From Eledone cirrhosa (taxonomy: Eukaryota), in the NCBI GenBank assembly GCA_964016885.1, contig OZ024741.1:124620001-124684000 (forward strand): a stretch of DNA of 64,000 nt. Reading direction: 5' to 3'. The notes beneath the pieces are model-generated. The model searched no databases, was not told the origin of the DNA, and saw only the letters and a list, made by a program, of their open reading frames with translations. The position numbers and the translations under genes were made by a program. This document shows, piece after piece, positions 1 to 64,000 of the stretch. Position 1 is the first letter of the stretch; each line of letters opens with the position of its first letter.

Positions 1-544
1 TACGCATATGTTGGTAGATATACTAATTCTCTCTCTCTATATATATAGTAATATTTATATTTATATTTATATATGTTTGTTATAAGTATAAATATGTAGG
101 GTAGTACTAAGTACTAGTCAGTTACCGGTATGACAAAAAGCTCAATGCAAAATTTTCAAGTGTTTTACAGAATATTATAACTCTTTCCTCATATATGCAT
201 TATTGACTGTATTGACTCCTGCATTGTACACCAATTGTCCTTGCTAATAACTTCTTTCCATGTCTTTTTTTACTTGTACTTTTTACTTATACTTATACCT
301 ATTACACTTCCAACCAGTGCTGCCTGTAATTGTGTTATTTCAAGCGGAACCACTTTTTAACTCCTGAATCTCCACATGATGCCTTTGACACTAATAACAA
401 CTATGTACCCTAAATGTTCTAAATGACTAGGATTCTAGTTACACGTTTTCGACATTCCTTATACTCCGATGATTCCAGACTTCCTTCTGGAAGAAACAAT
501 TATCAGCTAATAAATGTTCTAAACTAAAATTTGATCGTTTTAAC

Positions 545-589
<45 letters not shown>

Positions 590-672
590 ATAATAATAAA
601 TGTGAAGACTAAAATCCAAAGGGGGCTCGATAAGAATAATTATATATCAAATCAAATATATATATATAAATT

Positions 673-720
<48 letters not shown>

Positions 721-842
721 AGTAAGGTTGCTTAGATGCGTTCATAGGCGGAATGACGCTTGAGCACTCTATGCTCCTTCGGAGCAGAGTGTGATAATAT
801 GGAAAACGAAGAATACAATGATGCATCGGAACACATTTTATT

Positions 843-935
843 ACGTATTACAATTGTTTCTCCGGCGAACAGCTCGAGGTACCATCTATTTGTGGATCGA
901 ACCTGACTCTGGATTCGGAAGTTCCTCAGATACGT
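843..935 (-). ncRNA. Type I hammerhead ribozyme motif, family F1 (long stem II insert)
   Basis: Minus strand: stem I ACGUAU/AUACGU, core CUGAGGA, ~60 nt stem II region (UCCG/CGGA pairing near base), GAAA, palindromic stem III CAAUUG, GUA cleavage triplet. Confidence 0.7.
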
Positions 936-1279
936 CAAGTGATTTTGAAGCAATTCCTCTTTCCGCTGGACACTGATCCTTTGAATTTCTATCATCTGCC
1001 TTCATCCTGTTTGCGCTGTACTCCGATTAGTTGGTAGGTGGGACGTCATCTTTGTGCATGACCATTCAAATCTGCCCACTGACCATATCCATTCAGGCGT
1101 GAGCTGTCACTCACTCGAATCCCGTCACCAGAAATTACTGCTAAATGTAGGAGAGGTTTTATGACATCTCTTTCCACCCCCTGGCTTGCCCGTCACTCCA
1201 CACCTATACACCGACACGCACTTGTGGTCACACATACGCAGACATTCCGAGCCGTTAATCGCATACTTATCTGTGCGGA

Positions 1280-1660
1280 CATACACACACACACACACAC
1301 ACACGTAGAGCCTGCGTGTTTGCGTGTTCACACATATACATACATATAATCTCCTCTCACATATAGGTACAGCCATACATAGACATAGGCACACACGTAC
1401 ACATAAGTTACCCACATATATACACATACACGATCACACACATATATATATATATATATATATAAATATACACACACACATACAGACATATATATGCGTA
1501 TGCACACGCACGCACCCAAACATATATACACACGTGTGTACATATGCATACACACACACATATATATATACACACACCCTCACACACACACACGTATATA
1601 TGTGCACTCACACACAGACACACACCCACATACATACGTACGCAAATATATGTATATAAA
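1280..1660. repeat. Degenerate (CA)n/(TA)n/(CATA)n compound microsatellite
   Basis: Direct inspection; source of the HT/YI/CV-rich spurious ORFs. Confidence 0.95.
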
Positions 1661-1678
1661 CTGTACAAAAAATATTAG

Positions 1679-1771
1679 ACGTATCTGAGGAACTTGTGAA
1701 TCCAGATTCAGGTTCGATCCACAAACAGATCGCACCTCGAGCTGTTCGCCGGTGAAACAATCGTAAAACGT
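1679..1771 (+). ncRNA. Hammerhead motif F1, diverged second copy
   Basis: ACGTAT-CTGAGGA...GAAA-CAATCG-TA-AAACGT; inverted homologue of 790-937. Confidence 0.55.
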
Positions 1772-1856
1772 AATAAATTTGTGTTACGATACATCACTGA
1801 TTCTTCGTTTTCCATATTATATATATATATATATTTGTGATATATATATATATTCG

Positions 1857-1944
<88 letters not shown>

Positions 1945-2132
1945 ATAACGAAGGAAGTGTGGTAAGGAACCAGATGGACCATAATGCACCAGAGTTCTCA
2001 ATACTTAGGGTAGTAGAGTGGATAATAGGAAAATGTTTAACCCCGACGGCAGAGCTCTAGCGGTTTCGACGGCTATTTCTGTCCAGAAATAGCCGTTGAA
2101 ATGGCTTCAGCTCTGCCGTCGGGGTTGAACAT

Positions 2133-2138
<6 letters not shown>
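1945..2138. mobile_element. Short (TA)n-flanked fold-back element carrying only the 3' half of an HHR (family F12)
   Basis: Inverted repeat ~2030-2136 centred near 2081; GAAA-(C/T)GGC...GCCG-TC-GGGG; relatives at ~28958-29025, 52395-52450, 53340-53472, 56845-57365 (3 tandem), 59300-59432, 61320-61450, 63408-63540. Confidence 0.7.
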
Positions 2139-2177
<39 letters not shown>

Positions 2178-2703
2178 GAGAAGAAAGAAGAATACTGCGT
2201 GGTTGCACATGGGTTACATATGATAAAAATAGTCCTTCGTCAGTGATTTTCCAACCATCATTGGTATTTCATCGCATTAAAAATCATATACCTCAAGTTG
2301 GTGCGAGCAATAACTAAAAAAAGTTATTGGGACCAGTAAATCGCGTAAAGCGAGGGGGACAAGTAAACAACATAGAAGGATAAAAGCAAACCAAAGATAG
2401 GAAAAAAACAAACAACATGGTTTTCCGGTCAGCATAAGCTGGGTGGATTTCATGAGCGAAAGGTACAGACCGTCCGAGATGAGTGAGATGTAAGCAAGAA
2501 GAAACCCACTGTAAGCCAAACGGGAGGAAGTGAGAAGAGGAGAAACAGAGAGTGAGTGAGTGGAAGTGCGAGGAAGCGGTCAGTCGAGAGAAAATGTAAC
2601 TGAAAGAGGGGGCAAAGAAGGTGAGAGAAACAGAGAGAACGGGGAAGCAGTAAGAGAGAAACAGACAAACGCAGCCGAGGTAAATATATATATATATATA
2701 TAT

Positions 2704-3065
2704 AAAGAATTAGTATATCTACCAACATATGTATACAGATGCATACCTATGTTAGCAAATATATATGTTTTGTCTTAGTAACTTTGTGGTTCTATGCAAG
2801 GGGATGCAGAACAATTATATGAAAGACGTAAATAAGAAAGTTATGAAAATTGACTTACTAAAATTTCACTCCAACTAATTAGTTTCTGTAAGGGGATAAA
2901 AATGTTAGTAAGTAAGTCAATTTTCATAACTTTCTTATTTACGTCTTTCATATAATTGTTCTGCATCCCTTGCATAGAACCACAAAGTTACTAAGACAAA
3001 ACATATATATTTGCTAACATAGGTATGCATCTGTATACATATGTTGGTAGATATACTAATTCTTT
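2704..3065. mobile_element. Fold-back non-coding element (family F2 3' region)
   Basis: Near-perfect inverted repeat 2704-2860 / 2910-3065; left arm continues into the 3' half of HHR F2; end sequence also at 5-30. Confidence 0.8.
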
Positions 3066-3342
3066 ATAATTATCTCCAAATTATTTGTTGAGCAAAACTT
3101 GCCGAAATTACTACTGTGATTAATAGTAGCGGCTAGGCTCTGTCTTAATAGCACCCCCACTCCTAGCTGATTAACCTCAGTGTCACGTGATTGATTCTTT
3201 TGAATTTGCCACTTGACCAAGTAGGCAGTGAATTTTTCAATGTCTTGGAATCTAGCCCCCGCTCGCTTTTTTCCATCCACTGAATTATATTTATATAAGT
3301 TCCCAGTGTCCCCGCATTGCCTGGAAGCTTAGCCGAGATTAG

Positions 3343-3423
3343 ACTCCCTGATGACGTAAGGCTTCTCTATGGATACGCTCCGTAACCATATTTATCCCCT
3401 TACAGAAACTAATTAGTTGGAGT
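3343..3423 (+). ncRNA. Type I hammerhead ribozyme motif, family F2
   Basis: Stem I ACUCC/GGAGU, CUGAUGA, stem II GUAAGG/CCUUAC with ~35 nt insert, GAAA, palindromic stem III CUAAUUAG, GUU triplet. Confidence 0.8.
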
Positions 3424-3470
3424 GAAATGTTAGTAAGTAAGTCAATTTTCATAACTTTCTTATTTACGTC

Positions 3471-3533
<63 letters not shown>

Positions 3534-3692
3534 AATTGGTGCTCTGAAATAGCGATATATATATGAATGCATATATAGTGTATTTTGCAATACACTGTAT
3601 GCTTAATTAAAAGCATTTCGAAGATCTTACGCTATTGTTTTAGAGTAGTGACAGTCTCACTTACTTTAATTTTCAGCAAATAGGGGAGATAA

Positions 3693-3737
3693 AGCTGACA
3701 GAGCTCGGTTTCGCACTTTTTGGTGCTTATCAAAGCT
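3693..3737 (-). ncRNA. Hammerhead motif F3 (U3:A8 core variant)
   Basis: Reverse complement of 4196-4240 with one stem III change. Confidence 0.75.
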
Positions 3738-4011
3738 AAGTACTCCGCCTGTTTGCTGAAAATCATGAATGTTTGATTCTTATAGAATTCTAGTAATAAT
3801 CAGGAACTGATTATACAGTGCGGTTGCGGGTCAAGCAGAAATTGAAAATTAGAATTGGTGCTCTGAAATAGCGATATATATATGAATGTATATATAGTGT
3901 ATTTTGCAATACTCTGTATGCATAATTAAAAGCATTTCGAAGACCGTACGCTACTGTTTTAGAGTAGTGACAGTCTCACTTACTTTAATTTTCAGCAAGC
4001 AGGGGAGATAA

Positions 4012-4056
4012 AGCTGACAGAGCCCTGTTTCGCACTTTTTGGTGCTTATCAAAGCT
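4012..4056 (-). ncRNA. Hammerhead motif F3 (U3:A8 core variant)
   Basis: Reverse complement of 4196-4240 with one stem III change. Confidence 0.75.
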
Positions 4057-4195
4057 AAGTACTCTGCCTGTTTACTGAAAATCATGAATTTTTTATTCTT
4101 ATAGAATTCTAGTAATAATCAGGATCTGATTATACATTACTAGAATTCTATAAGAATCAAACATTCATGATTTTCAGCAAACAGGCAGAGTACTT

Positions 4196-4240
4196 AGCTT
4201 TGATAAGCACCAAAAAGTGCGAAACAGAGCTCTGTCAGCT
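4196..4240 (+). ncRNA. Hammerhead motif F3 (U3:A8 core variant)
   Basis: AGCU-UUGAUAA-GCAC(CAAAAA)GUGC-GAAA-CAGAGCUCUG-UC-AGCU; stem I extends through an internal loop via UUUUCAGCAAACAGG/CCUGUUUGCUGAAAA (4171-4263). Confidence 0.85.
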
Positions 4241-5175
4241 TTATCTCTCCTGTTTGCTGAAAATTAAAGTAAGAGACGCTGTCACTACTCTAAAACAATA
4301 ACTTAAGGTCTTCGAAAGACTTTTAATTAAGCATACAGTGTATTGCAAAATACACTATATATACATCATATATATATATATATACATTTCTATGCATATA
4401 AACATATATGTAAATAAATTTATATATATATATATATGTGTGTGTGAAGTAAATCCGTCGGAAAGGTACAGGAATATATAAACATATATGAGAAATATAT
4501 ATACATCGACACACACATAGATAAATATACACTTATTTCATGCTCTAATAATTTGATTCAGTTGAATACTCTTCAGGATATTTGCTAAATGATGCATTAA
4601 TTTCCTTTATTTACTTCCTTTCTTGGAAAAAAAAAACTCTAAATACAATACAAGCAAAACAGAAATCACACAACAAGCAAAGTATGAACAATTCAGAAAC
4701 ACTTCACGCTTGTAAAGTAATTTATCTGAAAATTCCAAAGATATTCCATTATTCCAGAATTGCCCTTTCTTATTCTAAATATACCATAATTCTTTAGAAT
4801 AATAATATCTTCATCTGTTGTTAACAAGTTATTATGTATTCAATATCATACACTTTTGGTCCGATCAGAAATAATTCTATGCATGCTCTATTTGAGCAAA
4901 TTAAATATAGGAAAATACTATGCCATATAAATTATTAATATTATTATTATTATTATTATTGGTTGGTGAAGCCACGCTTCTTATCGCCTCCAGTCTTTTT
5001 CAACGTTTTACCTCTTTTTCAACCGTTCTAAACCTTTTATTCAAGTTTTAAATTTAATAAAAGTTTAGAAGAAGTGACCCACCTAATACACGGGTTCACT
5101 AGTAAATAATACGGCACCCCTTTACGGGGTGTCGTATTCGTATTTGTGTAAAAATATTTTTTGTAAAATTTCAAC

Positions 5176-7193
5176 ATGGATAACACAAAAAAGAGAGAGA
5201 GCGCTGTCAGACAACACAGAGAGAGGGAGACTTTATCAGCATGTCAACAAGACAGCGTTCCAGCGGAGGTAAATATTAACGAAAATATTACAAAGGAAAA
5301 AAAGATTGTTACAGATTTAAAATTACCAAATATTTCTAACACAAACAACACCAACAATACACCAACAACAACACCAACAACAACACCAAAAATAACAGCG
5401 GTAAAGTCGAGAACGACAATAACAAAAATAACAGCGGTAAGGTCGAGAACGACAATAACAAAAATAACAGCGGTAAGGTTGAGAACGACAATAACAATGA
5501 CAATAACAACAGCCACAACAACAATAATAGTAGGAACAGTATCAACAAAAACAACAATAATAACAACAGCCACAATAACACTAACAGCAGCAACACTATC
5601 AACGAAAACAACACCAACAACTGTACCAGCGAAAAGAACAACAATGATACCGATACCTGTAATAGCGACCTCAGCACCACCAGTAAGACCAGTAGCGGCG
5701 GCAATAGTGGTGCTGCTGAAAAAGGGACCACTTCTTTTGCAGGTGTCGCCCGAAATATCGAGACAGTGTTAGTCACAGAGGAGGAGATGGCAGTCGCAAG
5801 GGCCATGGTCACAAGAAGCGCAAACAGAGTTTCCCTGAAACCTCCATCCGATTTTTTCAAGGACCAGCAGCTACGAACGGTGACTTACCGCACCGTAAGC
5901 AAAATTTCACATCGAGTGGAGAGAGCCACGGAGGCTCAAATCCCAAAGGCATTGGGGTGCGTCTGGGCACGCAAAACCCACATCACCCGAGGCAGAAAGT
6001 ACGCCACAGTAGATGTACTTTTCGCCACCCCCCAGGAAGCAAAGTCTCACTCTTTGGAAACCCTAAAGAGTGAGGAGTTAGTCTTGGTGCCCTCCTACTG
6101 CGGGCAGAAAATTGTGAGGGTCAGAGTGACCCAGGTCCTACCCGATGTGCCCATACCTTGGGTGGCCGCGTCTGTCCTTGCTGGAATTGAGAACAGGGCG
6201 ACCATGCTGCAAGTAGAAAAAATAGGGAGAGAGAACTGGTCAGGTATAGGCATGCAAATGCTTATACAAACTGACCAGGAATGTATCGAGGCTATCCCCG
6301 ATATCATAGGCTTTGAGGAAGGACTCCAACTCCCTATAAGTGTAGAAGGAAGACGGCCAAAATGTTATCTCCCTGGGTCGAAAGGTCACCTCAGGGCCTT
6401 TTGCCCGCAGAAGACACCGGAGAGGGCCCCTCTCCTTCCAATACCTGGTCCGCTACTAACAAAGAAGCCCCTTCCACGGTGAGTAGGAGAGCAACGTCCG
6501 TAGCACCCGTACCAAGGCCACGGATAACTAAAGCAGCATCATCAGTAGAGGCAACACCAATAGCTACATTTGAAATAGCTACACCAGCAACAACATTGCC
6601 GAAGAGGGTTCCACTAGCACCACCAACAGCCGTGGAGCACATGCCCCTCCCAGACGCCACAGAATCCGACATGGAGTTTGAGGCTGGAGTGACGCGTGGC
6701 AAACAGTCTGCCACAAAAAACGAAAAAACCCTTAGAATCACCTTCCAAAAGCGAAGGCATACAAAGAGGGGTAAAGGCAGCAAGGAAACTTGCAGCAACA
6801 CCACCACAAACACCAACAATGCAAAGACAACAAGACACACACACCAAACAGCAACAAGAAGAAAACGGCAACAAAATCACCCCTCCCCCCAAAAAGTACA
6901 CAGCCATAAACATGGCAAAAAAAGAACTCCTACAATATATAAAGCAGCACACAGACATCACGGATAAAAACTACTACACCCCACCAACACCAAGAACTCT
7001 CCCGACAAACATAAGCATCATCGAAATCTTAATAGAACAATACAAACCTTTAAAACAAAAATTCCCCAACGCAGTTGGAGACTTCAGAGGGACGGTTACC
7101 AAGAGGATATACACTGACATCCTCTTGGAAACACCCATGACCAACGAAAGGGACGGTTCTACTGTCCCTTCCCCACACGAACAAGGTAAGTGA
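5176..7193 (+). pseudogene. Tx1 ORF1 (gag-like RNA-binding protein with zinc knuckle), frameshifted
   Basis: Pieces 5176-5772, 5766-6482, 6696-7193; EGRRPKCYLPGSKGHLRAFCP matches the CX2CX4HX4C knuckle intact in copies B and C. Confidence 0.8.
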
Positions 7194-7225
7194 CCCTTTC
7201 TCATTTGCCCCGTTTCTCATCGAAC

Positions 7226-10200
7226 ATGGCTGTACTCAGAATAGGAAGTATAAATGCACGTGGCCTAGGGTCATCTTGGAAGCAGGGTAACCTGCTCAAT
7301 GACCTCAGGTCACTAAACATAGATGTGGTGGCCATCAATGAAACCAGAATCTCCGAGGCACGGGCCTTCGCACCGACCTTCGGCGGCTACAATGTATACG
7401 CATCTCCCAGCCGTCCAGGATCGGGGGGAGGGGTTGTCGTCCTTTTTCGGAGAGGCTTGGATCTCGCGATACGGGCCATCTTCCTGGACCCAGAAGGTAA
7501 GTCGGTGGTGCTGGACGTGACCGGCAGCGAAGGCAATGCTTTCAGGCTAGTAGCCGTCTACGCCCTAACAGGGGCAGGACGGCCAGATTTCTTCAGACGT
7601 CTAGAGACCTTTCTTGGAACGTCCCGCTCTTTAGTGTTAGTGGGCGACTGGAACGGTATCTTGGATGCACGCTGGGACCGTGTGGGGATAGTAGATCGGG
7701 GAGGAGGGTGCAAGAGCCTCACCAACCTGCTCAGACGTTTTGAACTGTCTGACAGGTATCGACTGGATCACCCGAATGTGCCAATGTGGACATGGACAAA
7801 ACGTATCGGGTCATCCAGATCGTATCTAGATAGGGTATTCTGCAGGGAACTAGATAAGGCTAGTATAAGTTGTCCACAATTTAAAATAGTCGACTACACA
7901 GACCACAAATTTGTGATCTGTGAGATCGACATAGACAGACTTCATAGACAAGGGCCTGGTTACTGGAAGCTGAACGCGTCTTTCCCGGCGCGCAAGGCCT
8001 ACAGAGACCGGATTAGCGTATTAGTTAAGCGGGCGTTGACGGGAGCGGTCGTCAACAACAGGTGGTGGTTCGCCCTGAAAAGGGCAATTAAAGTAGAGTC
8101 GATTAGGTTTAGTAAAGGAGTAGTGATAGAGGAAAATAGAGTAGAGGGAGAGCTAGTCAGAAAGCTAGAAGAGGCGTCTAGGACAGGCATCGCAACCGAC
8201 GTGCTTGCGGCGAGATTGGCACTCGACCAATTCTTCAACGCAAAACACGAAGGCTGCGTTGTCAGAGCTAGAGCGCATGCTCTGAAACACGAGGGGACAA
8301 AAGCCGTCCAATGGGCTCGGGTGGCAGAGGCGCGACGTGGCAATAAAGCCACAATTCGGTCTTTGTCTGACCATAATGGGTGCGTGATGCTCGAACCCGA
8401 GCGGATGTGTGAAGCTTTTCAGCAGCACTTTGCTGAACTGTTCGGAAGCAGCGGCGGCCCCGATCGGGGCATGGACTTCAGTGCATACCTCGACGGACTA
8501 CCTCGGCTCTCGACGACCGCAGCACGGTGTTGCGAAAAGCCAATAACAGCCGGTGAAATACGGGAAGCGATGTCTAACTGCACAAGAGTTAAATCGCCAG
8601 GTTTAGATGGTCAGCCCTACGAGCTTTATGCATTTATGTCAGACTTGTTCGGTGACCTCTTGGCAGACGTCTACTGCAACTGGCAGCAGAACGGGAGCAT
8701 TCCCAGTTTTGTGAGCCGGGGAGCAGTGGCGCTGCTGAGAACAAGGGGGGTGTTATTGATAATCTCCGGCCCATAACCCTGCTAAACGCAGAGTTCAAGA
8801 TTTTGGCCAAGGTGTTAGCAACGAGGTTGGCGCTTGTCGTCAAGGGTCTGGTGGGAGAGGCGCAGACATGCGCCATCCCGGATAGATCCATACACGACAA
8901 CCTCCACCTCATGCGATACATCATAGAGAGGGTGGTTAAGGAACCTGGCAAGGGTGGGGCCCTGATCAACTTGGATTAATCCAAAGCATTCGATAGGGTC
9001 GACCATCACTACCTGGCGGCGGTCCTCGAGGCAGCCGGTTTCGGGCCCGTTTTCAGGCGTTGGATCGCAGCAATGTACAGCGACATCTGCTCAGTTGTGA
9101 GGGTGAACGGTCACCTGTCGCAGCCGTTCAGCATCATGCGCTCAGTCCGCCAGGGTTGTCCCCTCTCGTCCCTCTTGTACGTATTGGCTCTTCAGCCGTT
9201 ACTGCACAAACTGGGGGCGATGAGAGGCGTCCCACGCGAACTAGGATGCGGGAAATCTGAGTCGGCTTACGCTGACGACGTCACCGTGGTGGTGTCGAGC
9301 ACCAGGCACGTCCAGATGCTCGGCACCGCTCTCAAGGAATACGAAACGGTGACAGGAGCAAAGATAAACCAGGAAAAGTCGGTGGGCTTGCAGCTAGGCA
9401 CCTGGAGAGGCAAGTCCATGCCGTCTGGCAGCGTCGTGGGGCGTTGGACGGACGGACCGGTTAAATTGCTCGGGGTCTGGTTCGGACCGGACCTCCAGAT
9501 GGAGAAAAACTGGAACGAGGTGACGAGCAGGGTGGCCTCCCTCACCCAGAAACGGGCTGAGAGGAATCTGTCCCTGAAAGGCCGGGTGGAAGTGGCGAAT
9601 GCGTACACCGCATCCGTCATCTGCTACCGCCTCACCATCATCCTTGCTCCAGCCCAACTCTCACCAAAATGGAGCGCCTCCTCTTCCGCTTTTTGTGGAA
9701 GGGACGCGCTTCCATGGTCAGACGATCCATCTGCTGTCAACACCCGTTGCGTGGAGGACTGGGCATGCCATGGCTGATGATGCGCAAACATGCGCTGAGA
9801 CTGCGACATCTCTGGTGCTTCCTTGACAGTGAACAGGTGTGGTCGCCGTTCGCCAGGCACGTTTCCCACAGCTCGTCTCCTTGACGAAGCTGAAGTCCTG
9901 GGTCAGAAAAAGACCGAGGGATACCGCTTGGAAACTGGAATGTCTCCAGGTGCTCACTGCCCTCTCCCAGTTGGGCACCAGTATCGGTGGAACATCCACC
10001 TCGGCGTTCTATAGAGGACTAGTGGTGGGGAAGAGCGACGACGTTCTCGGAGAGATCCTGGGCGTCGAAGAAGATCAGCTGCTTGCTCTCTTCCGGAGAA
10101 CTTTCAGCCCAGGACCTATGGATAACTTCCCAAAATCCCTGGCTTGGCAGTGCTACCGGGGAGCGCTGCCGGTTCGAGATAAACTCTACAGGCACGGAAG

Positions 10201-10609
10201 TGCCATCAGCCGAGCCAGTCCGAGATGCGCGCATAGCGACGAAACCGTTGTGCACGCACTCGTTCAGTGCCCGAGCATTGCTGACTTGTGGAGCTATGTC
10301 GAACAGTTGCTGTCACGTGTGGGACTGATCCGGTTGTCGACTGAGTCCACTGTGCAGATGGTCTCGCCGTCTTCCTTTGAGGAGGAAGAGCAGGCGGTTT
10401 TCATCTGCCTGGTGGCCATGGCGAAAGAGATTGTGTGGTGGACAAGGTTAAAAGGATTAAAGACAAACACTTTCCTCTTCGGAGAAGCCCTCATTAACTT
10501 TTTCAAGTTTCACTTGAAGAGGAAAATCAGGGTGAAGAGGCAAGTGCTGCTTTCTAGCAAGTTTGTTGAAAGGTGGGTGAATGTAGCGAGAATGGTCCGA
10601 GTATACTGA
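7226..10609 (+). pseudogene. Tx1 ORF2: APE endonuclease + reverse transcriptase + C-terminal Cys/His domain, frameshifted
   Basis: SINARGL, NET, GDWN, YLDR, TDHK (APE); YWKLN; KAFDRV, RQGCPLS, YADD (RT); RCAHSDETVVHALVQCP. Confidence 0.93.
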
Positions 10610-10912
10610 ATATACGTCTGTAGTTTGAGAGATGGAAAAATTGAGAGAGGGCGCTTGCCCTGGTAGTCAGGGTGGCCGTGGTCTTTTGTGTGGTTTTCGC
10701 CACGAGTAACCCTCGGAGGTTTCCCCCCTATTGGGGAATTTTTCATTGTTTAAATTTTCATTTTATTGTTTATATATATATATGTTTTATGTCTTTTTTC
10801 TTTTCTTATATATATAATAAAAATATTTACACGCACAAAACCCACATCGTACCGTCCTGTTCCATCTGTGATGTTTTTCTTGATGTCAGCCCTTGTGGCC
10901 AATAAAGAAATC

Positions 10913-10971
10913 ATTATTATTATTAAAAATAAAGAAATAAAGAAATCATTATTATTATTATTATTATTATT
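10913..10971. repeat. (ATT)n tract shared by Tx1 3' end and Dong/R4 3' end, containing a duplicated AATAAAGAAATC terminus
   Basis: Direct inspection. Confidence 0.9.
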
Positions 10972-13900
10972 ACAGTTGCATTTTTCTTGCTTTATGTTCA
11001 TACGAGTTATCACCAAGTCACAACCAGTGACCTCAAGAGACAACAAGGTCCGCCATGTTCAAGAAAGAACATACATACTCACACATGCATCTTTAGTGTT
11101 TAGACTTGTGATGTAATTATATTGACAGAATCTTCCTTAGTATATGGGTAGTTCCCATTAGTACTATCTTTTGTATTTCTCCTATACGCGGGTTTCCTGG
11201 GATTTGGGATAAGTAATCATTAGACCCCTTAGGTATCATTCCCAGAGCGCCTACAACCACTGGTATTGTTTTAGTTCTCAATTTCCACATTTTTCCAATT
11301 TCTATCTCCAGGTCCTTATACTTGCTCAATTTTTCAAATGTTTTTATAGATACATTCTTGTCTATTGGAACAGACATATCAATTAGCAGGCATACCCTCT
11401 TTTTAAAGTCCTTCAATATTATATCAGGTCTATTTGCATCTATTTTTCGGTCTGTTTGGATGCTAAAGTTCCACAAGATTGAGATGTGATCTTTTTCAAG
11501 TATGGGAGGTGGTTGATGCTCCCACCAATTCTTTTCATGGGGCAGGTCAAAATGCTTATCCAATGTATGTATTGTGCAGCTCTGCCATGCCTGTTTAGGT
11601 ATTCGGTTGGAGCTATAGGACTGCACATTGAAATTATATGGTCAATGGTCTCTGGTTGTTTTTTGCATACACGGCATAATGGGCTGCATCCATTTTTTAT
11701 TATGTTGGCTTGGTAATTTTTTGTTGGCAGACACTGATCTTGTGCTGATATAATCAGTCCTTCAGTCTCCGATTTCAGTCCAGAGGATGCCAACCACTGA
11801 TGGGTTAAAGTTTTGTCAACATCAGGATTGTTAGCTCGCTCTGGGTATTTTCCATACAGAGGCTTTTGTTGCCATTTCTTAGCCAGTTTCTGTAGCAGTT
11901 CTTTCTTTGCAGTTACTTTTACCTGCTTTGCTTTTTCTGTGTTTTCCATTTCAGCAGTAAAAGGGACTTCTGAAATTTGTAGTCCATTACTGTATCTTTG
12001 TGCATCTTTTGTAATGGAATATGATCTTTTGATGCTTTCGTGTTTCAAAACGAGTTTGATCATCCAATCATGTGATTCCCTTAGATATGTAGATAATCCA
12101 ATTGTTGCAGTTTTCAACACAATGTCTAACTGGATTAACCCACGTCCTCCTTCTTTCCTAGGGAGATATATTCTATCTATATCTGCCTTAGGGTGATGCA
12201 TTCTGTGCATGGTTAAGAATTTTCGAATTTTTGTATCGAGCCTACGGATCTCTGTGCTTGACCAGTTGATGACATTGTAACTGTAGGTTACTACTGGTAT
12301 GGCAAGCGTGTTTATGGCATCGATCCTATTCCTTGCATTCAATTCCGTTCTTAAGATTGCTCTTACTCTGCGATAACATTCCTTCCTTATCCTTTCCCTC
12401 ATTGTCGAGTGCTTGATTCCGTCTCCTTCACAAACACCTAGATATTTGTGAGTTTTTTCTTGATCAAGCTCTCTTATCACGTTCCCCCGATCAAGATTCA
12501 TGTCTGAACTCTTCAGCAGCTTTCCTCTGGTGAACGTTGCTTTGGCGCATTTATCTAGTCCAAACTCCATTTTAATGTCATCACTGAACTGCTCCACAGT
12601 GGATAATAGCCCTTGCAATTGTTCATCATTTTTTGCAAATAGTTTCAGGTCATCCATGTAGAACAAGTGATTAATGGTTATGTCATAGAGTTTATATCCA
12701 TGTTTTGTTTCATTGAACATTTTACTTAATGGTATAAGTGCGATGCAGAATAAAAGCGGTGATAAAGAGTCACCCTGAAAAATTCCACAATTAATATTAA
12801 CTTCTCCAGCTTCCAGCGATTTTGTTTCACTATTCAAAAGGAGTGTCGTTTTCCATGTCTTCATACTGAATGACAAAAACCTCCTGACAACGGGGGATAT
12901 TTTGAAAATCTCTAAACATTTTTCATTCCAACTGTGTGGCAAACTATCGAATGCTTTTTTATAATCTATCCAAGCAATCGATAGATTTTTGTGTTTATTA
13001 AGACAATCTTCCAGTATCATTTTGTTAACCAGAAGCTGATCCTTACAGCCATATGAGCCTCGTTTACACCCTTTCTGCTCAATAGGAAATAGGTCATTTG
13101 TTATCAGGTGGTCATATGTGTATTCAGTTAGGACTGATGTTAAAATGTTATACATTGTGGTCAAGAAAGTTATCGGCCTGTAATTTTGGGGATTGTTTGT
13201 CTCATCATTCTTCGGAAGCAGGAATGTAATGCCGTTAACTAGCCATGATGGTATCTTTTCTGGCTCCTTAACTATTTCATTGTAAATTTGGGCTAACAGC
13301 TCATGAGGCTCTGTGAAGGCTTTGTATCTTGTCTTTTCCTGGGGATTTCCATTTGCTGGTTTTTCTAAGAGCCAAACGCAACTGTTCAACTGTTATATTT
13401 TCCCATATTTGTTCCTCAAGGTGAGCTGTATCTTTCATTTGTCTGTCTATCCATGGGGCATGTATGTTATGAACTTTTTCTTCGGCCCAGATCTTTTCCC
13501 AGAATTCTTGCACTTCCTCCTTGGGTGATATTGATTTAGCAGTTATTGTTGACTTACCAATTTTTCTGTAGAAGTTTCTTTGGTTGTTTTTGAACATATT
13601 ATTGTCCTTATAGAATCTAGATCGTTTTTCAAAGTGCCTTATACGAGCAGCTTTGGCCGACACTTTTTGCTTGATTATTTCTATCAGCATGTCTATGTCA
13701 CTTGTTGATTTTATACTGTACTTTTTTTTCAATTTTCTAAGTTTAGTTTGTTTAACATGTTCACCTACTTTATAGTTTGTTAACATTTCTATGTCAGATC
13801 GGAGAAGGTTTATTTGGCGATTGATGTTCTCTTGCCAAGTAGATTTCTTGTGGGAATTCCTTTGTTTTTTCATCTTCACTCCACATAAGTGAGTGGTGAC

Positions 13901-14915
13901 TTTAGCCGATGCATAATAAAGATGATTTAAATCAGTAATGTTTTGTTTGTTTGTGATGATAATATTTTTGAGAATTATGTTAGTCTTGTGTATTATCTTT
14001 TGGTTCTGTTTGGAGTTTTGGATATTAGGGAGGGTGTCACGTTGCCCCATATCAGATTCTTTCATTTTCATCCATTCGATCAGAATTTCATCCTTCAAGT
14101 TGGCAAGTTCATTCTCATTCATTTCTTTATCATTTACGATCTCATTATTTTCATTTGGAGTTTCATCTTGAGCATGCACTCCCTCCACTTTTTCGATCCT
14201 TTCTTTAATTTGTTCTGTTGCCAGTGATTCCGCCCCAACCCTGGGATTCGAAGTGTTACAATTTACCTCGTTTTCACTGACACATGTTTCATTTTCCCTT
14301 CGCTTACTTTACGCTAATAGCTTGATCTGATCAATTTCTATATCAGTTAGTAACTTTTTTCTTACAATATTTCTTCGTATATTGGCTAGTTTGTTACTGT
14401 CAATATAGCCTCTGTTTTCGGGATGTTTCTTTTTCCAGTTGATATATGTCTGTTCTGTATTCAATGTATTTGATGGGTAGTACATGGCAGTGTAGAAAGC
14501 CTCAAGGACTTCTTTATTATCTTCCCTTGACCATTTTTCTCTCTTTTTCTTTGGATTTCTTGGTGGTGAGCATGGAGGGCCAACAGTAGGAGTATTCCGG
14601 TTATGGGAGGTCTCCAGCTCCGAAGTGATGGGAAGGTTTGAACCATTAGCTGATTTTCCGACCCCAGTCTGGTTCCTCTCTGAGGGACGCGGCCCTTTTT
14701 TACTCGGGAGACGGCCGATCCGGTATGAGATTTTATCATTAGACATTTACTTTATTTTGTCGCGTTTTATCCTTATCCGCCAAGGGGTAATCATTTCGTG
14801 TTACCACTTCTAGAACGAGTGTCAACCAAGTCTAGAGGGGATCGTTCTCCCCTAGAGACACTGCTATTCCCCGCCGGCCGCCATCCCGGTATTTCTTGGT
14901 CACGGGGTTTTCTTT
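10972..14915 (-). mobile_element. R4/Dong-type RLE non-LTR retrotransposon, near full length (5' boundary approximate)
   Basis: Single long disrupted ORF; 3' end runs into (TAA)n, the described Dong target. Confidence 0.88.
11117..14746 (-). pseudogene. RT + CCHC zinc finger + restriction-like (PD-D/ExK) endonuclease polyprotein, frameshifted
   Basis: NYRPIT, EQKG, AWIDYKKAFDS, GIFQGDSLSP, LFYMDDLK; CRVCKKQPETIDHIISMC; RPD..DMSVP..KLSKY. Confidence 0.92.
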
Positions 14916-15921
14916 TTGTTGTTTTTTTTAAATTGTTATTATCATGAGTGGTTCCTTAATGTGAGCATTGCGTGGCTTAAGAATGAAATTATTAATAATT
15001 GTCTCCACTCCAGGCACAAGGCCAGCAATCACCCAGTGCATTACAATAATATAATATACTTTTTGCTGAAGTTGCCTGTTATTGTTGTTGGCTATGTCGG
15101 TGGTGGTACTGGGGCTTTTCATATTGTTGGTGAGGAAGGGGTGAGCCAGCAGTGCCATAGTTGTTGACGTTTGGCCGGTGGCCAGGTCACTAAGTCAATC
15201 TATTTATATCTTTTGCTAGCCTCTCCCTTGTCTAGTGATACCGCCACCTTCCCCTTTCTCAAGTTAACAGGGGAATAGTGGTGGTAGCAATGAAGGAGTG
15301 GTGGCGGCGGTGATGGGATAGTGGTAGCAATGATGGATGGAGTGGTGGCGGCGGTGGCGTTGTCGTTACTGAGTTTTGTGATATGTAGTATCTATGAGTT
15401 TGTGTCGCGTATGTTTAATATATATTGTGTTGGCATATTCCTGTAAAATTGGAATTAAACATTTTGTTAAAACTTGAGACAATAATAATAGTAATTATTA
15501 TTATGATGCTGGGATTGGTGGTGGTGGTGGTGGTGGTGGTGAAATTGCCGTTATCTGGCTGTTATATTTAGTGTGATGGGGTAGGTGGTGTATCAAGTTT
15601 CTGGTGTTGGTGAAATTGCTGTTATTTGGCTGTTGTATACAGTGTAGACAGATGGTGTTTTCTTCCATTTATAACCATTTTCTTTTTTTAATACAAAATA
15701 TATAATACTAAATTGAATATTTGAGCGATATAACAATATAATATGGATCCGAAATTTTATGTGACTTGATTCGGTGGTTTATGCAACATTTGTACTAAGA
15801 ATTGTTATTTCACAATTGATTTAAATATGTTAAAGATCAAAAACTTACGGGAGCGATTTCATGACCTTCTACCACAACGTGCGTCTTCTTCCCTTATTCT
15901 TATTATTATTAGTATTATTAT

Positions 15922-15972
15922 TTGCATTTATCTTGCTTTATGTTTATACGAGTTATCACGAAGTCACAACCA
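15922..15972 (-). mobile_element. ~50 bp extreme 3' fragment of the same Dong/R4 family in (TAA)n
   Basis: TTGCATTTATCTTGCTTTATGTTTATACGAGTTATCAC.AAGTCACAACCA matches 10976-11026; (TAT)n on both sides. Confidence 0.85.
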
Positions 15973-15974
15973 TT

Positions 15975-16030
<56 letters not shown>

Positions 16031-16585
16031 GTAGGGCGGTGGATTGGCACTAACGGTAGAGGGTCGGGCGCCATGCTATCCAGCATAGTTATGTCCCTTT
16101 ACGGTCTGAGTTCAAATCCCGTCGAGGTTAACTTTGCCTTTCCTCCTTACGGGGTCGATAAAATATAGTACCAGTAATCCACTGGATAATTGCTGGCCTT
16201 GTGCCAAATATTGAAACAATTATTATTATTATTATCCTCATTATTATCATCATTATTATCATTGGTTGTGGATTGGCAGTATGCATAGAGTTACGGCCCT
16301 TGCCATTCCGAGTTCAAATCCCACCGAGGTTAACTTTGTCTTTCATCCTTACGGGGTCGATAAAATAAAGTACCAGTAATGTACTGGGTAATTACTGGCC
16401 TTGTGCCAAAAGTACAAACAATTATTGGCAGTATCGGTAGAGGGTCGGACGTCATGTTTTGACGCATACTGTTACGTCCCTTGTCATTCTGAGTTCAAAT
16501 CCTGCCGAGGTTAACTTTGCCTTTCATCCTTACGGGGTCGATAAAATAATTAATTGCTGGCCTTGTGCCAAAAGTAGAAACAATT
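16031..16585 (+). mobile_element. Three tandem tRNA-derived SINE copies (~16031-16220, 16265-16422, 16424-16585)
   Basis: A-box-like TGGCAGTATCGG, B-box GAGTTCAAATCC, conserved body CCTTTCATCCTTACGGGGTCGATAAAAT..AGTACCAG, 3' CCTTGTGCCAAAA..GAAACA(ATT)n. Confidence 0.85.
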
Positions 16586-17542
16586 ATTATTAGTGTTGTT
16601 GTGTTGTTATTATATTATGAATTTGGCGTGTCTTTTTTAGTGTTTCTCTCTCTCTCTCTCTTTCTATTTCTACCCCCCCCCCCTCTCTTGCTGATTAACT
16701 TTCATCCACAGTTATAAACCCTTACTATTCTAGTAAGTTTTGACTAAATATTTTTTTCTTTCTATTCTCCCACTTCTCACCCCATTCCTGGTTATCTTTC
16801 CATATTCGTGGCTGCTTCATTCTCCCCTTCCTTTCAATACTTGGTTTCCTCCTATTATATTTGTATGAACAGTGCTCTCAGCTTTGCTTGAAATAAAAAT
16901 AAGGAGCTACTACATTTCTTCTTCTTCTTGGTCCATTTATTCCTGAGAGAGACGTAGGGTAAGAGTCCTCAAACACTACCATAGGCTGTTTTGTAAACAA
17001 TTCAAGCAAAACTTAGATTTTTCCTTTTGCAATGACGTATTAATTAAAAGTTGATCTTTGCACCCACATGAGTTCCGTTTTCCTCCTTTCTGTTCTTGTG
17101 GAATCATTTCATTTTCATCAAGATATTTGTATATCCGCTCAGTTAGTATAGATGTCAGGGTCTTGTAATTCGTAGAGAGACATTTATTGGCCTATAGTTT
17201 TTTGTTTCATGTTTGTTTGTTTTGGGGAGGGGTTGTTTCATCAGTTTTGTGGAAAAGGTATGTTGTGCCTTCTCTCATCCAGTTCGGCATTTCGTTCCGA
17301 TTTTTTTCCATTATAATGGAAAAATGAAATTACTTCAATAATTATTGAAGTAATTTCATTAGCAAGTTTTTTATGCATCCCTGTAAGTGCATTTAACCAA
17401 ACATTTGGCCTATCCCAGGTTATTTCCCTTTATGTGCTTTACTAATGCCTGCCTTAGCTCGTGCATCCCTATTTCTTGCAATTCCCAATGGTTAATAACT
17501 CTCAAGCTATCTATTTCTCTATTAATCCATTATTATTATTTC

Positions 17543-17725
17543 TGGATTGGCAGTATCGGTAGAGGGTCGGACACCATGTTTTGACGCATAGAGTTACGGC
17601 CCTTGCCATTATGAGTTCAATTCCCACCGAGGTTAACTTTGCTTTCATCCTTACGGGCTCGATGAAATAAAGTACCAGTAATGCACTGGTTAATTGCTGG
17701 CCTTGTGCCAAAAGTAGAAACAATT
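17543..17725 (+). mobile_element. tRNA-derived SINE (same family)
   Basis: Homologous to 16424-16585; preceded by (TAT)n. Confidence 0.85.
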
Positions 17726-17739
17726 ATTGTTTCTAAAGC

Positions 17740-18500
17740 TTTTCTTCTGGCAGATGTTATACCGACACTGTACTAAAAGAGTGAGCCATAGCCAAAAGCC
17801 AAAGGACCTTTGAGTCATTCCTTCTCCTTCAACTTTCCAACAACCTTTTTAAAATTCTTGCTGTTCCCAGCAAGACTTTTTTCTGCACCAATCCTGTCCT
17901 GGTGGTAACTCCTAGCTTCTCATCCCATGCATCCAACCACAATCGGTACTAGTTTTACTGTTTCTCAAGAGTTTCCTAATTTCTCTCTTCAGCTTTCTCA
18001 ACTTTCTCACTTTCCTTCTCATTCACTCTGTGTCCTAACGGTGAAGCAATATCCACAGTACATCCCTTGTTATTCTTCTTTTTCACGACAATAACTTCAG
18101 GCCCTCTAGCCACGATAAAAGGGTCACACACTGGATGGTAATTTCCTACAATATTTTATACTGTTCAATTTCAGTCACCCTTTGTGGTTGGTGTTCATGC
18201 TATTTCTCCTTTTCTGGTTGATGTTCATACCATTTCTCCCATCAGTTCATGGCATATGTACAACAGAGCTTCCAATAAATCAACCTATTCTCTTTCTGAG
18301 CAAGCATCTTACATTCGCTAATAATGTAGTTTATTGCCTCAACTTTCTCATCACACAAAGTTGAATAATGTCCTTCCTGGTCTTATATATATGTATATCA
18401 CATAGCCCAACGTGACACACTTAGTATCGTTCTAGCACATTTCTTGTCTTATTCTCTCATTCATTGTAGATATGTTTCTTTGTACATTTGTTTCGCATTT
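17740..18500 (-). pseudogene. Degenerate 3' fragment of an RLE (R4/NeSL-like) retrotransposon
   Basis: Minus strand near 17830-17930 reads ...TGLVQKKVLLGTARILKRLLES*, the typical RLE C-terminus; the rest is heavily decayed. Confidence 0.55.
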
Positions 18501-20861
18501 TCTTCATAGATTTCTTCAGCACGGGTCATCTTTTTCCCCATTTGTTTACCTTGCCTTAATCTGCCCGTTGACTAATTGTTCGTCCCTCCTTCTACATATA
18601 TTTTTTTTTTCGTTCTGCCTGTGTCGAAAGTACACCCACCAGAAATGTATATATGGACGTGTCAGTAAAATTTAGTAGTCAAAACTTGTACGGAAGCCCG
18701 CTGTAAGTCTACCCGATTTGAAATATACATATAATTGCTTCAATATTATCGTCTAAATCCGTCCAAGTAGATACCTTAGCATAGCTGCTATCTTATGACT
18801 GAAACAAATAAAAGAGTAAAAGCATATCATACGAAACTTGTTCAATATATATATTAGATTCCATATCCTAAACGTGTTTTTCTCCTCCTCTATTTTACAT
18901 AGACTGAGTACCAGCTATAATTTAATAATGGGGAAAAGGTCGTTACCTATACGTACATGGAGATGAGCAAAGTTTTATATAATATATAACATTCTAATCT
19001 GACTGTTTACTGATTCAAAAATGTCTGAAATAAAAAAAAAATGAAATATCTAATTATTTTGCTTTCTTTTCTTATGCTTTTATTAAATTCATCCCATTTG
19101 AAATCAATTCTATTGGTGCACCGACGCAACTGTATTCTTTACAACACAGTTTATTGATTTTTCCCCTCTTTTATCTAAATAAAAATCTCTCGAATCATAT
19201 AATCTCACATCGAAATTTCTATTCCATAGGATAAAATATTTAAAGCCGAGGAAATAATTACAATTTATAATAAAATAATCCAGTTTCGTTGAAATTATAT
19301 TCAGCGATTTAACATCTGGTTAATATAACACGTAACTATGCGACGATTAGCAATTTTAAAATGTAGTTTTATAAAAAGGAAATACATCGACCTAGTTAAT
19401 TCACAATTTGGGTGAAAATAATAGTGATGAAATACATAAGTTTCAAAGACGGTCGTTGGCAGATTATCTATTTCCCGTGTATTGAAAAATGACAGTCATT
19501 TTTGACAGAACATGTAGCATACAAATAATTCGTGTTGTCGGATGTGTTGTCGGATGTAGTACATTTAGCCACAGATGTCTATTAGCTGTCACTAGAGAAA
19601 TCATTTCTTGTTTGAGCAAAATGAGATAGCCCGACAAGACCGAGTGCAGAAATTAGAGTGTGGTTAATACATTATATTATCCAATATGCAAGAAAGTAGA
19701 ATCGAACCCAGGGCTGCAATTATTGAGAAGCGCGTGTCTAAACTACACAGTTATGTCAGCATCCATTCAATTTACATGTAACGACATTTAATATTCGTAA
19801 TTATATTGTGCTTGAGTTTTGAATACTCGTATTTAAATATTTTTCTCGTGGTATCATTTCCATATGATTTTCTGTTTTATGTCAACAGTAAATCACAACG
19901 TATTTGTTTACATCTCAAAATTCACACAGCTTTAAGAAACAAACACTCTTTATATAATTAAATTGAATTTTTAATATCACGCATAAAATATTACAAATAC
20001 TCTTAAATGCATATTCTGTTAATCATCGAAAGCTTTTCAGAGAATGATTGATTTTACGTAGGTGTTAGAATATTGAAAACCACCTGTAATATCTTGAATG
20101 TTTAGCAGAATTGACAATTTAATGATTTGTTTTCAAAATTTTCAATTTCTGGAAGTATTTGGAATTAATTAAAACGTTCTATTATGTAATGTTGAATATT
20201 TAAAATATTAAGGTTTTAGAGATTCATTTTCAGAGCAACATATTCATTTGTACAGTTTATAGATTATTGCAATTAACAGAACCATATTTTCATAGAATAT
20301 TAACCGAAAATAAACATTTATGTTTGAACGTGACTTCGCAGAAATTCTCTGGTTTGTAACATTTACAGATAAAGTTTTATTTTCTATTAGCGATGATTTA
20401 AAGTTCCAGATATTTGATTACGCTAATTTTGATAAAAAAATTACAGTAATAAATTGTATGAGGACAAGGAAATCTATTGATGTGTTTTCTGCTCATTTAT
20501 GTGGAATGAAGTTAATTTCGTATGGGACGCTACATGTTGCAACATGTTCTCTAGTTCCATAACCTCGACCACGATCCAAGTCGGAGGTTAACTAAATATG
20601 AAGCATTGACTGGCTATATTTTTGCTCGTCGTCATTGAAACCGACGGTAAGGTCTGTTTCTTGGCTGTCGTTTTCTGCCGCCAGAGGGGCATCTCGGTTA
20701 AAGTATATTCCCAGCAAAGTGCAATGGTAGATACATAGTATATCGCTGACTGTTCACCTCGTCAATAGTTTGTGTTCTAATCCTTCAAATGACATATTTA
20801 CTGTTCATACTTTCGGGAGTCTGCAAATAGAGTACCAATCCAGTGTAGTGTGTACATTCTC

Positions 20862-20877
20862 TCTCCCTCTCTACCCC

Positions 20878-20930
<53 letters not shown>
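20862..20930. repeat. (CT)n microsatellite
   Basis: Direct inspection. Confidence 0.95.
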
Positions 20931-20932
<2 letters not shown>

Positions 20933-21735
20933 TCTCCTTTTCACCCTATGTCTGTAGAAGACATCGGCCGTGTTTATATCTGGGAAAGGATGGTCTTCAC
21001 CAGGGAAGAATACCTTTAGAATTCATTCGGGAGTTTAACGGATATATCCACAAATACTTGTATCACTGGAATATCCTAAGAATTTATATCACAATTCCGA
21101 GGCTGAAAGCAGGATTCAATTTGATTTTAGGCATTATTATCATTTCACATATTTTTCAAAATCTTTTAAAAGCAAATAAACATGAAAGTCATAACATTGT
21201 TTCCTTCACGCGTCCCATTCTTAAAAGCCGGCGGCTACAGAGTAATATAGTAATACAATTTTCTGGTGAACAATGAGAATATATTTGATTCAAGTTATAA
21301 CACATGAAAGCATCATATGAAACGTTCAAATTGAAATACATAAATCAATCAATCGCGGTTGATGACTTCATTGATTATGCTTGCTTTAAGCTAACAAATT
21401 ATTAAAGTTTTAAAATAAAATCTCGAAACAAACGTGTTCGATTAGAAAATGATATTGTAATATAAAATGTGGTTTCATGCATGGAATATCATTTGAAGCA
21501 GATATGTTAGAATGTGTAGAAGAGAATCCGGAGCTCATTTACTTTCAAGTTCAATCAACAATAAGATGAATTTAAATCTTAAAATTTCCCATCAATCTGT
21601 CCCTACGACTTCCTCTCTCCTGGTGCTTCTCTCTTTTCCAACATTCACGTCTATACCTCACACCCATGTTGTGTGTATATGCTGGTAGTACGTGTGTATA
21701 TGCTTGTACGTATGTATATGCGTGTATACACACAC

Positions 21736-21791
<56 letters not shown>

Positions 21792-22234
21792 ATAATAATA
21801 AATTTGAAGACTAAAATCTAAAGAGTGCTCGATAGGGATAAATATATATATCTGAAGCCGAGAATCATTCGGTTTCCTAAATAAAATTTTAGTTATGACT
21901 TCAGTTATACCATAAACGTGGTTTTGTCTTTGCGTGTAATTGTTCTCAACGGTCCTCATAATGACGTATTATCTTCGTTTTTTCCGTTCATTGCCAGAGA
22001 ACGTCTCCACGAACCACCTAATAGAATATTAGTCTACGACTTCATTTATACCATAAATCTGGTTTTGTCTTTGCGTGTAATTGTTTTCACCGCTCCAAAT
22101 AATTACGTATTATATTCGTTTTTTCCGTTCTTTGCCAGGGAACGTTCCACGTACCAAAGTATGGTCTTCCTGTCTTCCTTCGGTTGCAACGTTTTTCGAA
22201 ATATTTACTTCTGCGTTCACAGATTGATTTTTTT

Positions 22235-22285
22235 AGTTTCAGAAGATCCCGTTAAGGGTGAAAGCAGCGATTCTTTGCTTAAACT
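22235..22285 (+). ncRNA. Hammerhead-like motif F4 in Penelope pLTR (non-canonical CAGAAGA core)
   Basis: Stem I AGUUU/AAACU extended by CAGAUUGA/UUAAUCUG; CAGAAGA; CCC(GUUAA)GGG; GAAA; GCA...UGC; CUU. Confidence 0.55.
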
Positions 22286-22399
22286 TTAATCTGTTATTTT
22301 AATAAATATTTGCTCTACGGTTCTTATATATTTGATATATATTTATCCTTATCGAGCCCTCTTTGGATTTTAGTCTTCAAATTTATTGTTATTACTATT

Positions 22400-24530
22400 T
22401 GGCTCCCTCTGTTGAGCACTCTATTGACTTATATTCATCATGCAGAAACAACATCTGAATATTTCTACAAAGAACATACCCGCACCAAGCAGGAAAACAT
22501 ACCTAAAACTCTTGATACAGAAAACAGACGCGTTCATTAAAAGGTTACGTCGGCGTGCCTTTTATTTCGATAATCAGGGAAAAGCGGACAACAAACAGGG
22601 ATAAATTTGGGTTTAAAACCTACAATAACCCTCCGTGTAACCCAGCATTGCTACCCCTCGAAAATGATGTCTTGGAACTCATACGGAGTATCAAATTTCG
22701 GAATAGGAGCAACTCCATCCAGCAGGATCTGAAGAATAGAATTGGTTCTATTAAGGATTCTAATGCCGTGCACGTCCACTCCGACAAAACTGACAATCTA
22801 TATCAAGTGGTGCGCAGCACTTACCATCAACTGCTACATAATGCTGTAACTACGGATTACCGTAAAACTAATCGGAGCGTCATTAATGACATCAACGGGG
22901 CTGGGTTTTAAATCATCTCTGATCTCAACATCATGGACCGGACTGTACCTCTGGACCTTATTTCTCCCCACTTTACCCTGAAGAATCACAAATCCAATTT
23001 CCCGAACAACCCCTCTATTCGGTTTATTAAACCTACGAAATTTGATTTAGGTAGACTTAGTAAAAGGATTTTAGATAGAATTATACCTGAAATTAGAAGT
23101 TTGGCCCCTCTTGCACTGTGGAACAATTCTTTCGCGGTGATTGATTGGTTCAACGGCATATGCAACAAGGAACATTGCCGTTTTATCCAATTCGACATCA
23201 ATAATTTACTCCTCCATCACTTTACCACTTCTCCTTAGAGCTATCAATTTCGCTAAAACACTCACAATGGTTAAATATTTTGAAGTTGATGTCATCCTCA
23301 ATGCCCGTAAGTCGGTGATCAATTTCGACGACTCTATTTGGATTAAAAAATCTAATAGTACCCTATTCGACGTGAGTACGGGCGCCAGCGATTCTGCGGA
23401 GGTTACTGATCTTATCGGCTTTTTCCTTCTTTTCTTTATCAAGGAAGAATTCCCAAACATGGGCGGTGGTTTATACCGTGATGACGGTCTTTTGACCATG
23501 ACTAAGTGCGGCCCACGTGCTTGTGACAGGTTCAGAAAAGAACTCACAGCCTTCTTTAAAGTTTTCAACCTCGCCATACAGGTTAAGGACAACCTCTGGT
23601 CCATAATTTTCGACGTTACCCTCAATTTGTCGAATGGCTTACACTACCCGTAGAGAAAGCCGAATGATACGCTTAATTACATAAGTAAGCATTCTAACCA
23701 TCCTGCCAGCATAACCAAGAACCTGGTAAGAAACGTTTCTTTGAGGCTTTCCAGTCTATCTTCAAACGAGCATATTTTCACCGACCATTCCACATATTAC
23801 AATGAAGCTCTTGTTCGGAGTGGATTTGTCGAGTGGATTTGTCGACAGAGTACGAGAATAGACCGAGGAAAAATAGATCCCGACGCATTATATGGTATAA
23901 CCCACCATATAATATGGAGGTGGCCACATCATTATCTCCCTTATTATGAAGCATTTCCCTCCAGCACATAAATATAGTAAAATTTTTAATAGAAATACCA
24001 TTAAAATGTCTTACTCTACGACTCCTAACCTTGCACATAACATCACAGCTTCAAATTTAGCTAAATTTCCTAGCCGTAGGAACACGTGCAACCTTGAAGT
24101 TAGTACTAATTGTAGGAATCGGGTTGACTGCCCCTATCCGGGAAATGCCTCTCTAGTAACATTGTCTAAAAATGTAAGGTTAAAACACCCCCGTCCCGTA
24201 GGGCCTACATAGGGCTAACGGCCAATAGATTCAAGCAGCGTCTTTACATGCATACCCATCTTTTTCTTAACACTTTAAGAAGGAATATGACGTCACTTTC
24301 AGCTCATATCTGGAGTCTAAAAAACAACCATACACAATTTAAGTTACACTGGGAGGTCCTAGCTAGGGTTAGATCGTATAACGGAAATAAAAGACTATGA
24401 GATCTCGGCACCGCTGAAGTCCTGGAATCACTCTACGCCAAAAAACACATCTTAAACAAAAGGTCTGAGGCAATTTCGGCTTGTAAACATAAATTGCACA
24501 AAACTTTCCTGTATTACAGCCCCACATTAT
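22400..24530 (+). pseudogene. Penelope-type reverse transcriptase + GIY-YIG endonuclease, multiply disrupted
   Basis: SDKTDNLY, FTLKNHK, FIQFDI, GASDSAEV, GGLYRDDGL, FDVTLNL, YISKHSNHP, YIGLTANRFKQR, LNKRSEAISACKH. Confidence 0.88.
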
Positions 24531-25619
24531 ACCCTAACCGATAGTACGAACTATACGCGGATAATTTACGTCATGATGTGGTAGCTAATTATATTTTATG
24601 TTTATACTATTACTTATTTGTATAGGTAAGTATATATTACCTGTATGTTTTGTGAAGGTACGTATACTTTGTATACTTGCTCTTACGCATATTTGCCTGT
24701 ATATGTTATAGGTGTATATATTATGAGTACCTTAATTACTGTGGTTACCCCCGATTGAACCCGGGATATGTTTTAGTGGTTAGAGACATGGATTCACATT
24801 AGTGGATTCACTCAGCTGGAACAAATGGGTTGCGGCGTCACTGGTGCCAAACTGTATCGGATTTTACCTTTCCTTGGACAACATCGGTGGCGTGGAAAGG
24901 GACGATTGGTGTGTAAGGGCGACTGCTGGTCTTCCACAAAACACGTTATCCAGCCTTGTACCTCGTAACCGAGTTTCCTAGGTACAAAATCCGTGCTCAT
25001 TAGTGACCAAAGGGATTCTAACGGCCGATGGCTATGGAGTTTTGTGTCTTTCGTTTGTATTTTTTTAATAATTTTGTTTAAGGTTTCCTCTAAAAAAATT
25101 TTTTTCGATTTGCTTTGTTTCCGTTCGTTGTCTTGTCATCCCATTGTTATCTTTCTTAAGTTTATCAATACTAAATTGACGTACGTGTTATCTCTTCTCC
25201 AAACATGTATTGCAATGACTTACATTTTTAATACAGTATCTTGCTTTCTTCTTGCTTTTTCTTCTTTTCTTTTTTTCTTCCTTTTTTCTTTTGTTTCATT
25301 CATGACTCTCGTTATATAAGAGCCACCACATATTTTTCCCTGACATCACATGAAATTCTATGTGTACTTGTTATGGATTAATTGTAATAAATTAAAGTTT
25401 TGTCTCTCGTCTCTTACCCCAGTGGACAATGTTTGGCTAGTGTCAGACACTGTGACACCGTGTGGACCAACGATACCGTTGGTAGGGATCGAAACTGTCA
25501 AAGTCCATCTCAACGGCAGATGACATTGGAATTGTGTGCCCTTGAAAAATTGTTTTTTGTTTCGCAGTGTTTCCGTTCGTTGTCTTGTCCTATCTTTGTT
25601 AACGTTCTTAAGTATATAT

Positions 25620-25780
25620 ATATATACATGTGTGTGCGTGTGTGTGTTTGTGTGTTTGTCTGTCTTTATATGTGTGTGTCTGTGCATGTGCATGTGTGTG
25701 TATATGTGTGTGTCTGTATCTGTGTGTGAGTGTGTGTGCCTGTGTGTGTATGAGGAGTGTGTGTGTCTGTGTGTGTGTGT
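25620..25780. repeat. Degenerate (GT)n microsatellite
   Basis: Direct inspection. Confidence 0.93.
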
Positions 25781-26667
25781 TTTACTATGATTATTATTAG
25801 AAACAGGACATGTTTAACTTGCTATAAGGAAAATACTAGCTCTGTTGAACAGAATAGAAGACCCTTGCTGACTCAGTACATATTGTTAATACCAAAATGT
25901 TGCCTAAGGCTTTAGATCTCCTACATGGCAATGTGATTCTAAATCGTGATTAGTATTTAATTTTTTCCATCTTTTGAAATCAAAGGAAAGGTACATGTAT
26001 GTATTTCATTTGCACGTGCAATATGCATGATTTACTTTGATATGTTTTTAATGTGAACGCCACAGGTCGGTTTCCTCATCAAATATTAGCTTACGCAATG
26101 CTTCAGTTAACGATACCAGTCATGATCACATTGGATATTCACTTACTCCAATACATTTTTTTCATGTATAACTGAATAGCTTAAGGTAATAATCAGTTGG
26201 CAACCTGCCTCATTTATCTATATCATTTGGATTAGTGTTTAATCTAAATGAAAATGTTGGAGGCGTATTAAGTATATTTCATTTCATTGAATCTCGATTT
26301 ACTGCTCAGAAGTTTTGAACAAAGTCACTAAGGACAAATGTTACAATCCTTAATAACATGAAATATAATCGCTACAGCAACACAATAATTCGTAGCAGGT
26401 CACAGCATGAATGGTGTTTATCTTTTTAGACTGTAATGTCTATCTTTATGGAAGTAGTGAAGTTACCTTTCATCCTTTCGAGGTCAATAGAAAAGTATCA
26501 GTCTATTACTGGAGTCGTTTCTTCCTTCATATCTCTTTCTCACACCATTTCTCTCACTCCCCTGTCCTTCCCTGGAAAAATTCTGGTGTGTCCAAACGTG
26601 GAGAGGAAATTGGTTACGCCAATTGCGGGTCCATACATATATAAATACATATATACATACATGCATA

Positions 26668-27535
26668 TAAAAATTGACCAATTAACAGAAAAAGTTGTGC
26701 ATGGATACTTGAGACGTAAAACACAGACCATAGAGGGGATAAACCACTCAAAAAGCCTGGCATGGAGTTCCGACAAGTTTATGACATCACACCTTGAGGG
26801 ATATCACTATGCAATACAGGAACAAGAACTCCCTACCAAATATATGCTACACAAAAGAGGAGGGCCAGCAGCTGACAATAAATGTAGGCTATGTAAAACA
26901 AAGATCGAGGATGTAAGCTACATTGTTGCCAGCTGCGAAAGAATGTCATCTCGCTACTACCTCCCCATGAGACACGATGGGATAGCTAGAACTATCTGGA
27001 ACGCACTTCGGAAAACAAAATTAACAACAAACGAGGAAGAATATATTGAGACAGATGGCACTAAGGAATACTGGTGGAACCTGAAAATAAAAACTGCCAC
27101 CAAATTAAAGTACAACCGGCCTGATATTGTTGTTTGGGACCACACATTGAAAACGTGTTCTGTTGTGGAGATCAGCTGCCCACTTGATGTAAACGTTGTC
27201 AGAAAAATACAGGAGAAGGGGGACATCTACGGACCATTGATGAGGAGTTTACAAATCCAGTATCCAAGATACACCTTTAGCTTCATACCCATCATTATTG
27301 GAGCTACGGGTTATATACCAACCCGCTTGGACCAAAGTATGACTGAACTTGGATTTGCGGACAAAAAGCGCAGCTCCCTAATTCATAGTCTACAAATGGC
27401 TGCGATAGCTGGCACCTTCAAAATTTGCAAAACATTCTTGCGATTCAAGGGATGACAATTTCTTTTCTTTTACAACCTTGCCACCAGGAAGGTGGCCGGT
27501 CAAAAAAAATACTCGAAATTAACAGAAAGAGATAA
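26668..27535 (+). mobile_element. 5'-truncated RLE non-LTR retrotransposon (zinc finger + endonuclease + 3' UTR), a family distinct from the Dong copy
   Basis: AIQEQELPTK, CRLCKTKIEDVSYIVASC, RHD, RPDIVVWD..EISCP..K...Y, PIIIGATG in open frame to 27455; (CATA)n-like tracts on both sides. Confidence 0.88.
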
Positions 27536-27557
27536 CATACATATATACATACATACA

Positions 27558-27875
27558 TGATGGCTGCCCCCTCTTTATTGAGTATGGCCATTGGACGATA
27601 TACCATTATTAATAAGTATTAATTAATTCTATCGTGCAATGCCTGTGCATGAAGATATTTTTTTAAGTGAGGAAAGACTGTACACTGAGCCAATCCCACT
27701 CTCTGAGCGACAGTAGCTATAACCCGAAATGAAGAAAAGATCAACATCATCGGTAACTACTGAGCCGCAGGTTTTATATTCGAGTTATCCCAGTTTTCTG
27801 GGTTGCCTTCTTCTATAAAAATGCCCTGACAAAGGCCAGGGCTCCTTCACTCCCAGTGATTTAACCGCGCGGTAC
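27558..27875 (-). repeat. Dispersed ~320 bp repeat, inverted homologue of 47715-48030
   Basis: Colinear similarity, e.g. CTCAGTAGTTACCGATGATGTTGATCTTTTCTT and GGGTTATAGCTACTGTCGCTCAGAGAGTGGG; orientation arbitrary. Confidence 0.8.
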
Positions 27876-28477
27876 AGGTGTATATATACATACTTACACA
27901 TTTTGAATGTCCGTTGACTCTTATAAATTCTTCCACCCATACATACATACTTACATACATACATACATAAAAAGAAGTTGTGAAGGCACATAATCTAATG
28001 TTAATAGTGCTGAAATAACGGGAATTCGATTCCTGGGCCGAGTTGGTAGTTTTGTTCTTGATCAATGCGCATAATTTCACGTTGCTTTTCAAATTTGGAT
28101 AATAAACCTACTATTTAAACAACACAAACATCTTCTTCTGACACACTATCTCATATGTAAGCAGCGATACGTACACAGTTCCCAATGTAAATTTAAACTT
28201 TCCATATATTTTCATATTGCGGGTAAATGTTCACTCGTTACCTCAACTACACTCAGTTTTGATGTATATTTCAATTTCAGCATATGACTTTTTTTGTGAT
28301 TACATCATAGAGTTTTTCTGATTTCATCATGGCGTAAAAATTAAAATAGAAATATAATCTATGCAGACAAATAATATATAGCAACGCATGGAAAGGTCTC
28401 CGGGAGTACTCTTCAAGCCATCAATTTATACAGAAGCATTGGATGCGCGTACATACCCTCCCAGGCATGCATTGTGT

Positions 28478-28508
<31 letters not shown>

Positions 28509-28884
28509 ATATATATATATAATATAATATATATAATATATATATAATATCGAAATGGCTTCTACAGGACTAGAACGAAGGTAAATATCAGGAGAGTCGA
28601 CTGTCAATGTGTTATTGAGGTGTTTATACATTTTCTGGTGGTAGGGGAAGGTATTGATTGGAATGGATGGAGGTGTTGGGATGATGGATTTAAAGAATGG
28701 GATTCTTTGAAAAAACTATACTTACAGGTGATACAGAATGATACAAATACAAGAACCCCCAATTTTCAAGGTTCATTTATTCTAAGCAAACAGTGTTTTT
28801 ATTAAGTGGCTGTATTAACATGCTGTGTTAAAGTCTGAAAAATGGTCAGGGGTTTACAATCACACACACACATACGCGCGCGCT

Positions 28885-28959
<75 letters not shown>

Positions 28960-29034
28960 CGAAGGAAATGTGGTAAGGAACCAGGTGGACCATAACGCAC
29001 CAAAGTACTCAATACTTGAGGTAGTAGAGATGTA

Positions 29035-29272
29035 TATTTATTAAAATAACAGATTAAAGTTTAAGCAAAGAATCGCTGCTTTCACCCTTAACGGGATCTT
29101 CTGAAACGGGAGTTTCAGAAGATCCCGTTAAGGGTAAAAGCAGCGATTCTTTGCTTAAACTTTAATCTGTTATTTTAATAAGTATTTGCTCTACGGTTCT
29201 TATACATTTGATATATAATTATCCTTATCGAGCCCTCCTTGGATTTTAGTCTTCAAATTTATTATTATTACT
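29035..29272. mobile_element. Fold-back of Penelope pLTR 3' portion with two F4 HHR-like motifs (~29058-29107 minus, 29111-29161 plus)
   Basis: Near identical to 22235-22397; inversion centre ~29109; ends in (TA)n. Confidence 0.85.
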
Positions 29273-29293
29273 ATATATATATATATATATTTA

Positions 29294-29324
<31 letters not shown>

Positions 29325-29385
29325 TTATTTATTTATTTATATATATATATATTTATATATATATATTTATATATATATTTATATA

Positions 29386-29692
29386 TAGAAATATTAAAAC
29401 AATGAAATAAAACACATAACTGTTAATTCATAGTAAAAGTCATTATTTTACGGTCGTTTCTTCAGAAAGATTATTTCTGAAGACGGCGGGTAGTGAAGAC
29501 GTATTTTTTTCTCACTATGATATTTTAGTGAAGACGTATTTTTTTCTCACTATGATATTTTGTAATATGTTTTACATAGATCAATAATTGAATGAACATG
29601 CAAGGAACTACCTCCCAGAAATGACCGTAAAATAATGAGTTTTACTATGAATTAACAGTTTTGTGTTTAATTTCATTTTTTTAATATTTCTA
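29386..29692. mobile_element. Fold-back HHR element, family F5
   Basis: Inverted arms 29386-29460 / 29618-29692. Confidence 0.75.
29471..29635 (+). ncRNA. Hammerhead motif F5 with ~135 nt stem II region
   Basis: Stem I UUAUUU/AAAUAA, CUGAAGA, GGUAGU...ACUACC, GAAA, (C/U)GACCG, GUA. Confidence 0.6.
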
Positions 29693-30659
29693 TTTTGACT
29701 CTGTATCCAATTGAATTATATCGTTGAAAATGTTTGTATTTTAAACTTTGCTTCACGACATCTACATACAGATTACTTTGAGTTCTTCATACGGATTAGA
29801 CCCTACCATTGAGTGGTAGATTTATCTGTGTTACCTGTATATATATACACACACACACATATATATATATACACACACACGCAATTATACACATACACAT
29901 ACGTACATACAGGCATACACAAACATACAAGTACGCTTACACAAGTATAAAAGGCAAGTAGGTAAAGAGTACTTACATAACCTCAATACTGGGAAGTGGA
30001 CCGAAAGAGAGCGTAGGTTGAGAGGAGGGAGTGGATGGGTATTTTTTTGAGTGAAATGTGTTTTGAAACTATCGTTCTGGGGGTGCAGAACTGGTTTGTT
30101 GGATGTATGCATTGCATAGATTTTGTGTATGCTATTCGGGCAGTGTTCAGACAGTTTGTTCAGTGTCGGGCCCTTGGCAAATAGTACTTCATGGCTCTCC
30201 TAAATACAAAGGTCGCAACACGTGTGTCCTCCTTTGTATGAGCGTACTCTCTGAAGTAGTTTCTATATTGAATAAGATGCAGATATTTCTCAATAGTCTA
30301 TGAAGCATCAATTCAATACATCAAAATATAAACACATTTTTCCTTAGAGACACACGTCAACTAAAAAAACTATGTCAATCACAACGAGCTAATGATATTA
30401 CAAAATAAACAACGTCTTCAAATGTTTGATAATATCGATTATTAAAAGATGATTAAATGTTCTATTTTACTCTTAAGTGTATTAGCTGAAATGTAATTCT
30501 TTCAATCGTTATGATATTAAATTTACAAAAATTTAAAAACAATGATATATATGAATATTTAAGATCGACAACAACATCAACAACAAAAACAGTTATGTTA
30601 ATGATGATAAAAATAATGAAGATAATTATGGTGGTTATGATTTTATTATTATTTATTGG

Positions 30660-30862
30660 TAGGATCGATAGAACATCGGAAAATATGCTTCGTGGCATTG
30701 AGTAACATCCCTTTACGTTCTGAGTTCAAATCCCACCGACGTTAGTTTTGCCTTTCATCATTACGGGGTTGATAAATAAAGCGCCAGTAATGCACTGGGA
30801 TCGATTTAAACGACTTTCCCCTCGCCCCCAAATTCCTGGTCTTGTGCCTATAGTAGAAAACT
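30660..30862 (+). mobile_element. tRNA-derived SINE, diverged copy
   Basis: GAGTTCAAATCCCACCGA, CCTTTCATCATTACGGGGTTGATAAAT, CTTGTGCC..AGTAGAAA. Confidence 0.75.
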
Positions 30863-30959
30863 AATAACCATTATTATTATTATTATTACTTTACATTCAG
30901 TCTGATAATAAACCTGTAGGAGCTGATCATATCAAATGACCAAAATTATGCAGTTCCAC

Positions 30960-31440
30960 ATCGACCACTACATATATAGTACCCTTCTCATATCTCTGGC
31001 CGTTCCCGTAAGTGCAATCTCTTACAACTCTACAGATTTAAACACTAATCTTTGAAATCTAAGTTTACAATTTCTTTATCACAACACCAAGACCTCTAAC
31101 ATCACCCAGAATGACGTCCATCTTATTTGATTTTCCAACTCAGGTTATTTCATGTCTTAGGGATTTATATTTTTCCTTTTTCTCTTCCTTTTTCCAACTT
31201 GTCATCGCTAGGTACCACTATGTCAAGCAAGAGACAACATATTCCTTGTCTACCAGTAATACGTCAGATCTTTTTGCTGTGATATTCTCATCACATTGTA
31301 TGTTGAAATCCCATAAAATGTTCACACTTTCATTTTCCTGCACGGCATCAGGCTTATGTTCATACCATATTGGGGATCTCTCCAGTTGCCAATATGTTAA
31401 TCTAATAAAGTCAAGACATAGATAATTAACTTTCTTACAG
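30960..31440 (-). pseudogene. Degenerate RLE 3' fragment
   Basis: Minus strand WYEHKPDAVQENESVNILWDFNIQCD..ITAKRSDV. Confidence 0.7.
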
Positions 31441-31479
31441 TGATAGTGTTCATCTCAGTATGAGTGCCGTACCAGTTAA

Positions 31480-31950
31480 AATAAGTGTTTGCATTTCTTG
31501 CTGTTATGGTAAGCCAGAGTTCATTCTAAAATAATTATCTGATCCTTTTTTTATCATTCCTAATGCTCCAACAATCATTGGTATTGTAACTAACTTGAGA
31601 TGCCACATTAGTTTCTCTATTTCAACCAACAGGTTTTATATTTTATGAGCTTGTCAAATTCTTCGTCCGCAATATTGTGATCACGTGGGACGATCATATC
31701 AAATATAAACGCACTTTGTTATTCTGGTCTTTTACAATAATATCCTGTATGTTGGATTTGATGGTTCTGTTTGTATATACAATAAAGTCGAAAAGAATCG
31801 TCACATTTCCCCACTCTGTTACAGCCTCTGAATGCTGTGTATACCACTTGTCAGAAATTTGGAATGTATAATGCTGACATATTAACAAGTGTAGATATTG
31901 GCCAACTTTATACTTTACTGATACTAAAACTTTACATTCAGAGATAAAGG
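31480..31950 (-). pseudogene. Degenerate RLE 3' fragment (second family)
   Basis: LICQHY..KWYTQH..ILFDF..TNRTIKSNIQDIIVKD; WHLKLVTIPMIVGAL. Confidence 0.7.
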
Positions 31951-31974
31951 GGACGACAGTTTTTATTATTATTG

Positions 31975-32865
31975 TTTATGAGTCTCAGTCATTGATGTTA
32001 TTTAACTGGAAAGTTTTTTGAAATGAATATCAAGCCGCTACCTGCAGCCTCAGATATTCAGGACGTATGGGAGGGTTCTTGCTGTTCCCAGCAAGCATGC
32101 CAATTGAAGTGTTCTAAAAAGTGAGGTTGGACTAATCTTCTTTAACCATCCTTGGAAACTCTTTGAGAAAGTACCTAGTGCGCCTATAACAATCGGGACG
32201 ACCTTGATTTCATGGCAGTTCCATGTCCTTTTTAACTCCCATTTTAAATCCTGGTATCGGTTAATTTTCTCCCTGTCCTTTTCTTGCACTCTCGTGTCAA
32301 ATGGGCAGGCTACATCTTTTTTTCCTTGTCCAAAACCACCAGGTCAGGCCTATTGTGTTCTAATTTTTTGTCCACCTCTATCCTAAAATCCCACAGTACC
32401 TTCATCTGATCGTTTTCTATCACCGACTCTGGCTTATACTCATACCACTTCTCAGAATGTGGTAAATTGTTTACTTTGCATAGATGCCAGTGGATCACCC
32501 TGCCTATCACATCATGTCTCCAGCCTTTATAGTGAGTCTGGGCTAAGTGTTTACACTCGGATACAATGTGAGCCACAGTCTCCTCTCTCTCTCCACAGAT
32601 CCTACAGAGTGAGCTAGCCTCCTCCTTGTAAATATGGTGTTTCACCCACTTCGTTCTGACGACTTGCTCTTGCGCAGCCATTAGCATTCCTTCTGTAGCT
32701 TTTTGAAGGTCTCCTCTTTTTAACCAGTTCCTTGTCTGTGGATCTCTAAATTCCGTTTTCTTAAAGAAAGTAATATGAAGGGACTTTTTCATGAAGGTTG
32801 CTCTTCCTCCTTATTGTTATTTCCTCCTTGGACATCCCCTGGTCTATTGTCTTCTCCGTCAGTAC
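31975..32865 (-). mobile_element. 5'-truncated RLE retrotransposon (third family)
   Basis: TEGMLMAAQEQ, CRICGEREETVAHIVSEC, RHD, LWDF, NRPDLVV, KINRYQDL, VPIVIGALG; (TAA)n at its 5' side. Confidence 0.88.
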
Positions 32866-33095
32866 TATTTATTATTATTATTATTATTATTGGTCTAATC
32901 AGACGTATTTTGCTCGCTCCCAATAAGTCGCTTTATTTGTCTGTTAAAATTATTTGTTGTTAAATATTTCTTGTTGTGTAAGGGATATAATCCCTTAGAC
33001 TTTGCCCTGTGAAGGGGAAAGTATAATATTTGGGCCTTTTGGCCCAAATATTTGAACTTTTTTACATGTTAAAAAATTTACGGAGAAAAAAAAAC

Positions 33096-35055
33096 ATGGC
33101 TGAGCCACGCCCCCAGGGATAGGTCTGCTGTCGTGCGAAAACGACGTAGAAGTTGAGAGGAGCGCTACAGCGAAATTAACACAAATTGATAACACAAACA
33201 CCACCACAAACAATGTAAACAAAAACACCAATGATACCAATGAGAAAACTAATTTTGAAAAAAAATGATAGTAACAGCGACAACGAAAATACAGATAACA
33301 AAAAAAAAAAAAATATAACAAATGCAACAGCACTATCAACACCACTAATATGAAAACAAATAGCGACAACACCAACAGCAACAATACCAACGGTGGCAAC
33401 AAAGACAACAATGATAACAGCAACACCAAAAAGAACAACGACAACGACAACACCCCCAACGAAAACAAGAAGAACCCTATCGTTGCGGCAGCAGCAAAAA
33501 AGAGGCCATGCCTCAACATGGACCTCTCAAACAAAGATGAAAAGTTGGCTTAGGCATGGAAGCTCATCAAGCAAGAGCAAACCTGCGCCAACTTAACTGT
33601 CCCGGTAGAAGCTATTGAGGCAGTGGAGCGCAGAACGGTGCATTATAGATGCATCACAGCACAAACCTAAAGGGTAGCTTTAATCCCACAAGAAGATGTC
33701 GAAGTCGCGCAGAGGTGCATCAGAGAAGACACCGAATACATAGAGAGGGGCAGACAGTACGGCACCATTTCGGTGTTGTTCAAGTCAGAAGCCCTCGCTA
33801 TGAAAGACGCTATGACTCCTTGCAAAACCAGCAAGGGCATAATGTACCCCTGCCACATGGGAAAAAGAACGGCCCGTCTCCGCATTCCCAGAATCCCACC
33901 AGGACTTGACATGTGGTGGCTTCTGGGATGTGTGATTGTGGCGGGGACGGATACCGTCTCTATAGAAGTGACCAGAACGGCCAGAGAGGACTGGTCCGGG
34001 GTTGACCTGGAGATCCTTCTCCAGATCAGGCCCGAGAATGTGAAGACAATCCCGGACCACATCCGCCTTCAGAATGGGACGGTCATTCACATTATGACCG
34101 AAGGCAAAAGGCCGCAGTGTTTTGTTTGTGGGGGAAAAACACATTTGCGAGCCTTCTGCCCTCAACTACTGAAAGAGGCAAGGGGTCGAAAGGCTCCACT
34201 GCTACCGACGCCGGGGCGAGGACCACAACCAACACCAGCACCGGCAAAACCACCAACAACAACAACACCAATAGAAATACCACCACCAACATTGACCACC
34301 CAGGGGGAAAACGAGGAAAGCTGTCAAATTCCCCTCCCCCCCCAAAATACACACACCAATAAAACCATAAACATACATACAGACACACTTACAGACACAG
34401 ACGCCTCATCTACTAGTAGTGAAAATGAGGGAAACCCAAATCCCCCAAAATACAAAAAAGGAAACACAAAAAGAAAAAAAAACTCAACAAAGCACAAAAT
34501 CACCCACAATAAAAAAATGCAGGCAACACCCACGCAAACATCTCTCCAATAACACCAACATCAACACCACCATCACCATCACCAGAATCCCCCAAACGCA
34601 AACAACCGAAACAGACGCAAGAACAAATATACACACAAACATCTGAAACCACAGACACCGCACTCACAACAAACACAGACACAACCGAAACAACACCACC
34701 AAAACCTTCAGCACCAGAGCCACGCAAACAAATAAAATCACACCAACAAAACATACAAAACTTCGTGCTCATCAGGAGGGCCAACAAGGAACTGATGGCC
34801 ATCGTAGCACGAAGTGAAAATATACAAAAAGAGGGGTAAATTTCTAAATCGAGCACATTTCGCGTGCCAAAAGATTTGGTTCTGTGCGAATGTCGATCGA
34901 ATTATTACAAAGAAATACGAGACAGCTTTCCTCGGGACGTGGGAACCCCGAACGTAAAACCAACTTCAAGACTTTTAAAGGGGTTCCCAAAAGAAACCCC
35001 ACCAACTATGGAGGTCGAACAACCCGACCTTCACAAGAGCCTGGAAGGTAGGTAA
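33096..35055 (+). pseudogene. Tx1 ORF1, disrupted
   Basis: EGKRPQCFVCGGKTHLRAFCP zinc knuckle; homologous to ORF1 of A and C; start position approximate. Confidence 0.78.
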
Positions 35056-35087
35056 ACCTTTCCTCTCTCTCTTTTTATCCTGCCAAC

Positions 35088-38000
35088 ATGGCCGTATTAA
35101 GAGTAGGATGTTTAAATGCTCGAGGCCTGGGATCGTCCTGGAAGCAGGGTCACCTGCTCAATGACCTCAGGTCTATAGAAATGGATGTAATTGCTGTCAG
35201 CGAGACCAGGATTTCCGACACCCGCGCACTAGCCCCCATTTTTGACGACTATCAGATCTTTGCATCTGTTAGCCGGTCGGGAATGGGAGGCGAGGTGGCA
35301 GTGCTGTTTAGGAAAGGCCTGGATCTCGAGGTAAGGTCGATCTTCCGGGACCCGGACGGGAAGTTGGTGGTTCTAGACGTGAACAATAACGAAGGTGGGG
35401 CCTTTAGACTGGTGGCTGTCTATGCTCCTACTGGGGCAGGACGGCGGAACTTCTTTAGACGCCTGGAAGCCTTTCTGGATACGTCTTGCCCTTTACTGTT
35501 AGCGGGGGACTGGAACAGCATCTTAGACGCACGCTGGGACTGTGTGGGAGTATCCGATAGGAGCGGGGGGTGCAAAAGCCTCAAGAACCTGATCAGCCAG
35601 TTCCAACTGTCTGACAGGTACCGACTAGATTTCCCTAATGCGCCAGTGTGGACCTGGGTTAACCGCATAGGGTCATCTAGATCGTATATAAACAGGATAT
35701 TCATTAGGAAAATAGACAGAAATAATGTAAGCTGTCCACGTTTTGAAACAGTCGCCTATTCAGATCACAAGTTTGTGATCTGTATGGTCGACCTAGATAA
35801 GACGCGTAGGTTAGGACCTGGTTACTGGAAGCTAAACATGTCATTTCCGGCACGTAAGGCTTACATGGACCAGGTCAACAATTTAGTAAAGAAAAAGTTG
35901 ACAGGGGGAGTCGTCAACTATAGATGGTGGGGCCTCTCAAAAGAGAGATTAGAGTAATGTCGATAGAGTTTAGCAAAGAAGTAGGGTTAGAGTAAAATAG
36001 AAAGGAGGGGGAGTTGGTAGATAAGTTAGACCAGACTATTGGTAGTGGCATTGCATTACGTGCTAGTGGTGAGAATGGCATTAGACCATTTCTTCAATGC
36101 GAAACACGAAGGTTGCATTGTCAGAGCTAAGGCACGTGCTCTGAGAAACGAGGGAACCAAACCTGTTCGATGGGCCCGCGTGGCAGAGGCGCAGCGTGGT
36201 AATAAAACCACGATTCGGTCTTTGATGGACCGAGACGGACACGAACTGAGCGATTCCAAGCGGATGTGTGAGGCCTTTCGCCAACATTTCGCTCGGTTGT
36301 TCGGGGGAGTGGCGGGTCAGAGATGATGGCGGACTTCAGTCCCCACATCGATGGCTTGCCGCAACTCTCGACGGCTGACGCTGGGCGCTGCGAAAGGCCA
36401 ATTACTACGGCCGAGATTCAGGACGCCCTTGTCGGCTGCATGAGGCGCAAGTCACCCGATTTGGATGGTCTGCCCTACGAGCTTTACGTAAATATGCCAG
36501 ACTTGTTCTCCAATCTCCTCGAAGCCCTCTACTGCAACTGGCAGCAAAACGGGAGTATTCCCAGTTCTGTGAGCCGGGGCGTAGTGACGCTGATGAGGAA
36601 AGACGAGAACAAGAGGGTCACATTAGACAATTTCAGGCCCATAACTCTGCTCAACACAGAGTTTAAGATTTTGGCCAGGGTGTTAGGGAAGAGGTTGGCG
36701 CTTGTTGTCGGGGATTTGGTTGGGGAGGCGCAAACTTGCGCAATCCCAACCAGGTCCATACACGACAACCTCCACCTAATGTGATACATCATAGAGAGGG
36801 TAGGGTGTAAACCTGGCTTCGGTGGGGCTCTGATCAATTTAGAACAATCGAAAGCATTCGATAGGGTCGACCATCGGTACCGGGAGGCTGTCCTCAAGGC
36901 GGCTGGCTTCTGCCCCGTCTTCAGAAGCTGGATCGCTGCAATGCACCTGCTCGATGGTCAAAATTAATGGCCACCTCTCGGAACCGTTTCAGGTCTCCCG
37001 ATCGGTCCGTCAAGGGTGCTCTCTCTCCTCCCTTCTGTACGTATTGACTCTCGAGCCTTTACTGCGAAAGCTGGAGCTGTTGCAGGGAATCCCGCTCGAA
37101 CCGAGACGCGGAAAAGCTGTGTCGGGTTATGCGGACGACCTCACCGTGATGGTGTCGGACACCTCAGAAATCGAGGTGGTCTGCAACTTATTGGAGGAAT
37201 ATGAAAGGTTGACGGGAGCAAAACTTATCCCGGAAAAATCGGTGGGCTTGCAACTCGGCACCTGGAGAGGCAAGTCGTTAGGCGCTGGACGGACGGACCG
37301 GTAAAGTTACTAGGGGTTTGGTTCGGGCCAGACCTCCAGGTGGATAAGAATTGGGACGAGGTGACGGGCAGGGTAGCCAGTCTCACCCAGGAATGGGCTG
37401 GGATGAAGCTATCTCTGAAAGGTCGGGCGGAGGTGGCGAACGCGTCCGTCATCTACTACCGTCTGACCGTCGTCCCTTTCCCCCGTTCGCGCCTCGCCAT
37501 CTTGGAGCGGCTCCTCTTCAAATTCTAGTGGAGGGGTCAGGTTCCGCTGGTGAGGCGATCCATCTGCTGCCAGTACCCTCTAGGTGGAGGGCTGGGCATG
37601 CCATGGCTAATGGTGCGCAGGCACGCGCTGAGGCTGCGGCATCTCCAGATATTCTGCCTAAACGGTGAACAGGTGTGGTCGCTGTTTGTCAGACGGGCCT
37701 TTCCTCAGCTCGTTTCTTTGACTGAGCTTCAGTCCTGGGTCAAGAAGAGACCGAGACTGGGTGACTGGCATCTGGAATGTTGCCAGGTATTCACTGTCTT
37801 CTACCAGGCGGGTAATGCGGTCAGTGGAACTTCCACTCTCGAGTTCTATAGAGCATTAGTGGTGGGCAAGTGCGACGACGCACTCGGAGAGGCTCTAGGA
37901 GTCAACGAAGTCGAACTACCAGTCTGTACCGGAGGACTTTCGAGCCGGGGACGATGGATAATTTCCAAAAATCCCTCGCTTGGCAGTGCTACCGCGGGGC

Positions 38001-38468
38001 ACTGCCGGTTCGAGATAAACTGTACAGGCACGGAAGTGCTGTCAGACGGACCTGCCCGAGATGCGCGCAGAGCGACGAAACCGTTCTTCACGCATTCGTC
38101 CAGTGTCCGTGCATTACCGACTTCTGGAGTTATGTTGAACAGCTGTTGTCGCGTGTAGAACGGATCCGGCTATCGGCCGAGTCCATAGTGAAGATCGACC
38201 GCCGCCTTCTTTTGGCCAGGAAGGGCAGGCAATTTTCCTCTGTCTGGTGGCAGTAGCGAAAGAGGTTGTATGGTGGACGAGGTTGAAAGGACTGAAGACA
38301 GACACTTTTCTCTTCGGCCAATCCCTCATCAACTTTTTCAAGTTTCACTTGGAAAGGAAGGTGAGGGTGGAGAGAGAAGTGCTTCCCCCCAGTACATTTT
38401 CTGAAAGGTGGGTGAATGTGGCGAGAATGGCCCGTGTGAGAGGGCCTACTCTGGTCATGCGGCTGTAG
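35088..38468 (+). pseudogene. Tx1 ORF2 (APE-RT), disrupted
   Basis: CLNARGL, GDWN, SDHK, YWKLN, NFRPITLLN, RQGCSLS, YADD, CPRCAQSDETVLHAFVQC. Confidence 0.92.
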
Positions 38469-38944
38469 GTAGGTAAATTTGTGTAAAGGGTGCTCTCGAA
38501 GCGTCGGGTCGTTCAGGATTGGTGGGGTACCTGGGCGAACCCTGCGTGGTCATCCCCCCTAATGGGGAATTTTTTCTTGTTGTAATTTTCTTGTTACTTT
38601 GTTATTGTGATTCATATTGTTTACTCGATTTTTCTGTAAAACCCCACTGTCCCAGTCTTTTGTATTGTCCCCTATATGTCGGACCTTGTGGCCAATAAAT
38701 GAAATCATTCTTCTTATTATTATTATTGGCGACCTACGTAATAAATCGTATTATCGTGAGCTCCGCAAAGGTTTGTTATTTTCAGTTGTTTAAAATTGCC
38801 GTTTATGGAAAATTTTTATTGTTAACTGTATATAAGTGCACACACATTATTTTCTGAAAAGGAGACTCAAAAAGATTGGGGTCTTGAGCCCAAAATTTAA
38901 ACTTTTATAATTATGAAATAAAAAAAAAGTTTCTTTGAAAAATC

Positions 38945-40879
38945 ATGCCCGAACTCACAGCTGAAGCTAGTAGCTGAGAGCCTTCCTCACAAATTAACAC
39001 CTCACACCTACACCACCATTGTAAATATTACTACGTTTGCCAACACTAAAAATATAAGCATTAGCAATATTTTAAATTTGTCTCAGGCAGACATTCATTT
39101 CCCACCATTACCAGTGACTGCAGGTGTTGAAGCCGCCACCCCCACAACCACCACAACGACAACAGAAACAAAAGAAAAAAAAATTATCTCGTGATATCGA
39201 AACGAATTCAGCCAAAATGAACTGTTCCACACCGAACACCACTGACGCCACCACCACCACAACTGAAACTAAAATTAACAATAACAAAAATAACGATAAC
39301 AACAACAGCAACAATGAGAATAAGAAAACCCTGTCTTTTGCCAGAGTAGCAAAGAAGTGGGAAGCATTCCAGATAGCTCAGGAGGAATTAGAAGAAGCCA
39401 AAAAAATGGTAAAGAAAGATGGGTACAGGGTCACACACACACACACCTAATAAAATGGAGCATCGGCGCCTATGCACCGTGTCTTATCGGACGATTAACA
39501 TAAAACCGCGCCGAGTGGAACGGGCATCCGAGTCCCAAATCCAAAAAGCTTTGGGACATGTGTGGGCAAAAAAAAAACACATCAGACGTGGGCAGAAATA
39601 TGGAACCGTGGACGTGTTCTTTGAAACACCACAGGAGGCCAGAGAACACTCCCTGGACCCATTAAGAAGTGACGACTTCACACTCGTCCCAAGCTATTGT
39701 GGCCAGAGACTCGTGAAGATCAGGGTGACCCATGTTCCACCGGCCATCGAAATTCCCTGGTTATGGCTGCCGTCCTCGCCGGCATCGAAGCCTACACCAA
39801 GATAATCGAAATAGCGAGAGAAAAGCAGGAGAACTGGTCCCGGATCTGGGATGGAGCTCCTGATCCAAGCGAACCAAAAAAGCATTGAGGAGATCCCAGA
39901 GGTAATAGACCTCACTGACGGCAGCCACCTCACCGTAATCGTCGAGGGCAGAAGGCCTAGGTGTGTCGTTTGTGGTGAAGGAACCCACCTAATGGCTTTC
40001 TGCCCTCAGGCTAAAAGGTTGAGGCCACCTCTCTTACCCACCCCAGTGTCTCAACCATCAACACAACCAGCAGCAGAAATGGCAGCAACAACTGTAGCAG
40101 CAACAACAGAAACAACTGTAACAGCAACAACCCCAGCAACAGTAGCAAAACCAACACCACCCCCCACCCAGCGCGCCAGAACTAGCACCAGGGCCTACAC
40201 CATCTACCACGCCATAACCAAAACCAACGCCTGTGGAGGATTTTCCACTCCCCGACCTATCGCAACTGGAGACAGATTGTGACGACAAGGAGTGGGAAAC
40301 CATATCAGAAAAAAAGAAAAAAAGAAAAAGAAACCAAAAAAGAAAAAATCCCCTTCCTTCCCCCTCCAAGAACAAAATACAGAGGGAAACAAATAAACTA
40401 TCAAACAAAAAAGTTAGGACAGCTATGCCACCATCCACACCAGCATCACCAACCCCATCACTACAAACACCAACACCATCACCATCATTAACCCCAACAC
40501 CACCATCACCAACACCACAAAAGTCACCAAAAAGCGAAACAGAAACAAACCCACAACAACGCAAACAAAACAAAACAACCAAAACGATAAAAACTACACA
40601 GCAATAAATTTGAACAACAACCAATTATTACACTACATCCAACACAACACCAGCATCACAGAAAAAGACTACACAACAACCCAAAAGTTCACACCACCTC
40701 CACACATACAAATCACTCACATCACACAGAAAACGTACACGACACTAAAAAAAAATTCCCTAAAGACATCGGAGACTTCCGACACGCACTCTCCAGGAGG
40801 ATTTATAAGGACATCCTTCCGCAGGAGGCCAGAAGCTGTGAAAAGGATGGATAAACCATCCTTCCTCTACGAGAAGTAA
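38945..40879 (+). pseudogene. Tx1 ORF1, disrupted
   Basis: TVSYRT..RVERASESQIQKALG..KYGTVDVFF; EGRRPRCVVCGEGTHLMAFCP; start position approximate. Confidence 0.78.
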
Positions 40880-40917
40880 GGTAAGTGGTCTTTCCCATCT
40901 TTTGCACTCCATTTCAA

Positions 40918-43900
40918 CATAACCTCACTCAGAATAGGCAGCATGAATGCGCGTGGCTTGGGGTCGTCATGAGCAGGGCAACCTGCTCAACGACCTCAGG
41001 TCAGTAAACATAGATGTAGTGGCCATCAGCGAGACCAGAATCTCCGAAGCACGGGCCTTCGCACCGATCATCGGCGGCTACGATGTGTACGCATCTCCCA
41101 GCCGTCCAGGATCGGCGTGAGGACTTACTGTGCTTTTTCGGAGAGGTTTGGATCTCGCCATACGGGCCATCTTCCTGGACCCAGAGGGTAAGTTGGTGGT
41201 GCTGAACGTGACCAGCGGAGAAGGGCAAGCTTTCAGGCTAGTGGCCGTCTATGCCCCGACAGGAGCAGGGCGGCCTGATTTCTTCCGGCGTCTGGAGACC
41301 TTTCTTGGTACGTCCCGCTCTTTAGTGTTAGTTGGCGACTGGAACAGGATATTAGATACACGCCGGGACTGTGTGGGATTAGCGGATAGGGGAGGAGGGT
41401 GCAAGAGCCTCACCAACCTGCTCAGGCGTTTTGAACTGTCTGACAGGTACCGATTGGATTTCCCGAATGTGCCAATGTGGACGTGGACAAACCGCATAGG
41501 GTCATCCAGATTATATCTAGATAGAGTATTTTGTAGGGAAATAGATAGGTCTAGTATAGGCTGTCCGCAATTCAAGATAGTCAGCTACACGGACCACAAA
41601 TTCGTGATCTGTGTGCTTGACTTAGATAGGCTTCATAGACGAGGACCCGGCTACTGGAAGCTAAACGCGTCCTTACCAGCGCGCAAGGCCTACAGAGACC
41701 GGATTAGCGAATTAGTTAAGCGGACATTGACGGGGGGCCATCGTCAACAACAAGTGGTGGTTTGCTCTTAAAAGAGCGATTAGAATAGAGACCATAGGTT
41801 TAGTAAGGCTTTAGAAATAGAGAAAAATAGAGCAGAGGGAGAACTAGTTAGAAAATTAGACGAGGCGCTTAGCAAAGGCATCACGACCGACGTACTTGCG
41901 GCGAAATTGGCCCTTGACCAATTCTTCAATGCAAAGCACGAAGGCTGCGTTATCAGAGCTAGGGTGCGTGCTTTCAGACACGAGGGGACGAAAGCCTTTC
42001 AATGGGCCCGAGTTGCAGAGGCACGTCGTGGTAACAAAGCCACGATCACGTCTTTGGTGGACCACGACGGGCGCATGCTACTCGATCCCGGGCAAATGTG
42101 TGAAGCTTTTCAGCGACACTTCGCACAGCTGTTCGGGGCAGCGGCGGACCGGATCGAGGGATGGACTTTAGTGTCTACCTCGACGGACTGCCGTGGCTCT
42201 CGGCCACTGAGGCAGAGTGTTGAGAAAAGCCGATAACAGCCGCTGAAGTACGGGAGGCAATGACTGGCTGCACAAGGGGTAAATCTCCTGGTTTTAATAG
42301 TCTGCCCTATCAACTTTACGTACACATGCCAGACCTGTTCGGAGGCCTCTTGGCGGACGTCTACTGCATCTGGCAACAGAATGGGAGAATTCCCAGCTCT
42401 CTGAGCCGAGGAGCGGTGGCGCTGCTGAGAAAGGATCCGAACAAGGGGGATAACATACATAATTTTAGTCCCATAACTCTGCTAAACACCGAGTTCAAGA
42501 TTTTGGCCAAGGTGCTAGCAAAGAGGTTGGCACTTGTCGTTGGTGCTCTGGTGGGAGAGGGGCAGACATGCGCCATTACAGACAGATCCATGCTCGACAA
42601 CCTCCACCTCATGCGATACTTCGTAGAGAGGGTAGCTAGGGAACCTGGCACGGTTGGGTCCTTGATCAATTTAGATCAATCGAAAGCTTTCGGTAGGGTC
42701 GACCATCGTTACCTAGCGGCAGTCCTGAGGGCGGCTGGCTTTTGGCCCGTCTTCAGAGGCTGGGTTGCTGCCATGCACAGCGACATCTGCTCTGTGGTGA
42801 GAGTGAACCGTCACCTTTCGGAGCCGTTCAACATCATGCGCTCGGTCCGCCAAGGATGTTCCCTCTCATCCCTCTTGTACGTATTGACTCTCGAGCCATT
42901 ACTGCACAAACTGGAGACGGTGAGGGGGGTCCCGCGCGAACTAGGATGCGGAAGATCCGTGTCAGCATATGCGTACGATGTCACCGTAGTTGTGTCAAAC
43001 GCCAAACACATCGAGGCGATCGGCACTACTCTAAGAGAATACGAAGCGGCGACAGGAGCAATGATCAACCAAGAGAAGTCAGTGGGCCTGCAGGTAGGAA
43101 CCTGAAGAGGCAGGTCCATGCCGTCCAACAGCGTGACGAGCAGGGTGGCTTCTCTCACCCAGAAATGGGCGGAAAGGAAGCTATCCCTGAAAGGTCGAGC
43201 AGAGGTGGCTAACGCGTACATCGCGTCCGTCATCTATTACTGCTTGACCGTCGTACCTTGTCCTCAACCCCGCCTGACTGCGCTGGAGCGTTTCCTCTTT
43301 CGCTTTTTGTGGAAGGGACGCGCTCCGATGGTCAGGCGGTCCATCTGCTGTCAACACCCGCTACGTGGAGGGCTGGGCATGCCGTGGCTGATGATGCGCA
43401 GACACGCGCTCTGACTACGACATCTCCACCTCTTCTTCGACGGTGCTCAGGTGTGGTCGACGTTTGCTAGACGCGTCTTCCCCAGCTCGTCTCCTTCACG
43501 GAGCTGCAGTCTTGGGTCAAGCGAAGACCGAGAGGGAGCGCTTGGAGACTGGAATGTTTTCAGGCGCTCACAGCCCTCGACCAATCGGGCAATGTGATCG
43601 GTGGAAGCTCCACCTTGGCGTTCTATAGAGGATTAGTGGAGGGGAAGAGCGACGACGTACTTGGGGAACCTCTACGCGTCGACGAATATCAACTAGCCAA
43701 TCTCTTCGGAAGAACTTTCGGGCCGAGGCCTATGGACAACTTCCAGAAATCCCTGGCCTGGCAGTGCTACCGAGGAGCTTTGCCAGTTCGGGATAAACTC
43801 TACAGGCATGGAGCTGCCGTCAGCCGGGCATGTCCGAGATGCGCGCAGAGGACGAAACCGTGTTGCACGCACTCGTCCAGTGTCCGAGCATTGCTGACTT

Positions 43901-44229
43901 GTGGATTTATGTCGAACACCTGCTGTCGCGTGTAGGACGAGTTCATCGTGAGGATTGCCCCGCCCTCTCCCTTTAGCCGGGAATGGCAGGCAGTTTTTAT
44001 CTGTCTGGTGGCCATGACGAAAGAGATAGTATGGTGGACACGTTTGAAAGGGCTGAAGACGAGCACTTACCTATTCGGTGATACCCTCATTGACTTTTTC
44101 AAATTTCATTTGAAAAGGAAAATCAAAGTAGAGAGGGAAGTGCTCTCTTCCCAGCATTTTGTTGAAAGATGGGTGAGAGAAGCAAGAATGGCCCGAGTGA
44201 ATGGGCCTACTCTGAGTACGTATCTGTAA
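40918..44229 (+). pseudogene. Tx1 ORF2 (APE-RT), disrupted
   Basis: GDWN, YLDR, TDHK, YWKLN, RQGCSLS; catalytic YADD mutated to YAYD; very similar to copy A ORF2. Confidence 0.92.
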
Positions 44230-44510
44230 ATTAAAGGTGGAAAACTGGGAGAGGGCACTTGCCTTGGTGGTCAGGGTCACTGTGGCCTTTTAATGGGCTT
44301 TCTCCACATATGTCCCTCGGAAGTCTCCCCCCTATTGGGGAATTTTTCATTGTTATTTTTGTTGTTACATACTCTGTGTTTTTTTTTTTTACATGCAGAA
44401 ATGCCCATTTCTACCGTCCTGTATTGTCCTGTACTGTCCTCAATGTCTACTTTATGTAAACCCTTGTGGTTAATAAAGAAAGCATTATTATTATTATTAT
44501 TATTATTATT

Positions 44511-45262
44511 ACAGTTGCATTTATCTTGCTTTATGTTCATACGAGTTATCACCAAGTCACAACCAGTGACCTCAAGAGACAACAAGGTCCGCCATGTTCA
44601 AGAAAGAACATACATACTCACACATGCATCTTTAGTGTTTAGACTTGTGATGTACTTATATTGACAGAATCTTCCTTAGTATATGGGCAGTTCCCATTAG
44701 TACTATCGTTTGTATTTCTCCTATACGCGGGTTTCCTGGGATTTGCGATAAGTAATCATTAGACCCCTTAGGTATCATTCCCAGAGCGCCTACAACCACT
44801 GGTATTGTTTTAGTTCTCAATTTCCACATTTTTCCAATTTCTATCTCCAGGTCCTTATACTTGCTCAATTTTTCAAATGTTTTTATAGATACATTCTTGT
44901 CTATTGGAACGGACATATCAATTAGCAGGCATACCCTCTTTTTAAAGTCCTTCAATATTATATCAGGTCTATTTGCATCTATTTTTCGGTCTGTTTGGAT
45001 GCTAAAGTTCCACAAGATTGAGATGTGATCTTTTTCATGTATGGGAGGTGGTTGATGCTCCCACCAATTCTTTTGATGGGGCAGGTCAAAATGCTTACAC
45101 ATCATCCAATGTATGTATTGTGCAGCTCTGTCATGCCTGTTTAGGTATTCGGTTGGAGCTATAGGTCTGCACATTGAAATTATATGGTCAATGGTCTCTG
45201 GTTGTTTTTTGCATACACGGCATAATAGGCTGCATCCATTTTTTATTATGTTGGCTTGGTAA

Positions 45263-45267
<5 letters not shown>
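44511..45267 (-). mobile_element. 5'-truncated copy of the Dong/R4 family at 10972-14915
   Basis: Near identical to 10972-11723; intact CCHC-RHD-RLE frame; (TAA)n on both sides. Confidence 0.93.
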
Positions 45268-45330
<63 letters not shown>

Positions 45331-46599
45331 CATCATCATCATCATTATTTTCATTGTTGTTGTTATTGTTGTTCTTGTTGTTACTAGGTGTCAAACATGT
45401 AGAATTTGATTACTAAAGTAGAATTATAATAATGATGATAATCGTAAATATAATGATAATAAGGATTATGTTGATGATGGTTAAGATAATAGTAACGATA
45501 ATAAAAACAATAATTTATTTTTAAAATCACTTATGCACAAAAATAAATATATGTAATTGCTTATAATATTGATATATTATGTCCCGTCTTGTGGAATTAT
45601 TTTCTTTATTTCGTTATCTTTTTTATCATCTTTCGCAAGGGAGCCTTTCTTGTATTTTCTGTTTATAATTTTCTCTCGTATTATCTCGCATTTTTCTCGA
45701 ATTTATTGTTTTTAAATATTCATTAAAGTGTCTAGTGACGTTTCTTGCCCTTGACTGAAAATAGAATCAAATAGCTTTGCCAGCGATTTGTACAAAATAA
45801 AACGTAAATTCGACTTGATTGAATGATATATATATGTAATATGTGTGTGTGTGAGTGTATGCATATGTGCGTGATGTATCTATAGGAATGTAAACGGGAA
45901 AGATACATACACATGAATGAACACACATAACCACATAAACAATCACACATATACTGATGACTTTTTCCGTGATTTCCTCTTAAATTTATCCGTAATTACA
46001 TAGAAGCATAACTACTTATTGCTCTAAATTTGTTTATAATCTCTCTAAAAAAAAAACCTACAAGAAGAATTATTGCGTGCGACATATAATCTCACAGATG
46101 AGATACGACAAAGTCGGTGTTTCGAGTCCTTCAACATCATTCGCTCTTGCCCTCTTTATCTAACTATGTTTAATAAGGCCCAGATTTGCATTCCAGCAAC
46201 AACGAATGATAAATCAGCCCAAAGCCACCTGGTAGCTTTCTCTCCAGCTTATTCTTCTCTACTCATGTAAAGTTTAATTTGTTTAGGTCTTTTGTTGAGT
46301 TGGCACCCAAAAATGCTTCTACAGACCAACATAAAAGACCCACACCATGTATTCTAACTTCCGTCTCAAAACTGGAAGATATTTATTTACACCATTCCTA
46401 AGACTTGAGCAGAGATCCAAATTTGAAAGATAATTACGATGGATTTCATCAATCAGAGCAGTGTAGCTTCCAAAGTAAATCATTTACCTAATTTCACCGG
46501 ATATATTTTTCCGTATTTCTGCTATTTCATGTACGAGTGGTGTTTTATGAAATTATTTCTTAAAATCTAATGGGCCTTTGTAAACACAAATGAAAGATT

Positions 46600-46776
46600 T
46601 GGATTGGCAGTATCGGTAGAGAGTCGGACGCTATGCTTTGCAGCATAGTTACGTCCCTCTACTGACTGAGTTCAAATCCCGAGGTTAACTTTGCCTTTCA
46701 TCCTTACGGGCTCGATAAAATAAAGTACCAGTAATGTACTGGTTAATTGTTGGCCTTGTGCCAAAAGTCGAAACAA
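46600..46776 (+). mobile_element. tRNA-derived SINE (same family)
   Basis: GGATTGGCAGTATCGGTAGA...GAGTTCAAATCC...CCTTGTGCCAAAAGTCGAAACAATT. Confidence 0.85.
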
Positions 46777-46812
46777 TTAATGAAAGATTTCATTAAAATA
46801 CCATACGGATCT

Positions 46813-46814
<2 letters not shown>

Positions 46815-46863
<49 letters not shown>

Positions 46864-46950
46864 TGTGTGTGTGTGTGTCTGTGTGTGTGTGTGTGTGTGT
46901 GCATGTGTGTGTGTGTGTGTGTATCTGTGCGTGTTTGTGTGTGTGAATGT
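46815..46950. repeat. (GT)n microsatellite
   Basis: Direct inspection. Confidence 0.95.
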
Positions 46951-47446
46951 ATTTATATATATGGGTGGGTACCCGATGTGTTTGGGGAGATGACTACACT
47001 TAAAAAATGTACTCAATACGTTGGTAGAGTATAGGCATATTTATTTTATATTGAAACGAGGTCTACTGTTTCGTTCGTATTAGAGAACGTTATGAGACAA
47101 GCAAGCAGTTATTTAAATTCTAAAACAGCGTGGGTTGAATTAGACAAGAGCTGCCGACTGGAATATGATGTAATTTTCTCTCACCTTTTCCACATTCACT
47201 TACAATTCCCGCTATAATAGTTATATCCGCTGATGACGCTATATATACACAGACAGATATGTATACATTTATATACCAGCTTAACATTGTATACCTAGCA
47301 ATAGCCAACAGCAATGTAAAATCTCTCAATTATATTGTAGTCAGTTATTTCAAATAATATTACGTATCCTCTTAGACAACTTTCGTAGCTATATATCTAT
47401 CTGTCTATTGAAAACCAAGGGGTAGATTACTGGAGAAGCATCTTTC

Positions 47447-47574
<128 letters not shown>

Positions 47575-47714
47575 ACTCATAAGAGTCAACAGCCATCCAA
47601 AAGTGTGTAAATATGTATATACACATGTACATATGTATGTATATGTGTATATACATGGGTGCATGTGTATGTATATGTGCGGGGTCATAGAAATAGTCGG
47701 GCTAGACACCCGAT

Positions 47715-48030
47715 AGCGCGGTTAAACCAATAGGAGTGAAGGACCCCTAGCCTCTGTCACGACCCTCTTCAAGGAGAAAGCAACTCAGGAAACTGGGATA
47801 GCTCCGATATAAAACTTGCAGCTCAGTAGTTACCGATGATGTTGATCTTTTCTTGTTTTTGGGTTATAGCTACTGTCGCTCAGAGAGTGGGTTTGGCTCA
47901 GTGCACAGTCTTTCCTCACTTTAAAATATATCTTCACGCACAGTCATTTCAAGATAGAATTAATTAATAATTATTAGTAATGTTATATCGTGTAATGCCC
48001 ATACTTGATAACGAGGCGGCAGCCATCATC
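47715..48030 (+). repeat. Dispersed ~320 bp repeat, homologue of 27558-27875
   Basis: Colinear inverted similarity. Confidence 0.8.
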
Positions 48031-48207
48031 TATCAATCTATATATATAGAAAAGAAATCAGAAATAAGATTTCACTTCAAGCATAGCTTTATACAAATAT
48101 GTATAGAAATTTCGTATTTCAAAAGAAACACGGTTTTAGGAAGCCGTAGCTATGCTAACACCCGGGCTAACGCCCTCTGGTGGTTTCCAGCAGAAGCAAG
48201 GGGAACA

Positions 48208-48251
48208 ACCGTCTATGCATTTCAGGCTTGACTGGCCTTCTTCAGGGCGGT
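48208..48251 (-). ncRNA. Minimal type I hammerhead motif, family F6
   Basis: ACCGCC-CUGAAGA-AGGC(CAGUCAA)GCCU-GAAA-UGCA-UA-GACGGU; one stem I mismatch. Confidence 0.75.
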
Positions 48252-48316
48252 CCGTCTCACCGCTTGCGACTGCTGGACTTGAAAACACTCGAGAATATAT
48301 AGTTTATCGTCTGTGA

Positions 48317-48351
<35 letters not shown>

Positions 48352-48355
<4 letters not shown>

Positions 48356-48775
48356 GAGGTTATATTTAATTTGTTGGGATTCAACAAGCTTAAAATGTTG
48401 TATAACTGATATAAAGCACTCAACAGTTTAGTTGAGTAAATACACAATATATTAATAAATGGAAACTATATTTATAAAACCATATTTATTTTATTATATA
48501 TATTTCAAGGGCAACCAAGGCAAATTATAGTGCGCTTTCATCAGATAAAATACAGATTTGTTTTATAAATAAATATTGACATACCCGGAAAAAAAAGGAA
48601 GCTCCAACCGTCAAGGTTGTCTTTTTTTTCGGGTATGTCAATAATTATTTATAAAACAAATCTGTATTTTATCTGATGAAAGCGTACCATAATTTGCCTT
48701 GGTTGCCCTTGAAATATATATAATAAAATAAATATGGTTTTATAAATATAGTTTCCATTTATTAATATATTGAAT
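48352..48775. mobile_element. (TA)n-flanked fold-back HHR element, family F7 (HHR 48487-48552 minus, 48665-48730 plus)
   Basis: Inverted arms 48445-48595 / 48620-48772; UAUUUUAU-CUGAUGA-AAG...CUU-GAAA-UAUAUA-UA-AUAAAAUA. Confidence 0.85.
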
Positions 48776-48797
48776 ATGTATATATATATATATATAT

Positions 48798-49705
<908 letters not shown>

Positions 49706-50344
49706 CATTTATATATATATGTGTGTGTGTGTGTACACCATTGTTTACCAATTGGTAGAACTAATCATTCCAATTATTAAATAATGATGAAATAAAGTAA
49801 ACACTCGACGTTATGCAAATCATTCATCGTTGAAGTGGTATTCCGTGGCTTCATGAGTCATTTTTGTTTATTTATTTAACATTTTTATAGATTCTTGTAA
49901 TCTTTATTATTTTTGGTTATTTTATAATTTCTGTAACCTTTATAATGTTTTATTTTTTTATTATATTGGAGGGGTTGGTTCAGATTAATGAACGGAATTT
50001 CCTGAGGGGAGTAGAACTTCTGTCAACACCTGATAAACTCCGCCTTCTTTATCGCGCCTACCAAGTCACATTGCTTAACATTGATGTGAGTACCGTTACA
50101 GTATGGTTTGCTGTTACATACGATAACATTGAATGAGCAAGCCATCCACGAACAAAATCTCCCCTGTAATCTCTGTTTGTGTTCGCCGTAATCCTGTTAT
50201 CATATGTAACTAAATTAGCAATCCACACCTTATGAAATCACATCATGACTGGATGATAAAACTGCGCATTCAAATACGTATAATGTTTTCACAAAATTAA
50301 CACTTTAAACAATGTCTCCAGTCCGGACTTCTTTTCTTTTTAAT

Positions 50345-50892
<548 letters not shown>

Positions 50893-50904
50893 CATATATA
50901 TATA

Positions 50905-52332
50905 GGTTTATTCTGCCTTTCCTTACCTGAATTCTTCCCTATCCAGAACTTGTAATCTCTGCCTAGCAGAGAAATTTACCATTATATCTAATTTAAATTC
51001 TATAATAAATAGACGCACGGATTTATTTTCTCTCTGCTTGCATAAATTCCACAGAACATTCCATAAAGTATACAACTAATATCTCAATACCTTACTAGTT
51101 TAAAATCCTTTTTCTCAAAGGCTTATATATGTTTTACAAATATACCCATCTTTCTACCTTATTTCAATAGTATATATTATATAATACAATTCACTCATTC
51201 TATATCATTCCTCTTTATCATTTTCCTTTCTTCCTTTTTTCTTTTTAATTTCTAACCTCTAATCTGTACTTTTTCTTCCCAACTACTTCTCAATTCTTAT
51301 TATTACTCACCACAACATTATCCATTCTTCCATCTTTCCTCATATCATTGGCCATAAAAATTATTTTTTTGATACATTATAGTATTACCATTAGAAGACC
51401 TTCGTAAACATATAATTTTTTGACGTTAGATTTTTTTCTTCCTTAAATTTTTCTTATCCCCTCCATCCTTTCATGCTCGTTTTAAACTACTATTTAATTT
51501 GACTTTTACATATTACAATACATAAAAACAAACTTAAACCCTAACTAATTTCTTTTAATATATTATATTATTACCATTAGAAAATATTTCGTAAACATAT
51601 ATACTTTTTGATGTTAGATATTTTCTTTCTTAAACATTTTTTCTTCTTTCCTTCCGCGCTCATTTTAAACAAACTATTTACGTACACATATTACATTACA
51701 TAAAAACAAACTTAAACCCTAACTAATTCCTCTAAATTCATAACTCATTCATTCTTCTCCTTCTTTTCACATTATATCCTTAATAACATTAATATTTTTA
51801 TTTTAATAATACATATTAATAAATTCTTTTCCTCGCACATATTATTAAACCCTTCAATATACAAACCTTAATTTAATACTATTCTTAATTCCTTTTTCTT
51901 CATGCATAAACCTCATTAACTTTTAATTTTAAAATCTTTTAAATTGTCTATTATCTTCCAACGGCTTTTTAATTTCTCTCTGTGAGACAATATATTTTTC
52001 TTTCTCAGTTGTAAATGCTATCTCTCTCTCTCTATCACCCATCTCTCCTCCTCTCTCCTCCTTATACTCCCCCCCCCATCATCCTTTACTCTCATCTCAT
52101 CCCCTTCCTTACTTTTTCCAACTCCCCTCACTTTTTCCCAATCTCATACATCAATCTTAATTTATTTTTCATATGTTGATTTAAAACTTCACTATTCACA
52201 AGTGTTTTTTAAGCTTCATATCATGTCTCCCTATTTTATCTGATGAGAACGCAGATATCATACCATGATGATATTTGTTTTTGAAATGCGCATAATAAAA
52301 TACTTGGAACTCTTTTAACCATCTTTTGATCT

Positions 52333-52335
<3 letters not shown>
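50905..52335 (+). mobile_element. 3' fragment of a second Penelope-like element: GIY-YIG C-terminus + long pyrimidine-rich pLTR ending in HHR
   Basis: ~50945-51050 reads RTCNLCLAEKFTII...INRRTDLFSLCLHK (PLE C-terminal motif); internal ~190 bp duplication 51375-51730; flanked by (TA)n. Confidence 0.75.
52232..52302 (+). ncRNA. Type I hammerhead motif F9
   Basis: UAUUUUAU-CUGAUGA-(CAGAUAUCA/UGAUAUUUG stem II)-GAAA-UGCGCA-UA-AUAAAAUA. Confidence 0.85.
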
Positions 52336-52397
<62 letters not shown>

Positions 52398-53471
52398 AAC
52401 GAGTAGGACCCCGACGGCTGAGCTCAAGCCGTTTCGACGGCTAATTCTGGACTAAATGAAAATTTTTATCCTGGTATTTGAATAGCCGAGCTTCTCAAGG
52501 GGTAATTCCATATATGGTCAAAGTGATTGTCACAGGGATAGGTCAAAATTTAGTAGTTGAGACATAATAATTCTATGATGGCAATTAGTGGAGGGAAGGG
52601 GTAGCTAAACCTGCCAGTAGGAGAAAGAGGGAGAGGGGTGGAGGAGACCTATTCATGCGTTGATAGTGCCGGCTACAGCTGGGCGTGAGGTCAAAAAAGA
52701 TACTAGGGAGGGGGAGGTGGAGGAAGTCGAAACAGTAAGTAGAACAATGAGGGGTAAATATATAGAAAAATACTGAGAGTGTTAAAAAGCAATTAAATGT
52801 AAAAAAAAAAAAATCTGGTTACTACGACCTAAGTCTCTCACTATTGCTAGGCTAAAGAAATATACTAGGTGGGACGGATTTAAAATGAGACCCTTTTAAG
52901 AGGTATAAGTAAATAAACCGAGTATATCTTACGGAGACGGGTCAACAAGTAGGGGCCAAAATACTAAAGAGACTACCACGAAATAATAAAAGTTTCTACC
53001 CCAACCACAAGGCCAGCAACCACCCAGTGCAAAAAAGTAAACTAATACGAAATAATAATTCAGAGTCCCGATAAAGAATACTAATACTATCTCTAAGGGT
53101 GGCGCCACGATACAAAAGTTCTAGTGCAAGCGACATAAAAGCTCGTACGAAGTGAAAGTAAAATTTGATACGGAAAATTAATTATCCGACCGCTGCCCCT
53201 TTTCCGTGCTTTCTATATCTCTTAGTGGCATCTTTGCTTTAATTTCTCGTTTATCAGTATTTTTTTTTTGGGGGGGGGGGGGGGGGTGATTCTGAATTAA
53301 TTTTCCGCATCAATTTTTACTTTTACTTTATACACACACAGAATTAGCCGTCGAAACGGCTTGAGCTCAGCCGTCGGGGTCCTACTCGTTCCTATTACCC
53401 ACTCTACTACCCTAAGTATTGAGTACTTTGGTGCATTATGGTCCACCTGGTACCTTACCACATTTCTTCCG

Positions 53472-53507
<36 letters not shown>

Positions 53508-53717
53508 GAAATCCCAGAAACCTATCGAAAATCTTATGGATTATTTTGGATTCATGTCCACTCGTGTTTAACCTGTTTGTAAGAATAGATGTGTTATTGT
53601 AGCAATATGATTATGTCACAATTATTGAACTATTTGTGTTCGCTCTGGGTAGAAATATACCAATTCCTCACTCAATGAATGCGTCGTGACTGCCTCTTAC
53701 AATTCGATAGACATTTG

Positions 53718-53796
<79 letters not shown>

Positions 53797-53798
<2 letters not shown>

Positions 53799-54128
53799 CA
53801 AACGGGATATTTAATTTGTTGGTAATTTAACAAATATAAATGTTTATAACTGCACTCGACAAGTTTTCTGGAGTATAATATTCAATGATATTTCTATCCA
53901 GGAAACAATGAACCGTTAAGAACTTGTTCCTGGTTATGTCAATATTTATAAAACAAACTTTGTATTTCATCTGAAACTATATTTATAAAACCATATTTAT
54001 TCTATTATATATATTTTTTAAGGGTACCAAAACTTTGGTACGCTCTCATCAGATAAAATACAAACTTTGTATTATAAATTTTGACATAACCGAGAAAAGA
54101 TACCTTAACGGTTCTGGTTTTCCTTGGA
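53797..54128 (-). mobile_element. F7-family element with degenerate HHR (GAAA mutated); copies at ~59782-60113 and 63882-64000
   Basis: Homology to 48352-48600 and 50466-50640. Confidence 0.72.
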
Positions 54129-54372
54129 TATATGTATATATATATATATATATATATAGTTAAAAATGTACATCCACATATGTATACTGAAATACTAGTA
54201 TGCATATGAATACACACACGTGTACATATGTAGATGTACCGAGTTTTTCACTGGACACTTTACTGTGAGTGTTCAGCTATTCTGTATGTAAACACACAGA
54301 CAAACCGGTTTTTAGAGTCATACTGGTTTTCGAGGAAACACCTTTCCTCTATTCTCCAGAAAGCCAGACAGG

Positions 54373-54417
54373 AATATTGGACTAGTTTCGATGTTGTTAC
54401 ATCTCATCAGCAATATT
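54373..54417 (-). ncRNA. Canonical minimal type I hammerhead F10
   Basis: AAUAUUG-CUGAUGA-GAUGU(AACA)ACAUC-GAAA-CUAG-UC-CAAUAUU. Confidence 0.93.
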
Positions 54418-54841
54418 TACCTATCCTCCGGCCTTTCTAGAGAATCGTAAAAGCACATATCGTTATATGCTTTTTCTATGAAAATTAGTAGTGGGCAGAC
54501 CAATTTGCATAGAGCGTGAGTACGTACCGGTTCAGCGGAGACGATAAAAACAAATAACGAAACGAAATTAAATTTCGTTTCGTTTGTAACTAACTTTTGT
54601 ATGACTGACGCTTAAACAATTAAGTTAAAAATGTACATCCACATATGTATACTGAAATACTAGTATGCATATGAATACACACACGTGTACATATGTCGAT
54701 GTACCGAGTTTTTCACTGGACCGCTGAACCGGTACGTACTCACGCTCTATGCAAATTGGTCTGCCCACTACTAATTTTCATAGAAAAAGCATATAACGAT
54801 ATGTGCTTTTACGATTCTCCATAAAGGCCGGAGGATAGGTA

Positions 54842-54886
54842 AATATTGCTGATGAGATGTAACAACATCGAAACTAGTCCAATATT
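54842..54886 (+). ncRNA. Canonical minimal type I hammerhead F10
   Basis: Same sequence as 54373-54417; GUC cleavage triplet. Confidence 0.93.
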
Positions 54887-55306
54887 CCTGTCTGGCTTTC
54901 TGGAGCATAGAGGAAAGGTGTTTCCTCGAAAACCAGTATGACTCTAAAAACCGGTTTGTCTGTGTGTTTACATACAGAATAGCTGAACACTCACAGTCAA
55001 GTGTCCAGTGAAAAACTCGGTACATCGACATATGTACACGTGTGTGTATTCATATGCATACTAGTATTTCAGTATACATATGTGGATGTACATTTTTAAC
55101 TCAATTGTTTAAGCGTCAGTCATACAAAAGTGAGTTACAAACGAAACGAAATTTAATTTCGTTTCGTTATTTGTTTTTATCGTCTCCGCTAAACCGGTAC
55201 GTACTCACGCTCTATGCAAATTGGTCTGCCCACTACTAATTTTCATAGAAAAAGCATATAACGATATGTGCTTTTACGATTCTCTAGAAAGGCCGGAGGA
55301 TAGGTA

Positions 55307-55351
55307 AATATTGCTGATGAGATGTAACAACATCGAAACTAGTCCAATATT
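55307..55351 (+). ncRNA. Canonical minimal type I hammerhead F10
   Basis: Same sequence; 465 nt downstream of previous copy. Confidence 0.93.
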
Positions 55352-55787
55352 CCTGTCTGGCTTTCTGGAGAATAGAGGAAAGGTGTTTCCTCGAAAACCA
55401 GTATGACTCTAAAAACCGGTTTGTCTGTGTGTTTACATACAGAATAGCTGAACACTCACAGTAAAGTGTCCAGTGAAAAACTCGGTACATCTACATATGT
55501 ACACGTGTGTGTATTCATATGCATACTAGTATTTCACTATACATATGTGGATGTACATTATTAACTTAATTGTTTAAGCGTCAGTCATACAAAAGTGAGT
55601 TACAAACGAAACGAAATTTAATTTCGTTTCGTTATTTGTTTTTATATATATATATATATAAATGTATATATAGTATATTTGACAATATGCCGTATGTTTG
55701 GAATTCGAGCTTTGATACCAACATCAGTACTTCACTGAACCACCAACACCATATATACATACACATATATATATATATATATATATG

Positions 55788-56340
55788 TTAGGATTGGTGC
55801 TTTGAAATAACCACGTATACCTGAATGTATGTATAGTATATTTGGCAACATACCGTATGTTTAATTAAAAACATTTTGAAGACCTTGTGCTATCATTTTT
55901 AGAGTAGTGACTGTGTCACTTTGTTCTTTTTTCGGCAAAGAAAGGGAGAGAAGCTGACAGATTCTATTTCACACTGTTGGTGATACTCAGAGCAACGCAC
56001 TCGCTATTTCAGAGAACCAATCCTAATCTTTAATGTTTGCTGGACTGACAATCTCTCTGTATAATCAGTTCATGCTTATTACAGGAATTATATAAGAATC
56101 CAGCTTTTATAATCTTCGGCTTAGGCGGAGAATACGTTGCTCTGAGTATCACCAACAGTGTGAAACAGAATCTGTCAGCTTCTCTCCCTTCCTTTGCCGA
56201 AAAAAGAAGTAAGTGACATAGTCACTACTTTAAAAATGATAGCACAAGGTCTTCAAAATGTTTTTAATTAAACATACGGTATGTTGCCAAATATACTATA
56301 CATACATTCAGGTATACATCGCTATTTCAGAGCACCAATC

Positions 56341-56345
<5 letters not shown>
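55788..56345. mobile_element. Fold-back element related to F3 with altered HHR core (CUGAGUA); duplicate at ~60272-60828
   Basis: Homologous to 3531-4370; HHR-like 55952-55993 (minus) and 56139-56180 (plus): GCU-CUGAGUA-UCAC(CAACA)GUGU-GAAA-CAGAAUCUG-UC-AGC. Confidence 0.78.
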
Positions 56346-56409
<64 letters not shown>

Positions 56410-56759
56410 ATATATGGTGTTGGTGGTTCAGTGAAGTACTGATGTTGGTATCAAAGCCATAATTCCAAACAGAGGCAGAGCGTATATATTAGAGATAACG
56501 AGGAAGTTTCGGTTACATGTATATGATATTTATTGCGTATCGGCCTTTTGCCTATGGGTGTCCTTGAGCCAATCCTTTGTGAAACGCATGTGACAGGTCG
56601 ATGCACAATAGATATCATATACATATAAACGAAACTTCCTTAGCGTGAACCTAATATAACTGTGTTCAATTGCTTCCTGTGGTTTGTTCTTTCATTTTCA
56701 ACTTTATATATACTCATATATTATATATATATATGTATATATTATTTATACACACACAG

Positions 56760-56847
<88 letters not shown>

Positions 56848-56988
56848 AACGAGGTGTGGTAAGGAACCAGGTGGACCATAACGCACCAGAGTACTCGATA
56901 CTTAGGGTAGTAGAGTGGGTAATAGGAAAATAGTCTGACCTAGCTGTGAAACGGCTGGTGCTTAGCCGTTGGGATCCTGAATGTTTCC

Positions 56989-57045
<57 letters not shown>

Positions 57046-57172
57046 AACGAGGTGTGGTAAGGAACCAGGTGGACCATAACGCACCAGAGTACTCGATACT
57101 TGGTAATAGGAAAATAGTCTGACCTAGCTGTGAAACGGCTGCTGCTTAGCCGTTGGGATCCTGAATTCTTCC

Positions 57173-57237
<65 letters not shown>

Positions 57238-57364
57238 AACGAGGTGTGGTAAGGAACCAGGTGGACCATAACGCACCAGAGTACTCGATACTTGGTAATA
57301 AGAAAATAGTCTGACCTAGCTGTGAAACGGCTGGTGCTCAGCCGTTGGAGTCCTGAATTTTTCC

Positions 57365-57400
<36 letters not shown>

Positions 57401-57444
57401 TGAAAATATTTTTGGCTTGTATTGGCCGATAGTGCTTCTTATAG

Positions 57445-57498
57445 CTTTAATTGCCCTGATGAGTCCTTAATAGGACGAAACATTGTTGGCTAATAAAG
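57445..57498 (+). ncRNA. Type I hammerhead motif F11 in a ~240 bp (TA)n-flanked element
   Basis: CUUUA..GCC-CUGAUGA-GUCCU(UAAU)AGGAC-GAAA-CAUUG-UU-GGC..UAAAG. Confidence 0.85.
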
Positions 57499-57639
57499 AC
57501 TTTTGATGTATTGAAGGCTTCTTTGTTTTATTTTCATAATTCTTCGGCTCTGTTTAATTACATTGAGCTATACCTTTACTGTCATTTCTATAATACGAAG
57601 AGGGTGTTTAACTCCAACACACTCTAGTATTTTAATTCT

Positions 57640-57722
<83 letters not shown>

Positions 57723-58332
57723 AGTATATATAAAGTAATAAATAGATAAATGTATTCACTCTAAATGTTTTTATGTGTGCGGGGGAAGTGCGATCATTAC
57801 TTTTGTAAGAGGATTTATTTGTATTTAGTTCAGAAAATATTAATTTCCACCAGTTTCTGACTTGTTTCACATCTAATTTATCGCCATCATAACTATATTA
57901 CGACAAGAGTCTGCTTCCAACTGGTATTGTAGCTGCAAAATAATGAGATATTAAATCTATATTAGATTCCATGTCTCCAACATAAATTACCTGCAGGAAC
58001 GTGAAATAAAACGTTTAGAAAGCAACATACACAAAAACAGATATATCTACAGTCAAATACGTAATAAGCACAGATATATCCCGAACAGCACACAGACACG
58101 TTCAGAACCACACAGTCATTCACAAATACTCAGATAAACACAATCACGAACTCACAGTCATACAAAAAAGAAGCGTAACAGACACTGTATTTGATGCAGA
58201 CGGACCAGAAACAATATTAATTGTCAAATACAACAGTCTGTATAAAATATATAAAAGTTCATCTTTTATGAGCTATTTACACTATCGTAACAATTTTAAT
58301 AGTACTTAAATTAAGGATAATAATAATTATTA

Positions 58333-58541
58333 TTTCTACTTTAGGCACAAGGCCGGCAATTTGAAGGGGAGCGGAAAGTCGATGAAATTGATCCCAGTGC
58401 CTACTGGTATTTTATTCTATCAACTCCGTAAGGATGAAAGGCAGAGCTTACCTCGGCGGGATTTGAACTCAGAACGTAAATGGCTTTAACTCTATGCTGT
58501 AAAGCATGTTGTTCGCCGTTCTAACAATACTTCCAATCCAC
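58333..58541 (-). mobile_element. tRNA-derived SINE, with further SINE fragments at ~58553-58745
   Basis: Reverse complement of the SINE family (GGATTTGAACTCAG; GGCACAAGGCC). Confidence 0.8.
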
Positions 58542-59675
58542 TTAATAATGATTTCTAGTATAGGTACAAGGCCAGTAATTTGGGCGTGAGCGACATATAT
58601 CGACCTCCGAAGGATGAAAGGCAACGTTGACCGCGGTGGACTTCCTACTTCCAGTGCTCATATCAAAACAACGTCAAATTTACCTTTCATCCGTTCAGGG
58701 AGTCAATCAAATAAAGTACCAGTAATGCTCTGGGATCAATTTAATCGACGTTTGTAATAGAAAAATAATCACCAATATAGCAAATGCAAGAAAAAATACA
58801 GTTACATGGGCAGTTCCACAGATATACCAAGGATGTGATAAATGTCGAACCAGAGTCACAAAGAAGGAACTGAAGAGGTTTTTGGTTGTTTCTCATAATA
58901 AAATACTCAGTAATAATTCCCAGTTGATATTTATTACACAGATTCACTAACTAATTATAGGATATATTAAATTGCTTCCTCTATAAAAAATATATGCAAC
59001 ATGATAATTTCTGGTTCAATTTTTACTGGCTGGTATGTAAAACAATCGGATATAAAACACTAGTGGTACAATCATATACCAGAAAAAACTTTGTGTATAT
59101 CGCTATGTCGGAGCACCAGTATAAATTTAATAAATCATTTGAATTGAAATTTCTAAGAAACTTTAATATCCTGGCTGTTAGAATAATTGAATGTCATAAA
59201 GCAAATAACATTATTCATAGTGAATATTTCATAACAGAAGTTAAAATTCCTTCTGAATTAATTTTCCGTATCAATTTTTACTTTTACTTCATACACACAC
59301 AGAATTAGCCGTCGAAACGGCTTGAGCTCAGCCGTCGGGGTCCTACTCGTTCCTATTACCCACTCTACTACCTTAAGTATTGAGTACTTTGGTGCGTTAT
59401 GGTCCAACTGGTTCCTTACCAGATTTCTTCCGTTATATATATATATATATATATATATATTCGAAATCCCAGAAATCTATTGAAAATCTTATGGATTATT
59501 TTGGATTCATGTCCACTCGTGTTTAACCTGTTTGTAAGAATAGATGTGTTATTGTAGCAATATGATTATGTCACATTAATTGAACTATTTGTGTTCGCTC
59601 TGGGTAGAAATATAACAATTCCTCACTCAATGAATGCGTCGTGACTGCCTCTTACAATTCGATAGACATTTGCTG

Positions 59676-59783
<108 letters not shown>

Positions 59784-60112
59784 CAAACGGGATATTTAAT
59801 TTGTTGGTAATTTAACAAATATAAATGTTTATAACTGCACTCGACAAGTTTTCTGGAGTATAATATTCAATGATATTTCTATCCAGGAAACAATGAACCG
59901 TTAAGAACTTGTTCCTGGTTATGTCAATATTTATAAAACAAACTTTGTATTTCATCTGAAACTATATTTATAAAACCATATTTATTCTATTATATATATT
60001 TTTTAAGGGCACCAAAACTTTGGTACGCTTTCATCAGATAAAATACAAACTTTGTATTATAAATGTTGCAATAACCGAGAAAAGATACCTTAACGGTTCA
60101 AGTTTTCCTTGG

Positions 60113-60143
<31 letters not shown>

Positions 60144-60824
60144 TGTATGTATAGTATATTATATTTGGCAATATACCGTATGTTTGGAATTCGAGCTTTG
60201 ATACCAACATCAGTACTTCACTGAACCACCAACACCATATATACATACACATATATATATAAATATATATGTTAGGATTGGTGCTTTGAAATAACCACGT
60301 ATACCTGAATGTATGTATAGTATATTTGGCAACATACCGTATGTTTAATTAAAAACATTTTGAAGACCTTGTGCTATCATTTTTAGAGTAGTGACTATGT
60401 CAATTTGTTCTTTTTTCGGCAAAGAAAGGGAGAGAAGCTGACAGATTCTATTTCACACTGTTGGTGATACTCAGAGCAACGCACTCGCTATTTCAGAGAA
60501 CCAATCCTAATCTTTAATGTTTGCTGGACTGACAATCTCTCTGTATAATCAGTTCCTGCTTATTACAGGAATTATATAAGAATCCAGCTTTTATAATCTT
60601 CGGCTTAGGCGGAGAATACGTTGCTCTGAGTATCACCAACAGTGTGAAACAGAATCTGTCAGCTTCTCTCCCTTCCTTTGCCGAAAAAAGAAGTAAGTGA
60701 CATAGTCACTACTTTAAAAATGATAGCGCAAGCTCTTCAAAATGTTTTTAATTAAACATACGGTATGTTGCCAAATATACTATACATACATTCAGGTATA
60801 CATCGCTATTTCAGAGCACCAATC

Positions 60825-60884
<60 letters not shown>

Positions 60885-61242
60885 TATATGTATATATGGT
60901 GTTGGTGGTTCAGTGAAGTACTGATGTTGGTATCAAAGCCATAATTCCAAACAGAGGCAGAGCGTATATATTAGAGATAACGAGGAAGTTTCGGTTACAT
61001 GTATATGATATTTATTGCGTATCGGCCTTTTGCCTATGGGTGTCCTTGAGCCAATCCTTTGTGAAACGCATGTGACAGGTCGATGCACAATAGATATCAT
61101 ATACATATAAACGAAACTTCCTTAGCGTGAACCTAATATAACTGTGTTCAATTGCTTCCTGTGGTTTGTTCTTTCATTTTCAACTTTATATATACTCATA
61201 TATTATATATATATGTATATATTATTTACACACACGCAGACG

Positions 61243-61323
<81 letters not shown>

Positions 61324-61448
61324 AACCAGGTGTGGTAAGGAACCAGGTGGACCATAACGCACCAGAGTACTCGATACTTGGTAATAGGAAAATAGTCTGA
61401 CCTAGCTGTGAAACGGCTGGTGCTCAGCCGTTGGAGTCCTGAATTTTT

Positions 61449-61493
<45 letters not shown>

Positions 61494-61532
61494 AAAAGTT
61501 TGGCTTGTATTGGCCGATAGTGCTTCTTATAG

Positions 61533-61586
61533 CTTTAATTGCCCTGATGAGTCCTCAATAGGACGAAACATTGTTGGCTAAAAAAG
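61533..61586 (+). ncRNA. Hammerhead F11, duplicate in second tandem unit
   Basis: Same core and stems; loop II is CAAU instead of UAAU. Confidence 0.85.
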
Positions 61587-61726
61587 ACTTTTGATGTATT
61601 GAAGGCTTCTTTGTTTTATTTTCATATTCTTCGGCTCTGTTTAATTACATTGAGCTATACCTTTACTGTCATTTCTATAATACGAAGAGGGTGTTTAACT
61701 CCAACACACTCTAGTATTTTAATTCT

Positions 61727-61829
<103 letters not shown>

Positions 61830-62439
61830 AGTATATATAAAGTAATAAATAGATAAATGTATTCACTCTAAATGTTTTTATGTGTGCGGAGGAAGTGCGA
61901 TCATATTTTTTGTAAGAGGATTTATTTGTATTTAGTTCAGAAAATATTAATTTCCACCAGTTTCTGACTTGTTTCACATCTAATTTATCGCCATCATAAC
62001 TATATTACGACAAGAGTCTGCTTCCAACTGGTATTGTAGCTGCAAAATAATGAGATATTAAATCTATATTAGATTCCATGTCTCCAACATAAATTAACTG
62101 CAGGAACGTGAAATAAAACGTTTAGAAAGCAACATACACAAAAACAGATATATCTGCAGTCAAATACATAATAAGCACAGATATATCCCGAACAGCAGAC
62201 AGACACGTTCAGAACCACACAGTCATTCACAAATACTCAGATAAACACAATCACGAACTCACAGTCATACAAAAAAGAAGCGTAACAGACACTGTATTTG
62301 ATGCAGACGGACCAGAAACAATATTAATTGTCAAATACAAGAGTCTGTATAAAATATATAAAAGTTCATCTTTTATGAGCTATTTACACTATCGTAACAA
62401 TTTTAATAGTACTTAAATTAAGGATAATAATAATTATTA

Positions 62440-62648
62440 TTTCTACTTTAGGCACAAGGCCGGCAATTTGAAGGGGAGCGGAAAGTCGATGAAATTGATC
62501 CCAGTGCCTACTGGTATTTTATTCTATCAACTCCGTAAGGATGAAAGGTAGAGCTTACCTCGGCGGGATTTGAACTCAGAACGTAAATGGCTTTAACTCT
62601 ATGCTGTAAAGCATGTTGTTCGCCGTTCTAACAATACTGCCAATCCAC
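62440..62648 (-). mobile_element. tRNA-derived SINE (duplicate of 58333-58541)
   Basis: Offset 4107 within tandem duplication. Confidence 0.8.
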
Positions 62649-63778
62649 TTAATAATGATTTCTAGTATAGGTACAAGGCCAGTAATTTGGGCGTGAGCGA
62701 CATATATCGACCTCCGAAGGATGAAAGGCAACGTTGACCGCGGTGGACTTCCTACTTCCAGTGCTCATATCAAAACAACGTCAAATTTACCTTTCATCCG
62801 TTCAGGGAGTCAATCAAATAAAGTACCAGTAATGCTCTGGGATCAATTTAATCGACGTTTGTAATAGAAAAATAATCACCAATATAGCAAATGCAAGAAA
62901 AAATACAGTTACATGGGCAGTTCCACAGATATACCAAGGATGTGATAAATGTCGAACCAGAGTCACAAAGAAGGAACTGAAGAGGTTTTTGGTTGTTTCT
63001 CATAATAAAATACTCAGTAATAATTCCCAGTTGATATTTATTACACAGATTCACTAACTAATTATAGGATATATTAAATTGCTTCCTCTATAAAATATAT
63101 ATGCAACATGATAATTTCTGGTTCAATTTTTACTGGCTGGTATGTAAAACAATCGGATATAAAACACTAGTGGTACAATCATATACCAGAAAAAACTTTG
63201 TGTATATCGCTATGTCGGAGCACCAGTATAAATTTAATAAATCATTTGAATTGAAATTTCTAAGAAACTTTAATATCCTGGCTGTTAGAATAATTGAATG
63301 TCATAAAGCAAATAACATTATTCATAGTGAATATTTCATAACAGAAGTTAAAATTCCTTCTGAATTAATTTTCCGTATCAATTTTTACTTTTACTTCATA
63401 CACACACAGAATTAGCCGTCGAAACGGCTTGAGCTCAGCCGTCGGGGTCCTACTCGTTCCTATTACCCACTCTACTACCTTAAGTATTGAGTACTTTGGT
63501 GCGTTATGGTCCAACTGGTTCCTTACCAGATTTCTTCCGTTATATATATATATATATATATATTCGAAATCCCAGAAATCTATTGAAAATCTTATGGATT
63601 ATTTTGGATTCATGTCCACTCGTGTTTAACCTGTTTGTAAGAATAGATGTGTTATTGTAGCAATATGATTATGTCACATTAATTGAACTATTTGTGTTCG
63701 CTCTGGGTAGAAATATAACAATTCCTCACTCAATGAATGCGTCGTGACTGCCTCTTACAATTCGATAGACATTTGCTG

Positions 63779-63871
<93 letters not shown>

Positions 63872-64000
63872 ATATATATATAAGCAAACGGGATATTTAA
63901 TTTGTTGGTAATTTAACAAATATAAATGTTTATAACTGCACTCGACAAGTTTTCTGGAGTATAATATTCAATGATATTTCTATCCAGGAAACAATGAACC

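Follow-up and report, generated by a model that had tools for sequence, protein, structure and literature searches.

Non-LTR retrozymes of animals have been described, in the parts of the two reports drawn on here, as high-copy non-coding tandem repeats that have one type I hammerhead ribozyme per unit, a GC content below 50% and self-paired monomers (PMC7229834; 10.64898/2026.07.22.740005). The enzyme and the RNA form behind their movement were proposed rather than shown (PMC7229834, in the sections used), and the mechanism is said to remain to be elucidated (10.64898/2026.07.22.740005, likewise in part). Insertions of Penelope-like elements (PLEs) are described in the relevant portions of one study as partial tandems that include a 5'-truncated copy in inverted orientation and may have a 30- to 40-nt tail at one end, with (TA)n targeting in the Hydra, Neptune and Naiad clades; how such tandem and inverted insertions form was named there as an open task (PMC8557442). 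According to the passages cited from another study, a PLE protein nicks and extends both target strands, using RNA that is uncleaved and starting at two sites in its interior (PMC11167929).

We analyzed a window of 64,000 nt from Eledone cirrhosa, by which we mean the whole stretch of DNA under study, and found a 465-nt non-coding unit arranged at 54158-55645 as 1.21 units on the minus strand and 1.99 units on the plus strand, back to back. This arrangement matches the preliminary description, which had claimed about 1.2 minus and about 2 plus seamless units; the unit copies proved to be 98 to 99% identical. The element lies within (TA)n, with a left target tract at 54128-54157 and a right one at 55646-55661, so that no target-site duplication can be resolved; where retrozymes have one, it is longer than 4 bp. 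With phase 1 of the unit set at 54721, the minus arm (54158-54721, 564 nt) runs through phases 283 to 465 (54721-54539) and 1 to 381 (54538-54158), and the plus arm (54721-55645, 925 nt) through phases 1 to 465 and 1 to 460. At the head-to-head joint (54721) the 5' ends of the arms overlap by 1 nt, and each 3' end borders directly on (TA)n. In phase, the outer ends of the arms are 79 nt apart, where about 80 nt had been claimed, and the read-through of the unit junction that had been proposed for both arms is seen as a passage from phase 465 to phase 1 in each. Arms and units of the insertion differ at 10 phases. The layout is that of a pure tandem without an LTR pair around an internal region. 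No ORF was found in 54158-55645, and the longest ATG frames of the circularized unit were of 61 aa (plus) and 70 aa (minus).

Three identical type I hammerhead cores are present in the element (54849 and 55314 on the plus strand, 465 nt apart, and 54410 on the minus strand). The complete motifs span 54831-54901 and 55296-55366 (plus), with predicted cuts between 54879 and 54880 and between 55344 and 55345, and 54358-54428 (minus), with a predicted cut between 54380 and 54379. In the unit this predicted cut falls between phases 159 and 160, and both arms read through it. Helix I is formed by 7 bp with an extension, helix II by 4 to 5 bp and helix III by 1 bp with a palindromic loop. The hammerhead had been called perfect, which is right for the intact core and goes too far for helix III with its single pair. 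Alignment to the Rfam family HH9 covered the full model (positions 1-77) with all pairs kept, scoring 34.2 bits (E 2.2e-5) against a gathering score of 52, and at the gathering level Rfam returned no match for the element.

A one-pair helix III with a palindromic tetraloop is also found in the axolotl motif HHR_Amex1, and this similar motif showed 6% cleavage as a monomer and much better cleavage as a dimer (PMC7229834, in the part cited). The canonical metazoan hammerhead type is likewise described, in the part of the source used, as needing a second copy for good cleavage (PMC4209133). The minimal hammerhead of PLEs, as given in the same part, has a helix II of 7 to 8 bp, a helix I of 4 to 5 bp and an extra nucleotide before stem II (PMC4209133), whereas the 465-nt unit has canonical metazoan helix sizes and lacks the extra nucleotide. 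In ViennaRNA, helices I and II were supported and the helix III of a double hammerhead had a probability of only 0.00 to 0.02; the double-hammerhead fold, being disfavored, was set aside. The predicted cut-to-cut monomer (54880-55344, plus strand, 465 nt, 37% GC) would be stably self-paired, with a fold of -147.9 kcal/mol and z scores of -8.46 (linear) and -9.7 (circular).

Judged by these sequence features, all of which it shares with the described metazoan elements, the element would be a further family of the known animal non-LTR retrozymes. Its unit length is slightly above the range of 150 to 450 bp given in one account (PMC7229834, part cited) and inside the 51 to 972 bp of the other (10.64898/2026.07.22.740005, part cited). 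It differs in its back-to-back arms and (TA)n target, which are not described in the cited parts of either report; the supplements of both may already list related families or layouts. These two traits are shared with PLEs carrying an endonuclease (EN+; Hydra, Neptune and Naiad, PMC8557442) and with the Anolis Poseidon element PAc (PMC11167929), in which, as far as the cited parts describe them, a partial tandem with an inverted 5' copy, (TA)n, two different outer ends and a hammerhead that is read through also occur. Unlike EN+ PLEs, the element lacks an ORF for reverse transcriptase (RT) or endonuclease, and its end offset of 79 nt exceeds the 30- to 40-nt tail. On its sequence it is thus apparently not a coding PLE but would insert like one. 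We did not find the hammerhead stem II motif in the single supplementary file of PMC8557442 that was searched. A literature search on octopus and cephalopod hammerheads and retrozymes and on Penelope twin priming gave no description of the 465-nt family among the matches listed.

Twin priming of L1 elements also yields two cDNAs, which are primed on both strands of the target and fused head to head at microhomology. The element at 54158-55645 differs from its products in having no poly(A) tail and no resolvable target duplication and in its multi-unit non-coding template.

The element resides in the first copy of a host tandem on the plus strand. Copy 1 (53290-59250) comprises about 4.1 kb, the element and two extra 192-nt units; copy 2 occupies 59251-63357, and copy 3 starts at 63358, with its equivalent of the insertion site beyond the window. 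At the paralogous site of copy 2 (60113-60140) we found plain (TA)n, as had been claimed, and a retrozyme-type tandem that occupies one paralogous site but is missing from the following one supports the proposed recent mobility. Over 4064 aligned nucleotides there are 52 differences between copies 1 and 2, and the rate is raised in the flanks of the element (10/134 nt over 54025-54128 and 55661-55690, against 42/3930 nt elsewhere). Between copies 2 and 3 the difference is 1/643 nt, so the base accuracy of the assembly is high. Insertion into copy 1, which lies at the edge, is a simpler reading than loss from the others. The divergence of the arms does not decide between the two: four private changes were counted, where 7.2 would be expected for an element dating from the host duplication (P = 0.15).

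Sequencing runs X1, X2, X24 and X4 were compared over 53800-56340. Part of the unit was contained in 20 of the 24 runs listed (16 studies, 17 organism labels), none of these 20 being an RNA run. In X1 (organism A) the summed contig depth over the element was 19,000 to 283,000 per bin, which is not a copy number; the locus-specific contig at 55968-56164 had a depth of 19 to 27 in the same run, and the 465-nt family is therefore very abundant. The 26-nt hammerhead pattern had no match in metagenome, prokaryote-genome and viral contigs. For the 17 organism labels, close relatives, contamination and transfer are all possible sources. X4 was the only run from outside organism A that was compared, and the sister run of its sample has none of the unit's words, which makes contamination possible; we claim no horizontal transfer. 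In X4 the unit forms one 495-nt contig of 465 nt plus a 30-nt terminal overlap, with 11 differences (∼97 to 98% identity). This contig confirms the monomer length; since a DNA tandem gives the same loop as an RNA circle would, we rejected it as evidence for the latter. Seven listed X4 substitutions were set against the folded monomer: three keep a pair, three are unpaired and one breaks a pair, with no compensatory double change among them.

The runs also bear on the ends of the unit. Loose (TA)n letters at 54544, corresponding to phase 460, occurred in seven X1 contigs with an agreement of 0.92 (among the 18 of >900 loose ends listed), and phase 460 is also the right end of the studied copy. 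This recurrence weakens the variable phase that had been claimed. No recurrence of phase 381 was seen among the same 18, and other end phases may be common among the >900. Because the end at phase 460 recurs, the X4 contig begins at phase 461 (one contig, coordinates as read by the analyst) and the first base of the plus arm is 5 nt away from this point, the sequences suggest a natural boundary between phases 460 and 461, unrelated to the predicted cut site. The unit in this likely natural phase, from 461 to 460, would be 55181-55645 (plus strand), ending just 3' of a 13-bp hairpin. Restriction-site-associated (RAD) fragments at 54502-54569 span phases 435 to 37 and had 329 to 366 molecules at their ends, compared with 180 to 630 for the fragment over phases 383 to 433; given this abundance, the head-to-tail joint of units is common in genomic DNA. 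Piles of read beginnings and ends in X24 at 54502, 54569, 55103 and 55153 were rejected as element ends, as they are AATT restriction sites.

The explanation that we favor, with a probability of roughly 0.55, is that the locus holds a high-copy non-coding non-LTR retrozyme with a type I hammerhead, inserted in trans by the RT-endonuclease of a (TA)n-targeting PLE that primed on both nicked strands and copied an RNA with at least two non-identical units. A tandem source copy would first be transcribed. Because helix III is minimal, cleavage would need two hammerheads and be incomplete, so that a two-unit RNA, either linear or a dimer circle, would persist. The PLE protein would then nick both (TA)n strands, and reverse transcription would start internally, at phases 460 and 381. 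Both cDNAs would pass the hammerhead site into the upstream unit, and their growing ends would finally be joined at 54721.

The most diagnostic feature, which the preliminary description left unused, is that the arms lie back to back within (TA)n, an arrangement indicative of a PLE enzyme. Among the (TA)n-bounded segments in the window, inverted arms were found in 12 of 27 non-redundant segments, compared with 6 of 108 controls. Since we found no homology between the 465-nt unit and the local PLE (22430-24520), only the class of the helper is proposed. The offset between outer ends, longer here than the PLE tail, is 35 nt in a second two-armed family of the window, with a unit of 319 nt. That excess over the tail speaks against the favored explanation, as does the low probability of helix III in the double hammerhead.

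The evidence for a two-unit template comes from the differences among units. At phase 307 the inner unit of both arms has G, and both outer units, X4 and X24 have T, so that the G common to the inner units appears to be the derived base. Five further changes (phases 6, 100, 102, 186 and 278) occur in no unit but the inner plus one, which by the listed X4 differences is derived for certain at four of these five phases, and the two outer units are identical over phases 1 to 282. As the inner units of both arms share the base at phase 307 and the five changes are confined to the inner plus unit, an RNA template with two non-identical units fits the insertion better than one monomer circle. The same pattern could also result if the inverted arms had undergone gene conversion, or if additional mutations had hit the 281-nt spacer; arm-to-arm conversion was disfavored only at p = 0.03 (post hoc, 11 changes).

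The same retrozyme and the same PLE-type two-sided priming could instead have used one 465-nt monomer circle as template, with all unit differences arising after insertion, a scenario that we consider rather unlikely. In its favor, both arms cross the cut site, the fold of the monomer is stable whether linear or circular, retrozymes of coral, mussel and axolotl yield circles (PMC7229834, in the part cited) and the X4 contig closes on itself at unit length, as a DNA tandem would also make it do. Counted from phase 460, the plus arm moreover stops at most 5 nt away from two complete turns (chance about 0.02), a nearly whole number that suits a circle and equally a full-length copy of a dimeric source. 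For this scenario, phase 307 must have changed in parallel in the two arms (p = 0.03) and five changes must have clustered in one unit (p = 0.04), unless the arms were converted. A simulation of one template with uniform later mutation gave a joint p = 0.001 (post hoc, 11 changes, one locus), and the recurrent end at phase 460 argues against a free phase. The proposal in the preliminary description that one monomer circle was copied by rolling circle is weakened by this patterning of unit differences across both arms. Monomer circles may also form, as in other retrozymes, but the insertion studied here seems not to have been copied from one.

Returning to the two-unit template, we advance as a tentative reading, less likely than not, that the locus records how a Penelope-type enzyme used a single multi-unit RNA, at two fixed sites of it, to prime from both strands where (TA)n was broken. 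If true, this would explain how the inverted and tandem structures of PLEs form, and retrozymes could spread via uncleaved dimers and not, as the published model has it, via monomer circles. Whether the template was a circle or a dimer can be tested simply, genome-wide, by unit haplotypes that are mirrored between the arms. In itself the 465-nt element is an ordinary representative of its class; its added value lies in this unit-haplotype test and in the 460/461 boundary.

We regard it as improbable that the units are no more than pLTRs, the 3' ends of a coding PLE, truncated on their 5' side and stacked in partial tandem, and that they have no existence independent of the coding element. Such an origin would account for the fixed 3' end at phase 460 and for the plus arm starting 5 nt from phase 461. 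The exact start of the X4 contig at 461 is also what a graph branch to other upstream sequence would give. In addition, pLTR-only pieces of another PLE lie in (TA)n within the window, and Li et al. derive retrozymes from pLTRs (10.64898/2026.07.22.740005, in the part cited). However, the 460/461 joint is seamless in both arms, in X4 and in the RAD fragments, where independent truncations would vary; the element has no ORF, and its hammerhead has canonical helix sizes rather than those of the minimal PLE type (PMC4209133, in the part cited). A pLTR origin as such is compatible with the two-unit retrozyme explanation, and only the absence of an independent life sets the two apart.

A DNA-level product (a satellite unit with local inverted duplication) or an assembly error is highly improbable. 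In its favor, independent reads did not span the joints in the runs compared, both flank joints lying in sequence masked as repetitive; the base shared at phase 307 would equally follow if the minus arm were a copy of 55003-55566; and the divergence of host copies is raised beside the site. Against it, arms and units differ as a collapsed or duplicated read would not, host copies 2 and 3 attest to high base accuracy, and the same layout is found in the unrelated 319-nt family at 3532-4366.

That second element is likewise two-armed and bounded by (TA)n, with 1.9 copies of its unit on the minus strand and 0.8 on the plus strand. In all three of its hammerhead-like cores, C3 and G8 are replaced by U3 and A8, and helix III is longer. 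Such a swap occurs naturally in hammerheads; a literature search on it found no paper. About 80% related to this family are nested palindromic TA-bounded elements at 55695-56471 and 60181-60953, with broken hammerhead cores at 56142 and 60626. An abundant TA-bounded palindromic family (48445-48772, 50466-50807, 53895-54130 and 52240) has hammerhead-like cores with a long helix II, and in the copy that flanks the 465-nt element the core is in the opposite geometry. Within the host tandem, a 249-nt segment bounded by TA has a single canonical type I hammerhead, found at 57456 and again at 61544 (plus strand; Rfam Hammerhead_1, 29.1 and 26.1 bits). Short repeats of 131 to 152 nt separated by (TA)n occur at 56844-57371, 52396-52449 and 53339-53472. 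A 753-nt TA-bounded segment at 47566-48318, partly repeated at 27538-27870, has a hammerhead-like core at 48245 (minus strand); a weak nhmmer match at 47833-47610 (E 0.005) was rejected as driven by low complexity.

A decayed Penelope-like ORF lies at 22430-24520 (plus strand), together with 21739-22400. By eye it has Hydra-clade-like motifs (DKT, YRDDG, a cysteine linker, plus GIY-YIG at the C terminus), and it is 33 to 43% identical to six database proteins. Neither for the fragment nor for its homologues did Pfam return an informative family. An inverted copy of the pLTR end of this PLE adjoins (TA)n, and the pLTR end recurs at (TA)n three times. Pieces consisting of its pLTR only, 93 to 96% identical and with the same final base before (TA)n, are found at 29034-29274 and 584-652; the one at 29 kb has two arms, each containing a degenerate hammerhead core. 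The window further contains three decayed LINEs with an endonuclease/RT layout (5340-10600, 33670-38450 and 39800-44200) and another RT-bearing LINE on the minus strand at 11117-14308.
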